Of a DNA stretch of 64,000 nucleotides, positions 1-64,000 are shown one piece after another. Source of the DNA: an uncultured bacterium (GTDB taxonomy: Bacteria; Verrucomicrobiota; Lentisphaeria; Victivallales; UBA1829). The stretch lies in assembly GCA_900548385.1 (NCBI GenBank), contig URKJ01000002.1, positions 36,212 through 100,211 on the forward strand, in the 5' to 3' direction. Under the pieces are notes generated by a model, which searched no databases, was not told the DNA's origin, and saw nothing but the letters and a program-made list of their open reading frames with translations. How positions within the stretch are numbered: position 1 is the stretch's first letter; each line of letters opens with the position of its first letter. The translations under genes and the position numbers were made by a program.

Positions 1-503
1 CCGCTTTTGAGTCCATCCGCCTCATAACAATTATGATTGATCCACTCCATTGTGCGCCCGCAGGCAAGCACATAACCAGCCATCCGGTCGCCGTACTTTG
101 ATTCGGTGTATTCCAGAAACGCATTCAGAAACTTCGTCGTCAGCTCCAGCCATTCCGGATGCAGGGCGCACGCGTTCAGGGAGTAAAAGGAATCCAGGGA
201 AAAACGCCGCGCCAGCCACAGCGGGGAATTCAGATCGACCGCACAAATGAACCGGGCGTCCGGAATAACATCCAGCACATCGCCGATATGCCGGTCCAGC
301 GAAGAGAAATCGTAACTTTCATCGTATTTCCAAATCGGCGGATAACAGCTGTACGGCTCTCCGAATGCATTGGAAGTGTGCATCGGCGAGATGGAAATCA
401 GCCGGATCCCCGCCCGTTTCATGGTTTCCAACGCTTCGGTGTCCTCTTTCAGGAATTTTCCGTAGGGAAGGCGGTACAGCATGTGGTGAGTCGTATTGTT
501 CAT
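1..503 (-). CDS. TIM-barrel glycoside-hydrolase-like protein, N-terminal part (gene continues past the left edge)
   Basis: Absent from the ORF track because it is open at position 1. Reverse-strand ATG at 503 reads MNNTTHHMLYRLPYGKFLKEDTEALETMKRAGIRLISISP...YDFSSLDRHIGDVLDVIPDARFICAVDLNSPLWLARR...YGDRMAGYVLACGRTMEW. This resembles the N-terminal barrel of GH42-type beta-galactosidases. No signal peptide. Starts 23 nt after the stop of the 527..4078 gene on the same strand. Confidence 0.4.
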   Translation of the reverse strand, partial: MNNTTHHMLYRLPYGKFLKEDTEALETMKRAGIRLISISPMHTSNAFGEPYSCYPPIWKYDESYDFSSLDRHIGDVLDVIPDARFICAVDLNSPLWLARRFSLDSFYSLNACALHPEWLELTTKFLNAFLEYTESKYGDRMAGYVLACGRTMEWINHNCYEADGLKS

Positions 504-526
504 CTTGTTCGGTACTCCATCATTCT

Positions 527-3500
527 TTATTGTGCAAGGAAAATATCAATAAACTGTGCGGGTTCTTTCTTCGCGGAGCCAAGTCCGGGAGTCAGCTGAA
601 GATAGCCGATCCGCTTTTTTCCGTCGTTCAGATTCGCAATCACGGAAATCCGCATGGACTCCCCGGCTTTCAGACGGAACGGACTCACGGCGAACGGCAG
701 GAACGCCAGTTCGTAGGTAACGCTCCCCGGTCCCACACGGATCGCGGATCTTACATCGTCCACCACGCCGAGTTTCTTGCTCAGGCTGTCATGAAGCGCC
801 AGCGAACCAAGAGTGCGGTTCACGATCGGACGCCCCTTATACATGGCGGCAGCGTACTCGAAATCGTCATCCTGATACCCGTTTGCTCCCGGCTGCGCAT
901 TTTTCAGAGTATCCATGCCGATCTGCAAACCGTCACCGCGCCATGTCCCGCCGGTTCCGTTTTCATCGACCGGATGAAAGCCGTTTTTATAAACCGTAAC
1001 CGCCATGTAGAAGCCGTCGGTATTCCAGGCGAAGCGCAGCTCCGCTTTCGCCTTTTCATCTTCCGGGCTCCATTTGCAGTAGCGGAACGAATTGTCTTTC
1101 GCGGTAAGCGTAATTGCGGGGATCCCGTTCCAGTCGTGGAGATCGCCGTCGATCGACGGAGCAGTTTTCCGATACGTTGCGGTAATGCCTTTCAGCTGGA
1201 ACGTGAACGGCTTGCCGTTGATCTCCGCTTTCAGAGGAACAGGCGTCAGACCGATCGGACGCACTGTTTCAAACGAAACCTCCGTTTTCCCTTCCGGCGT
1301 GACCGGCGGAACGGGAGCACTCTGCTGCTTCGTCACGCCCGCACTGAAAATGCGGACCGTTCCCGCCGGAAGCGTTTTTCCCGTAAGGTTCCGGATATCA
1401 AACGCAAATTCGCGGCTGTTTTTGATATTCAGGGTCGCGCGGACCGGATCACTATCGCCCCGGAGTTCCGCATTCGCGATCTCCCCGGCGAGCTCGTCTG
1501 TGGAGAGTTCCGACTCCACATAGCAGGGGTATTCCGAAAGAACAACGGAATCCGCCTGGTTCCGGGTCCCCATGAAATCATAAATATCGAACCGGCGCCT
1601 GAACGTGATCTTTTCCGGTGCTCCGCTCCATTTCCAAAGAACGGCGGTACGCTTGTGCCCATGATCGAAAATATAACAGCGGAACACGAGTCCCAGACGG
1701 ACCTGTTTCACCATCGGCGCATTTTCGATCCGGTCGGCAAGCGCTTTTGCGGCATACATGGTATAACCGGGTTTCGGCAGATAATTGTTGTCCGGATTGC
1801 CGCTGAACACCATATTGTAAGTGATCGCATAATTTCCCGTATCGAAACTGAAATCGAAAAACTTTTCACCGCCTCCGGCATAGCAGAGAATCATGGTGCG
1901 GAGAAGATTCGCGGCGGCTTTCCGGAACCTGCTGTCGAACTTGTTGTCCGCCGGATTCGCCGGGACCATCGTACCGCGTTCCGTTGCAAATACCGGAAAC
2001 CGTTTTCCGTACGATTCCGCGTCCTTCCGCATGGAAGCAAGAGTTTGCGCATAATCCGGAAGCTCCGGAAGAGTCAGGTACGGATGTTCGGTGATAATGT
2101 CCAGATACTTCCATGCTCCCTGCGCCAGAACGCTGGAGGTCCATGCGAGATCGGTATGACAGGTGGTCGGTCCGGCAAATTTCGCAGACGGATCAATGGG
2201 ACGCATCGTTTCCACAACGGTACGGATAATCCTTGCGTTACTCTCCGGCGTAATATGCTCATAACGCTCCGGATCGGGATTTTTCGCCATCCCGGCGCGG
2301 GCGTTGGGTTCGTTGATGATCTCCCACGCATCCACCATGCCCTTGTATCGCGTCGCGAGACGGCGGAGCTTCCGTTTCCACGGTTCCGGATCTTTCGGGA
2401 ACAGATGACGCTTTGTATGTTCCGGAACAGCGCGGCTCAGGCAGAACAGGACATAAAAGCCGTTTTTGTGGTAAGGTTCAATCAGGCTCTCTCCGGGAAT
2501 CATCCCGTTGAACTCCCAGATACGGACCGAGGAATAGCGGAAGTCTTTCAGATAGCGTATTCCGAGTTCCGTATTGTGCTGTGACAGATTCACGCCGAGG
2601 CGCGGGTTCGCCGTTCCGGATTTGTCAATAATACCGAGATAATAGCCATGCTTCACCCCGTCCGTGACGAGTTCCCAATGCATGGCGCCGCGCAGATTCG
2701 CGGGAGGTGTGAGAACGACCGCCGTTTCCGCTTTTCCGTTTTTCAGCGGGATAACGGTCTCCGGCGACGTCTTCACTTTTTTGCCGAAGAAGTCATACAG
2801 GTTCCAATGCAGCTTCACCGACCGTTTCGCCGGATTCACACTGGTGATTGTCAGCGTTGTTGTGATCGCTTCGCCGGGAAAATAGTAAGTAGAATCCTTG
2901 TTCAGCGTACCGCTGACTGCCAGGGATTCTTCCTTGTATTCCCCTTTGTCCGCAATGAAAAATGAAGCATTGTCGATCCAGTAAGTCCCCGGCGTCCGGA
3001 ATTCAATACGCGGAGTAAGCAGCTGATAAAGGAAGTTACTGAATTTCCCGCTCTGCCAGCCATATCCTTTCTCAGCAGGACCGCCCATTTTCGGAATCCG
3101 GAGCTGATATTTTTTCCACTCGGTCCCCACAGTCGCATTCAAACCGTAAAAACCCATTCCGGGCGCATGATGAAGACGGATCAGCACTTTCCGCCCCGGC
3201 TTGTCCGCTTTCATCCAAAGAGTCAGTACGCCCGGTTTGCCCATAACAACCGGGACCTGATTGAAGTGCATGATATAATGGGAATCGGAGTCAATTTTCT
3301 CCTTGTCGTGACGGACCGTGAATTTGAACGACGCATTCCCGGAAAGTTTTTCTGCAGTATCGGTCTCCGCGATCAGCGGATAGCGGTAGGTGTTGGAACC
3401 CCAGAACGGGGAATATTCCATTCCGGCGGTGCAGTTGATCATATTGCGGACTCCACTGGAATACCAGCCGCGTTCCGCCCCGCCGTTCACGATCAGGTTC

Positions 3501-4078
3501 CTGTCCGGATCAACCGGTATCTCTTTTTCCGGTGCATACTCAGCCTTCCCGAACGTATAGATACCGGGCTTTCTCATACGGGCGATCAGGTCCACGCGCC
3601 GGACCGTTTCCGGAATCAGCTTTTTATAATACTGCAAAGCGCCGTCTCCGGCAACGAGGAACGGTTTGTTGTTCCAGTAATGCTTTCCATCCTTATAAAC
3701 GCCGTTGAGCCCGATATGACCGGAAAGTCCGGCGGTTCCGCCGATCTCCATAGAGAAACACGCGGGCCGTGTCCGGTCCACTTTGTCCAGCGGGATACGG
3801 AAACCGATGTCGATAAACCCCGTCTCTTTCAGAAACGCATTCCGGAGATCCACATGAATGCGCCCGTTTCCGATCCAGACTTTGACTTTGCCGGCATCGA
3901 CATGACGTTTTCCCATGATACCGCCGTAAAACTTCTTTCTGTCTCCGGATTTCAACCAGTACGCCCCCTGCCGGCTGTCCTTTTCCAGAATTACGCTGTC
4001 ATTCCATTCCGGGGTAAACGCCGGAAGAGTTGTTGCGGCAAACAATCCGCAAAGAATCGCCGATACGATCCGTTTCAT
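527..4078 (-). CDS. Secreted multidomain glycoside hydrolase (clan GH-A type catalytic core, CBM9-like C-terminal module)
   Basis: 1183 aa. N-terminal signal peptide MKRIVSAILCGLFAATTLPAF. Acid/base-type motif VDAWEIINEPN and a later ITEHPY motif, as in (beta/alpha)8 clan GH-A enzymes. The C-terminus (DGDLHDWNGIPAITL...RFAWNTDGFYMAVTVYK...GDGLQIGMD) looks like a CBM9/DOMON-type sugar-binding module. Confidence 0.65.
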   Translation of the reverse strand: MKRIVSAILCGLFAATTLPAFTPEWNDSVILEKDSRQGAYWLKSGDRKKFYGGIMGKRHVDAGKVKVWIGNGRIHVDLRNAFLKETGFIDIGFRIPLDKVDRTRPACFSMEIGGTAGLSGHIGLNGVYKDGKHYWNNKPFLVAGDGALQYYKKLIPETVRRVDLIARMRKPGIYTFGKAEYAPEKEIPVDPDRNLIVNGGAERGWYSSGVRNMINCTAGMEYSPFWGSNTYRYPLIAETDTAEKLSGNASFKFTVRHDKEKIDSDSHYIMHFNQVPVVMGKPGVLTLWMKADKPGRKVLIRLHHAPGMGFYGLNATVGTEWKKYQLRIPKMGGPAEKGYGWQSGKFSNFLYQLLTPRIEFRTPGTYWIDNASFFIADKGEYKEESLAVSGTLNKDSTYYFPGEAITTTLTITSVNPAKRSVKLHWNLYDFFGKKVKTSPETVIPLKNGKAETAVVLTPPANLRGAMHWELVTDGVKHGYYLGIIDKSGTANPRLGVNLSQHNTELGIRYLKDFRYSSVRIWEFNGMIPGESLIEPYHKNGFYVLFCLSRAVPEHTKRHLFPKDPEPWKRKLRRLATRYKGMVDAWEIINEPNARAGMAKNPDPERYEHITPESNARIIRTVVETMRPIDPSAKFAGPTTCHTDLAWTSSVLAQGAWKYLDIITEHPYLTLPELPDYAQTLASMRKDAESYGKRFPVFATERGTMVPANPADNKFDSRFRKAAANLLRTMILCYAGGGEKFFDFSFDTGNYAITYNMVFSGNPDNNYLPKPGYTMYAAKALADRIENAPMVKQVRLGLVFRCYIFDHGHKRTAVLWKWSGAPEKITFRRRFDIYDFMGTRNQADSVVLSEYPCYVESELSTDELAGEIANAELRGDSDPVRATLNIKNSREFAFDIRNLTGKTLPAGTVRIFSAGVTKQQSAPVPPVTPEGKTEVSFETVRPIGLTPVPLKAEINGKPFTFQLKGITATYRKTAPSIDGDLHDWNGIPAITLTAKDNSFRYCKWSPEDEKAKAELRFAWNTDGFYMAVTVYKNGFHPVDENGTGGTWRGDGLQIGMDTLKNAQPGANGYQDDDFEYAAAMYKGRPIVNRTLGSLALHDSLSKKLGVVDDVRSAIRVGPGSVTYELAFLPFAVSPFRLKAGESMRISVIANLNDGKKRIGYLQLTPGLGSAKKEPAQFIDIFLAQ

Positions 4079-4112
4079 GCTCTGTGCTCCTTGATAATCT
4101 TTAATATTTGAA

Positions 4113-4832
4113 TTACAATCCGTTCGACGCCAGATGCAGTTTCCGCGCTTTCACTGTCAGCATATAAGGATGCTTCATACCGCCGGCATGACCATCCACG
4201 AACAGAAAATTGCTCATTGTAAACCGCTGATGAGGATATGAGATCAGGGTATAAGCGGTTGGAACAAACTTGCCCATTGTATCACTCACCGGGCTTTGAG
4301 TACACACCCAATCCATGCTCTCGCCCACCCGGATCCTCTGCGACGGTTGGGAAACTGCGGAAGATTTATAAGAAAGTGTCTTGCTGACGGCATAGTTCGA
4401 TTCCGTAATCTTAAACACTTTTTGTGGAATCAAGGCATTGCAGCCGTAATTACGCGGATGATCCGGTCCCACCAGACGGAACGAAACATCGCACCGCAGA
4501 GTAAAACAGTTGACCGCACTCACACCGTCAGAAACCACCCTCCGGATGTTCGGTTTCAAAAAACCGCCCAGATAAAGTTGCCCGAACCACCCCCTCCCCG
4601 GTCCGCTGATGCCATTAACATAAATCTGCGGAGTAACCGTGAAAGCATCCTCGTACAACGCCCATGCGGTTCCAAGCTGTTTCATGTTCCCAATGCATTT
4701 GATTTCCTGCGCTTTCTCCCTCGCCGAATTCAGAGCAGGAAGCAGAAGCGTTGCAAGAATTGCAATTACCGATATAACGACCAGCAGTTCTACAATGGTA
4801 AATCTATTCAATGAGCGACCCGTTTTTATCAT
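4113..4832 (-). CDS. Pseudopilin-like protein A (prepilin-type N-terminal domain + C-terminal DGH motif; H-to-DG spacing 11 rather than 9)
   Basis: N-terminus [41 protein letters not shown] matches the type IV pilin/T2SS pseudopilin hydrophobic helix with Glu5. The C-terminus has ...HQRFTMSNFLFVDGHAGG. Lies 34 nt upstream of the 527..4078 hydrolase. Confidence 0.85.
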   Translation of the reverse strand: MIKTGRSLNRFTIVELLVVISVIAILATLLLPALNSAREKAQEIKCIGNMKQLGTAWALYEDAFTVTPQIYVNGISGPGRGWFGQLYLGGFLKPNIRRVVSDGVSAVNCFTLRCDVSFRLVGPDHPRNYGCNALIPQKVFKITESNYAVSKTLSYKSSAVSQPSQRIRVGESMDWVCTQSPVSDTMGKFVPTAYTLISYPHQRFTMSNFLFVDGHAGGMKHPYMLTVKARKLHLASNGL

Positions 4833-4888
4833 TTATCCTCTCCCTTGTTTTTATTCCGTTTTCCATAAAATACGGTTTCTTGCTATTA

Positions 4889-4916
4889 ATTATATAAAAA
4901 AATGCGGCAAAGTCAA
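4889..4916 (-). promoter_or_regulatory. Candidate sigma70 promoter for pseudopilin A operon
   Basis: Reverse strand reads TTGACT (4916-4911), 16 nt, TATAAT (4894-4889), in an AT-rich gap upstream of the 4832 start. Confidence 0.45.
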
Positions 4917-4979
4917 GAGGGAAAAACCAAGAAAACATCTGAAAAATCGTCAAAAATATAAAATCCGGAAAAAAACGGA

Positions 4980-5858
4980 TCATTCGATCCGATAATTGCA
5001 CCGGAAAACTTTCGGGGAAAGTCCGGTATAATGACGGAACGCGGAAGAAAAATAGAGAGGATTCTCGTAACCGGTCCGGACGGCAATCTCTTTAATGCTC
5101 AGGGCAGAAGTCCGCAGCAAATTTTTTGCCAGCTCCATGCGCATCATCGTCACATACGCCATCGGCGTTTTACCGCAGTACCGGGCGAACAACCGCCCAA
5201 GCGTCGCCGGACTGACACCGGTATGCTGTGCCAGTTCCGTCAACGAAACGGAACACCGGGTATAAACGCCATGCAGATAATCCAGCGCCCGGCGCAGTGC
5301 ATCGGGATACCGCTGTTCACCTGCCAGCACTTCCCGCGACAGCATCAGAAGCATCCCCATTCCGAGCTCGGAAATCCGCTGTTCCATTCCCGGTTTCCGG
5401 TCATGAAGCAGCTGCTGTATCTCCCGGAAACGGCGTTCAAACGCCGCAGGCTCAAGCGGAGAGATCTTCATCACATCGTTCAGATGAAGCGCATTCAGCA
5501 AAAGATCCGGTGCGGAACCGCGGATCAGCAGAGTCAGTTTCTCATAACGGTCCGAATCGGTTGAATAAAAACCCGATGTTCCCCCCGGCAGGCAGAGGAA
5601 CACCTCCCCCGGCCCGATCCGTACTTTCTCCTGCTCGCGGAAATAAGTCAGCTCCCCGCTCAGCACCATTTCAATCGAAAGATACGGATAATGAATATGC
5701 CGGACACTGGTCCTGCCGGTACGGACCGTGTCCAGTACGCAGTGCGGAAAAAACGCAGCATTTGCTCCGGGGGCATAATACCATTCCTCAATCCGGCACC
5801 GGAAGTTCTTTCCCGGATAAAGTTCATCATACGAGATTTTTTCATATTTTTTCGTCAT
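4980..5858 (-). CDS. AraC-family transcriptional regulator
   Basis: 292 aa. C-terminal double HTH with LSIKEIAVRTGYENPLYFSSAFRHYTGLSPKVFR. N-terminal cupin-like sensor region. Confidence 0.85.
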   Translation of the reverse strand: MTKKYEKISYDELYPGKNFRCRIEEWYYAPGANAAFFPHCVLDTVRTGRTSVRHIHYPYLSIEMVLSGELTYFREQEKVRIGPGEVFLCLPGGTSGFYSTDSDRYEKLTLLIRGSAPDLLLNALHLNDVMKISPLEPAAFERRFREIQQLLHDRKPGMEQRISELGMGMLLMLSREVLAGEQRYPDALRRALDYLHGVYTRCSVSLTELAQHTGVSPATLGRLFARYCGKTPMAYVTMMRMELAKNLLRTSALSIKEIAVRTGYENPLYFSSAFRHYTGLSPKVFRCNYRIE

Positions 5859-7183
5859 TCCGCATACGGTTTCCCGTGAGACGGAACACCGCGGCAGGTG
5901 CGCCAGCCGTAGATCATGACAACGATAAAGCAGATCAGCGGCAGACTGAACGAGAGGTTCACCGCGGGAAAACCGGCAATGGTCTCCATATCGATAATCG
6001 CCGCCTGAAACGGCGGAAGAATGGAACCGCCGAGGATCGCCATAATCAATCCCGCCGCACCGAATTTCGCATCATCTCCCATACCGTCCAGCGCAATCCC
6101 GTAAATCGTCGGGAACATCAGCGACATACATCCCGAAACTGCCACCAGCGAATACATCCCCCAGATATTCCGGAATCCGATCACGCCGAGCGTGAAAATC
6201 CCGCCGAGCAGCGCAAGAATCATCAGCAGTTTTCCCGGTTTGAAATACCGCAGCAGGAACGTACAGACAAACCTGCTTGCACAGAACAGGATCATCGCCG
6301 CGATATTGTACTCTTGGGAAAGCACCTCCGCCGCCTTTTCCTCCATCCCCTGCGATACAAACAGCCGGGTTCCGTACTGGATAATGAAAGTCCAGCACAT
6401 GATCTGCGCCCCGATATAGAAAAATTGCGCGATCACTCCTTCCCGATAGGCGGGAATGCGGAAAATGCGCTTCAGCGTCGGCAGGAAATCAATCCGGTGC
6501 GACTTGTCCTGATTATGCGGCATCCGCGCAAAAAAGATCACAAAGAACAGAACGAGGATGACGAGTCCGATCAGCAGATACGGAGCGATGAGCGTGGAGA
6601 GTTCCGAATTTTTCAGAGTCTCGAATTCCGCTTCGCTGAGCTGCGCCCGCTCAGCGGTACCCATCGGGTTCAGACGCGCCTGAATAAAGTGCATTGCCAC
6701 ATACATGCCGCAGAGCGAACCTATGGGATTGAATGCCTGGGCAAAATTAAGACGCCGCGTCGCACTCTCCTCCGGTCCCATCGAAAGAATATACGGATTC
6801 GCGCTCGTCTCAAGGAACGAAAGCCCGCAGGTGAGAACGAAATACGCCAACAGAAACGCATAGTAGCTGCCGGTCATCCTGGCGGGAAAAAATGCAAGAG
6901 CCCCGAACGCATAGAGTCCGAGCCCGAACAGAATCCCCGCTTTATACGAATATCTGCGGATAAACATTGCCGCGGGAAACGCCATCGCGAAATACCCGCC
7001 GTAAAACGCAACCTGCACTAGAGCCCCCTCGGTTACGCTCATACGGAAAATTTTGGAAAACGCCTTGACCATCGGATTGGTGATGTCGTTGGCAAATCCC
7101 CATAGAGCGAAGCACAAAGTGATCAGAATGAACGGAACGACGAAACTAGTCCCTTTGTCATGCAGCAGTGATTCTTTTTTCAT
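5855..7183 (-). CDS. fucP: L-fucose:H+ symporter-type MFS permease
   Basis: The track ORF runs to 7435, but homology starts at the internal Met at 7183: MKKESLLHDKGTSFVVPFILITLCFALWGFANDITNPMVKAFSKIF..., typical of FucP/GlcP-family sugar symporters. 442 aa. The stop overlaps the araC-family start (ATGA-type overlap at 5855-5858). Confidence 0.8.
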   Translation of the reverse strand: MKKESLLHDKGTSFVVPFILITLCFALWGFANDITNPMVKAFSKIFRMSVTEGALVQVAFYGGYFAMAFPAAMFIRRYSYKAGILFGLGLYAFGALAFFPARMTGSYYAFLLAYFVLTCGLSFLETSANPYILSMGPEESATRRLNFAQAFNPIGSLCGMYVAMHFIQARLNPMGTAERAQLSEAEFETLKNSELSTLIAPYLLIGLVILVLFFVIFFARMPHNQDKSHRIDFLPTLKRIFRIPAYREGVIAQFFYIGAQIMCWTFIIQYGTRLFVSQGMEEKAAEVLSQEYNIAAMILFCASRFVCTFLLRYFKPGKLLMILALLGGIFTLGVIGFRNIWGMYSLVAVSGCMSLMFPTIYGIALDGMGDDAKFGAAGLIMAILGGSILPPFQAAIIDMETIAGFPAVNLSFSLPLICFIVVMIYGWRTCRGVPSHGKPYAE

Positions 7184-7317
7184 AACCGGTCTCTCCCCTG
7201 TTTCTGTCTTTTTATTATGAAATACCGAAACTTCCGCATTCACGCAACGCGGAAACATCCAATACAATAATGCCGAATCGTTACAGCCTGGGGGGTTGGC
7301 TTTTCCGAATTCTGAAT

Positions 7318-7345
7318 AATCTAACGTCCCCGGCAGAAAAGTCAA
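7318..7345 (-). promoter_or_regulatory. Candidate promoter for fucP
   Basis: Reverse strand reads TTGACT (7345-7340), 16 nt, TAGATT (7323-7318). Confidence 0.3.
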
Positions 7346-7441
7346 CCAATGACAGAAAAATATTATGAAAAATCCGGTTGAAAAAGGAAAATCAGGATTT
7401 ATACTATAAGTACTGAAAAGCAAGAACGGGAGCAAACATTG

Positions 7442-8428
7442 ATGAGTTACAAACCGCCTTTTACCGTGACGGCAGACGCGATCTCTCTGGTTGCGGAAAT
7501 ATCCGCGCTCGCGGAACGCTACGCGATCCGCCTGGAACAGTCGGATTCTCTGCGTCTCCGCAAAACAAACCGGATCCGCACAATCCGTTCCACGCTCGCA
7601 ATCGAAGGCAGTACTCTGTCAATCGGTCAAGTAACGGCAATCCTGAACGGAAAACACGTTATAGCTCCGCCCCGTGAAATCCGGGAGGTTCAAAATGCCG
7701 TTGCAGTCTATGACCTCTATTCCCGTTTTGATCCATTCTCTGTTGACGACCTTCTGAAAGCTCATGCCGGAATGACGGATTCTCTTGTAGAGCATCCCGG
7801 ACGTTTCCGAACCCGCAGTGTCGGAGTTGCGGCGGGCGAGCAGGTTATTCACCTGGCTCCTCCGGCGGAGCGGGTCCCCGCACTGATAAACGATTTGTTC
7901 CGCTGGCTGAAACACTCAAAGGATCATTTGCTGATACGAAGCTGTGTTTTTCATTATGAATTTGAATATATTCATCCGTTTGAAGACGGCAACGGCCGCA
8001 TGGGGCGTCTCTGGCAATCGCTGATCCTCGGCAAACTGCATCCGGTCTTCCGGTATCTTCCGGTCGAATCCATGATTCACGATAATCAATCCGGTTATTA
8101 CTCCGCCATCAACCACAGTACGGAACAGACCGATTCCGGAATCTTTATCGAATTTATGTTGACGGAAATCCGGAATACGCTGAAAGCACATACCAATGGC
8201 GGAGTAAATGGCGGAGTAAATGGCGGAGTAAATGCTGTAATGAACTACGTCGCACGGCATCCCGGCTGCCGGGCAACCATGATTTCCGGTGAATTGGGAA
8301 TTCCGCAACGGAGTGTGGAACGGTATCTGCACCGGTTGAAAACCGGACGAATCATCGAATTCCGCGGAGCTCCCCGGAACGGCGGGTACCATGTTCTCCG
8401 ACCGGATACATTGCCGGATTGCAATTGA
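7442..8428 (+). CDS. Fic-family protein (AMPylase-type motif) with N-terminal inhibitory helix and C-terminal winged-HTH
   Basis: Canonical Fic motif HPFEDGNGRMGR. N-terminal TLAIEG matches the (S/T)xxxE(G/N) auto-inhibition motif. C-terminal ISGELGIPQRSVERYLHRLK looks like a wHTH. The track start at 7439 is TTG; the ATG is at 7442. Confidence 0.85.
   Translation: MSYKPPFTVTADAISLVAEISALAERYAIRLEQSDSLRLRKTNRIRTIRSTLAIEGSTLSIGQVTAILNGKHVIAPPREIREVQNAVAVYDLYSRFDPFSVDDLLKAHAGMTDSLVEHPGRFRTRSVGVAAGEQVIHLAPPAERVPALINDLFRWLKHSKDHLLIRSCVFHYEFEYIHPFEDGNGRMGRLWQSLILGKLHPVFRYLPVESMIHDNQSGYYSAINHSTEQTDSGIFIEFMLTEIRNTLKAHTNGGVNGGVNGGVNAVMNYVARHPGCRATMISGELGIPQRSVERYLHRLKTGRIIEFRGAPRNGGYHVLRPDTLPDCN
8198..8233 (+). 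repeat. 12-bp tandem repeat x3 (ggcggagtaaat) inside the fic gene
   Basis: Three perfect in-frame copies encoding GGVN-GGVN-GGVN, located between the Fic core and the C-terminal HTH. Confidence 0.9.
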
Positions 8429-8526
8429 TTTTTGCGTAAAAATTTTCATCAAAAAGTTGTTTTTTCCGGCTTTACGGTCTATTGTATATATATAACAAAA
8501 TTTCTCAGAAAGGATGATGTCCGAAC

Positions 8527-9864
8527 ATGGCAAGATTATTTGGAACCGATGGAATCCGCGGTAAAGCAAATGAATATCCGATCACCCCGGAAATCGCTCT
8601 CAAAGTAGGAAAAGCGGTCGCGCAGATCTATGCGAAATCCAACGGCACGGCAAAAGCCGTTATCGGCAAAGATACCCGTATCTCCGGCTATATGCTCGAA
8701 ACCGCACTCACCAGCGGTATGCTCAGTATGGGAATGGATGTACTTGAGATCGGTCCGCTGCCGACTCCTGCCGTTGCCCACCTTGTCCGGTCCATGGGTG
8801 CGGACTGCGGGATCATGATCACCGCTTCCCACAATCCCTCCGATGACAACGGAATCAAAATTTTCAGTTCGGACGGATTCAAACTGCCGGATGAAGTGGA
8901 GGATGAAATCGAAAAAATCATCCTCGGTGAAGTCCCGGAGATCAAACCCGCCCATGTCGGCAAAGCATACCGGATCGAAGACGCCCGCGGACGCTACATC
9001 GAATTCGCCAAAAGCTCCATCCGGAACCGCAGCCTCAAAGGCATCAAAGCCGTTCTCGACTGCGCCAACGGAGCCGCCTACTATATCGCTCCGCTGATCC
9101 TCAAGGAACTCGGCGTCGAAGTCGTTGCAATCTCCACCACGCCGAACGGAACCAATATTAACGAAAACTGCGGAGCCACGCACCCCGAAGAGATGTGCCG
9201 TCTTGTCCGCGAACACCATGCGGACGTGGGCATCTCGCTGGATGGGGACGCCGACCGCGTTATCTTCTCCGATGCAAACGGCAATGTCGTAAACGGCGAC
9301 CGTATCATCGGGCTCTGCGCACTTGACTACAAAGCGGAAGGAAAACTCTCTTCCGACTCCATCGCCGTCACCAGCATGAGCAACATGGGGCTCATCGCCG
9401 CAATGAAGCAGGCAGGAATCAACGTGGAAATCACCGCCGTCGGCGACCGTTACGTCATTGAGCGGATGAAAGAGAAAAACATCAAGCTCGGCGGGGAACA
9501 GTCCGGTCACCTCATATTTTTGGATTACGCCACCACGGGAGACGGCATCATCTCCGCACTTCATGTGCTGAAACTCATGAAGGAAAAGAACATGACGCTC
9601 GCGGAAATGGCGTCGTTCATGGAAGAATATCCCCAGCATCTCGAAAGCATGAAAGTACGGGAAAAACGTCCCGTCGCCGAAATTACCGGCCTCCCGGAAC
9701 TGATCGCACAGGCGGAGCAGGAATTCGGTGAAAACGGACGGGTCGTCATCCGCTACTCCGGTACGGAAAACAAAATCCGTGTCCTCGTCGAATGCAAATC
9801 CGCTGAACTCGCCGACCGCTGGATCAAAACGCTCTGCGATCATATTAAAAAGGAGCTCTGCTGA
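8527..9864 (+). CDS. glmM: Phosphoglucosamine mutase
   Basis: MARLFGTDGIRGKANEYPITPE... and the active-site loop TASHNPSDDNGIKIF. 445 aa. Confidence 0.95.
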   Translation: MARLFGTDGIRGKANEYPITPEIALKVGKAVAQIYAKSNGTAKAVIGKDTRISGYMLETALTSGMLSMGMDVLEIGPLPTPAVAHLVRSMGADCGIMITASHNPSDDNGIKIFSSDGFKLPDEVEDEIEKIILGEVPEIKPAHVGKAYRIEDARGRYIEFAKSSIRNRSLKGIKAVLDCANGAAYYIAPLILKELGVEVVAISTTPNGTNINENCGATHPEEMCRLVREHHADVGISLDGDADRVIFSDANGNVVNGDRIIGLCALDYKAEGKLSSDSIAVTSMSNMGLIAAMKQAGINVEITAVGDRYVIERMKEKNIKLGGEQSGHLIFLDYATTGDGIISALHVLKLMKEKNMTLAEMASFMEEYPQHLESMKVREKRPVAEITGLPELIAQAEQEFGENGRVVIRYSGTENKIRVLVECKSAELADRWIKTLCDHIKKELC

Positions 9865-10763
9865 TGCTGATTCAAGTTCTCCGCAATGAAAACCGGGACA
9901 CGCTTGCCCCGCTCTGCTGCCACCGTTCCCTCGCCGAACTGGAAATGGCGGGAACCAATGTCAATGATGTCATTCTGACCCGCTGGGAGGGTGCGGTCGG
10001 CGATTTCGCCAGCACCGATATGCTCACGGCGACGATTGCGTTCTGGCCCTCGAAACAGCTGCTTTCCCAGCTCGCGGCACTTCCCGCGCCCTGGATCGTT
10101 GCCGATGCGGAAAACCAGCCGCTCGCATGGCGTTCCCCGACCGGAGCCCTGCCGGAAAATGCGGCACGGATCCCCGTGGATGAAGCCAGTTTCGCGATCC
10201 GCTATCCGTGGGATCTGCTGAAAGTACACGAAGAAGTGCTTTCGGAAATCAAGGAAAGCCGGATCGATGGGACTGTCCGCGAAGGCGCACACATCGACGG
10301 CATCCTGATTCTCGGTGAAGGCTCCGTTGTACTCCCCGGAGTCTACATGGAAGGTGTCACCGTAATCGGCAAAAACTGCAAGATCGGCCCGAACTGCTAT
10401 TTCCGCGGCAATACGTCGCTCGGCGACAACTGCCATGTCGGTCAGGCGGTCGAAGTCAAAAACTCCATGCTGATGAACAAAGTTTCCGCCGGACATCTCA
10501 GCTACATCGGCGACAGCATTGTCGGTTCTTTTACAAATTTCGGAGCGGGAACAATCACCTCGAACTTCCGCCACGACGGCAAGAACCACACCAGCAAAGT
10601 CTGCGGCAAACTGCTGGACACCGGACGGCGCAAATTCGGTTCGATCATCGGCGAAAACGTCCACACGGGCATTCACACCTCAATCTATCCCGGACGTAAA
10701 ATCTGGGCGGATCAGTGCACTCTTCCCGGCGACATCGTCAAGCACGACCTCACCGGACGCTGA
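9864..10763 (+). CDS. GlmU-like left-handed beta-helix (hexapeptide-repeat) acetyltransferase with a non-canonical N-terminal domain
   Basis: The C-terminal half is hexapeptide repeats (GILILGEGSVVLPGVYMEGVTVIGKNCKIGPNCYFRGNTSLGDNCHVGQAVEVKNS...), as in the GlmU acetyltransferase domain. The N-terminal ~130 aa lack the LxxGxGTRM nucleotidyltransferase loop. The start overlaps the glmM stop by 1 nt. Confidence 0.6.
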   Translation: MLIQVLRNENRDTLAPLCCHRSLAELEMAGTNVNDVILTRWEGAVGDFASTDMLTATIAFWPSKQLLSQLAALPAPWIVADAENQPLAWRSPTGALPENAARIPVDEASFAIRYPWDLLKVHEEVLSEIKESRIDGTVREGAHIDGILILGEGSVVLPGVYMEGVTVIGKNCKIGPNCYFRGNTSLGDNCHVGQAVEVKNSMLMNKVSAGHLSYIGDSIVGSFTNFGAGTITSNFRHDGKNHTSKVCGKLLDTGRRKFGSIIGENVHTGIHTSIYPGRKIWADQCTLPGDIVKHDLTGR

Positions 10764-10785
10764 TCCGGCTGTCAAACGCCATAAA

Positions 10786-10828
10786 AAAGCGCGGCGGACT
10801 CGAAAATCCGTCGCGCTTTCTGTTTTTC
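10786..10828. terminator. Bidirectional intrinsic terminator between convergent genes
   Basis: Hairpin AGCGCGGCGGA-ctcgaaaa-TCCGTCGCGCT (one mismatch), with an A-run before it and TTTCTGTTTTT after it. Confidence 0.6.
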
Positions 10829-10841
10829 CAACCGGACCGGC

Positions 10842-11756
10842 TTATGCGTTCCGGGAGAAGAAACGGATGGTCTGCTCCATGCCGTAGGCAAAATCGAACT
10901 TCGGACGGAAACCCGTCGATTTGAGTTTGTCGATTCCCGCCATGGAGTGTTTCACATCGCCGGGACGCTCCTCCAGATGCAGAACGCGGCTTCCGGAATG
11001 CGTCACCTCCATGATCTGCTTCACCAGATCATTGATCGTGATGCGGCCGCCGTAGGCAACGTTGTAAACGCCCGTGAAATCATGGGTCGCCATAAAGACA
11101 TTCGCCTCGACAATATCCTTGACATAAATAAAGTCGCGCGTCTGCTCGCCGTCTCCGAAAATCGTAATATCCTCATCGGCAACGGCTTTCGCGGTGAAAA
11201 TCGGAACTGCGGCGGCATAGGCGCTCTTCGGATCCTGACGGGGACCGAACACGTTGAAATAGCGCAGGCACGCGGTCTGGAGCTTTCCGGTCTGCGTGAA
11301 AATATTGCAGTAGTATTCCCCGTCCAGCTTCGTGATCGCGTAAGGGCTCTTCGGTTCAGGGATCATCGTTTCCACTTTCGGCACAACGGGGTTGTCGCCG
11401 TAAATCGCCGCACTGGTGCTGAAACAGAGCTTCTTCACACCGGCTTTCGCCGCCTCCTCAAGCACGATCAGCAGACCGTTGACATTGATGTCCACGCATT
11501 CCTGCATTTTGAACATGGATTCCGGAACGCTGATCATCGCTGCGAGATGGAACACATAATCGCATCCCTCCACGGCTTTCGCCACTGCGGCACGGTCGCG
11601 GATATCCCCCTCGATGAACTCCACGTCAAGCCCGTTCAGATTATGCCGGTATCCGGAACGCAGATTGTCCAGCACGCGGATCTCGGCTTTTCCGTTGAAA
11701 TACTCTGCGATATGACTGCCGATAAAACCGGCACCGCCTGTAATCAGGATTCTCAT
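10842..11756 (-). CDS. NAD-dependent sugar-nucleotide epimerase/dehydratase (UDP-hexose/HexNAc 4-epimerase family)
   Basis: MRILITGGAGFIGSHIAEYF Rossmann motif. S...YAITKLDGEYY catalytic pattern (SYK). 304 aa. Confidence 0.8.
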   Translation of the reverse strand: MRILITGGAGFIGSHIAEYFNGKAEIRVLDNLRSGYRHNLNGLDVEFIEGDIRDRAAVAKAVEGCDYVFHLAAMISVPESMFKMQECVDINVNGLLIVLEEAAKAGVKKLCFSTSAAIYGDNPVVPKVETMIPEPKSPYAITKLDGEYYCNIFTQTGKLQTACLRYFNVFGPRQDPKSAYAAAVPIFTAKAVADEDITIFGDGEQTRDFIYVKDIVEANVFMATHDFTGVYNVAYGGRITINDLVKQIMEVTHSGSRVLHLEERPGDVKHSMAGIDKLKSTGFRPKFDFAYGMEQTIRFFSRNA

Positions 11757-12850
11757 AAGTTGCCAACCTCTTTGACAAGTGCATTCATGCGGTCCATCTG
11801 CTGTTCGATGGATTCCACCAATGCGATCTGGGTTCGTGCACGGTCCAGATTATGGCCCGCGCGGTGTGTTTTGAAATAAGTGTCGCCGGAAAGATAATCG
11901 GTCAGAAAACGCGTTCCGATTTCCAGCGTGATCAGTTTGCCGCTGAACGGCAGGTACTCAAACTCCACGGGATTCAGAAACGCTCCGGCGGACGAACAAT
12001 ACCCGCGCAGCAGCGCTTCGAACATCGGAAAACGCATTGTGACTTTGCTCAGATCGCGCTCATCTTCGGCGGCGGGGCTCGTCCCCGTCCGTACCATGTC
12101 GCCGAAATCGTAGTGCACAAGTCCGGGCATGACGGTATCAAGGTCGATCACGCACTTGCCGAGCCCGGTCACGGAATCAATCAGCACATTGTTGAGCTTG
12201 GTATCGTTGTGCGTGATGCGTTCGGGAATCGCCCCCTCGCGGTTCAGACGGATCAGCGTCTCCGCCTCCCCCTTGCGGGAAAGAACGAATTCGATCTCCG
12301 GCTCCGCCGTTTTGACGCGTCCGCAGACATCGGCACGGACCGCCTCTTCCAGATCGGCAATCCGTTTCGGCGTATTGTGAAAATCAGGGATCGTTTCGAC
12401 AAGACGTCCCGGCAGATCGACCAGATCCGCCTGAAAACGTCCGAATGCACGCGCGGCTTCATACGCCTGTTCCCCGGCTCTGAGCACATCATAGCTTTTC
12501 GCGTGCTCAATGAACAGATAGACGCGCCAGTAACTGCCGTCTGCATCACGGAACCACGTTTTACCGTCAAGAGCGGACACAAGCGTCAGAGTACTGCGCG
12601 AATCCCCCGCCTTGGAACTCAGATGTTCGGTCACGCGCCGGATATTCTCCATCAGCTGGACCGGATCGCGGAATATGGAGGTGTTGATCCGCTGAAGAAT
12701 ATAGCGGATCCGGCTGCCCGCCTGGTCGAACGCCACGGCAAACGTATCGTTGATGTGCCCGCTGCCGTAAGGCTCCGCCGTAATGAAATCACCGGGAATC
12801 TGAAACGCGGAACACAGTTTCCGAATCTCATGCATCGTCTTCATCGTCAC
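11753..12850 (-). CDS. N-acetylhexosamine 1-kinase-like anomeric sugar kinase (APH/choline-kinase fold)
   Basis: EPYGSGHINDTFAV, ITHNDTKLNNVLID, IDLDTVMPGLVHYDFGDMVR and LPFSGKLITLEIGTRFLTDYLSGDTYF closely follow my recollection of Bifidobacterium NahK. 4-nt overlap with both neighbours. Confidence 0.75.
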   Translation of the reverse strand: MTMKTMHEIRKLCSAFQIPGDFITAEPYGSGHINDTFAVAFDQAGSRIRYILQRINTSIFRDPVQLMENIRRVTEHLSSKAGDSRSTLTLVSALDGKTWFRDADGSYWRVYLFIEHAKSYDVLRAGEQAYEAARAFGRFQADLVDLPGRLVETIPDFHNTPKRIADLEEAVRADVCGRVKTAEPEIEFVLSRKGEAETLIRLNREGAIPERITHNDTKLNNVLIDSVTGLGKCVIDLDTVMPGLVHYDFGDMVRTGTSPAAEDERDLSKVTMRFPMFEALLRGYCSSAGAFLNPVEFEYLPFSGKLITLEIGTRFLTDYLSGDTYFKTHRAGHNLDRARTQIALVESIEQQMDRMNALVKEVGNL

Positions 12851-13752
12851 ACCTGAAACAGTTTTTCGGGATATTTCCCGGCTTTTACCAGGGCATCCAG
12901 CCCGCTCTTCACCACCGGTTTGTCTTCCTGATAGGTAACGCCGAACCAGGAATCCTCCGACGTCAGCACCTGTACCGACGCCTTTCCCTGCCGGACGAGC
13001 GTATCCGCCACAAACGGAATATAGAACTCGCTCTTGAGTTCCGTTCCATGAGCTCCGAGAAACTCCGTAAACTGTGTTTCAAGCGCATCGAACAGGGATG
13101 CCTGAAATCCCCACATATTCATGGAAACGATCTCGTCACCGGTAAAAACAACCGTCTTTCCATCCTCAAGAGTGCTGACGATCTTTCCATCCTTCCGTTC
13201 GATCTTCGTATGTTCAACCACGGTCTTGAGCGTACCGTCCGGATTCCGTTCGCAGATCCCGCGGGAGACCGATCCGTTTTCCGAGAGCGTGTTTTTCAGG
13301 AAAAATCCACACATGCAGAACGCTTTCGGATCGCCGGATTCCAGCGCACCTGCCAGCTTGCGGAAACCGTCCGCACCATAAAAATCATCCGCATTGATGA
13401 CCGCAAACGGCCCCTTGACCAGATTGCGCGCGGCATAAACCGCCTGCCCGGTCCCCCACGGCTTCACACGCCCTTCCGGAACCGTGAATCCCGCCGGAAG
13501 ATCGTCCAGCGACTGAAACGCATACTGAACATCGGCAACCGCTTCATAACGCGAACCGATCACGCGCTTGAACTCCTCTTCAATATCGCGGCGGATAATA
13601 AAAACGATTTTCCGGAAACCCGCACGAACGGCGTCGAACACGGAATAATCCATCAGGGTTTCGCCGTGCGGACCGAGCGCATCAAGCTGTTTGAGTCCGC
13701 CGTAACGGCTGCCCATTCCGGCGGCAAGCAGAACCAGTGTTTTTTCCATCAT
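12847..13752 (-). CDS. Sugar-1-phosphate nucleotidyltransferase
   Basis: N-terminal LVLLAAGMGSRYGGLKQLD nucleotide-binding loop and a later KPWGTGQAV motif. 301 aa. Translationally coupled to the kinase gene. Confidence 0.75.
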   Translation of the reverse strand: MMEKTLVLLAAGMGSRYGGLKQLDALGPHGETLMDYSVFDAVRAGFRKIVFIIRRDIEEEFKRVIGSRYEAVADVQYAFQSLDDLPAGFTVPEGRVKPWGTGQAVYAARNLVKGPFAVINADDFYGADGFRKLAGALESGDPKAFCMCGFFLKNTLSENGSVSRGICERNPDGTLKTVVEHTKIERKDGKIVSTLEDGKTVVFTGDEIVSMNMWGFQASLFDALETQFTEFLGAHGTELKSEFYIPFVADTLVRQGKASVQVLTSEDSWFGVTYQEDKPVVKSGLDALVKAGKYPEKLFQV

Positions 13753-13766
13753 TTGACTCTCTCCTT

Positions 13767-14747
13767 TTATGTTGATTGACGTAAGATCAGATCACAGGAC
13801 ACGACTTCCGGCGGAAGATTCGTTTTGCCGTTCAGCTGACGTTCCAGAAGTTCCGCAGCAACCTTGCCGATCGTTCCCAGATGAAGCGAAACCGACGAAA
13901 GTGCAGGCGTGAAAAAACGCGAAACGGCAATATCATCGAATCCGATCACCGCCAGATCAGCAGGAATCCGGACGCCGCGGCCTTCCGCTTCTTTCAGCAG
14001 CCCCATCGCCATAATGTCCGTTGCGCAAAGTACGCAGTCCGCCTCCGGATAGTGAGCACGGATATAGTTCAGCGCATTGACGCCGAACCGGAAACCCGCT
14101 CCGCCGGGGATAACGGGAATCCGCTCCGTTCCGCCGAAGCCGCGTTTGAAGCCGCGGCGCTTGGCGGAGTCCAGATGTCCCGAAAGATAAACCGGATGAC
14201 GGCGTCCCGTTTCGCGAAAATATTTTCCCGCAAGGAAGGCTCCGTATTCATTATCATGCAGAACGGTATTATAATCAAAACCGGGAATTTTTCCGATCAG
14301 GACATAAGGCACGGAACAGCTTTCCGCCATTCCGGCAAGTTTCCCGGCACCCGGAGTTCCCGCGACCACAATGACACCGGCAACCGATCCGCTCAGCATC
14401 CGCGCCTTGGCGGAATCAATGATATGATCGTCGTTCTCATCGAACGGCGTCACGGTGAAAACATGCTCATTTCCAAGGTGACGTTTGATATTGACCGTGA
14501 TCTCCGATATGAAATAATCCGGTTCGCCGGTATAGATCTCCGGATAGAAAAAAACCAGTTCCGGAATATCATTTTCCGATTTCAGCTTGCGCGATCCGGC
14601 AAAGTAACCGTACTTCTGCGCACTGTTCAAAATCCGCTTCCGGGTCTCCAGGCTGATACGCCCGTTTCCGGTGAACGCACGGGAAACCGTGGCGATCGAC
14701 ACCCCCGTTTTCTCTGCAAACTCCTGAATCGTGATCCTGTTTCTCAC
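13767..14747 (-). CDS. LacI-family transcriptional regulator
   Basis: MRNRITIQEFAEKTGVSIATVSRAFTGNGRIS HTH followed by a periplasmic-binding-protein-like sensor domain. Confidence 0.9.
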   Translation of the reverse strand: MRNRITIQEFAEKTGVSIATVSRAFTGNGRISLETRKRILNSAQKYGYFAGSRKLKSENDIPELVFFYPEIYTGEPDYFISEITVNIKRHLGNEHVFTVTPFDENDDHIIDSAKARMLSGSVAGVIVVAGTPGAGKLAGMAESCSVPYVLIGKIPGFDYNTVLHDNEYGAFLAGKYFRETGRRHPVYLSGHLDSAKRRGFKRGFGGTERIPVIPGGAGFRFGVNALNYIRAHYPEADCVLCATDIMAMGLLKEAEGRGVRIPADLAVIGFDDIAVSRFFTPALSSVSLHLGTIGKVAAELLERQLNGKTNLPPEVVSCDLILRQST

Positions 14748-14776
14748 CTGTCTGATCCTTCTGTTTTCGCAAATAA

Positions 14777-14790
14777 TGTACCGTTGTACA
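14777..14790. promoter_or_regulatory. Candidate LacI-type operator
   Basis: Inverted repeat TGTAC-CGTT-GTACA, 30 nt upstream of the LacI-family gene start. Confidence 0.25.
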
Positions 14791-14893
14791 ATAAAAAATC
14801 AAGCGCAACAGAGAAAATTTGTTGCGAAAATATTTACACAAAGAAAAAAGGAAAATTCCCGGTACAGAATAATAAAGGAGATTGAAACAACGC

Positions 14894-15742
14894 CTATTTC
14901 TTCAGGCCTTTTTGCTCCAAAAGATCCAAACCGATCAACAGATCGGACGCCCGGCTCAAGGCACGATCCCCCGTCCGGGAAAGATCGTCCGCCTTTTTCA
15001 GAGAATCAACCGGAATGCGCAACGATGAAGCTACGCGGATTTGCGGGACAAGACGCTCATAGCGCACCGCTTCCGCCCCATCCGGCGGCACCGGGACCAG
15101 CCACTTGCGATTCGAAACAGTTACAATTTTGCGCGGGAACGGACACCCCGCAGTCGACGCACCGATCCCGATCCCGCGATGGGAAGCGATCAATAAAGCG
15201 GCGAGAATCTCTCCCGCCCCGTGCGTACCGGGTCCCAGCAGAATCGCAGTATGCAGCACGGAAGGCGCAAGCAGAGTCCGGAGCGACTCCGGGCAGACCG
15301 TCCAATCTCCGGCGGAACAGCCACGCAAATCCAGGATCAGCCCCGGCGACTGCGCCGCTTTCCGCACTGTTTGGAGCAGCTCGCCAAACGTCTTTTCATT
15401 CAGCGTATTGATCCGCAGATACCAGAGTCCGTTTTTCAAGCGGAATGCCGGAACATCCGGCTCCGCTTTTGCGGGAACGGACGCCGGCTTCGCTTCCGCT
15501 TCCGGCACAACTCCGCTGCGGAGCGACCCCATCACGGCGGAAAGCGCCCGCCCGGAATCTGCGGGTGACAGAGATTGCAGGAATGCCGGATATTCCCGCT
15601 CCAGCATTTCGGTCAGCTCCTGAAACTCCCGCTGAAAAGAGTCTTTGAACAGGAGCGGTTTCGCCGTTTCCGGTGCGGACGGCTCCTCCCCGGAAAGCGG
15701 GATCAGAAGTCCGAGCGCAAGCAGAACGGAAAACGGCTTCAT
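14894..15742 (-). CDS. Secreted S41 (C-terminal processing peptidase)-like protein, catalytic dyad apparently substituted
   Basis: Start chosen at the internal Met (MKPFSVLLALGLLIPLSG signal peptide), 5 nt after the purE stop. GLILDLRGCSAGD resembles the S41 IIDLRGNGGG block. The positions expected for the Ser and Lys read GTHGAGE and STAGCP. Confidence 0.5.
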   Translation of the reverse strand: MKPFSVLLALGLLIPLSGEEPSAPETAKPLLFKDSFQREFQELTEMLEREYPAFLQSLSPADSGRALSAVMGSLRSGVVPEAEAKPASVPAKAEPDVPAFRLKNGLWYLRINTLNEKTFGELLQTVRKAAQSPGLILDLRGCSAGDWTVCPESLRTLLAPSVLHTAILLGPGTHGAGEILAALLIASHRGIGIGASTAGCPFPRKIVTVSNRKWLVPVPPDGAEAVRYERLVPQIRVASSLRIPVDSLKKADDLSRTGDRALSRASDLLIGLDLLEQKGLKK

Positions 15743-15746
15743 CGAC

Positions 15747-16253
15747 TCAGCCCAGCTTTGCGAGTTCTTCCTGAAGAGACGCATCGGCCTCTTCGACCTT
15801 GCGGCTCTGTTCCTCTCGGAACGCCTTGAGTTTCTCGGCAAGTCCGGAATCGGAAAGCGCAAGCATGGAAATCGCAAGCAAAGCCGCGTTCTTCGCTCCG
15901 GCTTTTCCGGCGGTTACTGTCGCCACGGGAATCCCCGGCGGCATCTGAACCATTGCCAGAAGCGCATCGAAACCGTTAAACGGCTCGCAGGCCATCGGAA
16001 TGCCGATGACGGGGAGCGTGGTATGCGCGGCAATCACTCCGGCCAGGTGCGCCGCCATTCCAGCCGCGCAGATGATGACCTTGTACCCTTCCGCCTCCGC
16101 GTTTTTCGCAAAATCAGCCGCGGCGTCCGGTGTGCGGTGCGCGGACATCACGCGCGCAGTGAAACCGACATTGAAACTGTTCAGCGTGTCAAAAGCGCCT
16201 TTCAGGGAAATCAGGTCGCTTTTACTGCCCATGATTATGGCAATTTCCGGCAT
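15747..16253 (-). CDS. purE: 5-(carboxyamino)imidazole ribonucleotide mutase
   Basis: IAIIMGSKSDL...MSAHRTPD...IICAAGMAAHLAGVIAAHTTLPVIGIP. 168 aa. Confidence 0.95.
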   Translation of the reverse strand: MPEIAIIMGSKSDLISLKGAFDTLNSFNVGFTARVMSAHRTPDAAADFAKNAEAEGYKVIICAAGMAAHLAGVIAAHTTLPVIGIPMACEPFNGFDALLAMVQMPPGIPVATVTAGKAGAKNAALLAISMLALSDSGLAEKLKAFREEQSRKVEEADASLQEELAKLG

Positions 16254-16269
16254 GGGAACCTCCTCTTTG

Positions 16270-16300
16270 ATAAAAAAGACGCGCCGCCGAAGCGGCGCGC
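16270..16300 (-). terminator. Intrinsic terminator after rpoZ
   Basis: Reverse strand reads GGCGCGCCGC-TTCG-GCGGCGCGTC followed by TTTTTTAT. Confidence 0.6.
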
Positions 16301-16324
16301 CGTAATTGCTTCATCCGGAACGGA

Positions 16325-16618
16325 TCAGTCGTTGGCCGGATGATTGTTTCTCATCTTGATCTCGCCGTTTTCGCGCCTTGCGGCTTCCTTGACGGCGTTG
16401 ATCTCCTTCAGGAAATCGTCCGGAGAACCGTCGAAGTTGGCGGCGAGTTTTCCTTCCGCGATCTCCAGCAGAGCCACGTCGATGTGGTTCTCATCTTTGC
16501 AGCGCACCATCGGGCGCGCTCCGCAGGCAAGCTCGTTCGCTCTTCTGGAAGCCAGAAGAATCAGCGTTTTGGCATCCGGGACAACCTGCCGGGCCCGTTC
16601 CAGATAATCGTTGTTCAT
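16325..16618 (-). CDS. rpoZ: DNA-directed RNA polymerase subunit omega
   Basis: 97 aa. ...KTLILLASRRANELACGARPMV...NHIDVALLEIAEGKL fits the omega-subunit pattern. Confidence 0.75.
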   Translation of the reverse strand: MNNDYLERARQVVPDAKTLILLASRRANELACGARPMVRCKDENHIDVALLEIAEGKLAANFDGSPDDFLKEINAVKEAARRENGEIKMRNNHPAND

Positions 16619-16638
16619 GGTATCAGTTTCTCCTGAAA

Positions 16639-18330
16639 TCAGTAATCAATGACGTCACGGTGTCTGTCGATCGTCGACAGATCGCCGCTCATCACGATCT
16701 GATAGTTTCGTTCAAAGTCATGGACCGCATCAAGGATATAGCGTTCCGCCAGCGGAACACGTTTCGGATCCTTCTTCGCATCGCGGAGCATCAGCAGAGA
16801 GACGAACACGAACGTTTCATTCTCGACCAGATTTCTCGCGCGGAGGTCATGATAAGCGGAATCCTTTCTGTCCGCAACGAACTGGACAGCCGCTTTCTGT
16901 TTTTCAAACATCTCGTCGACCATCTTCAGCAGACGGCAGTCGAGTCCGTCACAGGACATGCCGAGCATTTTCGTGATAATCGGATCAAGGACGCGCTGCA
17001 TCACGCCGCCGATCGCCGCGACGACCTGAAGCTGAGTGGTGCCTTCGTAGATGTTGGTGATGCGGGCGTCACGGTAGTAGCGTTCCGCATCGAAATCGTG
17101 CATATATCCCGTTCCGCCGTGAATCTGAATGCAGTCGTAGGCGACCTGGTTCGCGATTTCCGTGGCAAGAGCCTTGCACATCGGAGTCAGCACGGCGGCG
17201 ACCTTCGAATAGAATTTCGCTTTCTCGGAACGCTCGTCAAGCGCGATATGCGAATACCGCAGATCGACCATCTTCGTGGTCTCGTAAAGCAGCGCGCGGG
17301 CGGCGGTGACTTTGATCTTCATCTTTGCGAGCATGTCGTAAATCGCGGGGAACTGGTCGATGCTCTGCTTGAACTGCACGCGTTCGGCGGCGTATTTTTT
17401 CGCTTCGCGGTAAGCGGCTTCGGCAATGCCGAGCGCCTGTCCGCTGATCGCCACGCGGGCGCCGTTCATCAGACTCATGACGTACTTCGTCAGACCGCGG
17501 CGTTCCTGTCCGCAGAGTTCCGCCGGAACGTTGTTGTACTGAAGTTCGGCGGTCGGCACGCCGTGAATACCGAGCTTGTGCTCGATACGGCGGACCTTGA
17601 GTTCCGGACAGGCTTCGCAGATGAACATGGAAAGTCCGCGTCCGTCAACCGTTCCCTCTTTGGAACGGGCAAGCACGAGATGAATCTTCGAGCAGCCGTT
17701 GGTGATGAAGCGCTTCATACCGTTGAGATACCACTTGCCGTCGGCACCCTGCGTCGCTTTGAGACGGACGGACTGGAGGTCGGAACCGGAATCCGGCTCG
17801 GTGAGGTCCATGGAACCGTCCGCTTCGCCGGAAGCGAAACGCGGAAGATATTTCTGACGCTGTTCCTCGGAACCGAACTCGCAGATCGTTTCCGCAATAT
17901 CCTGAAGACCGATCAGGTTCTGCAGGGAAGCGTCGGCGCGGGCGACCATTTCCGTCATCATCGTATAGATGGTAGTCGGGAAATTGAGTCCGCCGTACTG
18001 ACGCGGAAGCATGACGCCCATGACTCCGGCGTCCTTGAGATCCTTGAGATTCTTGTCGGTCAGCGGATGATACTTGACCACGCCGTCCTTGAAATACGGC
18101 CCCTCTTCGTCCACCTGCCGGGAACGGGGAGCGATGCGTTCGCCGGTGATCTCGCCGATCACTTCCATCACGCGTTTGTAGTTATCCATCGCATCTTCGT
18201 AATTCTCCGGTGCGAAATCGAACTGTTCCGCCTGCTTGTAATCGTTTTCACGAAGCGCGACGATCTCTTCCATTTCCAGATTCCGGAGCGTGAACATCAG
18301 ATCCGGATTGTCGGTAAAAAAGTTGGACAT
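16639..18330 (-). CDS. Acyl-CoA dehydrogenase (long, ~560-aa form)
   Basis: 563 aa. ACAD middle and C-terminal patterns: LTEPDSGSDLQS, KWYLNGMKRFITNG, IHGGTGYMHDFDAERYYRDARITNIYEGTTQLQ. Confidence 0.85.
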   Translation of the reverse strand: MSNFFTDNPDLMFTLRNLEMEEIVALRENDYKQAEQFDFAPENYEDAMDNYKRVMEVIGEITGERIAPRSRQVDEEGPYFKDGVVKYHPLTDKNLKDLKDAGVMGVMLPRQYGGLNFPTTIYTMMTEMVARADASLQNLIGLQDIAETICEFGSEEQRQKYLPRFASGEADGSMDLTEPDSGSDLQSVRLKATQGADGKWYLNGMKRFITNGCSKIHLVLARSKEGTVDGRGLSMFICEACPELKVRRIEHKLGIHGVPTAELQYNNVPAELCGQERRGLTKYVMSLMNGARVAISGQALGIAEAAYREAKKYAAERVQFKQSIDQFPAIYDMLAKMKIKVTAARALLYETTKMVDLRYSHIALDERSEKAKFYSKVAAVLTPMCKALATEIANQVAYDCIQIHGGTGYMHDFDAERYYRDARITNIYEGTTQLQVVAAIGGVMQRVLDPIITKMLGMSCDGLDCRLLKMVDEMFEKQKAAVQFVADRKDSAYHDLRARNLVENETFVFVSLLMLRDAKKDPKRVPLAERYILDAVHDFERNYQIVMSGDLSTIDRHRDVIDY

Positions 18331-18342
18331 TCTCTATTCTCC

Positions 18343-19374
18343 TCACGCTTTGGCTTTGTAGGCTTTGATCATCATCGGAATGACCTGATTGAGGTCTCCG
18401 ACAATACCGTAGTGCGCAACCGAGAAAATCGGCGCGGCGGGATCGGTGTTGATCGCGATGATCTTTTTACTTTCGCTCATTCCGGCGCAGTGCTGGACAG
18501 AGCCGCTGATGCCGCAGGCGATGTACAGCTTCGGACGGACCGTCACACCGGTCTGACCGATCTGATGATCATGGTCAATCCAGCCGGCGTCAACCGCCGC
18601 ACGGGATGCTCCGACTTCGCCGCCGAGCGCCTGTGCCAGTTCGTGAATCAGCTTGAAGTTTTCCTTGGAACCGACTCCGTAGCCGCCCGCCACAATGATC
18701 TGGGCGCCTTTCAGATTCACGGTTTTATCCTGACGGACACGCTCAATCACTTTGACGACCGTCTCTTCCTGCGTCAGAGCGACATCGACTTTGACGATCT
18801 CGCCGGTCGCATCCGCCTTGGGTTCCGCCATCTTCATGACGCCCTCGCGGACGGTCACCATCTGCGGATCGTCCCAGGTGTTGACAATGGTCGCAATGAT
18901 GTTTCCGCCGAATGCCGGACGGATCTGCATCAGTTTGTTTTTATAGAATTTCTTGTTGACTTTGTCGTCGAAATCGTCGATCCGCAGGTCGGTGCAGTCG
19001 GCGGTGAGTCCGGCGAGCTTCTCGGAAGCGATGCGCGGAGCGAGTTCGCGCCCCTTCATGGTCGCGCCGAACAGCAGGATGTTCGGTTTGTGTTCGCGGA
19101 TCAGGTCCATGATGACTTTGGCGAACGGCAGAACCGTAAACGGCTCCAGGCGCGGATCATCGGCGAGATAGACTTTTTTGCAGCCGTACTGGAACAGCGT
19201 GCCGCAGCAGCTTTCCACATTGGAGCCGAGCAGAACGGCTTCGACATCGACGCCGAGCGTGGAAGCCAGTTCCGCGCCCTTGCTGACGAGTTCTAGACTG
19301 ACGTCCGCAATCTTGCCGCCTTCCTGCTCAATAAAAACCCAGACATTTCCAATTTGTTCAGACATGATAATCAC
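18343..19374 (-). CDS. etfA: Electron transfer flavoprotein subunit alpha
   Basis: C-terminal FAD-binding block SRAAVDAGW...QIGQTGVTVRPKLYIACGISGSVQHCAGM. Confidence 0.9.
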   Translation of the reverse strand: MIIMSEQIGNVWVFIEQEGGKIADVSLELVSKGAELASTLGVDVEAVLLGSNVESCCGTLFQYGCKKVYLADDPRLEPFTVLPFAKVIMDLIREHKPNILLFGATMKGRELAPRIASEKLAGLTADCTDLRIDDFDDKVNKKFYKNKLMQIRPAFGGNIIATIVNTWDDPQMVTVREGVMKMAEPKADATGEIVKVDVALTQEETVVKVIERVRQDKTVNLKGAQIIVAGGYGVGSKENFKLIHELAQALGGEVGASRAAVDAGWIDHDHQIGQTGVTVRPKLYIACGISGSVQHCAGMSESKKIIAINTDPAAPIFSVAHYGIVGDLNQVIPMMIKAYKAKA

Positions 19375-20264
19375 CCTAATGTATGGTCTTCAATGAGTTC
19401 GTGAATGAGGTTTGAAACCCCGGCGTCGGTGGCTTCGACGGCTTTGTAGTCGCCCGCGGTCAGCACAACGCTCTGGATCTGTTTGACTTTGGTCGGAGAA
19501 CCGGCAAAACCGATACGCTGTGTGTCGGCTTCCACATCGGCGGCGGTCCATTCCTGAATCAGCAGGCCCTTTGCCGACAACGTTTCAAGATCGGCGGCAA
19601 CCGCTTCCGAACCGACGTAATTGCTGGTCTTGGAGGAAGCGAGTTCCGATTTGGTTTTCGCTTTTTTGTATTTCATGATGCGCATTGCGTTTTTCGGACG
19701 CGGCTCGTTGGCGTCGATCACGGTAAAGAGCGCGGGTGTGGGGGATTCGAGAATCTCATAACCGCCTTCGATCGCGCGGCGTGCCTTGACGGATTTTTCC
19801 GTGAGTTCGAGAACTTCTTCCACATAGGAAATCTGGGGAAGACGGAGCTTTTCAGCGATCTGCGGTCCGACCTGGGCGGTATCGCCGTCGATGGCCTGAC
19901 GTCCGCAGAGGATCAGATCGAATTTGCCGATCTTTGCGGCGCACTTGCTGAGAGCGTAGCTGGTTGCGAGCGTATCGGCGCCGGCAAACGCGCGGTCGGT
20001 CAGCAGCACGGCGTCATCGGCGCCTCTGCAGAGAGCATCGCGCAGAACTTCCGCGGCGGCGGGAGGTCCCATGGTTGCAACAGTAACTTTTGCCTGATAA
20101 CGGTCTTTCAGCTGAAGTGCCAGCTCCAAAGCATTCAGGTCTTCCGGATTGAAGATCGCGGGAAGCGCCTGCCGGTTGACAGTGCCGTCCGCCTTCATCG
20201 CGTCGCCGGTGATGTTTTGGGTGTCCGGAACCTGCTTCACAAACACAATGATTGTGTAGCTCAC
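19371..20264 (-). CDS. etfB: Electron transfer flavoprotein subunit beta
   Basis: MSYTIIVFVKQVPDT... N-terminus. 4-nt overlap with etfA. Confidence 0.9.
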   Translation of the reverse strand: MSYTIIVFVKQVPDTQNITGDAMKADGTVNRQALPAIFNPEDLNALELALQLKDRYQAKVTVATMGPPAAAEVLRDALCRGADDAVLLTDRAFAGADTLATSYALSKCAAKIGKFDLILCGRQAIDGDTAQVGPQIAEKLRLPQISYVEEVLELTEKSVKARRAIEGGYEILESPTPALFTVIDANEPRPKNAMRIMKYKKAKTKSELASSKTSNYVGSEAVAADLETLSAKGLLIQEWTAADVEADTQRIGFAGSPTKVKQIQSVVLTAGDYKAVEATDAGVSNLIHELIEDHTLG

Positions 20265-20641
20265 GGGATACTCCTTTTTGGTTAATTTTTGGTTTGAACA
20301 ATCAAACTATAATTTGTCAACTAAAATTCTAACTTGATACTATAATCCGCTTTTTGCAAAAAACAAATCCGCCGTAAAAATATTTTCATGGAATCCGGTC
20401 GAATCCTGTTCAAACGGCGGGAGACACTGGCCGCAACGAAACAATACGGAATGAACGGAATTTGTAAAGTCAACCCGCAGAATTACATTTTTGTAAATCC
20501 GCCCTCCGGCAAACCGCCGTTTTTCAAGTGTAAAACAGAAACGCCCCCGGTTGGCACATGAAATGCTTATCAGAAAAATAACGCTGCGTTGAATATTTAT
20601 TTTCAGAAACACGAACAAAACAACTACGGAAAGACACAAAA

Positions 20642-22177
20642 ATGACAAACAATCGTTTCACTGTTTCGATCGGAGTTTTTCTTGTCGCCTGTACAACTTC
20701 TCTTTTCGGCGGGGAGGAGCCGGGAAAAGAAAAAGTAAAACGCATTGAATGGTTGCAGGACAATGCGCAGAAATACATGTCGACAAAAATCTATGAACTC
20801 AAGCATGTCAGGGCGGCGGACCTCACGCCGTTTGTCGAGGGAGCCGTCAAGCGTTACCGGACCGACTCCCGGATTCAACGGCTGAGTTACGCGGACGGCG
20901 GAAAGGAGTATCTGGTCGTTTCAACGGGAACCGCAATGCTGCCGTATGTCGACGAGATCATCCGGGCACTTGACCGCCCCTCCCCCAAAACCGACGCCAT
21001 GGGCTCCAACATTGAGGGAACCGGAATCAGCAACTTCGTCTACTACACCAAATACCGCACAAGTCAGGAAATGAAGAACATCGTCAACAGGAACATTCTC
21101 GACGACAACGGCCGCGCCTATGCCGACGTCGCCTGTGCCATGATCTATTGGAAAAGCTCCGTTTCCAAAGGGAAACAGATAGAAAAATGGCTGGCGGCAC
21201 TCGACCGTCCCGTTCCTCAGGTCGCCCTGACCCTGAAAGTCTATGAGGTGCGGAAAAGCGTGCTGCGCGACCTCGGTATTGATTATGTCGCATGGAAGAA
21301 CGGTCCCGGACTTGATCTGTTCGGAGCCGGAGCCGACATGTTCAATTCATGGGGAATCGAAAAGCTCGTGGAAGTGCTCGGCACAAAGGGATTCGACTAC
21401 CTGACCAGTTCGCAGTTCGCGTTCGGCGGCATCTTCTTTGCGCCGCAGTTCGATGCGAGTTTCGTCAAAATTCTGGAACAGGAAGGAATCGCCACGGTCG
21501 CCACCTCCGCCTCCGTCACGCTGGTGAACGGCGCGGACGCCACGATCACGTTCTCTCCCGATTTTCAGAATATCGTCAAGAGCGACAACGATAAAACAAC
21601 CGTGGCGGAAGGCGGCACAACCACCTATACGCTGAACGTGGGCAGCTCCATCATCAATTTCAAGGGAGACAAGTACACGAAAGAGCAGAGCAAGGACGGC
21701 TATCTCTATTATGAAGAAGTCCCCGGAAACGTTTCCGGAACGATCATGTTCGGATACGATTTCACGGTGTCCTCCCCGGTGGAAAGCAACAATTTCGGAG
21801 TCCAGCTGGTGAACTCGACCGGAATGGCGTCCAGTCTCTGCCTTGACGTCGGAAAAGAGCAGCTGATCGGAACATGGGAACAGACTTATGACGTCAAGCA
21901 GAACATCGGCATTCCGTTCCTTTCCGACATTCCGATCCTGAAATATCTCTTCGGAACGGAAAAAATTTCAAAATCGACCTCGAAAGTTTTCGTGACGCTT
22001 CAGGCGGAGTGGATCACGCCCGACACCAAGCTCGCCTCATGGGCGGGAAAACTGCTGGCGGAGGATGAGATCATTCAGGCAGCCGCCCCCTCCCCCGTCG
22101 CCGCGGAGAAAGCCGCGGAGGACGCGAAGGAAGCCAAAGCGCTTGACAAGGCTTTCGACAAAGAACTCGGCAAGTAA
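20642..22177 (+). CDS. Secretin-family outer-membrane protein, probable lipoprotein (liposecretin-like)
   Basis: 511 aa. Signal peptide ending in the lipobox LVAC. One secretin N-domain-like unit (KIYELKHVRAADLTPFVEGAV...YLVVSTGTAMLPYVDEIIRALDRP). Secretin-domain entry QVALTLKVYEVRKSVLRDLGIDY. C-terminal hallmark IPFLSDIPILKYLFG. Confidence 0.7.
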   Translation: MTNNRFTVSIGVFLVACTTSLFGGEEPGKEKVKRIEWLQDNAQKYMSTKIYELKHVRAADLTPFVEGAVKRYRTDSRIQRLSYADGGKEYLVVSTGTAMLPYVDEIIRALDRPSPKTDAMGSNIEGTGISNFVYYTKYRTSQEMKNIVNRNILDDNGRAYADVACAMIYWKSSVSKGKQIEKWLAALDRPVPQVALTLKVYEVRKSVLRDLGIDYVAWKNGPGLDLFGAGADMFNSWGIEKLVEVLGTKGFDYLTSSQFAFGGIFFAPQFDASFVKILEQEGIATVATSASVTLVNGADATITFSPDFQNIVKSDNDKTTVAEGGTTTYTLNVGSSIINFKGDKYTKEQSKDGYLYYEEVPGNVSGTIMFGYDFTVSSPVESNNFGVQLVNSTGMASSLCLDVGKEQLIGTWEQTYDVKQNIGIPFLSDIPILKYLFGTEKISKSTSKVFVTLQAEWITPDTKLASWAGKLLAEDEIIQAAAPSPVAAEKAAEDAKEAKALDKAFDKELGK

Positions 22178-22201
22178 AACATCAACATCGGGAGTTTCAC
22201 A

Positions 22202-24052
22202 ATGACAGACATGAACAAATTGATGGCAGCGGCGGCACTCGGAATCTTTTCCTTTGCCGGAGCCCACGCACAGTACGCACCGTATCCGGAGAGGGGACAG
22301 CAGCCGGAAAGCCAGGCCGCAACCGGACCGTATGACAAGACCGCTGTTCACGCACAACTCAGGCTGAACATCGACAAGGATGTGGGAAAGGTCCATTTCA
22401 TCCGCAACAACAACGATCCGAACGTGGTGACGAAAGCCTATGTGCTCAAACACGCAGATCCGTATGAGATCCGCCCGTTTATCAGAAACGCGGTCTCCTC
22501 GCGCCGGGTCAAAACTTCTCCGACCACGGTGGAGTGCATCAAATACTCCGACGGCACGGGCGTTCTGCTGGTTTCCGCGGAAGATTACCGGTTTACGGAT
22601 GAATCCAAACCCGGAATGAGCATCGACGCCATCGTCGCAATGCTGGACAAGCCGCGCCTGACTTCCTCCTCCGGCTCGCTCACCTATCTGTATTTCCCGA
22701 AATACTTTTCCGCGGAGGCTCTCTGTTCCCTGCTGGCACAGGTCGGCGCGAACGTGGAGGGCGACAATGTCGAACTCCAGTACGGACGTGACAGTCTCGG
22801 CTTTGACGAGGGGCTCAACGCCATGCTGATGTACGTTCCCCGTTACAGCGCAAAACATCTGGAACGCCTGATCAAAATCTACGACATTCCACCCTACGAT
22901 GTCGATGTCAAGTACAAACTGTATGAGATCGACGCGGAGAACGACACGAAAATCGGACTCGATTTTCAGGCATGGAAAAACAACGGCGGAGCGGATATTT
23001 TCAGCGTCGGCGCACGTTTCCGCGACGGCTGGAGCGCCAACTGGGCGGACGGTCCGAACCGGACCGGAACCAGCAACACCCGTTTCCTGAACTTCAACCC
23101 GAAATGGAACACCCGCTATCTGGATTTTCTCGTTTCAAAGGGAAAGGCGAAAGTCGCGACAAAGGGAGTCATCCGGATCGACACGACCGCAACCGCGACC
23201 GTGACCGCCACGACGCAGCTGTTCAACATTGAAAACGGCGAACAGCTCGAAGCAGGTTCCGGCGTGGAAGGATACATCTTCGTCCCGGATGCCGGTTATG
23301 CCGTAACCGCCGTCAATTCCAAAGGCGTGACGGTCATCGACACGGCAAACGGAGTAGTCCCCTCCGGCGCCTCGTATCCGTGGATGATTACAAAGCTGAA
23401 AAACGGCAATTCCGAATTCTACACGATCAAATCCAAAGGCGGCACGTTCGACAACGGAAGAAGCGCCATCAAAATCGCCTACGTCTCCGTGACCGCGACG
23501 GAAACGGATGCCTCCGGAAACAGTGTAACGGTTGATGTTCCGTGGAACACCGGCGCGCAGTATCTCGCGCAGAAAGGCTTCAAGGTGGAAACGACCGCTT
23601 CCTCCTACGGCTTCACGCTCGCCCTGACGCCGGTCGTCGCGGAAAAAACAACCACGATGGACATCGACATCAGAAATGAAAGCCTGATCGGATGGAATTC
23701 CGACGGAACACCGCGCATCAGCAAGGACACCGGCCTGCGGACCAGAGTCATGATGAACAACGCCGGACAGACCTTCGTGGTCGGCGGGCTTTCCAAACGC
23801 TCTCTCGTCACGAGCGACGGCGGTGTGCCATGGTTGAAAAAACTTCCGCTTCTGGGCTATCTTTTCTCAACGGAATCGCAGGCGACGAAGCGTTCGCAGC
23901 TGGTTCTCGTTCTGGAATGCACCGTTGTCGATACTGTCGGTGCAAAACTGGACGGCAAAGCCGGGGAGGCAATCCGCGAAGCGAACGGCAGACTGACTGA
24001 AGCCGGAGTCAAAATTCCGTATGCAAACACGCAATGGGGATTCCGGAGATAA
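22202..24052 (+). CDS. Secretin-family outer-membrane protein (second, divergent paralogue)
   Basis: 616 aa. Sec signal peptide (FAGAHA/Q). N-domain KAYVLKHADPYEIRPFIRNAV...VLLVSAEDY...IDAIVAMLDKP. Secretin entry DVDVKYKLYEIDAENDTKIGLDF. C-terminal VPWLKKLPLLGYLFS. 24 nt after the first secretin gene. Confidence 0.7.
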   Translation: MTDMNKLMAAAALGIFSFAGAHAQYAPYPERGQQPESQAATGPYDKTAVHAQLRLNIDKDVGKVHFIRNNNDPNVVTKAYVLKHADPYEIRPFIRNAVSSRRVKTSPTTVECIKYSDGTGVLLVSAEDYRFTDESKPGMSIDAIVAMLDKPRLTSSSGSLTYLYFPKYFSAEALCSLLAQVGANVEGDNVELQYGRDSLGFDEGLNAMLMYVPRYSAKHLERLIKIYDIPPYDVDVKYKLYEIDAENDTKIGLDFQAWKNNGGADIFSVGARFRDGWSANWADGPNRTGTSNTRFLNFNPKWNTRYLDFLVSKGKAKVATKGVIRIDTTATATVTATTQLFNIENGEQLEAGSGVEGYIFVPDAGYAVTAVNSKGVTVIDTANGVVPSGASYPWMITKLKNGNSEFYTIKSKGGTFDNGRSAIKIAYVSVTATETDASGNSVTVDVPWNTGAQYLAQKGFKVETTASSYGFTLALTPVVAEKTTTMDIDIRNESLIGWNSDGTPRISKDTGLRTRVMMNNAGQTFVVGGLSKRSLVTSDGGVPWLKKLPLLGYLFSTESQATKRSQLVLVLECTVVDTVGAKLDGKAGEAIREANGRLTEAGVKIPYANTQWGFRR

Positions 24053-24066
24053 TTCCCGTTCTTTTC

Positions 24067-24101
24067 AAAAAGGGTCTCCCGGTCCGGCGGGAGGTCCTTT
24101 T
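24067..24101. terminator. Bidirectional intrinsic terminator
   Basis: AAAAGGGTCTCCCG-gtccgg-CGGGAGGTCCTTTT forms a ~14-bp stem (two G-U pairs) flanked by A and T runs. Sits between convergent genes. Confidence 0.65.
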
Positions 24102-24137
24102 AATGCAGAGCCCGGAACGGACGGAACCGGCACGGCA

Positions 24138-27100
24138 TTACCAGTTGTGGTACGCATCCACATCATAGAAATTCAGCTTATCGACATACGGCGACCAGGA
24201 ATCCCGCACCTGCGGATCCTCCACAACGATTTTCAGCGGACCGGTCACGCCGCCGGCCCCCCAGCGGTCGTAAACACGGATCGTCAGCGTATTCTCCCCG
24301 CCGAACCGGATCAGTTCCGGCGGAATCCGGTAATTCCGCTTTACGGCATGGGCATTCGGAACCTTGTCGAGCGTCGTCTCGCCGATTTTGACGCCGTTGA
24401 AATAAGTCCAGTCCGCATCGTCGACCGGACCACCGGCAAGGCGGAGCGTGAACCGTTTCCACGCTTCGGGAATCGTGACTTTCACCCGGATCCACGCATA
24501 ACCGTCGTACATTTTTTTCATATTCGCCGGAGTCTCCGAGGGATAACGGTAATACGGGTTATTCTGAGTGAATCCCTGCTTCTCCCAACAGACGCCGAGT
24601 TTATACGGCTTGAATCCGACGGTGTCGGAAACTTTGCCGCTGTTCCTCCCGTCCAGTTTCAGCATACCGTCTTTCAGCACGGTTTCCGCAAAAAGCGGAG
24701 TGACCGTGTTGTGTCTCATCCGCGGCGATGAAAAAAGTTTGAGATCCCTGCCAAGCGCAATATTCATATTATTGAAAATCGCGTTCCAGACCCGGCTGAC
24801 TTTCTCGCGCATCCAGAACGACTCTTCCATCTGCGCCGGTGAGAGATTCATCACGATCACCGCGCCGGTCCGGAAATCATAGCGTCCGAACAGAGCCGGC
24901 AACGTCGTCACGGTCCATTCCGGCGGAGCGTCCAGAACGTCCATTTCCCGCGCTTCCCGGAAATAGAGGTCGGCATCCGGAATCCCCGCAAACAGCGGAT
25001 CGTGTTTCGGAACGAGCGCACGGAATACCGGTCTCTTCGCCGTTTTCAGTTTCACGGGAAGCAAATCCAGCGGAGCACCCGGCAAAGCGACGTATGCGCG
25101 TTCGCGGTGAGCGGCGAAATCTTTGCGGAACGCCGCTTTCCGATTCTCCGGAACGGGATTCCTGCCGAGAATCACCACCTGGCGGTTCCCGATCTCCGCC
25201 GGATCCTCTCCGCTGAGCTTCTCATACACCATCCCCATGCGCCGGAGCTGTTTTTCATGCTCCGCATCGCCCAGATAAACAACGCTCTGCGCCAGAAGCG
25301 GCAGATTCGGACGGCTCATCTCCACAAGCATGTTATCCACCAGACGGGTCGCAACGGGATCAAGGCCGTAACGGGACGTCACGTCGAGCTGACAAAACAG
25401 AATCTGTCCGTGTTCTTTCCGCAGCTCCATCAGCGCGGCGAACATCAGGTTGAATCCGCAGTCGACAATCGTCGTGAAATTGCCGTAACTGGGTTTGCGG
25501 ATCACGTTTCCGGCAACAATGCCGCCGTTGCCGCATTTCCATTTGGAACGCGGATAATGCGGTGTTTCCTCCGCGGAAAGAACAAACGCCGGAACGGAAT
25601 CCGCAGAGCCGCGCCAGTCGCTGAAATCCCCGTCTTTCAGCCCGCGCACATAAAGACTGTCCGGACGGCGGATAAACGCGTTGCGGTAACTCGGCGACTC
25701 AAACACCAGATTGCCGAGATTGCACTGCTTCTGCTCGAAAATCAGGATTTTGAGTCCATGTTCCACCCGTTCTTCCCGTTCCAGCTGCTGCAGGAATTCC
25801 GGCACATGCTCTCCCAGCGCCTCCTGACCGATAATCAGCAGACGGCACTGTCCGGCGTCGTCCGGCGTTGCGACTTTGCGGAACGGGAAACCCGCTTTTC
25901 TCAGCATGGCTTCCGTCTTGCCGACTGGATCGTACAGTCCGGCGGAAACATTATGGAACTCCGGCGGAACGTGTTTCGGAAACACCTGAAGCGCCAATTC
26001 ATCCGTACCGTATGCGGTGCCGTTCCGGTAAATCTCCAACAGCAGTTTGCCTTCGGAACGCTTTGCGACCTCCGGCGCGGAAAGCCGGATCGGATGCTTC
26101 AGGATCCCGCCCGGACTGACCGTCGCGCTCTCTTCCCCCTGCGAAACAGTCTTTCCCTCCAGGCGGAACTCCCAGCGGAAACGGAGTTTCTGGGGAGTCG
26201 TTCTGTCGTTGACCGCGACAATGCTTTTTTCAAATTTCTCGCCGGAGAAAAACGCGTGATCCTTGCTGGTAAAGTCATCCGTTCTGCCGCCGAGAAACAC
26301 CAGAAGCGGACGGAACGCTTCGCGCATCACATGATAAAGTCCCTCCGGGCGGGAGAAATCGGTCATCTGATCCGTATACCCCGGACGGTCCGGCTTCGCT
26401 CCGGCGGTCTTGACCCGGTTATCCACTTTCGCCACCGCGCGGTGATTATACATGGAGCCATACGACCGGAACGCCTGATAAAGATCGTAACCATGCTGGA
26501 AATCTCCGAGCGCGGACATATCGTAGGCGCGCCATGCCCGGACCACATTCCGGTACATCAGTTCACAGACCGCGTTATAATTTGCGTTGCGTGCCGCATA
26601 GGCGGAAAAAATCCCGTCCGACAGATACGGAACCGGACGGTTTTCCCGTGCGAACACGGAATCGCCGAAAAACCGCGCGGCATGTTCCGCCGCCATGATC
26701 CTCCCGACCGGACCGTCAAAATATTCAAACTGACGCTGAAATGTAAAGTTCGACTCCACGACCATCAGCGGCTGTTTACGCTCCGACTCCGACCACTGCT
26801 TCGGCCAGTCCTCCTGTTCCTGAAGCGGTGTTCCCATCGACTGATAGTTCATGGAAGTGAAAATCTTTCCGGAATTGCCGCCCGCATGCTGAAACAGTTC
26901 CCTGCTCGGATCAAGCGACCGCATCAGCGTCTCCGCTACACGGGCGAAAGCACGAGCCCGGACCCGTTTCTGCGGAACATACGCGGTGTCGGTCAGTTTC
27001 GCCGGGTCCTGACACCACGGGTAATGGCAGGTGTTCATATCGGTGTACCACATCAGAATCGACGGGTAATTGCCGTAATGCTCCAGAAAACGCTCCACCC

Positions 27101-29432
27101 ATTCCCGGTACAGCGCCATATCCTCGCCCTCATACGGCGGCATCGGAAACAGATTGTAAAGTCCCTGCCGATCCGATTCCCGCAGATAAGGAACGAATCC
27201 GCGCTCGCTGTTCCTCTCCAGTGGATTGAAGCGAACCGTATTGTAATTCATCTCTTTGGCATGGGCGACGTATGCCGCCATTCCACGTTCGCTACCGTAA
27301 AACACACTCGTCCGTTCCACGGCGGGATGCGCCCACATCCGCAGACGCGTCTTCCTGCCGTTCAGACGGAACTCCCCGTTCTCCACCCACATCTCGCGGA
27401 AACCGAAATCCGTATCCGGAAGCGCATCCGCTTTCTTTCCGTTGACGGTCAGTGAAACGGATTGCGTATACAGTTCCGGTTTCTCACAATCCCAAAGAAC
27501 GGGATCGCGCCAGTTCTCCCGGAACACCACACGCTGATCCGCCTCTCCCGTCAACGGAAACTGCCGGATAAAAACTTTGTCTCGTTCTCCCGGACGGTGA
27601 TAGCGGAATTCAACCGCCCCCTCACCCTTTATGCCCTGCGGATTCCGGATCCGGGTGCGCATCTCCAGATGTTTCTTCCGGAACGACGGAAACGCAACTG
27701 CGTTTTTCAACGACACCGGAGACGGCGACGACTCCAGCCAGACGTCATCCAGCGCCAGCGCATGATGATCCCCGCGGTCCGGATAGATCTGCCAGAGCGC
27801 CACGATGGAACGGTCCAGAAAAACCGTCACAACGTTCTCTTTCTCCAGCCAGTCGGTCACGTCGATCCGGCGGGCATTGGGAACAACTTGAAGCGCGCGG
27901 AAATCCTGACGGAACGAATCCAGAAGTCTGCCGTTCAGATAGACGCGTCCGTAGTTTCCGTGCAGATTGCTGAAGTTCAGCCAGATGCGCGTTCCTTTCC
28001 ACTCATCCGGCACGGTGAACGAACGCTGATACCATCCCGCCGTGTCGATCCGGCGCGGAGTCTCCTGAGGCGTAAGTTTGCCGTCTTTCTCATAATAATG
28101 GTGAAAATGCCGGGAACGCGGACTTCCAGGAACGCGCGAATAGAGCTGCCGGACCTCACGCAGAGGCGCATAGGAGTAATTCTCCGCACGGAACATACGC
28201 CATACGCCATTCAGGGAGACACTGCAGCGAACGCCTCCGTGAGTCCGCCGTTCGGCATCTTCAAGGCTCCACAGCTTCCGTTCCAGCGGCGACGCCGTTT
28301 TCACATTCAGCAGCGCAAGGTCCTGCGCGGAAGGGATCTGCGCGGCGGGATCCAGCGTCACGCCGTCCGCCACTTCCACCGAGGTCAGCCTTTCCCATCC
28401 ATCCGGCAGTTCAATGCGGCCCTGCGGTGCGTCGTCGAAACAGACCCGCATCCGTCCGCCTTCCGGTTCCAGCGTGAGCTTCAACGGTCGCGTCAAATCC
28501 AGAACATAGGGCGATTCCAGCACTTTCCCGCCCGCATTCAACGCGAGATTGCCGGAAGCCCCCATCGCGGTAACGGTCAGCGTCCGTTTTCCGCTTTTCA
28601 GCACAAGCAGCGGAGACGGTGCGGACAGACGTTTCGTCCGGAACCGGAGCACGGTCTCCATCCGTCCCCCATCCCGGCGGACGGAGTTCAGCGGCAGTTT
28701 CCGCAAACTCTGTTTTCTGCCGCCGATGGCTTCTGCAAGGACCTCGTCATCGGAGAGCTGACGGTCGTAAATCCGGAGGTCGTCATACGCGCCCCCGCCG
28801 ACTTCAGCTTTGAAACGGTCCGATCCGGCTTTGCCGAGCCAGATGTTCAGAGCGGTTTTCAGACGGAAATCCGGCTTTTTCCATTTCTCCTCGGAACGCT
28901 TTCCGGCAGGACGCCCGTCAATGTAAACGGCGACTTCCCCTTTCGGAATGCTCCACGAAAACGCCAGATGAACCCATTTTCCCGCTTTCAGCGGATTTTT
29001 CACAATAACCTGCCGCTGATCCGGCGCGCAAACGCTCAGTTCCAGCCCTCCGGTATTCTTCGGCTTGATGAAATAAAACCGGAACTGTTCCGGCTTATAT
29101 CCGTAAACAAGCCAGTGATCACCGGGCGCGGCGCCGTCCCATTCCGGCTTGAAAAAGAAAGAAACAGTCCCTTCCCGGCACTCCATTTCCGGAAGACGGT
29201 TCATATTCAGGGTTGTTGCCTGGTCATAAGCATACCGGCGGACTTCCAAAGCCCGTCCGTTCACGCCGTCCACATAACGCGGCTGACCGGAAATCTGCGC
29301 CGCATGATAGCGTTCCCCGCTCGGTCCGCTGATATCCGCCGTTCCATCCAGCGGAAGATACAACTGCGGAGCCGCCGAAGAAAGCAACGGCACACCGCAG
29401 GCCAGAACTATTTTCATGATACGATTCATCAT
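24138..29432 (-). CDS. Giant secreted LamG/ConA-like + GH2-like multidomain glycosidase (paralogue 1)
   Basis: Start set at the ATG at 29432, directly after GGAGGAGGAG (1764 aa); the track ORF extends to 29546, across the upstream gene's stop. Signal peptide MMNRIMKIVLACGVPLLSSA. LamG-like N-domain. GH2-like order of blocks: LNGVWRM.., WLNFSNLHGNYGRVYLNGRLL, FGFREMWVENGEFRLNGRKTRLR, MNYNTVRF, NYPSILMWYTDMN, QPLMVVES. C-terminal galactose-binding-like domain. Confidence 0.65.
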   Translation of the reverse strand: MMNRIMKIVLACGVPLLSSAAPQLYLPLDGTADISGPSGERYHAAQISGQPRYVDGVNGRALEVRRYAYDQATTLNMNRLPEMECREGTVSFFFKPEWDGAAPGDHWLVYGYKPEQFRFYFIKPKNTGGLELSVCAPDQRQVIVKNPLKAGKWVHLAFSWSIPKGEVAVYIDGRPAGKRSEEKWKKPDFRLKTALNIWLGKAGSDRFKAEVGGGAYDDLRIYDRQLSDDEVLAEAIGGRKQSLRKLPLNSVRRDGGRMETVLRFRTKRLSAPSPLLVLKSGKRTLTVTAMGASGNLALNAGGKVLESPYVLDLTRPLKLTLEPEGGRMRVCFDDAPQGRIELPDGWERLTSVEVADGVTLDPAAQIPSAQDLALLNVKTASPLERKLWSLEDAERRTHGGVRCSVSLNGVWRMFRAENYSYAPLREVRQLYSRVPGSPRSRHFHHYYEKDGKLTPQETPRRIDTAGWYQRSFTVPDEWKGTRIWLNFSNLHGNYGRVYLNGRLLDSFRQDFRALQVVPNARRIDVTDWLEKENVVTVFLDRSIVALWQIYPDRGDHHALALDDVWLESSPSPVSLKNAVAFPSFRKKHLEMRTRIRNPQGIKGEGAVEFRYHRPGERDKVFIRQFPLTGEADQRVVFRENWRDPVLWDCEKPELYTQSVSLTVNGKKADALPDTDFGFREMWVENGEFRLNGRKTRLRMWAHPAVERTSVFYGSERGMAAYVAHAKEMNYNTVRFNPLERNSERGFVPYLRESDRQGLYNLFPMPPYEGEDMALYREWVERFLEHYGNYPSILMWYTDMNTCHYPWCQDPAKLTDTAYVPQKRVRARAFARVAETLMRSLDPSRELFQHAGGNSGKIFTSMNYQSMGTPLQEQEDWPKQWSESERKQPLMVVESNFTFQRQFEYFDGPVGRIMAAEHAARFFGDSVFARENRPVPYLSDGIFSAYAARNANYNAVCELMYRNVVRAWRAYDMSALGDFQHGYDLYQAFRSYGSMYNHRAVAKVDNRVKTAGAKPDRPGYTDQMTDFSRPEGLYHVMREAFRPLLVFLGGRTDDFTSKDHAFFSGEKFEKSIVAVNDRTTPQKLRFRWEFRLEGKTVSQGEESATVSPGGILKHPIRLSAPEVAKRSEGKLLLEIYRNGTAYGTDELALQVFPKHVPPEFHNVSAGLYDPVGKTEAMLRKAGFPFRKVATPDDAGQCRLLIIGQEALGEHVPEFLQQLEREERVEHGLKILIFEQKQCNLGNLVFESPSYRNAFIRRPDSLYVRGLKDGDFSDWRGSADSVPAFVLSAEETPHYPRSKWKCGNGGIVAGNVIRKPSYGNFTTIVDCGFNLMFAALMELRKEHGQILFCQLDVTSRYGLDPVATRLVDNMLVEMSRPNLPLLAQSVVYLGDAEHEKQLRRMGMVYEKLSGEDPAEIGNRQVVILGRNPVPENRKAAFRKDFAAHRERAYVALPGAPLDLLPVKLKTAKRPVFRALVPKHDPLFAGIPDADLYFREAREMDVLDAPPEWTVTTLPALFGRYDFRTGAVIVMNLSPAQMEESFWMREKVSRVWNAIFNNMNIALGRDLKLFSSPRMRHNTVTPLFAETVLKDGMLKLDGRNSGKVSDTVGFKPYKLGVCWEKQGFTQNNPYYRYPSETPANMKKMYDGYAWIRVKVTIPEAWKRFTLRLAGGPVDDADWTYFNGVKIGETTLDKVPNAHAVKRNYRIPPELIRFGGENTLTIRVYDRWGAGGVTGPLKIVVEDPQVRDSWSPYVDKLNFYDVDAYHNW

Positions 29433-29473
29433 AAATCTCCTCCTCCTTATATCTTTGATCAGTGAACAATAAA

Positions 29474-30292
29474 TCAGCGTTTCTCTCTGCCGATCCAGAA
29501 ACTGTTTGCACCCGGAGTATTGCTGACATAAGTGTCTGTCGGGCACTCCGCCAGAACCCGTTTTTCGCTGTAAGAGGCAACATGTCCGTCGCAGAACAGC
29601 ATATTGCCGGTTCCGGAATGCGGAACATTGCCGTTAAACTTGTGCCAGTGCCAGCAACTGACGAATGGACTTGCCTGATAGATCTCCGCGACCAGAAGCG
29701 CTTTGCTCGGCGTATGAACCAGTTTCAGCGTTTTATAGCCAGCCTTTGCTTCTTCGGAATCCGCCGCGATTCCGTCTTTCAATCCGAACCCGGTATTGTT
29801 CAGTTCCTTGTTCATTCCGTACCGGAACCGGTCGCCTTGGCTTCCGCCGTAAGGAAAATCATTTTTCCGGAACTGGGTCGGAACAACAGGACTCTTACAC
29901 CAGAAGAACGAACTGCGCATCATCCCCTTGGTCTTTCCCTCCGTATTGGGATTCCCCGGGTTATCCATATTCGGATAGGTATTGAGATAAGAACCGAGCT
30001 TGGTGAACCAGCCGATATTCGCGGGATCGTCGGTAACACCCGCACCCGCATCGTAACCGTTGTAACAAAGCGGCAGAAACTGATCGTTATCGTTGGCATA
30101 CATGAAAAACGCGGTCCCGATCTGCTTCTCCCGGCTCCGGCAGTCTGCCGCACGCGCGGCTTCCCTCGCCTTGTTGAACGCCGGAAGAATCATTCCGGCA
30201 AGAATTGCAATGATTGCAATTACGATGAGAAGTTCTATAAGAGAGAACTTCAACACCCTTTTAATCCGTTTATTGCTCCGTTTCATACTCAT
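29474..30292 (-). CDS. Pseudopilin-like protein B (prepilin-type N-terminus + H-X9-DG)
   Basis: MSMKRSNKRIKRVLKFSLIELLIVIAIIAILAGMILPAFNKAREAA... C-terminal HSGTGNMLFCDGH. Lies 41 nt upstream of the giant hydrolase. Confidence 0.85.
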   Translation of the reverse strand: MSMKRSNKRIKRVLKFSLIELLIVIAIIAILAGMILPAFNKAREAARAADCRSREKQIGTAFFMYANDNDQFLPLCYNGYDAGAGVTDDPANIGWFTKLGSYLNTYPNMDNPGNPNTEGKTKGMMRSSFFWCKSPVVPTQFRKNDFPYGGSQGDRFRYGMNKELNNTGFGLKDGIAADSEEAKAGYKTLKLVHTPSKALLVAEIYQASPFVSCWHWHKFNGNVPHSGTGNMLFCDGHVASYSEKRVLAECPTDTYVSNTPGANSFWIGREKR

Positions 30293-30341
30293 TTTCCATT
30301 CCTTTCTCTTTTTCTGTTATATTTTTTTGAGACAATATGTT

Positions 30342-31295
30342 TCAGCAGTACCGCACAAACTCCGCCGGCGGCAGATAAATGACTTCCTCCCGCGGCAGGG
30401 TGGGCTGCTCCAGCCGGTCGACCAGCAGACGCACCCCGCGGCGCGCCTTCTCCGCGGTGCAGGTTCTGATCGCACCGATGATCTGCGGACTTTCCCGCAG
30501 AATGCGGAATTCATCCACGCCGATGATCAGTTCCGGAAAATATCCGGGGATCGTTTCCAGACGGTTCAGCACATCATACAGAGTCATACCGTTCAGCAGA
30601 ATCGCGCTTGGCCGTTCCTCTTCAATATACCGGAGGATCTCCCCGCGTTCCTCCGCGGAATAATAAGTTTTATGAACGAGTTCGATTCCCGCCTGTTCCG
30701 CCGCAATGTCCAGTAAACGGTTCCACGGAAGCATGCGGTCAAAATAACCGAACATGCTCGTATGCCCGCGTTCCTTGAAACAGCGGCAGGCTTCCAGCAG
30801 AGCGGCGGAGATATCGCAGAGCAGGCTGACGGCATCCGGTTCCGGATAAGTGAAGCGGAGAACGGGAATCCCGTTTGCCCGCAAAAGCTCCCGTTGCGGC
30901 ACATCGGCAATCGAAACGGCGGTCAACAGACCGTCGATCCGGTTCCGCATCAGGAAATCCAGCGCCTCCCCCTTCTCTTTGGACGAGTGTCTGGTAACGG
31001 CGATGATCGGAGAATAATCAAGCTGACGGGCGGCGTTCAGCACCTCCTCGGTCAGATGTCCGAAATAGCAGTCGGAAATGTTGCCGACCAGAAAACCGAT
31101 GTTCCGACTCTTTCCGGTCCGCAGGGAACGCGCGAAACGGTTCGGGCGGTAATTCAACTTTTTGACCGCATCGCCGATCCGCTCCGCAGTCTCTCTGCTC
31201 ATGCGTCCGGCTTTGCTTCCGCTCAGATAATAGGAAACCAGCGCTTTCGACACACCGGCTTCCCGTGCAATATCTTTCAAAGTTACCATTTTCAC
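30342..31295 (-). CDS. LacI-family transcriptional regulator
   Basis: MKMVTLKDIAREAGVSKALVSYYLSG...YRPNRFARSLRTGKSRNIG HTH plus a sugar-binding domain. Lies 49 nt upstream of pseudopilin B. Confidence 0.9.
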   Translation of the reverse strand: MKMVTLKDIAREAGVSKALVSYYLSGSKAGRMSRETAERIGDAVKKLNYRPNRFARSLRTGKSRNIGFLVGNISDCYFGHLTEEVLNAARQLDYSPIIAVTRHSSKEKGEALDFLMRNRIDGLLTAVSIADVPQRELLRANGIPVLRFTYPEPDAVSLLCDISAALLEACRCFKERGHTSMFGYFDRMLPWNRLLDIAAEQAGIELVHKTYYSAEERGEILRYIEEERPSAILLNGMTLYDVLNRLETIPGYFPELIIGVDEFRILRESPQIIGAIRTCTAEKARRGVRLLVDRLEQPTLPREEVIYLPPAEFVRYC

Positions 31296-31302
31296 CCTTT
31301 GC

Positions 31303-31347
31303 TTAACCGTTTAACTAAATTATACTATATATTCGCAGAAAAGTCAA
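31303..31347 (-). promoter_or_regulatory. Candidate promoter plus overlapping LacI-type operator for the 30342..31295 regulator operon
   Basis: Reverse strand reads TTGACT (31347-31342), 17 nt, TATAAT (31324-31319), then the palindrome TTAAACGGTTAA (31314-31303; 10 of 12 positions symmetric, central CG) a few nt downstream of the -10. Confidence 0.45.
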
Positions 31348-31390
31348 GAGGGGAATTTTATTTTTCTTTTCAAAAAATCGGAAAAAAATA

Positions 31391-31546
31391 ATTTTTTTGA
31401 ACTTTTTATCATTTTTCAAGAAAACAGGGATTGACATTTCCACAGGATTGTACTATAATTAAAATGATGTGGAAAAATGTTTGGCAGAAAGTATCGCCTT
31501 GACAGGAAAAATTCCGGACGGATTCCACACCTTTCCGGAAGTAAAG
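31391..31546 (+). promoter_or_regulatory. Conserved promoter + 5' leader block, copy C
   Basis: TTGACA (31431-31436), 17 nt, TATAAT (31454-31459), preceded by a T/A-rich UP-like tract. Followed by a leader (AATGATGTGGAAAAATGTTTGGCAGAAAG...TTCCGGACGGATTCCACACCTTTCCGGAAGTAAAG) that matches copies D and E nearly base for base. Confidence 0.6.
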
Positions 31547-31617
31547 TCCCGTTGAGCCGATTTCAAAAGTATTGGCTCTACAAATAAAAAAACAGACTGT
31601 TAAAAGGATTTGAAACG

Positions 31618-32415
31618 ATGAAAATGAAGGCTGAGAACGCAATATCCCATACACATTTTACCCTTGTAGAACTCCTGGTCGTAATTGCGGTGATTGCAAT
31701 CCTTGCAAGCCTTCTTCTGCCGGCACTGAACTCGGCGAGAGAAAAAGCCCACTCCGTCTCCTGTACCAACAACCTGAAATCCCTGGGACTGGCTTCCATA
31801 CAATATTCCGGCGATTCCGAAGACTGGCTGGTCCCGAACTGGAACGGCGACGGAACGGAATACTCTGTCCAAAACGGCAAGGAACGAACATGGATCGGTC
31901 TGTTGTGCGGATTCGATAAAGAGGCCGGCACCAACTGGAAACTCTGGAGCAGACCGGGGCCTTACGGCATCGCATGGAGCTGCAACCCAAGTCCCTCCGG
32001 CAACGGTTCACCGCCTCCGCGAAGAGCCGGACAGTTTTCCTGTCCGGCAGATCCGACACTGCTGACGTGGGGAAGTTATCTGACGAATTATCATATCAAT
32101 CCTTACCTGCATGGAGGTGCCGTGAACAGCAATGACGACCGGCCCGGCAATACCAGAAAGATCACGCAGATTACCAGTCCGGCACAGGCGGTCAGCATGG
32201 CGGAGGGGCTGAGACCGTCGGCAATCTTCGTGTATGGCATGGACTACAACGGCAGCGGCTCCGGAAAGACGGTCAACTACACCCGTCACACCGGAACCGC
32301 CGGATATCTGCTCACAGACGGACACGTCGCCAGAATGAGCGAAGCCCGTGCTTTGAGTACGCACGGATACGATGGCACCGCCAACCGCATTTTGAGAGCC
32401 GGTTTCCGTCCGTAA
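31618..32415 (+). CDS. Pseudopilin-like protein C (prepilin-type N-terminus + H-X9-DG)
   Basis: [44 protein letters not shown]... C-terminal [13 protein letters not shown]. Lies 42 nt upstream of the next hydrolase. Confidence 0.85.
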
Positions 32416-32457
32416 CACGGAAAAGAAAATTTTTCACCCCCCTTACAGGAGAAACAG

Positions 32458-35400
32458 ATGAAAGAAACAGCAACATTCCTGCTGTGCTGCGGAGCCGCTC
32501 TGCTGGCGACGGGCGGAACGATCAACAACAATTCCACCGCAGAGCTCGGAACCCTGAACGGTCCGGTTCCCGGTGTAAAATTCGAACATATACAGATCGC
32601 AAGAGATGTCACAAGGGCAAATCCGGAGCGAATCTATTATCCGGTCACGGTCAATGGTGGCAATCCCGGAAAATGCATGATGCTCCCCGGTTACAGGGGA
32701 CTCCGCTCCTACCGTTTCTCCCTGGAAGATTTTTACATCCGCGAAGCCTGCGAAGTGGAAATCTCTTTCGACGCCAAAGCCGGAGCGAACGAAGACGGCA
32801 AATACACGCCGAATCAGCTGTTCCGTGTGGATTTCCGCGCGAATACCGACGGAGACCGCGACAAATACTATCCGATGCTCAAGGGATTTACGTTCCGTCC
32901 CTCGGACAAATGGCAGAGATTTTCCAAACGCTTCAAAATCAAGGGATATACGAATTTTTACAGCATCTGGGTCATGCCGGGCGCCGGGAAAAACGTCAAC
33001 ACGCTTTATCTGGACAACTTCCGCTTTGCCCGCGTCGGAGCTCCGACAAAACCGCAGGAGGAGTACTCCGTGACATTCGATAAAATCGAATCGCTCTACC
33101 GCTCCGGAGAGCCGGTGAAAATGACTTTCCGCGCGCTTCTCGATACACAGGAGAAAGAGCTTCGGGGAACCATCGGCATCCGGTTCTTCCACGATGGAAA
33201 GCAAGTCGCCGAGCTCCCCGTTGCATTGACCCGTCAGACGGACGGCGTTTACGAGGGGACCGCTCTCTGGAAGCCGGATCTCCACGGAGCATTCGCCGTT
33301 TATTTGAATCTGAAAGGAAGAACGCCGGAACGGATCGGCGGAGATTTTGCGATCATTCATGATCCCGTCCAGCATCCGCGCTTCTCTCCCGGCTGGGCTT
33401 TGGGATCGAACACGGAGAACGGCATCCGGTTCTATGCCGTGGATGTTCTCGACACCACGTTCATCTGCCTCGCGGGAGGCGTTGAAAAGACGTTCCGCGA
33501 CATGCGGCTCAGCGGGCAGTCGATCGGCAGGGTCTGGGGACACTGGCGCGCGACCGAACCGGAACCGGGAAAATTCAGCAAAAATCCTCTCGACGACACA
33601 ATCCGGATGATGAAGAAACACCGCATCGAACCGGTCTTCTGCCTGGTCGGCAGCTTCAATACCAGGCCGGACATACAACAGGTGCTCAAAAAAGGACAAC
33701 ACGGATTCCCCGCGCATCTGGCAAAGTGGCACACGGTCACAAAGGACAACCGGGACGCGGTGCTCATGATCCCCGTCAAAGGCGTCTATGACCGCTATCT
33801 GGATTTTGTCCTGAACACCTGGAAAGACGATGTCAGAATATGGGAAATGAGCAACGAGCCGGGGCTCCTCATCCGTCCGCCGGACGGACATGCGAAATGG
33901 TTCATTGATCTCTGCAAATACACCTATGAGACGATCAAAAAGACACAGCCGGACTCCATCGTGCTCGGCAACGGCGTAACCGGAGACTTCGGCATGAACA
34001 TCGTCGGCTGGTGCAATCAGCTGAACCGGGAAAATCCGGATTATGTGAACTGGCTCGACGGAGTTGCATTTCATCCCTATAACTGCGGGCTCGACTACAT
34101 GAACGGCATGTACTTCCGCTACCGCGACGTCGTCCGTGACATTTCCAAAACACTGAAAGTCAAAAAGCCGCTCTGGAACACGGAAAACTATTATCTTGCA
34201 ACCGCTTACGGCAAACAGATCAATTATTACCTGAACAAGGAACGTTTCGGAGCAAATGAGGTCGCGCGTCAGTTCCTCGACGGATTCCTGAACGGAGTCA
34301 AGGCGACGATGGCAAATACGACGACCGCTTTCTACCGCCAGGTGAACGTGAACGGACTTGCGGCGCCGAACGACGTATTCGCCGCAACGAACGCGCTCTC
34401 CGTTCTGTTGAAAGAGATGGATAACGTCCGGGAGCTGCCGCTTTCCCAATGGGTCCGCGCCGGAATGTTCCTGAGCCGGGACGGAAAGAAGGCGCTCGGA
34501 TTCCTTTACGATATGCGTCCGTCGGGCAGCACATGGATTCCCGGAAAGGCGGCGGCACAGGTGTTGGACATCTACGGCAATCCGGTCAACCAAAAGGAAT
34601 ACACGCTCAAATTCGAACCGTATTACGTCACCGGAACTCCCGCCGGAGTCCGGGAACTGTTGGAAAAATCGCAATTCCGTCTGCAAAACCCGGTGGAGGT
34701 CCGCGCACGCCGGTTCGGGGAGACAGTCTTTTTCGAAGGGAAAAATCTGACCGGACTCCCGATTGAAATCGAAGCGGAAACCGGTTCACTGCCGGTAAGC
34801 TTCTCTTTCCGTCAGGATCCCCGGCTGAGCACGGTCGCGGTCGACGGCTTCAACGGTTCCCTGAAAAACATCCCCCTGATTCCGGATACGCCGCAGTATC
34901 GTCTTCCCGCGAAACTCAAACTGGAAAACGGAAGCGCGATGAACGTCTCGTTCGACGGAAAGATGCTGATCGTCGAAGCGGAGGTTAAAGACCCGCAGGT
35001 CCGTCCGGGAAAAGTCTTTCACGAAGGCAGTTGTGTTGAACTGTTCATCGACGACCAACCGTTCCGCAATCTTGCACGGAATGCGGTACACCCGCTTCAG
35101 TTTTATGGAACGCCCGACGGCGGAAGAGGCGTTTTGAAAGGAGGGAAACGCCGGGATGTTCCCTTTGAATTCAAACAGGAAAAAACGCAGTCCGGCTGGC
35201 GCGCGGAATTCCGCATTCCGGTTCAAAAAGAGTATATCGGAATGGACCTGATCGTCACCCGCGGCGACGGCGAAAAAGAACGGATCAGCGGAATTCAGAG
35301 GGGTACTTCATACAAAGACCGCTTCCATTATCCGCTGTTCAAGCTCGGCTGGAGGGAGTTTCTGAAAAACGGATCCTTTGAACAGAGCCGTTTTGGAGCA

Positions 35401-35841
35401 CCCGACCACTGGTTTTACAGCGTCCGGAACGGAAGCTCTTTCCTGTGTGCGGAGAACTGCGGGCGCTCCGGAAAAGGGATGATGGTGGAAGTGGTCGGAG
35501 AACAGTCCGCACCGTCGGTGATCCATCAGCGTGCGGAATTCCCCGCAGGCAAATACCGGAAAGGGACTCTGAGCTTCACCGCAAAGCTGGAAAACGTAAA
35601 AACGAGTGCGGAAGGCAAAGGAAAACACGGGCTCTCCATCCGCTTCGTCATGAACCGTCACGGAGAAAATTACGCGGAAAAATATCTGAAAAAGGATATC
35701 ACCGGAACCAGCGGCTGGAAGCTGTATCAGATCCCGGTCGAACTGAAAAACAACACGGATTTTCTGGATGTCGAGCTCGGACTGGAGGCAGCTTCGACCG
35801 GAAAAGTATTTTTTGACGACATCAAACTGGAACTGGAATAA
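32458..35841 (+). CDS. Secreted multidomain glycoside hydrolase (clan GH-A-like core, CBM-like modules)
   Basis: 1127 aa. Signal peptide MKETATFLLCCGAALLATG. VRIWEMSNEPG acid/base-type motif and a later KKPLWNTENYY. CBM9-like segment (VEAEVKDPQVRPGKVFHEGSCVELFIDDQP). C-terminal NGSFEQ-type CBM4/9-like jelly roll. Confidence 0.6.
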   Translation: MKETATFLLCCGAALLATGGTINNNSTAELGTLNGPVPGVKFEHIQIARDVTRANPERIYYPVTVNGGNPGKCMMLPGYRGLRSYRFSLEDFYIREACEVEISFDAKAGANEDGKYTPNQLFRVDFRANTDGDRDKYYPMLKGFTFRPSDKWQRFSKRFKIKGYTNFYSIWVMPGAGKNVNTLYLDNFRFARVGAPTKPQEEYSVTFDKIESLYRSGEPVKMTFRALLDTQEKELRGTIGIRFFHDGKQVAELPVALTRQTDGVYEGTALWKPDLHGAFAVYLNLKGRTPERIGGDFAIIHDPVQHPRFSPGWALGSNTENGIRFYAVDVLDTTFICLAGGVEKTFRDMRLSGQSIGRVWGHWRATEPEPGKFSKNPLDDTIRMMKKHRIEPVFCLVGSFNTRPDIQQVLKKGQHGFPAHLAKWHTVTKDNRDAVLMIPVKGVYDRYLDFVLNTWKDDVRIWEMSNEPGLLIRPPDGHAKWFIDLCKYTYETIKKTQPDSIVLGNGVTGDFGMNIVGWCNQLNRENPDYVNWLDGVAFHPYNCGLDYMNGMYFRYRDVVRDISKTLKVKKPLWNTENYYLATAYGKQINYYLNKERFGANEVARQFLDGFLNGVKATMANTTTAFYRQVNVNGLAAPNDVFAATNALSVLLKEMDNVRELPLSQWVRAGMFLSRDGKKALGFLYDMRPSGSTWIPGKAAAQVLDIYGNPVNQKEYTLKFEPYYVTGTPAGVRELLEKSQFRLQNPVEVRARRFGETVFFEGKNLTGLPIEIEAETGSLPVSFSFRQDPRLSTVAVDGFNGSLKNIPLIPDTPQYRLPAKLKLENGSAMNVSFDGKMLIVEAEVKDPQVRPGKVFHEGSCVELFIDDQPFRNLARNAVHPLQFYGTPDGGRGVLKGGKRRDVPFEFKQEKTQSGWRAEFRIPVQKEYIGMDLIVTRGDGEKERISGIQRGTSYKDRFHYPLFKLGWREFLKNGSFEQSRFGAPDHWFYSVRNGSSFLCAENCGRSGKGMMVEVVGEQSAPSVIHQRAEFPAGKYRKGTLSFTAKLENVKTSAEGKGKHGLSIRFVMNRHGENYAEKYLKKDITGTSGWKLYQIPVELKNNTDFLDVELGLEAASTGKVFFDDIKLELE

Positions 35842-35869
35842 CAATCCGAACCCAAAAGGAGATGGTATC

Positions 35870-36391
35870 ATGAAAAGACTGTTTTTCGCTCTCACACTGA
35901 CCGCATCAACTCTTGCATTCGCCGCGGAGGACATCAGAATCGACCTCGCGGCAAAAACCGGACTCATCTGCAACTCCGTTTCCAAAGGAGTAACCGGTTC
36001 TCCCGCCCGCTGGATGAAAGAGCGGCAGGATCAGCGTCTCCTGATCACCGCAAAGTCCGGTCCCGAATGGAAAAAGCACACGTTCACTTTCACACCGAAA
36101 GCCGATGGTCAGGTCGAATTCATCATTATGGGCAATCAAAGAAACCGGGATGTCTGCTACGACAACGTGACAATCAAAGGCGCTGAACTGAAAAACGGCG
36201 ATTTCGAAGAGATGAACTCAAAATCGCTCCCGCAGAACTGGCGCCTCCGGCAGGAAGAGCTCCGCTCCGGCGATGCGGCGTCCGGAAAATACTATGTACA
36301 GACCAATCACGACAAACGGGCAACACAGATCATTACAGTCAAAGGCGGACAGCCTGTCGAAATCAGTTTCATGGCAAAAGCCGCCCGATAA
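35870..36391 (+). CDS. Small secreted CBM-like (jelly-roll) protein
   Basis: Start at the internal ATG after AAAAGGAG. Signal peptide MKRLFFALTLTASTLAFA. ...YDNVTIKGAELKNGDFEE...YYVQTNHDKRATQIITVKGGQPVEISFMAK resembles a single CBM4/9-type module. 173 aa. Confidence 0.5.
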   Translation: MKRLFFALTLTASTLAFAAEDIRIDLAAKTGLICNSVSKGVTGSPARWMKERQDQRLLITAKSGPEWKKHTFTFTPKADGQVEFIIMGNQRNRDVCYDNVTIKGAELKNGDFEEMNSKSLPQNWRLRQEELRSGDAASGKYYVQTNHDKRATQIITVKGGQPVEISFMAKAAR

Positions 36392-36446
36392 GAAATCGGC
36401 TTCCTGAGAGTGCGGAAATTTTCCGCACTCGCCTCCATGTACATGT

Positions 36447-36479
36447 CCGGCGGGAGAGTCGCCGGACGGTTGTTTTTTA
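36447..36479 (+). terminator. Intrinsic terminator ending cassette C
   Basis: TCCGGCG-ggagagt-CGCCGGA followed by cggTTGTTTTTTAT. A second hairpin, GAGTGCGGA...TCCGCACTC, lies at 36408-36430. Confidence 0.65.
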
Positions 36480-36855
36480 TTATACAGCAGAAAAATTCCA
36501 AAAGTATTTTATTCCGAAAGACGAAAATCGGCAGAAAGTTCACAAAAAACGGGAAAAAGTAAACAATCAGCCGAAACGATACGTTATATTGTAAAAAGAA
36601 TTGGCTCGGCAAATTATTTTGAACTTTTTATTGTTTTTTCAGGAAAACGGGTATTGACATTTCTACAGGATTGTACTATAATTAAAATGACGTGGAAAAT
36701 GTTTGGCAAAAAGAATCATCCTGGCAAGAAAAATCCGGCGGATTCCACTCCTTTCCGGAAATAAAGATTCTTTCTCAAAGCATATCTGCGACGAAGAGTT
36801 TAAGAACGATACAAATACAACCAAAGGAGCTGTAAAAATGCAATGCTATAAATGT
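36479..36855. repeat. Direct repeat, copy 1 (promoter + leader + first codons of a pseudopilin gene)
   Basis: Aligns with 39823..40202. Near-identical from gacgaaaatcgg onward; I found only two mismatches by eye (cacaaaa/cataaaa and gaagag/gaacag). Looser at the 5' ~50 bp, and identity decays after ATGCAA. Confidence 0.9.
36613..36766 (+). promoter_or_regulatory. Conserved promoter + 5' leader block, copy D
   Basis: TTGACA (36654-36659), 17 nt, TATAAT (36677-36682). Leader AATGACGTGGAAAATGTTTGGCAAAAAG...TCCGGCGGATTCCACTCCTTTCCGGAAATAAAG. About 150 nt from the -10 to the ATG at 36838. Confidence 0.6.
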
Positions 36856-37560
36856 AAAAAATGTCATCAATTCACTTTGATAGAACTTCTTATTATTATA
36901 TCAATTATTGCTATTCTTGCATCTATTCTTCTACCTGCACTGAGCAAAGCTCTGGGAAAGGCTCAAGCAGTAAAATGCCTGTCCAATCAGAAACAGCTCG
37001 GCACCATCAATCAGATGTACGCCGATTCATTCAACGGCTATACGGTTCCGGTAGGGGGAATTTATGGAGAACCGTCACCGGACAATTGGTCCACAATTCT
37101 GTATCAACTGGGTTTTCTCACAGAAAAAAACAAGATCGTCGCCTGTCCCGCCCTTCCCTCGGTGAATGCAGCCCAAACATACGGCATCAACAATTATATC
37201 AAGGAAGATCCGAGAGGATGGGGGTGGAAACCATTTCTTAACTTGAAAAAACCGGGAAGCTACTTCAAATGGAAAGATTCCGAATTTCAGAATTTCTTTA
37301 AACCGTCTAATTTTCCCTTTCTGGCAGACTCTGTCAGATTTTATCCGGGAATGCTGCAGGTGAAAGAACAGCGTTGGTTTTTCTTCTATCCGTATCCGGC
37401 AACCGACACAGATGACGGCAAAGTTCACATGCGTCATCTGTGTCGCGCCAATATGCTCTTTCTGGATGGACATGCAGACTCACAGACATACAGCATGTTG
37501 AGAAGCAAGTGTAAATTCGAACGGGGGCCAAATTCTACAAACTCAAGCCTTGCCTATTGA
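36838..37560 (+). CDS. Pseudopilin-like protein D (prepilin-type N-terminus + H-X9-DG)
   Basis: Start at the ATG after [57 protein letters not shown]... C-terminal [13 protein letters not shown]. Noticeably A/T-rich codon choice. Lies 33 nt upstream of the next hydrolase. Confidence 0.85.
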
Positions 37561-37593
37561 AACAAGATCCCCATCAAAACCGGAGAATAAAAC

Positions 37594-39513
37594 ATGTTCC
37601 TCTACAGAAAAATCATTGCTCTGACTCTTTTGACAGCTCTTTGCAATGGATATGCCCATACCGTACTGAAAACAGGAAAGGATGCAGGCACGGTACGAAC
37701 AGAAATCTTTGGCAACAACCAGCTCCATTACGGCGACGGATACGGAGTCGTAGATCGTCAGGGAGTACTCAACCCGGAAATGATCGCATTGCTGCAGGAA
37801 GCGGGAATGACGATCCAACGGTATCCGGGCGGATGTTCTACACATTTCTTTAACTGGAAACAGGCGGTCGGACCGAACCGCCGGAAATATACAGCATTTG
37901 CCCTTCCGGAATTCCTCGCCTTTTGTGAGCGAAGCGCAGTCAATGCAGTTATTACGGTATCAGCATTCACCGGGAAGGCAGAGGACGGAGCGGACCTTGT
38001 TGCATATCTGAATCTCCCCGCAAACGGCGGAAACTCCATGGCAGCTCTCCGCGCAGACGATGGACACCCCGCGCCTTATGGAATAAAATATTTTGAATAC
38101 GGCAATGAGGTTTATCACGGCACGACCTGCCGCCGCAGCCTGAAACATCATCGTTTCATTACTCCGGAACAATATGCGGAAAATTATCTTGCATACCGTA
38201 CAGCAATGAAGCATGTGGATCCGGAAATAAAACTTGGAGTCGTCATGTACAGCCCCCTCTCCAAATATAAGGATTCCGCTGACTGGAATAACCGTGTGCT
38301 CGCGAAACTGAAAGGCAACTATGATTTTCTAATCATTCATCTTTACTGTCACGATCCGTTAACGTCGGGAAAAACAATTGCGGCATGGGATTTCTTTCTG
38401 TCCGCCCGCTATATAACCTCCTCCGCGCTGAAAAACATTCTAAAACAGGCGGAACAGCATGGAAAAAAGAATCCGCCGCTCGCCGTAACAGAATTCAACA
38501 GCAATATTGCCATCCACTCCACGCTGCTGAGTGCGTTGGTCTGCGCACAAACGTATCATGCCATGCTGTATACACCGGAAGTATTCATGGCGAATTTCTG
38601 GCAATTTGCCAATGAAGGATGGGGAATGATCAGGAATTACAAAAAACCGTATCTCCGCCGTCCGTCATTTCTAATGCTGAAACTCTTCCGGAAATATCTT
38701 TACACCAGGTTGCTCGAACCGGAAATTACCACATCCTCTGTTACGATTCCTGCCTGCCCGGAGCATCCCGTTCCCGACAAGCAGGAACTGGAACGCGATC
38801 TGATTTCCGGCAGAGAACTGAAAATTGAACAGAACGGAGAATTCGCGGTCCTCAAACATCCCGGCGATGTGGTCGAAATCAAATTTCTGAATGATCGGGC
38901 ATGGAATTTTTTCCATGTCAGCTACCGGCAGCCTATCGCAGCGGATCCTTTTTACGGCTATCGGCTTACAGCGGAAGTACGTTCTGAAGGGATGGAGGAA
39001 AGCTCCGGTCCACAGATTCAGCTTGGCGATACCAGGGGATGGACACAGACCAGATCGGCCGCCTCTACTCCTCCAGTCCGCCCGGCAGAATGGACGAAAG
39101 TGGAAGCGGAATATATTCCCCGTGCAGATACCGATTCTTTAACCATCACATTCCGACGAATCTCCGGCGGAGGCAAAGGTCGAATGTTTTTCCGTAATCT
39201 CCGTCTCAGTCGCTTCCTGCGCCAGAGAGAACAGCTTCCTCTGATCGAAGCGACCGTATCCCAGACAAATGACGGCAAAAAACACGCGTTTCTCCTGTTG
39301 AACCGTTCCAATCGACCGGAAAAAACCGTTATTGAATATACAGCTGCGCGGCGCGTCATTGCAGAAACCCTAACCGGTCCCTCCCCTCTGGCGGACAATG
39401 AATCCAATCCCGGAAATATCCGGATCATACAGCTTCCGGTAAGAAATGATGGCCGGAGCCTGACCATCGTTCTGCCGCCCTGGTCCCTGACCGGCATCCG
39501 CGCCGAACAATAG
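37594..39513 (+). CDS. Secreted GH51-like (alpha-L-arabinofuranosidase-type) glycoside hydrolase
   Basis: 639 aa. Signal peptide MFLYRKIIALTLLTALCNGYA. IQRYPGGCSTHFFNWKQAVGP and IKYFEYGNEVY resemble the GH51 RYPGG...W..GVGP and GNE blocks. Beta-sandwich-like C-terminus. Confidence 0.5.
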   Translation: MFLYRKIIALTLLTALCNGYAHTVLKTGKDAGTVRTEIFGNNQLHYGDGYGVVDRQGVLNPEMIALLQEAGMTIQRYPGGCSTHFFNWKQAVGPNRRKYTAFALPEFLAFCERSAVNAVITVSAFTGKAEDGADLVAYLNLPANGGNSMAALRADDGHPAPYGIKYFEYGNEVYHGTTCRRSLKHHRFITPEQYAENYLAYRTAMKHVDPEIKLGVVMYSPLSKYKDSADWNNRVLAKLKGNYDFLIIHLYCHDPLTSGKTIAAWDFFLSARYITSSALKNILKQAEQHGKKNPPLAVTEFNSNIAIHSTLLSALVCAQTYHAMLYTPEVFMANFWQFANEGWGMIRNYKKPYLRRPSFLMLKLFRKYLYTRLLEPEITTSSVTIPACPEHPVPDKQELERDLISGRELKIEQNGEFAVLKHPGDVVEIKFLNDRAWNFFHVSYRQPIAADPFYGYRLTAEVRSEGMEESSGPQIQLGDTRGWTQTRSAASTPPVRPAEWTKVEAEYIPRADTDSLTITFRRISGGGKGRMFFRNLRLSRFLRQREQLPLIEATVSQTNDGKKHAFLLLNRSNRPEKTVIEYTAARRVIAETLTGPSPLADNESNPGNIRIIQLPVRNDGRSLTIVLPPWSLTGIRAEQ

Positions 39514-39822
39514 AACACAGTTACACTCCGTTATTGAAAATTTGAGTCGGACAAAACGTTATGAAGTGTGAGACTTCGGCAAGCAATACTCAGGAAACAT
39601 CGAAATACCGACTTTTCTATCAAATAACGAGCTGCCGACTTTTCAACTTAAAGACAAACTTTTCAAATACGGGTGGTGTCCTTTCACAAAATGAGGAAGT
39701 CCTGAACCGGCTACCGGAACCCGATAGTAACCGTGAAGCAGTCCACAGAGAAGCGATGTTTCAATAATTTCTTTATCCAGAGGATGGAATTTGACCATTG
39801 CGTCACCAGTTCTCCACATTCT

Positions 39823-40202
39823 ATTATACAACAGAGATAATTTCAAAAATACTTTTTATTCCGAGAGACGAAAATCGGCAGAAAGTTCATAAAAAACGGG
39901 AAAAAGTAAACAATCAGCCGAAACGATACGTTATATTGTAAAAAGAATTGGCTCGGCAAATTATTTTGAACTTTTTATTGTTTTTTCAGGAAAACGGGTA
40001 TTGACATTTCTACAGGATTGTACTATAATTAAAATGACGTGGAAAATGTTTGGCAAAAAGAATCATCCTGGCAAGAAAAATCCGGCGGATTCCACTCCTT
40101 TCCGGAAATAAAGATTCTTTCTCAAAGCATATCTGCGACGAACAGTTTAAGAACGATACAAATACAACCAAAGGAGCTGTAAAAATGCAACGCTATAAAA
40201 GC
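39823..40202. repeat. Direct repeat, copy 2
   Basis: See copy 1. The two copies are 3344 bp apart. Confidence 0.9.
39960..40113 (+). promoter_or_regulatory. Conserved promoter + 5' leader block, copy E
   Basis: TTGACA (40001-40006), 17 nt, TATAAT (40024-40029). Leader identical to copy D. Confidence 0.6.
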
Positions 40203-40940
40203 CGGAAACGTTATCATTTTACCCTCATAGAACTCCTCATCGTCATATCAATTATAGCAATTCTTGCCGGAATGCTCCTCCCGGCGCTGAACAGCGCGCG
40301 AGCCAAAGCACGCACCATCAGCTGTATGAACACGATGAAAGGGCTCGGCACGGCAGCGGTTCAATACGCTTCCTCGTTTGACGAATTCTGGGTACCATAC
40401 CGGAGCGATGCACCGGGGTCTTCCTCCTCCCGGAAATGGTTCGCTCATAACGAAGCATTCATGGAAATGCACGGATTGTCAAGACATCCCTCTTATCCGG
40501 AATTCGTCCGCAGAAACACGGTCTGCCCGGAACAGCTGAAGCCTTCCCCCGACACCAATTTCAAGCCGGAAATATGGATCCCGATAGGCAATGCCTACGG
40601 ATTGCCGTGGGGCGCAGGCTCGGAATTTCATCCCGGCGGAGAAAGCGGCCCGGCGGAATGGCAGATCTTCCGTCTCAACAAGATCCGCACGCCGTCCGCC
40701 TCGTTCGGCTTTCTGGAATGCAGCACCAGCGGACGTGTCGGATTCTGGAACTGCACATTAACGGCATACGAAACGAATCCGTTTGGAGAGCATATTGCCC
40801 CATTCCGTCATCCGGGTCTGCGGCTCAACGCAGTTTTCTTCGACGGTCATGTGGAAAACCGCGGCTACCGCCAGGTGGAGGGCGGAATTCCGGCTAATAC
40901 GAAAACACATCCGAACTGGCTGCTCTGGCATCCGTACTAA
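40185..40940 (+). CDS. Pseudopilin-like protein E (prepilin-type N-terminus + H-X10-DG variant)
   Basis: [42 protein letters not shown]... C-terminal [14 protein letters not shown]. Close paralogue of F. Confidence 0.85.
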   Translation: MQRYKSRKRYHFTLIELLIVISIIAILAGMLLPALNSARAKARTISCMNTMKGLGTAAVQYASSFDEFWVPYRSDAPGSSSSRKWFAHNEAFMEMHGLSRHPSYPEFVRRNTVCPEQLKPSPDTNFKPEIWIPIGNAYGLPWGAGSEFHPGGESGPAEWQIFRLNKIRTPSASFGFLECSTSGRVGFWNCTLTAYETNPFGEHIAPFRHPGLRLNAVFFDGHVENRGYRQVEGGIPANTKTHPNWLLWHPY

Positions 40941-41072
40941 GAAAGACCATCCCCGGCCATTTTCCATATTTCCCGTCTTTCCGGCAAAATCATTGCAGTG
41001 CATCGAGTGCATGATTTTGCCAATTCCACAAAGAATATCTTTAAATTTTTCTTTTTTTTCAAAAAAAGGGGA

Positions 41073-41101
41073 TTGACATTTTCCATGTTATGATGTATAA
41101 T
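41073..41101 (+). promoter_or_regulatory. Consensus sigma70 promoter upstream of the regulator/pseudopilin F/GH10 operon
   Basis: GGGGATTGACATTTTCC...: TTGACA (41073-41078), 17 nt, TATAAT (41096-41101), followed by TAAAA. Preceded by a T-rich tract. Same design as copies C, D and E. Confidence 0.55.
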
Positions 41102-41120
41102 TAAAAACAGATGCTAAATA

Positions 41121-42203
41121 ATGCTAACAAAAAGAGTGTTTCCGAATATGAAAAAGAAAAAACCTCCGGTTGCGGAATATATGAAGATCCGGCGTTATAT
41201 GCTCCATTTTGTCGAGCAGGCGGGGGAACAGTCTGTGCTGGCGCCATCTATTCTGGAACTCTCACGGAAATTCGGAGTCAGCAGACCGACCGTCAGCAAA
41301 GCAATGAAAATGCTGACCGATGACGGTTATATCATCGGCCGTCCCGGCGTCGGGGCATTCACCAATCCTGCCAAGATTCACCGTTATCAGTTACGGAGCT
41401 ACCGGAACATCAGTATCATTGTCGGCGACGGAATGCTGGTGCATCAGGCCCCCTACCAGACCGAGATGATGGCGCGTATTCTGCTGAATCTTGCCCGGCA
41501 AGGTTTTGAAACCAGTTTTCTCCAGCTGACCTCACATCAGGATGAACAGATTCTTGAAGAACTTTCCATGAACCAGTTCTCCGTTCTGTTGTGGATCCTG
41601 CCGCCCAGGGAAATGTACCCCGTCATCCGTGAACTGAGAAAAATGGGACGCAGTGTCATATCCAACGGGAAAAGCGATGACGACCACTGCGGAAACGTGT
41701 TCCTTGATTACGAAGGACTCGGCTATGAGGTCGGACGGAGACTTATTGCGGAGGGCCGGAGCAAAGTCGTCTATCTCCTCGACAATCCAGCCTGGGGGCG
41801 TCCGCTCGCCGGCATGAAACAGGCGTACCGGGAAGCCGGAATCGAACCGGATCCGGATCTCACATTCACTACCGCCGTGGACCTGTGGGACCGGCTGGCA
41901 GAACTCCTGAACACACCGGGAAAAGTCGATTCTGTCTTCAGCGCAGTCTGCTCCACCAGTTTGTTTCTGCCGTTCTACCGGCAGCTTTCGCCGGAGGTCC
42001 GGAAGCGGAACCGGTTTATTCTGGAAGAGGATTATTGCCCGCCGGACGAATTTTCCGGCTGGCTGTTCCAAACCCCGTTTCAGGAACTGGCAGACGAAAC
42101 CATCCGTCTGATTTCGTTGGAAACAGAAGGAATTTCACAGGAAGAAGCCCATATAAAAATCAATCTCCCGCTGACGGAGACAAAAGGAGGAAAAACAGCA
42201 TGA
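41121..42203 (+). CDS. Hybrid transcriptional regulator: GntR-type winged-HTH + LacI/PBP1-type sugar-binding domain
   Basis: [42 protein letters not shown] is GntR-like. The remainder resembles a periplasmic-binding-protein fold. The start is uncertain (ATG at 41121 or 41148). The stop overlaps the pseudopilin F start (ATGA at 42200-42203). Confidence 0.7.
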
Positions 42204-42970
42204 GAACCACCCGAAACACACATCAAATTCGCAGAAGGAAAAGCTATCATTTCACCCTCATAGAACTCCTGGTGGTCATATCAATTATAGCCATATTGGC
42301 AGCTCTTCTTTTGCCCGCGCTGAACAGTGCGCGTGCCAAGGCGCGAACCATCAGCTGTATAAACACGATGAAAGGACTCGGCACGGCGGCAGTTCAATAC
42401 GCTTCCTCGTTTGATGAATTCTGGGTTCCCTACCGGTGCGATGCGCCGGGGTCTGCCTCCGCACGGAAATGGTACTCACATAATGAGGCATTTATGGAAA
42501 TGCACGGATTGTCAAGGCATCCTACTAACCCGGAATACGTCCGCAGAAACACGGTCTGCCCGGAACAGCTGGCTCCTTCCACCGATACCAATTTCAAGCC
42601 GGAAGTATGGATTCAGATACAAAATGCCTACGGACTGCCATGGGGCGCAGGCTCGGAGGTTCAGCCCGGCGGAGAAGGTGGAGCGGAATGGCAGATCTTC
42701 CGTCTTAATAAGATCCGCACGCCGTCCGCCTCGTTCGGCTTTCTGGAATGCGGCGCTGGCGGACGAGTCGGATTCTGGGACAGTCTGCTTACGACTTATC
42801 AAAACAAACCATTCGCTGACAACACGCCCGCATTCCGTCATCCGGGCCTGCGGCTCAACGCCATTTTCTTTGACGGTCATGTGGAAAACCGCGGCTACCG
42901 TCAGGTGGAAGGCGGAACGCCTGCCCATTCAAAGACGCACCCGAACTGGCTGTCCTGGCATCCATACTGA
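42200..42970 (+). CDS. Pseudopilin-like protein F (prepilin-type N-terminus + H-X10-DG variant)
   Basis: Start at the ATG after [57 protein letters not shown]... C-terminal [14 protein letters not shown]. Lies 14 nt upstream of the GH10-like gene. Confidence 0.85.
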
Positions 42971-42984
42971 TTAAGGAAAAACCG

Positions 42985-44316
42985 ATGAACCGAAATCGAA
43001 AAGCCGTTCTCCAGCCTTTTCTGGATAAACAGGACTACATGGAAAACCGGATCCGTCAGGGAATTGACTCCAGCCGGAAAGCGTGGTGCCGGATCCGGCT
43101 GGAAGACGCCGCGCACAATGCGATTCCGGGTGCGACGGTAAGAATTGCACAGAAAAGCAGTGATTTCAAATTCGGCGCCAATCTTTTCATGCTGGGCGAA
43201 TTTCCCCGTGAAGAATTGAATGCCAAATACGAACGCCGCTTCTCCGGGCTGCTCAATATGGCGACTCTGCCGTTTTACTGGCGGGACACGGAACCGGAAC
43301 AAGGGAAGCTCCGCTGCCGGAAAGGGGATGCGCACATTTACCGTCGTCCCCCGGTGGAACTGTGTCTGGAATTCTGCGAAACGCATGGGATCGAACCTAA
43401 AGCGCATTGTCTGAATTATGCCTGCCACGCACCGGACTGGCTCCCGGCGGATACGGCGACGGAAAAGCGGCTTCTGGAAAAACGTTTCCGGGAACTTTCG
43501 GAACGCTTCGCATGTCGGATTCCGGAGTGGGAAGTCACCAACGAAACATTTTACGAGTGGAACCGGTTCCGCGGCCGCTCCGAGTTTTTCCAGGACCCGG
43601 ACTATGTGGAATGGAGTTTCAAAACGGCGGAGCGGTTCTTTCCGGCAAACAGGCTGTTCATCAACGAAATGCAGGAACGGATCTGGGACAATCGCAGTTT
43701 CTACGGCAACCGCAGCAGCTATTACATGCAGATCGAACGGGCATTGCGCAACGGCGCCCGGATCGACGGAATCGGGATGCAGTTCCACATGTTCCACCGG
43801 CGGGAACAGGAGGCGGAAAAAACTGCGGAATATTACGATCCGGAGCGTATCTACAACGTGCTCGACTGTTACGCCGGATTCGGAAAACCGCTTCAGATCA
43901 CGGAATCAACCATTCCCGCATACAGCGAAAATGCGGAAGACGAAGAGATTCAGGCGGAAATCCTCCGTAATCTGTTCCGTATCTGGTTCAGTCATCCCGC
44001 CGTGGAGGGAGCGGTCTACTGGAATCTGGCGGATGGAACGGCTGCCGGTGCGGCAGGCGACATGACAAGCGGGGAAAATTATTATTACGGCGGACTCCTC
44101 CGGCGCGATCTCTCCCCGAAACCCGCTTACGATATGCTCCGGGAACTCATCACCGGAGAATGGCGGACCTCGCTGGAAGCGGAAACGGATGGAAACGGCG
44201 AACTCCGGTTCCACGGTTTTTCCGGCGGTTACGAACTGACGGTCAACGGCTGCCGCCGCGAATTCCGCGTGGAACGGATGCAAAGCAGTGCCGTTATACT
44301 CGTCATTGACAAATAA
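42985..44316 (+). CDS. GH10-like glycoside hydrolase (endo-beta-1,4-xylanase family), no signal peptide
   Basis: EWEVTNET (acid/base block, cf. WDVVNE), IDGIGMQFHM, and LQITESTIP (nucleophile block, cf. ITELDI). The N-terminus MNRNRKAVLQPFLDKQDYMENR is not signal-like. Confidence 0.6.
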   Translation: MNRNRKAVLQPFLDKQDYMENRIRQGIDSSRKAWCRIRLEDAAHNAIPGATVRIAQKSSDFKFGANLFMLGEFPREELNAKYERRFSGLLNMATLPFYWRDTEPEQGKLRCRKGDAHIYRRPPVELCLEFCETHGIEPKAHCLNYACHAPDWLPADTATEKRLLEKRFRELSERFACRIPEWEVTNETFYEWNRFRGRSEFFQDPDYVEWSFKTAERFFPANRLFINEMQERIWDNRSFYGNRSSYYMQIERALRNGARIDGIGMQFHMFHRREQEAEKTAEYYDPERIYNVLDCYAGFGKPLQITESTIPAYSENAEDEEIQAEILRNLFRIWFSHPAVEGAVYWNLADGTAAGAAGDMTSGENYYYGGLLRRDLSPKPAYDMLRELITGEWRTSLEAETDGNGELRFHGFSGGYELTVNGCRREFRVERMQSSAVILVIDK

Positions 44317-44330
44317 AAAATCTGACTGTA

Positions 44331-44339
44331 TGGTATAAT
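44331..44339 (+). promoter_or_regulatory. Candidate extended -10 promoter for giant paralogue 2
   Basis: TGGTATAAT (TGnTATAAT). The nearby TTGACA (44306-44311) is 22 nt away, too far to act as a standard -35. Confidence 0.35.
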
Positions 44340-44363
44340 TATGATCAACGAAAGGAACAAACA

Positions 44364-47300
44364 ATGAAACACCAGCTCAAATGGTATTCCCTCCTGCTTC
44401 CGCTCTGTCTGTGTGCGGCGGAGCCCGTACTCTACATGCCGCTGGATGACTCTGCGGATGTCATCGGCCCGAAAGGCGGAAAGATCGCCGCGGGAATCGT
44501 TCACGGACGCACCGGGTATCAGCCAGGCGTAATCGGCAAAGGGCTCGACGTGAAGCGCCACGCCTACGATCAGGCAACCGCGCTGACATTCACCAATATG
44601 CCCGCAATGGATTGCAGCAGCGGAACGGTGTCGTTCTGGTTCAAACCGCACTGGAAAGAGACCGATCCGGAGTCGCATACCATTTTCTCCGCACGCGATG
44701 CAAAATGGAAAGGCTTCCGCTGTTATCTGATCAAAGGGAAAAACGGTACGATCGAACTCAGCGTCTGCTCCCCGAAACAGGTGCAGATCCTGCGGAAGAA
44801 TTTGTTCAAGCAGGGTGAATGGCACCATGTCGCATTCACCTGGGATCAGGCGAAAGGCGAAGCACGCCTGTACGTCAATGGAAAATCCGTCGGGGAACGG
44901 ACCATTCCCGACGCCTATAAAAAATACGATGCTCCGATCAATCTCAATCTTTACTGCGGCTGGGAAAGTACCGACCGTTTCAAAGCAAACGTCGGCAACG
45001 GCGTTTATGATGAGCTCAAGGTATTTGACAAACCGCTGAACCCCTCTGAAATCTTCGTGCTCGCTTCCGGCGGAGCCGGCGACAAACTCTCCCCGCTCTC
45101 CCTCGCCCCGGCGGCCCGCAAGGGAAACAGTCTCGAATTCGCATTTCGCAACGAAGAGAGCCGTCTCCCCGGACCGAAAAAACTCCTGATTCTCAGCGGA
45201 AGCACGCCGGACCGGAAAATCAGCTTTACTGCGATGGGCGCATCGGGCAAACTCTCCATGATCGTGGAATGCGGAGGCAAAACCCGGACCATCGAAACCA
45301 GCTACACGCTGAAACTGGATCAGCCGCACCGGATCGCACTGGAACAGAACGGCAAAACGCTTCTCTTCAAACTGGATGACGCCGTACAGGGAAAAGTGGA
45401 ACTAGCCGAGCCGTTCGGCAGGATCGTCAAGGCGGAAGGTGCGGAAGGCGTTTCCCTGACCGCCCCCGCCGCGCTCCCGTCTAAAGAACAAACGGCACGG
45501 CTCGCCGGAACGGAGGTCCGTCCGGTCGAGCAGCCTCTCTGGGATCTCTCCGATGCCGCCCGCTCTGCAGACGGCGTCCGCCGCGGTGTCTGTCTGAACG
45601 GTATTTGGCGCGTAATCCCCGTCAACGATTACACCTATGCGCCTCCCGCGGGCGACTGGGGCTATATGCGCGTCCCCGGCAGTTTCCGTTCCCCGCTTTA
45701 TCAGATTTACCGCGACAAAGGCGGCAAACTCGTCTCAGCAAACTGGCAATGGAACAAGCGCGGACTGATCGACTACCGCGCGGGATGGTACCAGCGCGTT
45801 TTTGAAGTTCCCGCCGACTTGCGGAACAACGGGCGTCTCTGGCTGAATTTCACCAATCTCAACGGCGATGCCGGACGCGTTTATCTGAACGGCAGGCTGA
45901 TTGATGAATTCCGGCAGGACTTTAAAACGTTCACCGTCGTCCCGAACGCCCGCCGGTTGGATGTTACCGGACTGCTGGCAAAAGACGGAAAAAATGTGCT
46001 GACGCTGTTCATCGACCGCCATTATGTCGGGCTCTGGCAGGGCAAACCGAGTATCGGCGACCACGGGGAAATCGCGCTGGATAACATCTGGCTTGAAAAT
46101 GCGCCGTCGGAAATCGCCCTGAAAGCGGCTGTCGCCCTCCCCTCTTTCCGGAAAAAAGAGGTCCGGATGCGCGCCCGTCTGCAGAATACCGCCGGAAAAA
46201 CCGGTAAAGCCGCAGTCCGTTTCGACTTTCAGCGGAACGGCAGGACAGAACGCTCTTTCCGGAAAGAAATCACTCTCAGCGGCTCACCGGAGCAGCTTGT
46301 CGTCTTCACGGAAAAATGGGCGAATCCCGTGCTTTGGGATGCGGAAAACCCGAATCTTTACCGTATGAGCGTGGCGCTTGAACAGAACGGTCGCGATGCC
46401 GATACTCTTCCGGCAAAAGATTTCGGTTTCCGCGAGGCATGGGTCGAAAACGGCGACTTCCGCATGAACGGTCAGAAACTGCGTCTGCGCATGTGGGCAA
46501 GCCCCGGTCTGAACCGGATGCGGTACTATTACGGCAACCCGAAAGCCATGGGACAGTACGTTGCCCATATCAAAGAAATGAACTATGACACGGTCCGCTT
46601 CGATCCGTTCAGAAAAACGCTTCAGGTCGCATGGCCGGAATATCTTGACGAATCGAACCGTCAGGGGCTCTACAATCTCTTCCAGATGATCCCGTATGAA
46701 GACGAGGAACTGACCGGTTACACCGCCGAAGTCGAACGTTTTCTGGAACATTACGGCAATCATCCGTCGATTCTGATGTGGTACACCGATTTCAACACCT
46801 GCGGTTATCCATGGGATCAGGACCCGGCGAAACTGACGGACACGGACTACATTCCCGTATCCAAGCGCCATGCCCGCGAGCGCGCACAGGTTGCGGAGAA
46901 AGTGATGCGGGCGCTGGATCCGGGACGCGAGCTTTTCCAGCACGCGGGCGGCAACTCCGGAAAAATTTTCACTTCCATGAACTATCAGTCGTTCGGCACT
47001 CCGCTCCAGGAACAGGAAGACTGGCCGAAACAGTGGTCGGAATCGGAACGCAAGCAGCCGCTGATGGTGGTGGAATCGGCGTTCCCGTACCCGATGCAGT
47101 ACTGGCATTTCGACAATGCCAAACTCGGATCGCTCGGAGCGGAACACGCGGCGCGTTACTTCGGCGACTCCGTGTTTGCAAAAGAAGTCCGTCCAATCCC
47201 GCACGCCCATAACTGGCTCAACTCGCCGTATGCGAACTGGAATGCCAACATTCTCGATCTCTCCGCGATGCTCTACAGGCACGTCGTGAAAGCGTGGCGC

Positions 47301-49688
47301 GCCTACGACATGTCCGCTCTCGGCGATTTTCCGGGTGAACGCGACCTGATCCGCACCGCCCGCACCTACGATCAGCACAATATGGTCTATGAAGTGGACA
47401 ACAACGTCAAAGCCCCCGGACTCAAGCCCGATATTCCCGTCGGCTGGAGCGAAACGCAGCGTCATCTGCTGACCGACTACTCGCAGCCGGAGGGGCTTCA
47501 TTCCGTGGTCCGCGCCTCGTTTGAACCTCTGCTGATCTTCCTCGGCGGTATGCCGGAAGATTTCACCAACAAGGATCACGCATTCTTCTCCGGCGAAAAA
47601 TTCCGGAAAAGCGTGGTCATCGTCAACGACCGAACCACGAAACAGACGGTTTCCTGCCGCTGGGAGCTTGTTTCGGACGGAAAAATCATTCAGCAGGGCG
47701 AAATCACCGGAAACGCCGATCCCGGCGCCATCCTCAAACTGCCGATCGAACTCACCGCTCCCCAAGTCTGCAAACGCACGGAAGCGGAACTGCGGCTGAC
47801 GGCGCTGAAAGACGATGTGCTCGTCAAAGAGGACAGTTTTGCTCTCCAGTTCTTCCCGAAACGGGTCCGCCCGGACTTCCGCGATGTCGCGGCCGGATTG
47901 TATGATCCTGAAGGACGCACCGAAACGATGCTGAAACAGGCGGGCTTTCCGTTCCGCAAGGTCCGGACGCTTGACGATGTCAGACAATGCCGTCTGCTGA
48001 TCATCGGCAGCAATGCGCTGAAAGAAGCAAACCCCGAATTGCTGAAACAGGTGGAACGCGCAGGGTTGATCGAAAGCGGGCTGAAAGTGCTGATCTTTGA
48101 ACAGAAAGCGTGCAATCTCGCCAATTTCGTGTTTGAGTCGCCGAGCTATCGCAATGCCTTTATCCGGCGTCCGGAAAGTCCCTACATTGCGGGACTGAAA
48201 GAAGAGGATTTCAGCAACTGGCGCGGAGCGGCGGATTCGGTCCCCGCGTTTGTTCTCTCAGCGGAAAACAGTCCGCATTACCCGCGCTCCAAATGGAAAT
48301 GCGGAAACGGCGGGATCGTTGCCGGAAACGTAATCCGCAAGCCCAGCTACGGAAATTTCAAAACGATTGTCGACTGCGGATTCAATCTGATGTTCGCCGC
48401 TCTGATGGAACTGCGGAAAGAACACGGACTCGTTCTGTTCTGTCAGCTGGATGTAACCAACCGTTATCTCAAAGACCCGGCCGCAACCCGGCTCGTGGAC
48501 AATCTGCTTTCTGAGATGGGCAAACGGTTCGTTCCGGTCGGGCCTCAGCGTGCCGGCTTCCTCGGCGATGAAAAGAGCGAAGCGATTCTCAAACGCATGG
48601 GCGTGAAATACCGCAAGCTCAATCCCTCCAATCTCTGGACGATCGGCAATGAACAGGTTCTGCTGCTTGGCTCCGACCCGGTCCCGGCGAACCGCCGCGA
48701 AGCACTGAAAAAATATCTGTCGCGCGGCGTCACCGTGATCGCTCTTCCGGGCGCACCGCTGGATGTACTGCCGGGCGGGATGAAGCGCGGAACGCGTTCC
48801 CTGTTCCGCGCCTCGGTCCCGAAAAACGATCCGGTGTTTGCCGGAATCCCCGAAGCGGATCTGTATTTCCGTGAAGCCCGCGATCTGCCCGTGCTGACCG
48901 ACGCTCCGGACTGGACGGTCGCAACCCGGCCCGCCCTGTTCGCCAAACTTGACGCCGTCACCACCGCAACCGTTGTCCTGAACCTCGCACCGGATGCAAT
49001 CGACGGACTCTGGAACCCGGAGAAAGTTGCGCGCGTCTGGTCGGCGATCTTCAGCAATATGAACATCGGGCTCGGCAAGGACCTGAAACTCTTTACGGCG
49101 GCGAAATCGCGTCACAACACGCATCTCTTCCGCTACGGACAGGCGGAACCGCGGAACTGCGGCATCCGTTTTGATCCGCAGAACAACGGCAAACCGTCTG
49201 ATACACAGGGCTTCACGCCCATTCGTTTCGGACTCGCATGGGAAAGTCAGGGACACCAGCAGCAGAATCCGCACTATCAATACCCGGCGAACGCTCCGGC
49301 AAACCTGAAAAAGATGTACGACGGCTACGCCTGGATGCGTGCCACGGTAACGGTTCCCGAATCCTGGAAAGGGCACACGCTCCGTCTCATCGGCGGTCCG
49401 ATCGACGATTGCGACTGGACCTACTGGAACGGCGTCAAAATCGGAGAAACGACCTTTGACAACACCCCGGAGCCTTACAAGGCGAAACGGAATTACCGCA
49501 TTCCCGAAAATCTCGTGAAATTCGGAGCGGAGAATACGCTGATGATCCGTGTATTCGACCGTTGGGGCGATGGCGGCGTCACCGGTCCGCTCCGCGTAAT
49601 CGCCGAAGACGCAAAAGCCTCCGACTCCTGGTCACCCTACGTTGACAATCTGGATTTCTACGATGTCGACGCCTACCATAACTGGTAA
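44364..49688 (+). CDS. Giant secreted LamG/ConA-like + GH2-like multidomain glycosidase (paralogue 2)
   Basis: 1774 aa. Collinear with 24138..29432 along the whole length. Includes an identical stretch, LFQHAGGNSGKIFTSMNYQS.GTPLQEQEDWPKQWSESERKQPLMVVES, and the same C-terminal ...FYDVDAYHNW. Confidence 0.65.
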   Translation: MKHQLKWYSLLLPLCLCAAEPVLYMPLDDSADVIGPKGGKIAAGIVHGRTGYQPGVIGKGLDVKRHAYDQATALTFTNMPAMDCSSGTVSFWFKPHWKETDPESHTIFSARDAKWKGFRCYLIKGKNGTIELSVCSPKQVQILRKNLFKQGEWHHVAFTWDQAKGEARLYVNGKSVGERTIPDAYKKYDAPINLNLYCGWESTDRFKANVGNGVYDELKVFDKPLNPSEIFVLASGGAGDKLSPLSLAPAARKGNSLEFAFRNEESRLPGPKKLLILSGSTPDRKISFTAMGASGKLSMIVECGGKTRTIETSYTLKLDQPHRIALEQNGKTLLFKLDDAVQGKVELAEPFGRIVKAEGAEGVSLTAPAALPSKEQTARLAGTEVRPVEQPLWDLSDAARSADGVRRGVCLNGIWRVIPVNDYTYAPPAGDWGYMRVPGSFRSPLYQIYRDKGGKLVSANWQWNKRGLIDYRAGWYQRVFEVPADLRNNGRLWLNFTNLNGDAGRVYLNGRLIDEFRQDFKTFTVVPNARRLDVTGLLAKDGKNVLTLFIDRHYVGLWQGKPSIGDHGEIALDNIWLENAPSEIALKAAVALPSFRKKEVRMRARLQNTAGKTGKAAVRFDFQRNGRTERSFRKEITLSGSPEQLVVFTEKWANPVLWDAENPNLYRMSVALEQNGRDADTLPAKDFGFREAWVENGDFRMNGQKLRLRMWASPGLNRMRYYYGNPKAMGQYVAHIKEMNYDTVRFDPFRKTLQVAWPEYLDESNRQGLYNLFQMIPYEDEELTGYTAEVERFLEHYGNHPSILMWYTDFNTCGYPWDQDPAKLTDTDYIPVSKRHARERAQVAEKVMRALDPGRELFQHAGGNSGKIFTSMNYQSFGTPLQEQEDWPKQWSESERKQPLMVVESAFPYPMQYWHFDNAKLGSLGAEHAARYFGDSVFAKEVRPIPHAHNWLNSPYANWNANILDLSAMLYRHVVKAWRAYDMSALGDFPGERDLIRTARTYDQHNMVYEVDNNVKAPGLKPDIPVGWSETQRHLLTDYSQPEGLHSVVRASFEPLLIFLGGMPEDFTNKDHAFFSGEKFRKSVVIVNDRTTKQTVSCRWELVSDGKIIQQGEITGNADPGAILKLPIELTAPQVCKRTEAELRLTALKDDVLVKEDSFALQFFPKRVRPDFRDVAAGLYDPEGRTETMLKQAGFPFRKVRTLDDVRQCRLLIIGSNALKEANPELLKQVERAGLIESGLKVLIFEQKACNLANFVFESPSYRNAFIRRPESPYIAGLKEEDFSNWRGAADSVPAFVLSAENSPHYPRSKWKCGNGGIVAGNVIRKPSYGNFKTIVDCGFNLMFAALMELRKEHGLVLFCQLDVTNRYLKDPAATRLVDNLLSEMGKRFVPVGPQRAGFLGDEKSEAILKRMGVKYRKLNPSNLWTIGNEQVLLLGSDPVPANRREALKKYLSRGVTVIALPGAPLDVLPGGMKRGTRSLFRASVPKNDPVFAGIPEADLYFREARDLPVLTDAPDWTVATRPALFAKLDAVTTATVVLNLAPDAIDGLWNPEKVARVWSAIFSNMNIGLGKDLKLFTAAKSRHNTHLFRYGQAEPRNCGIRFDPQNNGKPSDTQGFTPIRFGLAWESQGHQQQNPHYQYPANAPANLKKMYDGYAWMRATVTVPESWKGHTLRLIGGPIDDCDWTYWNGVKIGETTFDNTPEPYKAKRNYRIPENLVKFGAENTLMIRVFDRWGDGGVTGPLRVIAEDAKASDSWSPYVDNLDFYDVDAYHNW

Positions 49689-49769
49689 TATGCGTCTGCG
49701 ATGGCTCTTCTCCGGCTTACAGCATGATTGAGCTTAAAATCCGGCGATTCAGTCAATAAATACGGGAAA

Positions 49770-49845
49770 CGGCCGACATTGGCCCTGATGTTTTGGCAAC
49801 CGGGCTAAAACATCAAGGGAATTCCAATGCCGGCCGCTTTGTTTC
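49770..49845 (+). terminator. Long imperfect hairpin (terminator-like) after giant paralogue 2
   Basis: CGGCCGaCATTGG-CCCTGATGTTTT-[ggcaaccgggct]-AAAACATCaAGGG-aatt-CCAATGcCGGCCG gives about 24 bp of pairing with small bulges. Followed by CTTTGTTTC. Confidence 0.45.
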
Positions 49846-50085
49846 AAACCGATGGAAATTGAAAATTGCCCCCTGCCTGACCTCGCGCCTTCGAGGCGAT
49901 TGCACCGGCAGCCCGACACGGACTCCGAACGATTCGCCTATTGCAGCAATTCTACAGGCAGTCGCTAAAGCGGCTTCCTTTCTATGAAAAAACGGTTGAC
50001 AAACCTCTATTACGATAGCATGGAGTTTCTTTTTTATTTCAGATTGAAAAAAATCTTGCCTAGTGTATATTAAAGCAATATGGTT

Positions 50086-50220
50086 TTTCCATGAAACGGA
50101 AGTCCGGTGAAAATCCGGCGCAGACGCGCTACTGTAACCGATAAATACCGGTCTGAACCACTGTAAAAACGGGAAGATTCAGACATAAAACGGGTCGGAA
50201 GCCAGGAGACGCCATGGAAA
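50086..50220 (+). promoter_or_regulatory. Cobalamin (B12) riboswitch aptamer; expression platform extends to the SD at ~50355
   Basis: P1 TTTCCATG/CATGGAAA encloses GGTGAAAATCCGGCGCAGACGCGCTACTGTAAC, CCACTG...CGGGAAG and the B12-box-like GAAGCCAGGAGACGCC. Downstream, TGCTCC (50324-50329) can pair with the SD GGAGCA (50350-50355). Confidence 0.8.
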
Positions 50221-50360
50221 GACCGAGCATAGCTGTCTCGCGATTAGACGGGTAATGCGGAGGATTCAGGCACTGCGTCTTTACGTGGGGCCGTCTTTTC
50301 GTGTGCTCAATTCCGGGCTGTTGTGCTCCATTTCATTCTTAACTTGAAAGGAGCAGCAGA

Positions 50361-50627
50361 ATGAAGAAACATGTACTTGGATTCCCGAGATTCGGGGTCG
50401 AACGGGAGCTGAAAAAAGCTCTTGAAGCCTTTTGGAAAGGCGAAACATCCGTGGCGCAACTTGAAGAATGCGCTGGAAATATCCGGCAGTACAACTGGAA
50501 TATCCAGAAAGATGCCGGGCTTTCCTTTGTCACAACCGGCGACTTCTCCTGTTATGACCACGTTCTTGACACCTGCGTCATGCTGGACGCAGTTCCTGAA
50601 CGGTTCCGGCGAAGCATTGAAGCCTGA
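50361..50627 (+). pseudogene. metE: Truncated cobalamin-independent methionine synthase (N-terminal ~82 codons only)
   Basis: [30 protein letters not shown]...[39 protein letters not shown] follows the MetE N-terminus (cf. LGFPRVG.RRELKKA.E.YW). Homology ends at ~50606 and a stop follows at 50625-50627. Full-length MetE is several-fold longer. Confidence 0.8.
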
Positions 50628-51039
50628 ATACAAACGATATCAGCATCAGGTTCGCCTCAATGCCGCAAAGCTTGCGGAAGAATTGACGAAACGCGGTTTC
50701 CTGATTGTTTCCGGCGGTACGGACAACCATTTAATGCTGATTGACCTGCGTCCGAAGGAGACAACCGGGAAAGTCGTAGCAAATGCGCTGGATATTGCTG
50801 GAATCACGGTTAATAAGAATATGATTCCGTTTGATCCGGAGAAACCGTTTGTCTCCAGTGGAATCCGTGTCGGCACACCCGCCGTGACCACGCGCGGTAT
50901 GAAGGAAGATGCGATGGTTGCCGTTGCCGATTTCATCGAACGCGGTGTCGCATCCCGTGGGAATGAAACAGCCTTGAAGCAGATTCATGAAGAAGTGCGG
51001 CAATTCATGAAGAATTATCCCATGCCGCAGGTAATCTGA
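50608..51039 (+). pseudogene. glyA: 3' fragment of serine hydroxymethyltransferase (C-terminal ~143 codons)
   Basis: In a different frame from metE: [100 protein letters not shown]... matches the GlyA C-terminal domain. There is no N-terminal PLP domain and no own start. Confidence 0.8.
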
Positions 51040-51045
51040 AAAAAA

Positions 51046-51080
51046 TCCCGGAGAATTTGCGCTCGCATATTTCTCCGGGA
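51046..51080 (+). terminator. Hairpin after the glyA remnant
   Basis: TCCCGGAGAA-14 nt-TTCTCCGGGA, a perfect 10-bp stem. No T-run on the plus strand, so terminator function is uncertain. Confidence 0.3.
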
Positions 51081-51100
51081 AAACAAAAGAGGAGATTGAA

Positions 51101-51361
51101 ATGATTGCATCCATTAATTTTACCAAACCGACATATGATCGGAATATTTTTTCCAGTAAAGACTGCCCGGAATGGGCAAAATGCGCCGTCACCAACAGTG
51201 ACGGAATCGTCTGTTTTATGGACACTATTCCGGACGGTATCAACGAACGGGAACAGGCATGGAGTTTTCCAAACTGGCATTTTGTTCGTTGTTTTTATTC
51301 CTCGCAAAAAGGAAACAGCGATTGGCGGAACAGTCTGCTCATTCGGGAGGCTGGTAAATGA
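51101..51361 (+). CDS. Small hypothetical protein (86 aa)
   Basis: Strong SD AAGAGGAGATTGAAATG. Cys/Trp-containing sequence with no motif I recognise. The stop overlaps the start of the following MFS gene (ATGA). Confidence 0.4.
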   Translation: MIASINFTKPTYDRNIFSSKDCPEWAKCAVTNSDGIVCFMDTIPDGINEREQAWSFPNWHFVRCFYSSQKGNSDWRNSLLIREAGK

Positions 51362-52653
51362 TTTCCCATGCCGACACGCTGCCGGACACCGTGCGGCGGC
51401 GGTTCCGGATTTTCGCATACGCCTCCACTTGGTTCGGCTGTTTCGCCGATGTCATGCTGGAAAGTTCCGCGATCATCATTCTGTATTTTGCCATGCTTGG
51501 AGCAAGCAATACACTGACCATGCTTTCGACCGGACTTTCCGGTATCGTGTCAATGTTCCTGCTGATCCCGGCATCCGGATTTGTTGACAAGCTAGGGCCG
51601 AAGAGAGTTGTCGGAATTTCCTGTTATCTGGCCTGCGCCTCCTATCTTCTGATGGCTTTTGCGCCATTTTTCGGAAAAGCGGCGGCACAATACATTGTAC
51701 TGGCAGGATGTTTTGCATTCTGCGTTTCCAAGCCGCTTTGGACCGCCGCATGGTATCCGATTCTCGGAGACATTCTGCGTCCGTCCGAACGTGGCGATTT
51801 TTTCGGCTTCATGCGCTTCAGCTATTACATCCTGACCGGAGGAATTTTTTGCCTGATCGGAATTTTTATGGGCGCAAAACCTCCGGTATGGTTTCTTCAA
51901 CTGGTAATCGGAGTAACCGGCATTCTGGCATTGGGACGGATTTTCTTCATTTCCAAAATTCGGCTCGGCGAACATGAACTGGGAAAATACGATTTGAAAA
52001 AAGCTTTTTCCACCTCAGTCCGCAATGCCCCGTTGGTCGGACTGTCCGTATATGTCGGTTTTTTAAGCCTTGCATTTGCCGCGATTCTGCCGTTGTCATT
52101 GATCTACCTCAAAAACGGTCTGCACTATGGCGACAACCTGGTGCAGATACTTTCCTCAGTCGGGATCGGCGGAAGTATTTTCGGCTTCTTTTTTTATGGA
52201 AAACTGGTGCGGAAAATCGGGATCCGCAATCTGCAGTTCGGGATTCACGCGGCTTATATTTTCATTCCGCTCTGCCTGTTTTTCTGCGGGGAAAACATTC
52301 CCTGCTTGGTCGTTCCTATCGGTTTTCTGCTTTTTGCAGGGAATTTTGCGTTTGCCTGTTTCGGCTGCGCCATGTCTCAGGAGATTCTGGCGCTTGCCCG
52401 CCCCGGAAACATCACAATGGCGAGTGCGTTTACGCAAACGTATCAGATGATTGGCACGGCCTGCGGACGAACTGTCGCCTCGCTGCTTTTAGGCAACGGT
52501 GTTTTGGCGACAACATGGAAATACTGGAATTTTTCCTGTTCCAAATTTCAGACGATTTTTCTGTTCTGTTCCGGACTGGCACTGTTCTGCCTGATTCTGC
52601 TGTTCTGCCTGCCGAGCGTTGTGCCGGAGCATGACGATTACTATCAGCCGTAA
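51358..52653 (+). CDS. MFS transporter
   Basis: 431 aa. About 12 hydrophobic segments. D-K/R-x-G-P-K-R loop (VDKLGPKRV) after TM2, typical of MFS. Confidence 0.75.
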   Translation: MISHADTLPDTVRRRFRIFAYASTWFGCFADVMLESSAIIILYFAMLGASNTLTMLSTGLSGIVSMFLLIPASGFVDKLGPKRVVGISCYLACASYLLMAFAPFFGKAAAQYIVLAGCFAFCVSKPLWTAAWYPILGDILRPSERGDFFGFMRFSYYILTGGIFCLIGIFMGAKPPVWFLQLVIGVTGILALGRIFFISKIRLGEHELGKYDLKKAFSTSVRNAPLVGLSVYVGFLSLAFAAILPLSLIYLKNGLHYGDNLVQILSSVGIGGSIFGFFFYGKLVRKIGIRNLQFGIHAAYIFIPLCLFFCGENIPCLVVPIGFLLFAGNFAFACFGCAMSQEILALARPGNITMASAFTQTYQMIGTACGRTVASLLLGNGVLATTWKYWNFSCSKFQTIFLFCSGLALFCLILLFCLPSVVPEHDDYYQP

Positions 52654-52857
52654 TCGCCGGGAAATCCACTTCAAGGGGAAAATGAAAATAAACACCAATA
52701 CTTCCAATTCCAATGCAGAGCGTCCGACCGCCGCCTGTCTTTTCCAGAGAAAAGTATTCGCCAACGCGGCAACCGAAAACATGGTGTTGCAATGAATTGA
52801 CCGGGAGGGCAGTCCGGGAGCATTCCAGCGGACCCGTTGATTATGAGGGGAAAACAC

Positions 52858-52934
52858 TGGTCGGAGCAGTGGGATTCGAACCCACGACTTTCTGGTCCCA
52901 AACCAGACGCGCTACCGGGCTGCGCTATGCTCCG
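52858..52934 (-). tRNA. tRNA-Pro (anticodon UGG)
   Basis: Reverse strand reads CGGAGCATAGCGCAGCCCGGTAGCGCGTCTGGTTTGGGACCAGAAAGTCGTGGGTTCGAATCCCACTGCTCCGACCA. Cloverleaf with 7-bp acceptor stem, anticodon stem TCTGG/CCAGA, loop TTTGGGA, GGTTCGAATCC T-arm, and encoded CCA. Confidence 0.9.
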
Positions 52935-52994
52935 ATACAGAATGTGCTACAATATATCCGTTCAAATCCGAAAATCAAGCGGATTTTGTAAATT

Positions 52995-53813
52995 TCACGA
53001 TTCTGAAAGAACTGTTCGTGAATGGTAAAACACTCCGTCTGCATATTCAATCACGGAATAAGCTCCGTGACGGGTCAGGGAGCCGCATGACGTTTCACCG
53101 CGGCCCGTTGCATCCAAATCAAAATACGGAGCATGGATATGACCGCATAGAACGAGGTCCAGCCGTCCGGCATTCAGCAGAGCCGCCGCCTCACCGGCAC
53201 CGAACAACCGATGACGGAAACCGTTCACCAATCCCTTGCGGATCCGCCGGAACGGGAAATGGCACACCGCCACCAACGGGCTAGTCTTCTCCGAACACTC
53301 CGAACGGATCAAGTTCCGCGCCGTTTCGTCAAGAAAACCGCATGACAGCACCGGATTCGTCGGACGCGCCGCATTGAACACCAGAAAACGGAGCGGACCG
53401 AAATTCCGCGCATACGGATAAGAACCGGGGGACTGCAATCCGTTTGTCACTTCCCCGATGAATGCATAGTATGCTTCCCGGCAGGTCCGGCTGCGCACAT
53501 AGGCATCATGATTGCCCGGACTGAATATCAACGGTATTCCGGAATCGGTCAGCGGCTTCAGATCGGCAAGCGCCAACTGGAATTCGGAGGGCTGGCCGCA
53601 AGTCACCGCGTCGCCGGAAAATACGATCAAATCGGGCGCATCGGCAAGAATCCGTTCCACGGCAAGGCGGATATACTCGCGGCGGTGCAACTTCCGCCGC
53701 GACAGAATGGAATTCATCGCGCCGACGATCCGTTTGTCAAAAAAACCACCCGACATCCGCATCGGAAGCGCTTCGTGAATATCGGAAAAATGGACGATCC
53801 GGAACGGTCTCAT
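52995..53813 (-). CDS. Metallophosphoesterase (calcineurin-like)
   Basis: Start at the internal Met overlapping the upstream stop (ATGA). MRPFRIVHFSDIHE, FSGDAV, SPGNHD, VCHFP, LCGHIHAPY. Confidence 0.8.
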   Translation of the reverse strand: MRPFRIVHFSDIHEALPMRMSGGFFDKRIVGAMNSILSRRKLHRREYIRLAVERILADAPDLIVFSGDAVTCGQPSEFQLALADLKPLTDSGIPLIFSPGNHDAYVRSRTCREAYYAFIGEVTNGLQSPGSYPYARNFGPLRFLVFNAARPTNPVLSCGFLDETARNLIRSECSEKTSPLVAVCHFPFRRIRKGLVNGFRHRLFGAGEAAALLNAGRLDLVLCGHIHAPYFDLDATGRGETSCGSLTRHGAYSVIEYADGVFYHSRTVLSES

Positions 53814-54460
53814 TGTTCCGCCCGCAATGCCGTCAAAACGTCCAGCAGAATGTCGTGAAGCTGAGTCAAAGCACCTTCGTGCTCGTGACATTTCCGCTCA
53901 ACCACCGGAGAAAACGCGTGTAATTTGAACAGTTCGCCGATCAAGGCGTTGATGTCCGCAAGCAGACGTTTGCAGAGTGCGATTTTCAGCGGACGGGAAC
54001 GCGGGGCATCCTCCGGGTCAAGCGCCATATCAATGATGTCTCCCGACCGTGCCATGAGTTTTCCGTAAAGACAGAGAATACGCATCGTCGGAACCAGAAG
54101 TTCTTTCTCTCCGCTGACCGCATAAAATGCGCTCCAGTCGCGGGTCAGCTGGGCGGCTCCGCGGAAAACCGGAGCACAGGGCGCTTTTTTCCAGTTGGCG
54201 TCCTGCGGGGCATCCTCTTCGTCGTCCTCCCCGTCATCGTCCCGGTCATAAGGAACCGGGCCGAGCTTGCTCCAGTCTCCCCCTGCCGGGGCGAGATCGG
54301 AACGCTTGCGCATCCGGTTCATAATAACACCGTCTTCATCCGGAAGGTCGATATACTTCGGCAGATCGGCGGCGTAAGCGTTGACGCGCGCATCGTCCTT
54401 GCGCAGTTCAAGTTCCCAGTCGAACTCGTTCCACTTCTCTTTATCGGGATTCTGCGGCAT
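53810..54460 (-). CDS. Hypothetical protein with acidic central tract
   Basis: 216 aa. DRDDDGEDDEEDAPQD acidic stretch and a helical C-terminus. Embedded in the nadD-rsfS operon, and its start abuts the rsfS stop. Confidence 0.5.
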   Translation of the reverse strand: MPQNPDKEKWNEFDWELELRKDDARVNAYAADLPKYIDLPDEDGVIMNRMRKRSDLAPAGGDWSKLGPVPYDRDDDGEDDEEDAPQDANWKKAPCAPVFRGAAQLTRDWSAFYAVSGEKELLVPTMRILCLYGKLMARSGDIIDMALDPEDAPRSRPLKIALCKRLLADINALIGELFKLHAFSPVVERKCHEHEGALTQLHDILLDVLTALRAEQ

Positions 54461-54883
54461 TTACTGTCTCAATCTGGAAGCAACGATTTTAGCTTCGAGC
54501 TTCTTGATGGCTTCAATCTTCGGAGCGTCTTTCCAAAGGTCCTCCAGCTGATAAAGTTCGCGGGATTCCTTTGTGAACACATGCACCATGACATTTCCAA
54601 AGTCAAGGATCATCCAATGGCTTTCCGGCGAACCGTCGATTTCTCCGCGCAGGCCGTATTTGGTACGGACGTCGCGACGGATGCGCTCGGTGATCGCGCG
54701 CAGATGCGGATCGGAAGTTCCCGTGCAGATCAGAAACTGTTCCGCAACGGCGGAATGTTCGGACATATCCAGACGGATAATGTCGGTTGCCTTCCGGTCA
54801 TACGCGATTTCCGCGCAAACTTCGGCGAGTTCCGCCGCGTTCAGCTTCGGGAAGGATTTTTTTTCTTCCTGTTCAGTGCTCAT
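54461..54883 (-). CDS. rsfS: Ribosome silencing factor
   Basis: ATDIIRLDMSEHSAVAEQFLICTGTSDPHLRAI...WMILDFGNVMVHVFTKESRELYQLEDLW. Confidence 0.85.
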   Translation of the reverse strand: MSTEQEEKKSFPKLNAAELAEVCAEIAYDRKATDIIRLDMSEHSAVAEQFLICTGTSDPHLRAITERIRRDVRTKYGLRGEIDGSPESHWMILDFGNVMVHVFTKESRELYQLEDLWKDAPKIEAIKKLEAKIVASRLRQ

Positions 54884-55481
54884 ACAAGCTCCTTGTTTTT
54901 ATATATTCCATTACATTTCGGTCCAATACCTTGTCCGCGTTTCTGCCGGTGCGCAGCGCTTCACGGATCTCCGTTGAGGAAATATCATATACGGGGATGT
55001 CACGGATGATCCCCGCATAAAGCTTTCCCGCCCATTCCGGTCCCCAGTGCTCCAGCAGACTCTCCATGCTCACCTCAAAGCCGGGGCGCGGGTAAGTGAG
55101 CACATCGTATTCAAACACCAGTTCCCCGACGCGGAACCAACTGTAAAACTGTGCCAGGCTGTCCGAGCCGATCAGCAGAATAAACCGGTCATCCGGCGAC
55201 TGTGCGGAAAGTAAATGCAGCGTGTCGATCGTATAAGAGATTCCCCCCCGCTCGGATTCGACACCGGACACCGCAAAATGTTCCGTTCCTTCCGTCGCCA
55301 GCCGGAGCATCTCCATCCGGTCTTCAAACGGGACGATCGACGTATCCTGTTTATGCGGCGGGATCCATGCAGGCGCGAAGATCACCTCGTCGGCAAGCCC
55401 GCGTTCCAGAACGGCATGTGCCAACCGGGTGTGTCCAAGATGTGGCGGATTGAACGTTCCGCCATAAAATATTTTTCTCAT
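54873..55481 (-). CDS. nadD: Nicotinate-nucleotide adenylyltransferase
   Basis: MRKIFYGGTFNPPHLGHTRLA...ISSTEIR. Confidence 0.9.
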   Translation of the reverse strand: MRKIFYGGTFNPPHLGHTRLAHAVLERGLADEVIFAPAWIPPHKQDTSIVPFEDRMEMLRLATEGTEHFAVSGVESERGGISYTIDTLHLLSAQSPDDRFILLIGSDSLAQFYSWFRVGELVFEYDVLTYPRPGFEVSMESLLEHWGPEWAGKLYAGIIRDIPVYDISSTEIREALRTGRNADKVLDRNVMEYIKTRSLYEH

Positions 55482-55643
55482 GAACCTTGCAAATCCCTTT
55501 TCTTAAAATATACCGCAGTATTTTACTATGAAAACGGTGGTTTAACAAGTCAAAAGATAAAATTATTTTCAAAAATCTCTTGATATTCCGGAAAAACATA
55601 CTATTTTTCCCGGAAACCACAACAAAACCTCCGGGAGAACATT

Positions 55644-57005
55644 ATGCCGCAACAATTCTGTGATCTGCCGTCCGGTCCGCTGTTTTCTGCGGCGGCGGAA
55701 GTTGCTGCCGAACTGAAACGGCACGGCAAAAAGGCATTCCTGATCGGAGGATGCGTCCGGGACATGCTGCTCGGAGTCACTCCGCACGATATTGACATTG
55801 CCACGACCGCGCGCCCGGAAGAGATTCAGGCAATTTTTGAAAAGACCCACGCATTCGGAGCGTCGTTCGGCGTCGTCACGGTTCATTGGGACGGTTTCTG
55901 TTTCGAGACCGCGACCTTGCGGGAAGAACGCGATTATCTGGATGGACGCCGTCCCGAAACGGTTCTCTATACGGACGACGAAGTGAAAGACGTTATCCGG
56001 CGCGACTTCACGGTCAACGGACTGATCTGCGATCCGCAGACCGGAGAGCTGTTTGACCATGTCGGAGGGATTGCCGACCTCAAACGCGGGATTCTCCGCA
56101 CCATCGGCGATCCGGACCGGCGCTTTTCCGAAGACTATCTGCGTATTCTCCGCGCGGTCCGTTTCACCGCGCGCCTCGGCTTTGAACTCGACAGCGCGGC
56201 AAGGGACGCGGCAATGCGGCACGCGGAAAAGCTGCGTATTCTTTCCGCCGAACGAATTCGCGATGAACTCGAAAAAATACTGACGGGACCGCGCCCGTCC
56301 CTGGCATTCCGTCTGATGCTGGAACTCGGTATTCTGCAAGTGATCCTGCCGGAGATCGCCGCGCTGGATGGAGTGAAGCAACCGCCGAAATTTCATCCGG
56401 AAGGCGATGTATTCACCCACACCATGATTATGCTGGAACGCATGTGTCACCCGACACGGGAACTCGCGTGGAGCGTGTTGCTTCACGACGTCGGCAAACC
56501 TGCCGCCGCGGCGCCGGGCCCCGACGGGATCATCCATTTTTACGGACATGAGCATATCGGTTCCCAAATGGCGGAAAAGATCCTGACAAGGCTGAAATGT
56601 CCGTCCGCACTGATCCGGAATGTCGCGGCGGCGGTTGCAAACCACATGAAATTTGCCTCGGTAGACAAAATGAAACGTTCCACCTGGCTGAAAATGATCG
56701 CTGCGCCGACTTTCCCGACCGATATGGAACTGAACCGCGTGGACTGCGCGTCCTGCCACGGAAAAATGGAAGGCTATCTGCTGATGCTGGACCGCTGGCG
56801 GGAACTGGCGGACCGTCCCGCTCTTCCGCCGCTTCCCGTCAACGGCAGGGATCTGATCGCACTGGGGGTTCCGCCGGGCCCGCAGTTGGGCAGAATACTG
56901 CAAATTCTCAAGGAGGAATTCCTGGAAAACCGACTGAAAACGCGAGAAGAACTGCTTGTTTTCGCAGAGAATCGGATAAAAAGCAGAAAAAAACTTGCAA
57001 AATAA
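55644..57005 (+). CDS. cca: CCA-adding tRNA nucleotidyltransferase with HD domain
   Basis: AFLIGGCVRDMLLGVTPHDIDIATTARPEE, RDFTVNGL, and a later LLHDVGKP HD motif. Confidence 0.85.
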   Translation: MPQQFCDLPSGPLFSAAAEVAAELKRHGKKAFLIGGCVRDMLLGVTPHDIDIATTARPEEIQAIFEKTHAFGASFGVVTVHWDGFCFETATLREERDYLDGRRPETVLYTDDEVKDVIRRDFTVNGLICDPQTGELFDHVGGIADLKRGILRTIGDPDRRFSEDYLRILRAVRFTARLGFELDSAARDAAMRHAEKLRILSAERIRDELEKILTGPRPSLAFRLMLELGILQVILPEIAALDGVKQPPKFHPEGDVFTHTMIMLERMCHPTRELAWSVLLHDVGKPAAAAPGPDGIIHFYGHEHIGSQMAEKILTRLKCPSALIRNVAAAVANHMKFASVDKMKRSTWLKMIAAPTFPTDMELNRVDCASCHGKMEGYLLMLDRWRELADRPALPPLPVNGRDLIALGVPPGPQLGRILQILKEEFLENRLKTREELLVFAENRIKSRKKLAK

Positions 57006-57068
57006 AAATGCAATGTTATATTAATAAGCTCTGTAACGGAACTTATTTTATTTTTTAAGGAGAATAGC

Positions 57069-57377
57069 ATGTACGCAATCATCAGCACTGGTGGAAAACA
57101 GCTGAAAGTTACAAACGACGAAGTCGTGGCTGTCGAACGTCTTGCCGGAAATGCCGGCGACAAAGTAACATTTGACCAGGTCCTCGCCGTCGGCGAAGGC
57201 GCGAACGTGAACTTCGGCGCACCCACCGTTGCGGGCGCAAAAGTCGAAGCGGAAATCGTGGAGCACTTCCGCGGTCCGAAACTGATCGCGTTCAAAATGA
57301 AACGCCGCAAAGGCTATCGTCTGCGCAAAGGTCACAGACAGGAACTCACCAAAGTCAAAATCCTTTCCGTGGGGTAA
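57069..57377 (+). CDS. rplU: 50S ribosomal protein L21
   Basis: MYAIISTGGKQLKVTNDEVVAVERL...KGHRQELTKVKI. Confidence 0.95.
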   Translation: MYAIISTGGKQLKVTNDEVVAVERLAGNAGDKVTFDQVLAVGEGANVNFGAPTVAGAKVEAEIVEHFRGPKLIAFKMKRRKGYRLRKGHRQELTKVKILSVG

Positions 57378-57383
57378 TCTGTC

Positions 57384-58283
57384 ATGCGTTATGATGCGAA
57401 CGGAGCATTGTTGGAGACCGGGATTCCCGGTCTGAAACCGGTTCATCGCGGAAAAGTACGCGATATTTACGACATGGGAGACAGTCTTCTCTTTGTGGCG
57501 ACTGACCGCATCAGTGCATTCGATTGTGTTATGCCGAACGGTATTCCGGACAAGGGGCGTGTGCTTACCGCGATGTCCCTGTTCTGGTTTGACCTGTTCT
57601 CCTGGGCGCCCAATCATGTGCTCTGCTCCGACGCATCGGAATTTCCGGCGATTCTCAAACCTGTTGAAAAAGACCTCGCCGGACGTTCTATTCTCGTGAA
57701 AAAAGCCAAAACGATCCCGTTGGAGTGCATCGTCCGCGGCTATATCACCGGAAGCGGATGGAGTTCCTACAAAAAAGACGGCACCGTATGCGGGCAGAAA
57801 CTCCGTCCCGGCTACCGTCAGGCGGAAAAACTTGACGAAGCCATCTTCACCCCCTCCACGAAAGCGGATGAGGGACATGATGAAAATATCAGTTTCGACG
57901 AAGCATGCAAATTGGTCGGCGTCGAAAAAGCAACCCGTGTCAAGGAACTTGCGCTCCGTCTTTACAACGAGGCCGCCGCTCACGCGGAAAAATGCGGAAT
58001 CATTCTCGCCGATACAAAATTTGAATTCGGCGAATACAACGGCGAAGTCATCGTGATTGATGAAGTCCTTACGCCCGATTCCAGCAGATTCTGGCCGAAA
58101 GACCAGTACCGGATCGGCGGTTCGCCCGCAAGTCTCGACAAACAGTTTGTCCGGGATTATCTGGAAAGTCTCGACTGGGATAAAACCCCCCCGGCGCCGG
58201 CTCTTCCCGAAGAGATCGTCGTCAAGACGCGGGAAAAATATCTGGATGCGCTGAAAGCGCTTTCGGGGAAATCTCTTTCCTGA
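57384..58283 (+). CDS. purC: Phosphoribosylaminoimidazole-succinocarboxamide synthase
   Basis: GKVRDIYDMGDSLLFVATDRISAFDCVMPNGIPDKG...LADTKFEFG. Confidence 0.9.
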   Translation: MRYDANGALLETGIPGLKPVHRGKVRDIYDMGDSLLFVATDRISAFDCVMPNGIPDKGRVLTAMSLFWFDLFSWAPNHVLCSDASEFPAILKPVEKDLAGRSILVKKAKTIPLECIVRGYITGSGWSSYKKDGTVCGQKLRPGYRQAEKLDEAIFTPSTKADEGHDENISFDEACKLVGVEKATRVKELALRLYNEAAAHAEKCGIILADTKFEFGEYNGEVIVIDEVLTPDSSRFWPKDQYRIGGSPASLDKQFVRDYLESLDWDKTPPAPALPEEIVVKTREKYLDALKALSGKSLS

Positions 58284-58316
58284 TTGCTCCGCTCCGGTTT
58301 ACGGGAAATCTGCACG

Positions 58317-59459
58317 ATGAAACCTGAACAGTTACGGAACAGTGTCGGAGTCGTGTCTCCCAGGGATTTCACGTTTGAAGAGGGGCTGCGCCTTCAGTGC
58401 GGACAGCTCCTCGCCCCGATCAATCTCCGTTATGAAACTTACGGTCGGCTCTCGCCGGAATGCGACAATGCAATTCTGATCGAACACGCGCTTTCCGGTG
58501 ACGCGCATGTTGCGGGCTACTACTCCGAAACCGATGAAAAGCCCGGCTGGTGGGACACAATGGTCGGTCCCGGCAAAACATTCGACACCAACAAATACTT
58601 CATCGTCTGTTCCAACGTCATTGGCGGCTGTTCCGGCTCCACGGGCCCCAGTTCACAGAACCCGGCGACCGGTAAACAGTACGGAATGGATTTTCCCGTT
58701 CTCACGATTGCCGATATGGTCCACGCGCAGAAAAAACTGATGGATCATCTCGGAATCCGGAAATGGCTTTGTGTGGCGGGCGGTTCCATGGGCGGCATGC
58801 AAGTGCTCCGCTGGGCACTCCTTTATCCCGACTGTCTGGAAAGTGCGATTCCCATTGCAACCTCGTCCCGTATTTCCGCCCAGTCGATCGCGTTCAACTG
58901 GGTCGGCAGGGAAGCCATCATGAGCGATCCGGCATGGAACGACGGCAATTACGCCGATCAGCCGGACCGCGGACTTGCCATCGCCCGTATGCTTGCCCAT
59001 ATCACCTATCTGAGCGAAGAATCCATGCGCCGCAAATTCGGACGCAAACTGCAGTCCGCCAAAGATTATTCCTTTGATTTCGACAAAGATTTCAGCGTGG
59101 AAAGTTACCTGGAGCATCAGGGAATGCGGTTTGTGGACCGGTTCGACGCAAACTCCTATCTTTACATCACCCGCGCCATCGACTATTTCGATGTTGCGGA
59201 CAAAGTGGACGGCGATCTTGCGAAAGGTCTTGCCCCCATGACTTGTAAATGTCTGGTCGTCTCATTCTCCAGTGACTGGCTGTTCCCGCCCGAACAATCG
59301 CGGGAAATGGTGCGCGGAATGCTTAAAAACGGACTGGATGTCACCTACTGCAATATAAAATCCTCCTACGGACACGATGCATTCCTGCTGGAAGATGAAA
59401 CTCTCGGCACGCTGATCTCAAACTTCCTCGCCAACCTCAGACCGGAGGCTGCATCATGA
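58317..59459 (+). CDS. metX: Homoserine O-acetyltransferase
   Basis: LRYETYGRLSPECDNAILIEHALSGDAH...GWWDTMVGPGKTFDTNKYFIVCSNVIGGCSGSTGP...GGSMGGMQ. ATG at 58317 preferred over the TTG at 58284. Confidence 0.9.
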   Translation: MKPEQLRNSVGVVSPRDFTFEEGLRLQCGQLLAPINLRYETYGRLSPECDNAILIEHALSGDAHVAGYYSETDEKPGWWDTMVGPGKTFDTNKYFIVCSNVIGGCSGSTGPSSQNPATGKQYGMDFPVLTIADMVHAQKKLMDHLGIRKWLCVAGGSMGGMQVLRWALLYPDCLESAIPIATSSRISAQSIAFNWVGREAIMSDPAWNDGNYADQPDRGLAIARMLAHITYLSEESMRRKFGRKLQSAKDYSFDFDKDFSVESYLEHQGMRFVDRFDANSYLYITRAIDYFDVADKVDGDLAKGLAPMTCKCLVVSFSSDWLFPPEQSREMVRGMLKNGLDVTYCNIKSSYGHDAFLLEDETLGTLISNFLANLRPEAAS

Positions 59460-60082
59460 CCGACATCCGGATCAATCACGACACCATTCTTTCCCGCGAC
59501 GATCTGACGGCGATCGCGTCGATGATCCCCGCCGGGTCGCGAATTCTTGACCTCGGCTGCGGTTCCGGACGGCTTCTCAAAATTCTCTCCCAGCTCAAAG
59601 AAGCCAAGGTCATGGGCGTGGAATGCGATCAGGATAAAGTCATCGCCTGCGCCGGACGCGGAGTTCCCGTTATTCAGGCGGACCTCGATGACGGGCTCCC
59701 CGATTTTCCCGACCTCTGCTATGACTTCGTCATCCTCAGCCGAACCCTTCAGGCGGTGAAGCGTCCGGACCTGCTGCTGGATGAAATGTTCCGGGTCGGC
59801 AAAACGGGAATTGTCAGCTTCATCAATTTCGGTCATTGCTCCGCACGGCTCCAGCTTCTGTTCGGCGACATGCCGGAAACGAAAACCCTTCCATGGCGCT
59901 GGTTCGACACACCGAACATTCATCTTGCCACGATTGCGGATTTCCGGCGGCTGTGCCGGGAGAAGAATATCCGGATCCTGCGGGAAATCCCGCTCTCGAT
60001 GAAATCCGATCCATTGGCGTGGCTTGCCGATCTCTGGCCGAATTTTTTTGCATCGACCTGCGTTTTCATTCTGGAAAAATGA
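59456..60082 (+). CDS. metW: Methionine biosynthesis protein MetW
   Basis: SAM-MTase-like ILDLGCGSGRLL. 4-nt overlap with metX, the usual metXW arrangement. Confidence 0.85.
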   Translation: MTDIRINHDTILSRDDLTAIASMIPAGSRILDLGCGSGRLLKILSQLKEAKVMGVECDQDKVIACAGRGVPVIQADLDDGLPDFPDLCYDFVILSRTLQAVKRPDLLLDEMFRVGKTGIVSFINFGHCSARLQLLFGDMPETKTLPWRWFDTPNIHLATIADFRRLCREKNIRILREIPLSMKSDPLAWLADLWPNFFASTCVFILEK

Positions 60083-60456
60083 ACCGTGCACCGGCAATCA
60101 TCTATTCCGCGGTGACGCTGAGCGCAATAATCGGGCTCTGCACGCTTTATTTCATTCCGCCGGAAAGTCTCGGTTATGACGTCTGTTTTTCCCGGCGCGT
60201 CCTGAACCTTTCCTGCGCAGGCTGCGGAGCGACGCGCGCCACGCGGGCGCTGCTGCACGGAGATGTTGCCGGAGCGTTCCATCTGAACCCGTTTTATGTG
60301 CTGTTACTCCCCGTTCTTCTTTATGTCTGGTTCGTTGCCGGGCAGCATGCATTCGGTGCCCGGAAACCGCTGCCGGTCTTCGGTATGCGCGGAGTTGCGG
60401 CGATTCTTATCCTGATGATCCTTTTTACGATTCTGCGCAACATTCTGCACTGGTGA
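60079..60456 (+). CDS. DUF2752-like small membrane protein
   Basis: Start at the ATG overlapping the metW stop. CxxC (SCAGCGATRA) between hydrophobic helices. 125 aa. Confidence 0.6.
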   Translation: MNRAPAIIYSAVTLSAIIGLCTLYFIPPESLGYDVCFSRRVLNLSCAGCGATRATRALLHGDVAGAFHLNPFYVLLLPVLLYVWFVAGQHAFGARKPLPVFGMRGVAAILILMILFTILRNILHW

Positions 60457-60464
60457 TTTGTAAA

Positions 60465-60503
60465 TGAAAAACGCCTCCGGTCCGCAACAGAGGACCGGAG
60501 GCG
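60465..60503 (-). terminator. Intrinsic terminator (perfect 12-bp stem) between convergent genes
   Basis: CGCCTCCGGTCC-gcaacaga-GGACCGGAGGCG. The T-run is on the reverse strand (cgTTTTTca). Confidence 0.7.
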
Positions 60504-60522
60504 CAAAATAAAAACGGATGAA

Positions 60523-62577
60523 TTATTTCACTTTGGAATAATCATACGCGTCCGAACGGAACGGATAAGCGGGAAGCCCTTCCCCGTTCTGAAAATTGCA
60601 GTCCCCGCGATAACCCGCATAGGCATAGCGGACATACTTCGGCTCCTTGACTTTCGGGGAGCTGACGATCACATCCCTGCCGTCGATTTTTGCATCCGCC
60701 CAGACAAACTTTTTGTCTGCGCCGGCGATTGCAAAGGCTCCGGGCGCTTTACCGTCGGAAGTCTTGAGCCCGCTGTCGGCGTTGGTGAACTTGACCCGGA
60801 CCGCGCCGTTTTCCGGAACAGCGGATGCAAAGAGCGGTCCCCGGCTGACGATTTTTTTCCCGTAGGCGATCCGTTCCGCCTCAAGAGCCAGGCGTTTGCC
60901 GACATCCTGCTTGTTCGCCGGGTGGATATTCGCCGCTTCCCCGATGTCGATTGTACAGGCAAGTCCGACGTTCGGGATATTCAACATCTGCTGCTGAATG
61001 TCGCGGGTCAGAGCGTATCCGGAAACATTGGTCGCATCGGCGGTCTGCCAGCTGTTGGCGCGCCGTGGTTCAAATCCGGCAAGCTGAACGATCAGGAACG
61101 GCATTCCTGGATTGTTCCATCTTGCGCGCCAATCGGCGATCAGAGCCTTGTGGAGCGGATAATAATGCGGATTCCCGGCGTTGGAGCATCCCTGATACCA
61201 GATCACGCCGCGAACCGGAAGTTTCGTCCAGCTTGCGACCATGCCGTTGTAGAGATTCGACTGGAACTGGTGGTTCTTGTAAGGAATCGAAATAAAGCCC
61301 GGCACACGCTTCCCGGCGGTCTCTTTTGCCGTGCAGACGAATTCGTCTTTCTGCTTCCATCCCTTGTTCAGAGCCATCCGGTTTTTCCCGGAGAACAGAT
61401 TGCCGCGCTGGATCGTATTTGCCATGTGGCCGCGGCTGTCCCAGTAGAAATGTTCCGCACGGACGGCAAGAACGTTTGTTCCATCCTGATTGAGCTGATC
61501 CGGTTTCAGGGTGACGCGAACGCTTTTCCGGGATTCGGGATCATGCGCTTCCCAACCGGCAATGCGTTTACCGTTCAGATAAACATCCGCTTTTTCTCCG
61601 GTCTTATTCATCGCAAGGAGAACGTTCTTCCCTTTCATGTTTTCAGGAAGTTTGAATCCGGTCCGGTACCAGCGGGCATAATATTTCCCCTGATATTCCA
61701 CTTTGGCGGGCTTCCATGAAGTTTCATCCAGATCAACGGCCTCCCATCCCTGCGCATTGGCTTTCGCCCCGGCTCCGGCTTTTTCAAAAAGCGGATGCCA
61801 CGCGGCCATTGCGTCGGCAAACCGTTTCGTTTCTTTCGCCTCATACTGTTTCTTGGCGGCGTCATCCATCTTGAAGCGGTTGATCGTTTTCAGATCGCTT
61901 TCAATTCCTGCGGCGGTGTAGCCGCTGTCGGAGATCCAGGGTTCGATTCTGGTTCCGCCCCAGGAAGCGTTGATCAGCCCGACCGGAACGTCCAAATCCT
62001 GATTCAGCTTGCGGCCGAAGAAATAAGCGGTCGCACTGAAATAATGCGCGTTGGAAGGATCGCATTTGACCCATCCTTTCGCCTGGGAATACTGTGCGGG
62101 CAACGGCTTGTTGTGCGAAGAGACCAAACGCTGAAACGCGTACCGGATTTCCGGATGTTTCGCATCGGCGACCTCTTTTTCGCAGTTTTCCGCACTCCAG
62201 CCGCGCCGGAATACCTTGCCGATCGGCATCTGCATATTGGACTGTCCGGAGCAGAACCAGACTTCACCGATCAGGACATCGTTCAGTACGATGCTTTTAC
62301 TGCCGTCGGAGATCCGGACCGTGTAATTGGTCTTTCCGGCTTTCATGGCGGGAAATTCCGCTTTCCATTCCCCGTTGTCTCCGGCTTTTGCCGTGACACT
62401 CCTGCCGTTGAATTCGACTTTGACCGTCGCGCCTTTGTCCGCCGTACCGAAAAACGTAATCGGTCTTTCCTGCTGAAGCACCATGTTCGAGGAGAACACG
62501 GGGTCCATCTTGAGATCCGCAACCGCCCCGGCGGCAAACAGTACCGCCGCGGCGAATGCCGTTAAAATTTTTCCCAT
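60523..62577 (-). CDS. Secreted sialate O-acetylesterase-like SGNH carbohydrate esterase
   Basis: Start at MGKILTAFAAAVLFAAGAVA (signal peptide). GEVWFCSGQSNMQMP catalytic Ser block. Tandem esterase halves typical of 9-O-acetylesterase-type proteins. Confidence 0.7.
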   Translation of the reverse strand: MGKILTAFAAAVLFAAGAVADLKMDPVFSSNMVLQQERPITFFGTADKGATVKVEFNGRSVTAKAGDNGEWKAEFPAMKAGKTNYTVRISDGSKSIVLNDVLIGEVWFCSGQSNMQMPIGKVFRRGWSAENCEKEVADAKHPEIRYAFQRLVSSHNKPLPAQYSQAKGWVKCDPSNAHYFSATAYFFGRKLNQDLDVPVGLINASWGGTRIEPWISDSGYTAAGIESDLKTINRFKMDDAAKKQYEAKETKRFADAMAAWHPLFEKAGAGAKANAQGWEAVDLDETSWKPAKVEYQGKYYARWYRTGFKLPENMKGKNVLLAMNKTGEKADVYLNGKRIAGWEAHDPESRKSVRVTLKPDQLNQDGTNVLAVRAEHFYWDSRGHMANTIQRGNLFSGKNRMALNKGWKQKDEFVCTAKETAGKRVPGFISIPYKNHQFQSNLYNGMVASWTKLPVRGVIWYQGCSNAGNPHYYPLHKALIADWRARWNNPGMPFLIVQLAGFEPRRANSWQTADATNVSGYALTRDIQQQMLNIPNVGLACTIDIGEAANIHPANKQDVGKRLALEAERIAYGKKIVSRGPLFASAVPENGAVRVKFTNADSGLKTSDGKAPGAFAIAGADKKFVWADAKIDGRDVIVSSPKVKEPKYVRYAYAGYRGDCNFQNGEGLPAYPFRSDAYDYSKVK

Positions 62578-62836
62578 TTTTCTCAGCCTTTCCAATTTGT
62601 TATTGTTATTACGGAGAATATGCAAGTATAGCCGGGAAATGCAGTATTGTCAAACCGGAATCCGGATTTTATCGAAAAAATTGTACCGGAACAGATAATT
62701 TTCCGCACATCCGGAGAAATCAGCGGTCAAATGGCTGATATTTTCCCGATTTATTTTGTTTCCCGATTTGCAGAATTCCGGTTTCTGTGGTACATTTCCA
62801 ACTCAGAACGAACGTTTCAAATCAGGAGGCAGAACC

Positions 62837-63808
62837 ATGCGCGTTTTTGTGACCGGAGGAGCAGGATATATCGGCAGCGCCTGCGCCGAATATCTGCTGG
62901 ACAGAGGGTATGAAGTAACCGTTTTCGATGACCTGATCACGGGGCATATCGAAGCAGTCGATCCGAGAGCCAAATTCATCAAGGCGAACCTCGGCGACCG
63001 GGAAAATCTGATCAAAGTTGTCAAGGAAGGCAAATACGATGCCGTCATGCACTTTGCCGCCTTCTCGCTCGTCGGCGAATCCATGAAGAACCCAAGCAAA
63101 TATTTCAACAACAATCTTGCCAATGCGATCAATCTTGCCGATGCCGCTGTCGAAGGCGGAGTCAAGACCTTTGTATTTTCCAGTACGGCTGCCACATTCG
63201 GTGAACCGAAAGAGATCCCGATCCGGGAGGACGCCCCCCAGCTTCCCATCAATCCCTATGGCGAATCCAAGCTCTGCTTTGAAAAAGTACTCAACTGGTA
63301 CAGCCGGATTTACGGACTCAAATATGCCGCGCTCCGTTACTTCAACGCCGCCGGCGCAACCGGGAAATACGGCGAGGACCACAATCCGGAAACCCACCTG
63401 ATTCCCATCCTGCTGCAGGTCGCTCAGGGGAAACGCGAAAAAGCCATGCTGTTCGGCGACGACTACGACACGCCGGACGGAACCTGCATCCGCGACTACA
63501 TCCACATTCTTGACCTCGCCCAGGCCCATGAGAAAGCGCTTTATGCTCCGGAAAGCGGGCATTACAACCTCGGAACCGGCAGCGGACTCAGCGTCAGGGA
63601 GATTCTGGAAACGGCACGCAAAGTGACCGGTCATCCGATCCCGGCGGAAGTCGTTCCCCGCCGTCCCGGCGATCCCCCGCGCCTGATCGCGGACTCCACC
63701 CGCGCCCGTCGGGAACTCGGCTGGAAACCGGAGTACGAAGATGCCTCGGCGATCATCGAATCCGTCTGGAAGTGGCTTGCCACCCATCCGAACGGGTATT
63801 CAAAATAA
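62837..63808 (+). CDS. galE: UDP-glucose 4-epimerase
   Basis: Start after AGGAGG. MRVFVTGGAGYIGSACAEYLLDRGYEV...SSTAATFG...YGESKLCFE...LRYFNAAGA. Confidence 0.9.
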   Translation: MRVFVTGGAGYIGSACAEYLLDRGYEVTVFDDLITGHIEAVDPRAKFIKANLGDRENLIKVVKEGKYDAVMHFAAFSLVGESMKNPSKYFNNNLANAINLADAAVEGGVKTFVFSSTAATFGEPKEIPIREDAPQLPINPYGESKLCFEKVLNWYSRIYGLKYAALRYFNAAGATGKYGEDHNPETHLIPILLQVAQGKREKAMLFGDDYDTPDGTCIRDYIHILDLAQAHEKALYAPESGHYNLGTGSGLSVREILETARKVTGHPIPAEVVPRRPGDPPRLIADSTRARRELGWKPEYEDASAIIESVWKWLATHPNGYSK

Positions 63809-63818
63809 ATCAAATCCG

Positions 63819-63850
63819 GTGCGGCGGTTTTCCCGCCGCACATCGTTTCA
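63819..63850 (+). terminator. Intrinsic terminator after galE
   Basis: GTGCGGCGG-ttttc-CCGCCGCAC followed by aTCGTTTC. Confidence 0.5.
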
Positions 63851-63861
63851 GGAACAGGAAA

Positions 63862-64000
63862 ATGGCGGAAAAATGGCATGAACTGGGACCGTATACGGTC
63901 TTCGATTTTGAAACAACCGGGATGAGCCCGGTGCGCGACCGTCCTGTTGAAATCGGAGCGGTCCGCATTGAAACCGATGGTTCCATGTCGCGCTACACCT
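63862..64000 (+). CDS. DEDD 3'-5' exonuclease (DNA pol III epsilon-like), N-terminal part; continues past the right edge
   Basis: MAEKWHELGPYTVFDFETTGMSPVRDRPVEIGAV contains the ExoI motif DxE. Confidence 0.6.
   Translation, partial: MAEKWHELGPYTVFDFETTGMSPVRDRPVEIGAVRIETDGSMSRYT

Follow-up and report, generated by a model that had tools for sequence, protein, structure and literature searches.

A fixed pair of short and long secretins in Lentisphaerota as a candidate two-subunit outer-membrane channel

Secretins are the textbook giant homo-oligomeric pores of the outer membrane, typically 12-16-mers, which are studied both as gates of virulence systems and for what they teach about how membrane proteins assemble, and we know of no characterised secretin that is other than a homo-oligomer of one protein. 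The 64-kb stretch of DNA analysed here (hereafter the window) raises the question of what two divergent secretin genes might be doing side by side, and which machine they might serve. Both lie on the forward strand: secretin A, the short paralogue of 511 aa (family A, 20642..22177), and secretin B, the long paralogue of 616 aa (family B, 22202..24052), are separated by a 24-nt spacer (22178..22201, + strand), with the same boundaries, lengths and gap as in the original prediction that drew attention to the pair.

That both proteins are secretins, as first proposed from their motifs, is upheld by sequence and structure. The suggested profile search with Pfam Secretin (PF00263) places both in the family, A at 42.1 bits and B at 69.5 bits against a gathering cut-off of 27.5, and Foldseek matches them to GspD, InvG and PilQ at 1e-15 to 1e-19. 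The motifs themselves are present in the translations, viz., KVYEV...LGIDY and IPFLSDIPILKYLFG in A, and KLYEI...IGLDF and VPWLKKLPLLGYLFS in B. The AF2 models (mean pLDDT 73.6 for A and 72.9 for B) display the secretin fold, in which a beta-barrel domain comes after ring-building domains at the N-terminus, and are matched to GspD, InvG, PilQ, pIV, and RcpA with a Foldseek probability of 1.00 over 300-600 aligned columns. Against the solved secretins, A recovers T2SS, T3SS, T4P, pIV, and RcpA representatives at 3e-19 to 1e-10, and B recovers GspD at 6e-15.

The AF2 models revise the earlier count of one N-domain per protein to two, each of the beta-alpha-beta-beta-alpha type. Those of A (aa 46-110 and 129-187; 20777..21202, + strand) are delimited by AF2 secondary structure and by Foldseek matches to the N-domains of XcpQ, with a sub-threshold match of Pfam Secretin_N at aa 48-114; those of B (aa 75-148 and 159-227; 22424..22882, + strand) are likewise seen in the AF2 model and align to the two of A. 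No N0/STN-type domain was detected in either protein by Pfam at E-values up to 1. The secretin domain of A (aa 193-457; 21218..22012, + strand) includes the C-terminal IPxLxYLF motif and a loop at 216-273 that is conserved, yet modelled by AF2 with low confidence. The secretin domain of B (aa 233-576; 22898..23929, + strand), defined by Pfam, AF2, and profile comparison, carries in its barrel region the Thr/Ala-rich insertions that had been noted before. These amount to about 110 extra residues, and hhalign gap structure and AF2 strands define them as a B-specific beta-rich insert (~aa 353-460; 23258..23581, + strand), which AF2 models as folded (block-mean pLDDT ~71-89) and within which the near-invariant family-B positions A370, Y407, and G419 fall. 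The signal peptide of B is of the signal-peptidase I type (AHA/Q).

As also anticipated, the two are strongly diverged paralogues (BLASTP 24% identity, E 2e-18), and hhalign aligns family A (>200 relatives in Lentisphaerota) with family B (>700 relatives) colinearly over 431 columns at E 1.8e-47. Median scores of each family against the HMM of the other are 116 and 145 bits, versus at most 69 bits for A or B with any solved secretin; on these sequence comparisons, they are each other's closest relatives and fall outside every characterised secretin class. Consistent with this placement, both stay well below the cut-offs of the GspD equivalog model TIGR02517 (A 34.9, B 69.3, cut-off 351 bits), the PilQ subfamily model TIGR02515 (43.8, 64, and 284 bits), and the T3SS secretin SctC equivalog model TIGR02516 (40.4, 58.3, and 238 bits). 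With the T2SS (GspD/PulD/XcpQ) and T4P (PilQ) secretins they share the C-terminal PF00263 domain, an N3-like domain immediately before it, a Sec signal peptide, and full-length fold matches (Foldseek 1e-10 to 1e-19), and GspD and PilQ are the best sequence matches of B. However, two N-domains stand in place of the N0-N1-N2-N3 array of GspD, neither the AMIN nor the N0 domain of PilQ was found, and the genes lie away from gspC-M and pilMNOP, with no pilMNOP genes adjoining any pair at six distant-relative loci. Further, whereas those secretins are homo-oligomeric, A and B always occur as two divergent, adjacent paralogues. Nor are their sequences RcpA-like: the family-A profile did not detect RcpA, the family-B profile scored it at 38 bits, and PF13629, the N-terminal domain of RcpA/CpaC, had no match in either protein. 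The Tad secretins have been reported to be monophyletic (PMC6668835).

The original prediction regarded the two genes as a unit, and on this point synteny backs it strongly. A family-A gene is found directly upstream, on the same strand, at 84 of the 84 Lentisphaerota B loci that have upstream sequence, so that adjacency, raised earlier as a question for the relatives, holds at all of these loci in the order A then B. The adjacency is equally seen when starting from the A genes, and no A-only or B-only locus was encountered among the Lentisphaerota loci examined. All six distant relatives have the pair in otherwise unrelated flanks, and its carriers include Victivallis vadensis DSM 14823 as well as complete genomes. 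Many genomes contain multiple pairs, at times in tandem A-B-A-B arrays (loci L002, L004, L007, and L044), and two further loci, L033 and L049, have in common precisely the DNA of the A-B unit, which was thus duplicated as a whole. The divergences of A and B across 77 pairs are correlated at r = 0.96 (Mantel test, with 0 of 999 permutations reaching r), a relationship that owes in part to shared phylogeny and shared genomic location; among paralogous pairs within genomes the correlation is 0.98 (16 comparisons, mean difference 0.024). The spacer of the window pair holds a Shine-Dalgarno-like GGGAG belonging to B, 8 nt upstream of its ATG, and in relatives A and B overlap by 4 nt at one extreme and lie 46 nt apart at the other; we count these short or overlapping gaps, together with B's own ribosome-binding-like site, in favor of a predicted coupled expression of the two genes.

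A short and a long secretin gene that stay side by side and multiply jointly across Lentisphaerota suggest a two-protein secretin channel. We accordingly propose, with a probability of roughly 0.5, that A and B constitute a modular, two-subunit secretin unit, which would be bicistronic, would co-assemble, and would serve a type IV filament machine in trans. Under this proposal, the pair would be an autonomous bicistronic module typical of the phylum, with each gene coding for a complete secretin comprised of a signal peptide, two periplasmic ring-building N-domains without an N0, and a secretin domain of the double-barrel type. An old duplication would have given rise to the two families, after which A and B have remained strictly adjacent in that order, been copied only as a unit, and diverged in step. 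Made together, they would contribute to one outer-membrane channel complex, in which the two subunits either mix within a hetero-oligomeric ring or form separate rings that are tightly coupled; the hetero-oligomeric pore would be the more attractive form, and we put the odds of physical co-assembly itself at even. The complex would act in trans, serving a type IV filament machine of the inner membrane whose genes lie at another place in the genome and for which a conserved, secretin-less Tad-like operon is the best current candidate.

Strict adjacency is equally compatible with the co-regulation of two separate pores. A and B could thus be independent, co-transcribed homo-oligomeric secretins, each for its own machine or substrate class, e.g., a pilus of the Tad-like type for one and a T2SS-like exporter for the other. 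Each does keep a complete secretin architecture and its own signal peptide, characterised secretins are as a rule homo-oligomers, and there is more than one type IV filament system in Lentisphaerota (Tad-like, PilM/Amuc_1102, and a PilT-like ATPase). This reading nevertheless fails to predict the fixed order at 84 of 84 loci, duplication only as a unit, and within-genome divergences matched to within ~0.02; it sits poorly with the lack of solitary A or B genes among the examined loci, and it would require both functions to have been multiplied each time in the genomes with several pairs. We therefore consider it somewhat unlikely.

A different account, compatible with a heteromeric pore, takes its cue from the immediate surroundings of the window pair, where at least five FTLIELL-type genes occur with GH2-like, GH10, and arabinofuranosidase-like genes and LacI/GntR regulators. 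The pair could then be the dedicated conduit of a T2SS-like system in which DUF1559 pseudopilin-like proteins export or display the adjacent giant glycosidases, the role for which the original prediction had thought it the obvious candidate. In support, type IV filament systems use secretins as their outer-membrane component (PMC6668835), and T2SS GspD proteins are the best solved matches of B. While the proximity to the pseudopilin-glycosidase block is real in the window, it is not a conserved feature: in relatives the pair is flanked by unrelated housekeeping genes, and prepilin-like genes lie within 10 kb of it at only 22 of 86 loci, with a density of 0.2 per 10 kb that is one quarter of the 0.78 in the window. 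Clustering of all flank ORFs returned as conserved neighbors only antisense shadow ORFs, scattered FTLIELL-type genes, and the synteny of close relatives. Moreover, none of the pseudopilin-like proteins inspected has a Gly at position -1, and, given the specificity of prepilin peptidases, this makes their canonical processing doubtful.

As stated in the original prediction, no substantial ORF of the 64 kb was found to code for T2SSE, T2SSF, or a prepilin peptidase, and genes for gspC, gspE, gspF, gspG, and related components are absent from the window and from the 10-kb flanks of the 86 loci, which argues against a conduit with GspE/GspF-type partners near any pair. A Walker-A scan for GspE/PilB/PilT across all flanks yielded three matches, of which one is a DEAH helicase, and hence a false positive, and the other two are a stand-alone PilT-like gene amid housekeeping genes. 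Thus, a dedicated role in glycosidase export appears unlikely.

Returning to the two-subunit unit acting in trans, physical linkage of a pair to machinery was found solely with a Tad-like operon, not with a GspE/F-type T2SS. At locus L033, A, B, RcpC, FHA-CpaF, TadB, and TadC follow each other in this order on one strand, no terminator-like site was found between B and rcpC, and the pair thereby lies near the canonical place of rcpA, as in the RcpA/CpaC and RcpC/CpaB arrangement of Tad (type IVc) pili. In each of the five other Lentisphaerota loci examined, the Tad-like operon lacks a secretin, and two of these five (ZTH and OY787460) share a chromosome with A-B pairs; the conserved content of the operon is RcpC, FHA-CpaF, TadB, TadC, DUF192, an FHA protein, and a PEGA protein. 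Also in favor of the Tad-like operon, a separate Amuc_1098-type PilQ has been reported for the T4P of L. araneosa (PMC4960237). Unlike in the Tad systems, the linkage was seen only once, i.e., in one of 84 pairs and one of six Tad-like operons, and in a pair that was recently duplicated; the window pair has no such neighbors, and the two nearest relatives of this operon (ATPase identity 85% and 77%) are without a pair, so that the L033 joining is not conserved in them. Other candidate partners are the PilM/Amuc_1102-type cluster and the PilT-like ATPase. We favor the Tad-like operon over the glycosidase cassettes as the partner, though only as a tentative pairing. With similar reserve, the main secretin channel of Lentisphaerota might be an obligate hetero-oligomer of co-evolving A and B that acts as a plug-in for this secretin-less machine, and the different pairs of one genome could then provide channels of differing specificity, for secretion or for the display of pili.

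The signal peptide of A (20642..20707, + strand) bears on a further proposal, that A is a self-piloting liposecretin like HxcQ and serves B as its targeting or pilot protein for the outer membrane. In the window, A does have the canonical lipobox LVAC with Cys17, as had been observed, with no obvious AXA site, and no pilotin gene lies near the pair. What does not extend beyond this lineage is the liposecretin trait: the canonical lipobox is limited to the A protein of the window and the cluster around it at 95% identity (P0001), relatives of 74-84% identity have LIVC, LAVC, LVVC, AVFC, or no Cys, and any lipobox-like motif is found in just 7 of 104 family-A members, most of whose N-termini have clear signal-peptidase I sites (e.g., VYA/EK and VHA/EK). 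Unlike HxcQ-type liposecretins, family A thus has no conserved lipobox, and the window protein is a candidate for lipidation. Pairing is nonetheless universal, and A, like B, keeps a complete secretin domain with the full barrel instead of a small pilotin fold. The N-termini of the 104 relatives lead us to reject a liposecretin or pilot role as a family-A trait, and piloting of B by A is very unlikely.

Finally, an origin of the pair as a remnant of filamentous-phage pIV-type secretin genes, to which the best solved match of family A (f1 pIV, 60 bits) and the matches to PHROG phrog_1012 (protein IV; 53 and 80 bits) might point, is effectively refuted by the vertical conservation of the families across the phylum, by IMG/VR, which offers only distant inovirus pIV (22-29% identity) and no family-A member, and by flanks devoid of phage genes in the window and the six distant relatives.

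Two known cases come close to the proposed two-secretin unit. As far as the account in PMC6567927 (citing Michel et al. 2007) goes, XphA/XqhA of Pseudomonas aeruginosa is an orphan GspC-GspD pair working with the Xcp T2SS; it would resemble A-B as a two-gene outer-membrane unit encoded apart from the machine that it serves in trans. However, its partner gene is a GspC homolog rather than a second secretin, and it is a back-up to a resident secretin in one species, as opposed to a phylum-wide, multi-copy module. In some protists, the mitochondrial T2SS-derived GspD co-occurs with GspDL, for which an elaborated pore was proposed (PMC8134430). There too, two divergent paralogues of the secretin C-domain are found together, but they are eukaryotic and nuclear-encoded, have their N-domains in separate proteins, and form no operon, and their co-assembly is likewise a suggestion. 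In the literature on paired or heteromeric secretins and on Lentisphaerota secretion systems we found no description of the A-B pair.

If A and B do co-assemble, they would be, to our knowledge, the first bacterial hetero-oligomeric secretin, raising new questions of stoichiometry, symmetry, and gating. They would also offer a concrete handle on protein and pilus transport over the outer membrane of Lentisphaerota, a group abundant in guts and sediments, where its members degrade polysaccharides. The conserved Tad-like operon, with no secretin gene, is a complementary oddity. Co-assembly is open to direct testing, since the pair occurs in cultured strains: V. vadensis DSM 14823 has it, as do the genomes of zth2 and WC36. 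In the window, the intergenic region upstream of A (20265..20641, + strand), which is divergent from etfB, contains candidate sigma-70-like sites that are matches to the consensus only, e.g., TTGGCA-17-AAAAAT at 20551-20579.

The short secretin gene A (20642-22177, 511 aa) and the long secretin gene B (22202-24052, 616 aa) lie on the same strand, separated by a 24-nt spacer with GGGAG 8 nt ahead of the ATG of B. Both were originally predicted to be secretins, and this assignment stands: each exceeds the gathering score of the Pfam Secretin model (42.1 bits for A and 69.5 bits for B; gathering score 27.5), and Foldseek matches their models along the full length to solved T2SS, T3SS, T4P, pIV, and RcpA secretins. 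The Pfam Secretin_N match in A falls below threshold, and both proteins score far under every cut-off of the NCBIfam secretin equivalogs, viz., GspD, PilQ, MshL, SctC, HofQ, and Amuc_1098. BLASTP aligns A with B at 24% identity across ~280 N-terminal residues (E 2e-18), and hhalign of the two families recovers 431 colinear columns (probability 100, E 1.8e-47, 21% identity), with the barrel region of B longer than that of A by ~110 residues; these alignments identify the two as distant paralogues.

More than paralogues paired by chance, A and B make up a two-secretin unit that is conserved across the phylum, modular, and present in multiple copies. Homologues of both proteins come from Lentisphaerota (Victivallales and Lentisphaerales), the nearest being from human-gut Lentisphaeria MAGs, and a scan in which a single genome represents each GTDB species recovers 524 relatives of B, commonly several in one genome. 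Pairing is obligate: when all ORFs of 86 loci were classified with HMMs of the two families, all 84 B genes preceded by 600 nt or more of sequence had an A gene immediately 5' on the same strand, while the five B genes without A all start no more than ~350 bp from a contig end. The same order, short secretin immediately 5' of long secretin, holds in six of six distant relatives (38-49% identity to B), three of them with tandem A-B-A-B arrays, the flanks being wholly different in every case (ammonium transporter, DnaJ/GrpE, FeoAB, tRNA synthetases, V-ATPase, and methyltransferases). A search begun from a distant A protein also reaches an A-B pair (gap 21 nt). Victivallis vadensis DSM 14823 carries the pair (L085, 8318-11755), as do two complete genomes, zth2 and WC36. 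In relatives, the two genes overlap by 4 nt at the closest and are at most 46 nt apart. The notion of a two-gene secretin unit is thus strongly supported by the synteny.

The unit also duplicates and diverges as a whole. Two pairs on the same 5.6-Mb contig (L033 and L049) match at 83% nucleotide identity, and the match spans the A-B coding unit exactly and stops there. Across 77 distinct pairs, the pairwise identities of A and B correlate with r = 0.96, a value reached by none of 999 Mantel permutations, and among within-genome paralogous pairs (16 comparisons, identities 0.38-0.90) r is 0.98 and the identities differ by 0.024 on average; this matched divergence indicates that the two genes of a pair are copied together and diverge together, with no exchange of partners. 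The median cross-scores of families A and B on each other's HMMs are 116 and 145 bits, respectively, as against only 44-69 bits between their profiles and the top-scoring solved secretin from each of the main classes pIV, GspD, and PilQ. The solved Tad secretin RcpA, which A and B are unlike, goes undetected with the family-A profile and scores 38 bits with the family-B profile. By these profile scores, A is the closest relative of B and vice versa, the two making up a clade of their own apart from the characterised secretin classes. Secretins are reported to have been co-opted repeatedly, and that of the Tad systems to be monophyletic (Denise et al., PMC6668835).

AF2 models built from the family alignments (mean pLDDT 73.6 for A and 72.9 for B) give both proteins a common layout, with a signal peptide, two beta-alpha-beta-beta-alpha N-domains (aa 46-110 and 129-187 in A; 75-148 and 159-227 in B), and a long-stranded secretin domain starting at ~193 in A and ~233 in B. 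The single N-domain originally attributed to each protein is therefore wrong; a Pfam search detects neither N0/STN nor AMIN domains in A or B. The long Thr/Ala-rich insertions ascribed to B do correspond to extra residues in the barrel region, modeled as a folded beta-rich insert (~353-460) with conserved family positions. Just past the first barrel strand, each protein has a highly conserved loop, which is the sole internal segment with pLDDT below 50 in the monomer models and contains the most strongly conserved family-specific motifs: WKNGPG...PQFDxSF in A (aa 216-273, window 21287-21460) and DFQAWKNN...FNPKWNTxYLDF in B (aa 247-313, window 22940-23140). These loops are candidate inter-subunit or membrane-contact elements.

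In the accessible literature, neither the A-B pair itself nor any bacterial secretin in tandem or heteromeric form was found described. The nearest concepts are the orphan two-gene GspC-GspD unit XphA/XqhA of P. aeruginosa, which works with the Xcp machine in trans (PMC6567927), GspD and GspDL, paralogues that occur together in the T2SS-derived system of mitochondria (PMC8134430), and the RcpC-RcpA arrangement of Tad systems. We propose that A and B would act together as one complex, in its simplest form a hetero-oligomeric pore, serving a machine encoded elsewhere. As the original prediction had it, no secretion ATPase, platform, or prepilin peptidase lies nearby (T2SSE, T2SSF, and prepilin peptidase are all absent from the substantial ORFs of the window), and the pairs in general show no linkage to machinery.

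The leading candidate for the machine is a secretin-less Tad-like operon that is widespread and conserved in Lentisphaerota. In L033, this operon (12004-19919) lies 3' of the pair in the same orientation, across a 249-nt interval without a terminator-like site, and codes for RcpC/CpaB, an FHA-fused CpaF/TadA-type ATPase, two single-domain T2SSF proteins of the TadB/TadC type, and DUF192, FHA, and PEGA proteins. Five other loci (L087-L091, ~9170-17100) have the same content with RcpC first and no secretin in or near the operon, including the chromosomes ZTH and OY787460, which carry A-B pairs at sites away from it. The two gaps are thus complementary, the operon lacking a secretin and the A-B pair lacking a machine. 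However, the link is weak, being seen once, with a recently duplicated pair, and the two nearest relatives of the L033 operon are without an A-B pair. The operon itself has no recognisable gene for a secretin, TadZ, Flp pilin, or prepilin peptidase, a composition unusual for a diderm.

On the strand opposite to the Tad-like operon and ~4 kb from it, Lentisphaerota bacterium ZTH (CP119760) has a cluster coding for PilM_2 (614 aa) and Amuc_1102-family proteins (L087, 775-5120), which resembles the Akkermansia Amuc_1098-1102 pilus locus and whose secretin lies outside the stretch examined. Given this cluster and the Amuc_1098-type PilQ reported from L. araneosa (PMC4960237), a T4aP-like system probably has its own secretin. 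Two related MAGs encode a stand-alone PilT-like ATPase (T2SSE, 357-365 aa; L017 15973-17046, L074 9169-10263) among housekeeping genes ~4.6 kb from an A-B pair; hence, Lentisphaerota also possess a retraction-type ATPase.

The idea that A is a liposecretin piloting B, which draws on its LVAC motif (Cys17), a fit to a lipobox, is not supported. Any lipobox-like motif is present in just 7/104 family-A members, most having plain signal-peptidase I sites; the canonical form is limited to the window protein and those clustering with it at 95% identity, and in relatives at 74-84% identity the motif reads LIVC, LAVC, LVVC, or AVFC, or the Cys is missing. In the window lineage A may indeed be lipidated, but lipidation cannot account for a pairing that is universal.

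A specific tie to the pseudopilin-glycosidase cassettes is likewise not supported, since the neighborhood is not conserved. In the window, at least five FTLIELL-type (DUF1559/N_methyl) genes (29477-30316(-), 31588-32412(+), 36691-37557(+), 40038-40937(+), and 41729-42967(+)) adjoin very large GH2-like, GH10, and arabinofuranosidase-like genes, with LacI/GntR/AraC regulators beside them. Elsewhere, DUF1559/N_methyl genes lie in the flanks of ~20 loci (e.g., L004 6271-7053, L064, and L085 684-1502); by count, prepilin-like genes flank 22/86 loci, at 0.2 per 10 kb versus 0.78 per 10 kb in the window. No other gene family recurs as a neighbor among the flank ORFs of the 86 loci. A phage (pIV) origin of the pair was excluded by phage database comparisons.

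All inspected DUF1559/N_methyl proteins have a hydrophobic [17 protein letters not shown] segment, and their Pfam N_methyl matches begin at model position 7. As far as is known, canonical prepilin peptidases require Gly(-1), which is present in 0/5 window genes and 0/22 motif-bearing genes in other loci (H, Q, K, N, I, S, T, etc. occupy the position); these proteins may therefore escape processing as true pseudopilins. Two very large cassette proteins (24138-29546(-), 1802 aa; 44364-49688(+), 1774 aa) are paralogous, with an N-terminal Laminin_G_3 domain and GH2-like domains, and each is accompanied in its block by a prepilin-like gene and by either a LacI or a GntR regulator. Two further cassette partners (527-4078(-), 1183 aa; 32458-35841(+), 1127 aa) have zero Pfam matches. 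In a low-GC stretch (0.485), the ORF 50422-51039(+) matches the C-terminal quarter of serine hydroxymethyltransferase only (profile positions 291-399 of 399) and may be a gene fragment or have a mis-set start.

Follow-up and report, generated by a model that had tools for sequence, protein, structure and literature searches.

The window analysed here is a stretch of 64,000 nucleotides from a gut Victivallales bacterium, and the part of interest carries a series of pseudopilin cassettes, designated C, D, E and F in their order along the plus strand. The features are listed in Table 1. The F promoter is predicted to drive a GntR-type regulator gene, a pseudopilin gene, a GH10 gene and a GH2-like gene.

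Table 1. Positions of the promoters, repeated blocks, cassette genes and leader elements in the window
Feature	Position	Strand	Details
Promoter of the LacI gene, divergent	31303-31347	-	TTGACT-N17-TATAAT (31347-31319), then the imperfect palindrome TTAAACGGTTAA (31314-31303)
C-type block	31392-31546	+	A/T (UP-like) tract 31392-31430; -35 31431-31436; -10 31454-31459; shared leader 31460-31546
C transcription start, predicted	~31466	+	
Complementary words, C leader	31469-31540	+	GTGGAA 31469-31474; TTCCGGA 31512-31518; TTCCAC 31523-31528; TCCGGAA 31534-31540
Variable middle of leader	31484-31506	+	Within the species, 5 of the block's 7 polymorphic sites; between C-type and D/E-type, 5 of 21 fixed differences
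C UTR, unshared part	31547-31617	+	Includes ribosome-binding site AAAAGGA; whole UTR ~152 nt
C operon	31618-36391	+	Pseudopilin 31618-32415; 1127-aa protein with no assigned family 32458-35841; 173-aa protein 35870-36391
Terminator-like hairpin after C operon	36444-36478		
Direct repeat, left arm	36475-36920	+	Starts directly after the C-operon terminator; runs through block and D private leader into pseudopilin N-terminal codons
D block	36614-36766	+	-35 36654-36659; -10 36677-36682; predicted start ~36689
Complementary words, D leader equivalents	36692-36697, 36734-36738, 36743-36748, 36755-36759	+	
D cassette genes	36838-39513	+	Pseudopilin 36838-37560; GH51-like arabinofuranosidase 37594-39513
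Direct repeat, right arm	39819-40267	+	One fused copy of both arms in strains L048-L051
E block	39961-40113	+	-35 40001-40006; -10 40024-40029; predicted start ~40036
E pseudopilin	40185-40940	+	Chimera: D-like upstream and first codons; rest F-pseudopilin-like
F promoter	41036-41112	+	A/T tract, GGGGA-TTGACA-N17-TATAAT-TAAAA design (-35 from 41073, -10 from 41096); without the shared leader

Four perfect copies of the sigma-70 consensus TTGACA-N17-TATAAT were found on the plus strand, before C, D, E and F, each matching at 12 of 12 positions and each lying where the earlier note had placed it. When up to one mismatch was allowed, 6 sites were found, compared with 0.09 expected from shuffles. 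A T/A tract precedes each of the four -35 boxes at an aligned position, and such tracts are also present in the regulator promoters of relatives. The A/T-rich tract at about -40 to -60, together with a spacing that falls within 17 ± 1 bp, gives all four promoters a sigma-70/UP-like character, and they are visible as AT-rich dips against the ~54% GC of the window, as had been described. Promoters of the E. coli rrnB P1 type, in which an UP element is combined with a consensus sigma-70 promoter, are expected to be transcribed at a very high level. The four sites resemble this type in the position of the A/T tract, the TTGACA and TATAAT boxes and the 17-bp spacer; they differ from it in having two perfect hexamers at each of four sites that lie close together.

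The likeness among C, D and E extends over a sharp-edged block of ~155 nt, in which the A/T tract and promoter are followed by ~87 nt of leader. The C copy is ~87% identical to the D and E copies over 155-158 nt, in agreement with the earlier claim that the similarity runs past the -10 into the leader. The distance from its end to the start codon is 71 nt in C and 72 nt in D and E, where ~70 nt had been given. Nothing can be aligned between the C-type and D/E-type copies outside the block on either side, and inside it the identity is nearly uniform and is high even where a promoter demands no specific sequence. F has in common with C, D and E only the A/T tract, the promoter and ~10 nt beyond (nhmmer E=0.0017, block positions 8-80). 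As counted on pairwise alignments, the promoter spacers of C and D agree at 16 of 17 positions, whereas those of C and F agree at only 7 of 17. The complementarities GTGGAA...TTCCAC and (T)TCCGG...CCGGA(A) are present in the leader as described, and the words stand in interleaved (pseudoknot) order. The leader's variable middle falls where the long connecting loop would be in a possible pseudoknot formed by GTGGAA/TTCCAC and TCCGG/CCGGA. The copies of TCCGGA that had been pointed out in the leader are also present, but they do not constitute a special signal, because no hexamers are more frequent in the window than TTCCGG, CCGGAA and TCCGGA, and TTCCGGAA is its most frequent octamer.

The D and E blocks lie within the arms of a direct repeat of ~445 nt, and these arms flank a strain-variable cassette of 3.3 kb, a unit that comprises the D cassette genes and one repeat arm. 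The pseudopilin codons at the end of the left arm are conserved. Identity between the upstream regions of D and E is 99-100% over ~320 nt, which upholds the earlier description of D and E as recent duplicates, and the two blocks do not differ in any D-carrying strain whose locus includes both. Ahead of the E pseudopilin and in its first codons, the sequence is D-like, with 100% identity over 39899-40138 and 95-97% in the adjoining windows. Four strains, among them the complete 4.56-Mb genome GCA_037064665.1, have a single repeat copy and lack the D block and the D cassette. From ~40219 on, the E pseudopilin is ~85% identical to the pseudopilin of the F operon, and in strain L053 the pseudopilin genes of E and F have recombined, which has removed one pseudopilin together with the F promoter and the GntR-type gene. 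The locus thus has the marks of segmental duplication and recombination: sharp boundaries, near-uniform identity, presence and absence with a one-copy empty site, and chimeric junctions.

C had been regarded as an independent locus. Its coding DNA is indeed unrelated to that of D, but the argument from independence is weaker than it had seemed, D being a strain-variable duplicate of the region upstream of E; because of this duplication, there are only two old copies of the block, C-type and D/E-type, which are 87% identical. The pseudopilins of C and D are ~22% identical at the protein level, so the gene duplication is ancient whereas the block is young. Orthologues of the C cassette were found in three related species, with the same trio of genes (pseudopilin, 1126/1127-aa protein and 173/174-aa protein) at 58-67% amino acid identity. 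In these three species the cassette stands next to a divergent AraC gene and has a TTTACA-N17-TATAAT promoter and an unrelated leader; the block is absent. It follows that the block reached C after the split from those species, and that the 87% identity reflects recent copying and not long-term conservation.

The scan of related genomes that the earlier note had proposed gave no leader copies in the orthologous C cassettes of relatives or in the collections from other species. No copy of the block was found in the ~10 kb beyond the window or in relatives, nor in representative genomes of 185,579 other species, JGI metagenomes, IMG/VR, plasmids or phages. Within the ~74 kb of the species' genome that was inspected, the C, D and E copies all fall in one 9-kb stretch and in one orientation; the species' genome may hold further copies beyond it. 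Block variability within the species is 1.8-3.4%, which is not below the average of the locus (~0.5-1.5%). The polymorphisms are clustered: 5 of the 7 lie in the 23-nt middle stretch (P ~0.001 against a uniform expectation, for a segment chosen post hoc), while the promoter, a 39-nt 3' box and the first 24 nt of the leader, 92 nt in all, are free of them. This clustering hints that the 3' box is under some constraint, which a purely hitch-hiking leader would not need.

Taken together, our data indicate that the block is probably a lineage-specific expression module that was recently copied by recombination to positions before otherwise unrelated pseudopilin-glycosidase cassettes in one gut Victivallales species. 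In the module, the UP-like A/T tract would be followed by the perfect sigma-70 promoter and by the ~85 nt with which a 5' UTR of ~150 nt begins. Each copy would start transcription ~7 nt after the -10 and give all the cassettes the same strong signal. The likeness of the C-type and D/E-type leaders would then stem from shared descent by copying, combined with ordinary promoter constraint, and not from a dedicated RNA sensor, and the repeats would serve as homology for the gain and loss of cassettes. Counting against this reading, the C copy shows neither flanking homology nor terminal repeats nor a target duplication from which its arrival could be explained. Since they share one promoter-plus-leader module, the C, D and E cassettes are almost certainly under the same transcription signal. 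The earlier proposal of a shared element that coordinates the cassettes is thus supported as far as a common module is concerned, but its RNA switch or attenuator version is not supported. A parallel is provided by the P1-P2-leader regions of the seven E. coli rrn operons, which are paralogous and are kept alike by duplication or gene conversion. In both cases a promoter and a transcribed leader are repeated before separate operons and the repeats are recombination substrates; unlike the rrn operons, the downstream cassettes here are unrelated and the copies number only 2-3, with neither an antitermination box nor any other defined function known for the leader.

A promoter with a perfect consensus must be kept under negative control, and the C, D and E cassettes encode no regulator of their own. 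The leader, the spacer and -10 region, or both, might therefore be the operator of a trans-acting repressor that switches C, (D) and E on together, although we regard this as rather unlikely. Repressor operators are found just downstream of strong promoters in lac O1, gal OI and the CcpA cre roadblocks of the LacI/GalR family. The same layout is seen in neighbouring regulator-first operons of the order Victivallales, in which a perfect or near-perfect promoter is followed by a palindrome just downstream of the -10 (TTAAACGGTTAA at the LacI gene of the window, TGGAAATTAGTTTCCA in L011 and TTAATCGATAA in L065/L066). The cassettes are flanked by LacI-type and GntR-type regulator genes, the 5' 24 nt and 3' box of the leader are free of polymorphism, and the GTGGAA/TTCCAC words resemble LacI/GalR half-sites. 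In C, the arms TTTCCACA...TGTGGAAA surround the -10, with a third TTCCAC at ~+58, but this dyad as read from the sequence is degraded in D and E (TTTCTACA / CGTGGAAA). Unlike LacI/GalR operators, the half-sites lie 23-48 nt apart, and the block contains no contiguous LacI-type palindrome of 14-20 bp, which usually has a central CG, only the 8-10-bp TT(T)CCGGAA(A), which is the commonest octamer of the genome. The leader does have CCGG-centred sites 20-21 bp apart; however, words of this kind are the commonest in this genome. The candidate operator of the LacI gene was not found in the C, D and E leaders, and matches to it with 2 mismatches occur at chance level. As for the GntR-type regulator, F is the promoter of its own gene and shares none of the leader, and strain L053 lacks that gene yet has kept the module.

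Alternatively, the leader could act as an RNA element: in a short UCCGG/CCGGA hairpin, the UUCCAC within the loop would pair with the 5' GUGGAA and so give a pseudoknot of the H type whose long loop is variable. Such an element would affect how stable the mRNA is or how well it is translated, or would sense a ligand; we consider this quite improbable. Both helices are intact in the C-type, the D/E-type and every strain variant, the inter-stem linkers of 4 and 5 nt are kept, and all leader polymorphisms are within the connecting loop. The hairpin with the GTGGAA/TTCCAC helix occurs in only ~4-5% of shuffles or random genome pieces, but a P of ~0.04 for a pattern noticed post hoc is weak, and the 5-bp hairpin by itself occurs in ~60% of them. 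The leaders had no match in Rfam 15 at the gathering score or at E<=10, and their fold energies are those of shuffles (z = -0.20, +0.01, -0.85 and +0.06), whereas an unrelated leader of the relatives folds at z=-2.4. The leaders contain neither an intrinsic terminator nor a helix that sequesters the ribosome-binding site, and hence no expression platform; the Shine-Dalgarno bases are predicted to be mostly unpaired (pairing p ~0.03-0.3), with partners outside the conserved box. As for the compensatory changes that the earlier note had suggested looking for, the RNAalifold consensus is weak (-10.7 kcal/mol, covariation term -0.46), the two independent lineages available are too few for covariation, and the "compensatory" pairs are found solely at an indel. 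The sole difference between C and D in the hairpin shortens it from 7 to 5 bp, and none of the relatives examined shows conservation of the element. The preQ1-II and SAM-II riboswitches likewise have two short helices in interleaved order in a 5' UTR; here, in contrast, there is no family match, thermodynamic signal, expression platform or conservation beyond one species, and no new riboswitch class is added on present evidence. It is similarly a long shot that a freely varying linker connects the conserved 5' 24 nt with the 39-nt 3' box so that together they make up a pseudoknotted RNA peculiar to the lineage, or else an operator in two parts. If so, independently acquired pseudopilin-glycosidase cassettes would be under one new post-transcriptional or repressor signal, and recombination would spread the module among Victivallales glycan-utilisation cassettes as their portable "regulated promoter".

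With its sharp edges, its length of ~155 nt and a promoter aboard at the head of unrelated genes, the block also brings to mind a small non-autonomous mobile element (MITE or Correia-like) with an outward-facing promoter, such as the promoter-carrying miniature repeats of Neisseria known as Correia elements, which similarly are ~150-nt blocks that bring a promoter to different genes. This is very unlikely. Unlike Correia elements, the block shows no terminal inverted repeats or target-site duplication at the four ends read by eye; its copy number is not high (only 2-3 in the stretch described above), the D/E pair is accounted for by the 445-nt repeat reaching well past the block, and other genomes, plasmids and phages gave no matches. 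Attenuation through translation of a short leader peptide is extremely unlikely, for although an ATG 5 nt after the -10 opens 25 codons in D and E, the ORF is frame-shifted to 12 codons in C (MMWKNVWQKVSP followed by a stop), as the earlier note had observed in placing the likeness at the nucleotide and not the peptide level, the ATG is at or before the likely transcription start, and no terminator follows the ORF.

The expression module thus points to a rewiring of glycan-utilisation cassettes in the order Victivallales of the poorly studied gut phylum Lentisphaerota, in which a ready-made strong promoter and leader would have replaced the ancestral AraC-linked promoter. The same repeat appears to be the route by which a complete arabinofuranosidase cassette is gained or lost and by which one strain lost a regulator gene. 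In practical terms, such repeats break short-read assemblies and cause N-terminal over-extensions of 45 codons in public gene calls (285-aa and 296-aa "pseudopilins"), while the block itself is a candidate strong promoter part for Victivallales genetics.

Four perfect TTGACA-N17-TATAAT promoters lie in the window exactly where the earlier note had placed them, and when up to one mismatch is allowed six such sites occur in the 64 kb against 0.09 expected. Three of the four belong to a common block of about 155 nt (copies C, D and E, each heading a pseudopilin cassette), on whose extent multiple alignment, repeat search and an nhmmer profile agree; it consists of an A/T tract, the promoter and leader. 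Copy C is about 87% identical to D and E over the block, and both flanks are unalignable. At F, the fourth promoter, similarity is limited to the A/T tract, the promoter and about 10 nt further (nhmmer E=0.0017). The promoter spacers of C and D are identical at 16 of 17 positions, which are unconstrained by promoter function. Transcripts would be expected to begin near 31466 (C), 36689 (D) and 40036 (E), with a UTR of about 150 nt.

Features of the locus (window coordinates unless a compared locus, L-number, is named)
Feature	Content or detail	Position	Strand
Minus-strand genes	LacI-type regulator (30342-31289), pseudopilin, giant GH2-like gene		-
C cassette	pseudopilin, 1127-aa protein, 173-aa protein		+
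D cassette	pseudopilin, GH51-like arabinofuranosidase		+
E cassette	pseudopilin only		+
F cassette	GntR-type regulator (41121-42203), pseudopilin, GH10, 1774-aa GH2-like gene		+
Perfect promoters	C, D, E, F	31431, 36654, 40001, 41073	+
Block copies	C; D; E	31392-31546; 36614-36766; 39961-40113	
F similarity		41036-41112	
Direct repeat arms	D; E	36475-36920; 39819-40267	
Single repeat copy	four strains	L048-L051 7623-8067	
Over-extended pseudopilin calls	285-aa and 296-aa database entries P0073, P0054	36703-37560 and 40050-40940	
TTCCGGAA	examples	31533-31540, 36753-36760, 55586-55614	
Secretin-domain genes	511 and 616 aa, tandem	20642-24052	+
LacI-family promoter-palindrome sites		31303-31347	-
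LacI-family promoter-palindrome sites		L011 98-172	-
LacI-family promoter-palindrome sites		L065, L066 7149-7215	+
Inverted repeat	GGCAAAATCAT-N17-ATGATTTTGCC	40983-41021	
Related species' leader		L013 9836-9975; L015 9014-9150	
Cobalamin riboswitch	Rfam RF00174, 64.5 bits	50064-50230	+
tRNA gene		52861-52934	-

The source is a gut Victivallales bacterium; one protein cluster from the window bears the name 'DUF1559 domain-containing protein [Victivallales bacterium]', and the same locus is present in the NCBI assemblies GCA_037064665.1 (4.56-Mb contig) and GCA_965316175.1. Nothing relevant was found in the literature on DUF1559 pseudopilins and Victivallales. The tandem secretin-domain genes adjoin the cassettes, and two relatives (L013, L014) have this pair with the orthologous cassette too. 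A perfect 11-nt inverted repeat, with no U-run behind it, is situated 3' of the E stop codon and 5' of the F promoter; judged by its sequence, it could be a protein site or a hairpin resembling a terminator.

A direct repeat of about 445 nt has D in one arm and E in the other; it starts directly 3' of the C-operon terminator and ends within conserved N-terminal pseudopilin codons. E is chimeric: 39899-40138 is 100% D-like with adjoining windows at 95-97%, and its sequence past about 40219 matches the F-operon pseudopilin at about 85% identity. Four strains, one of them represented by the complete genome GCA_037064665.1, have the C operon followed by one repeat copy and then E, and lack the 3.3-kb D cassette, which the repeat flanks where it is present; at least 10 other assemblies carry D at the same place, so that D is a presence/absence polymorphism. 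The D/E-type block sequence is identical in each D-carrying strain locus that spans both copies. A third allele, in L053 (8592-10693 versus window 40185-44316), has a deletion of about 2 kb, the product of recombination between the pseudopilin genes of E and F (84% identical); one pseudopilin, the GntR-type gene and the F promoter were lost with it. The GH10 gene there directly follows E, and the E module now heads the GH10 operon. Because D and E are arms of a direct repeat and D is strain-variable, there are only two old copies, C-type and D/E-type, and one strain-variable duplicate. This weakens the argument from independent loci, and the block family is smaller and younger than first appeared.

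The pseudopilins of C and D are only about 22% identical outside the N-terminal helix, compared with 87% for the block. Orthologous C cassettes with the same three genes occur in three related species (58-67% amino acid identity), where they have a divergent AraC gene adjacent, a TTTACA-N17-TATAAT promoter and unrelated leaders. The block was absent from these orthologous cassettes by BLAST and profile, and it was also absent from further Victivallales loci of other species. These comparisons indicate that the C copy is a recent acquisition rather than an anciently conserved element. In another strain (L052, 25-822 = window 31618-32415) the C pseudopilin has a premature stop, W107*, verified by translation, and the same split gene calls are found in four further strain assemblies (L054 and L058-L060; gene calls alone); the C pseudopilin may therefore not be essential. 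The related species' own leader ahead of the C-type cassette is GC-rich, about 140 nt long and conserved between L013 and L015. It folds better than shuffles (z=-2.4), and at its end is the hairpin CGGAAAAATG...CATTTTTCCG, which has a U-run only in L013. The leader has no Rfam match and is possibly an undescribed attenuator-like one.

Further copies were sought in several collections. An exact-word scan for the two-box pattern in one genome per species (185,579 species) gave no match, and an 18-mer of the 3' box (the last 39 nt of the shared leader) gave 23 single scattered matches of 19-26 nt each in unrelated phyla, about the number expected by chance; since the species' own block copies gave no match, this collection evidently lacks the species, and its negatives speak only for other species. 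The JGI metagenomes gave one match, which lies inside a coding sequence and was judged to be chance. IMG/VR, searched twice, gave no match, and neither did the plasmid and phage collections. Over the window, the 10 kb before its start and some 200 kb of related Victivallales loci, the nhmmer profile recovered no site besides C, D, E and the F promoter; in all, about 74 kb of the species' own genome was inspected. A six-frame protein search with the block, for gene calls reaching into other copies, yielded the over-extended D and E genes and nothing else. In these a TTG is in frame with the pseudopilins and the public calls run 45 codons into the leader; these extensions are probably annotation artefacts.

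Variability among strains is at least as high in the block as around it (1.8-3.4% versus about 0.5-1.5%). Its seven variable sites are unevenly placed: two fall in the A/T tract and five in the 23-nt middle stretch (31484-31506), and the promoter, the opening 24 bases of the leader and the 39-nt 3' box are free of them. This is the sole sign of constraint beyond the promoter, and it is a hint, given the small numbers and segments chosen post hoc.

The earlier note had offered two readings of the block, a protein operator or an RNA switch/attenuator. A shared repressor operator has some local precedent: in regulator-first operons of the order Victivallales the promoter is perfect or near-perfect and a palindrome directly follows its -10, so that such promoters are as a rule repressed here. 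Against it, no contiguous operator-like palindrome was found in the C, D and E blocks, and a dyad around the -10 of C is degraded in D/E; we regard a shared operator as unlikely. An operator shared with the divergent LacI gene was rejected, as that gene's candidate operator is absent from the leaders. LacI-family regulator genes of several Victivallales species have a perfect or near-perfect consensus promoter and, immediately behind it, a palindrome (TTAAACGGTTAA, TGGAAATTAGTTTCCA, TTAATCGATAA), an arrangement that looks like a conserved autoregulation layout. Derivation of the leader from the 5' remnant of a regulator gene was also rejected: MAFFT hinted at a likeness to the F regulator start, local alignment scores were within the shuffle null, and neither the F leader nor the F regulator gene start is significantly similar to the leader.

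That the leader acts as an RNA element is still less probable, and doubtful at best. The complementary words are present as described, but none of the tests gave a positive result. Rfam returned no family at the gathering threshold or at E<=10, single-sequence fold energies equalled those of shuffles (z about 0), no terminator was found within the leader, and the RNAalifold consensus of five variants was weak and showed no meaningful covariation. Among shuffles and random genome pieces, about 60% contain a perfect hairpin of the noted kind with 5 bp or more, and 4-5% contain such a hairpin together with a 6-bp helix between its loop and upstream sequence (the interleaved GTGGAA/TTCCAC). The CCUUUCC box is similar to the 16S anti-SD tail and complementary over 7 nt to the D ribosome-binding site; sequestration by this box was rejected because the ribosome-binding sites are predicted to be open in both leaders. 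The palindromes TCCGGA and TTCCGGAA lost their force as a special signal, being the commonest words of the window: TTCCGGAA is its top octamer (28 sites versus about 3 expected from dinucleotide shuffles), with a frequency that a maximal-order Markov model accounts for from sub-words, and its three commonest hexamers, TTCCGG/CCGGAA and TCCGGA, stand at 7-8 times their zero-order expectation.

A mobile element (no block copy in plasmid and phage collections) and leader-peptide control (the small open reading frame of the D/E leader is present, as is its frame shift in C) are both very improbable.

In the best-supported account, which we consider reasonably probable, the block is a module specific to this lineage that joins a strong promoter to part of a 5' UTR, and recombination has copied it in front of pseudopilin-glycosidase cassettes. 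The module would confer on them a common transcription signal, probably a very strong one, and the gain and loss of cassettes would be driven by its repeats. The block would then be a further instance of an already known kind of element.
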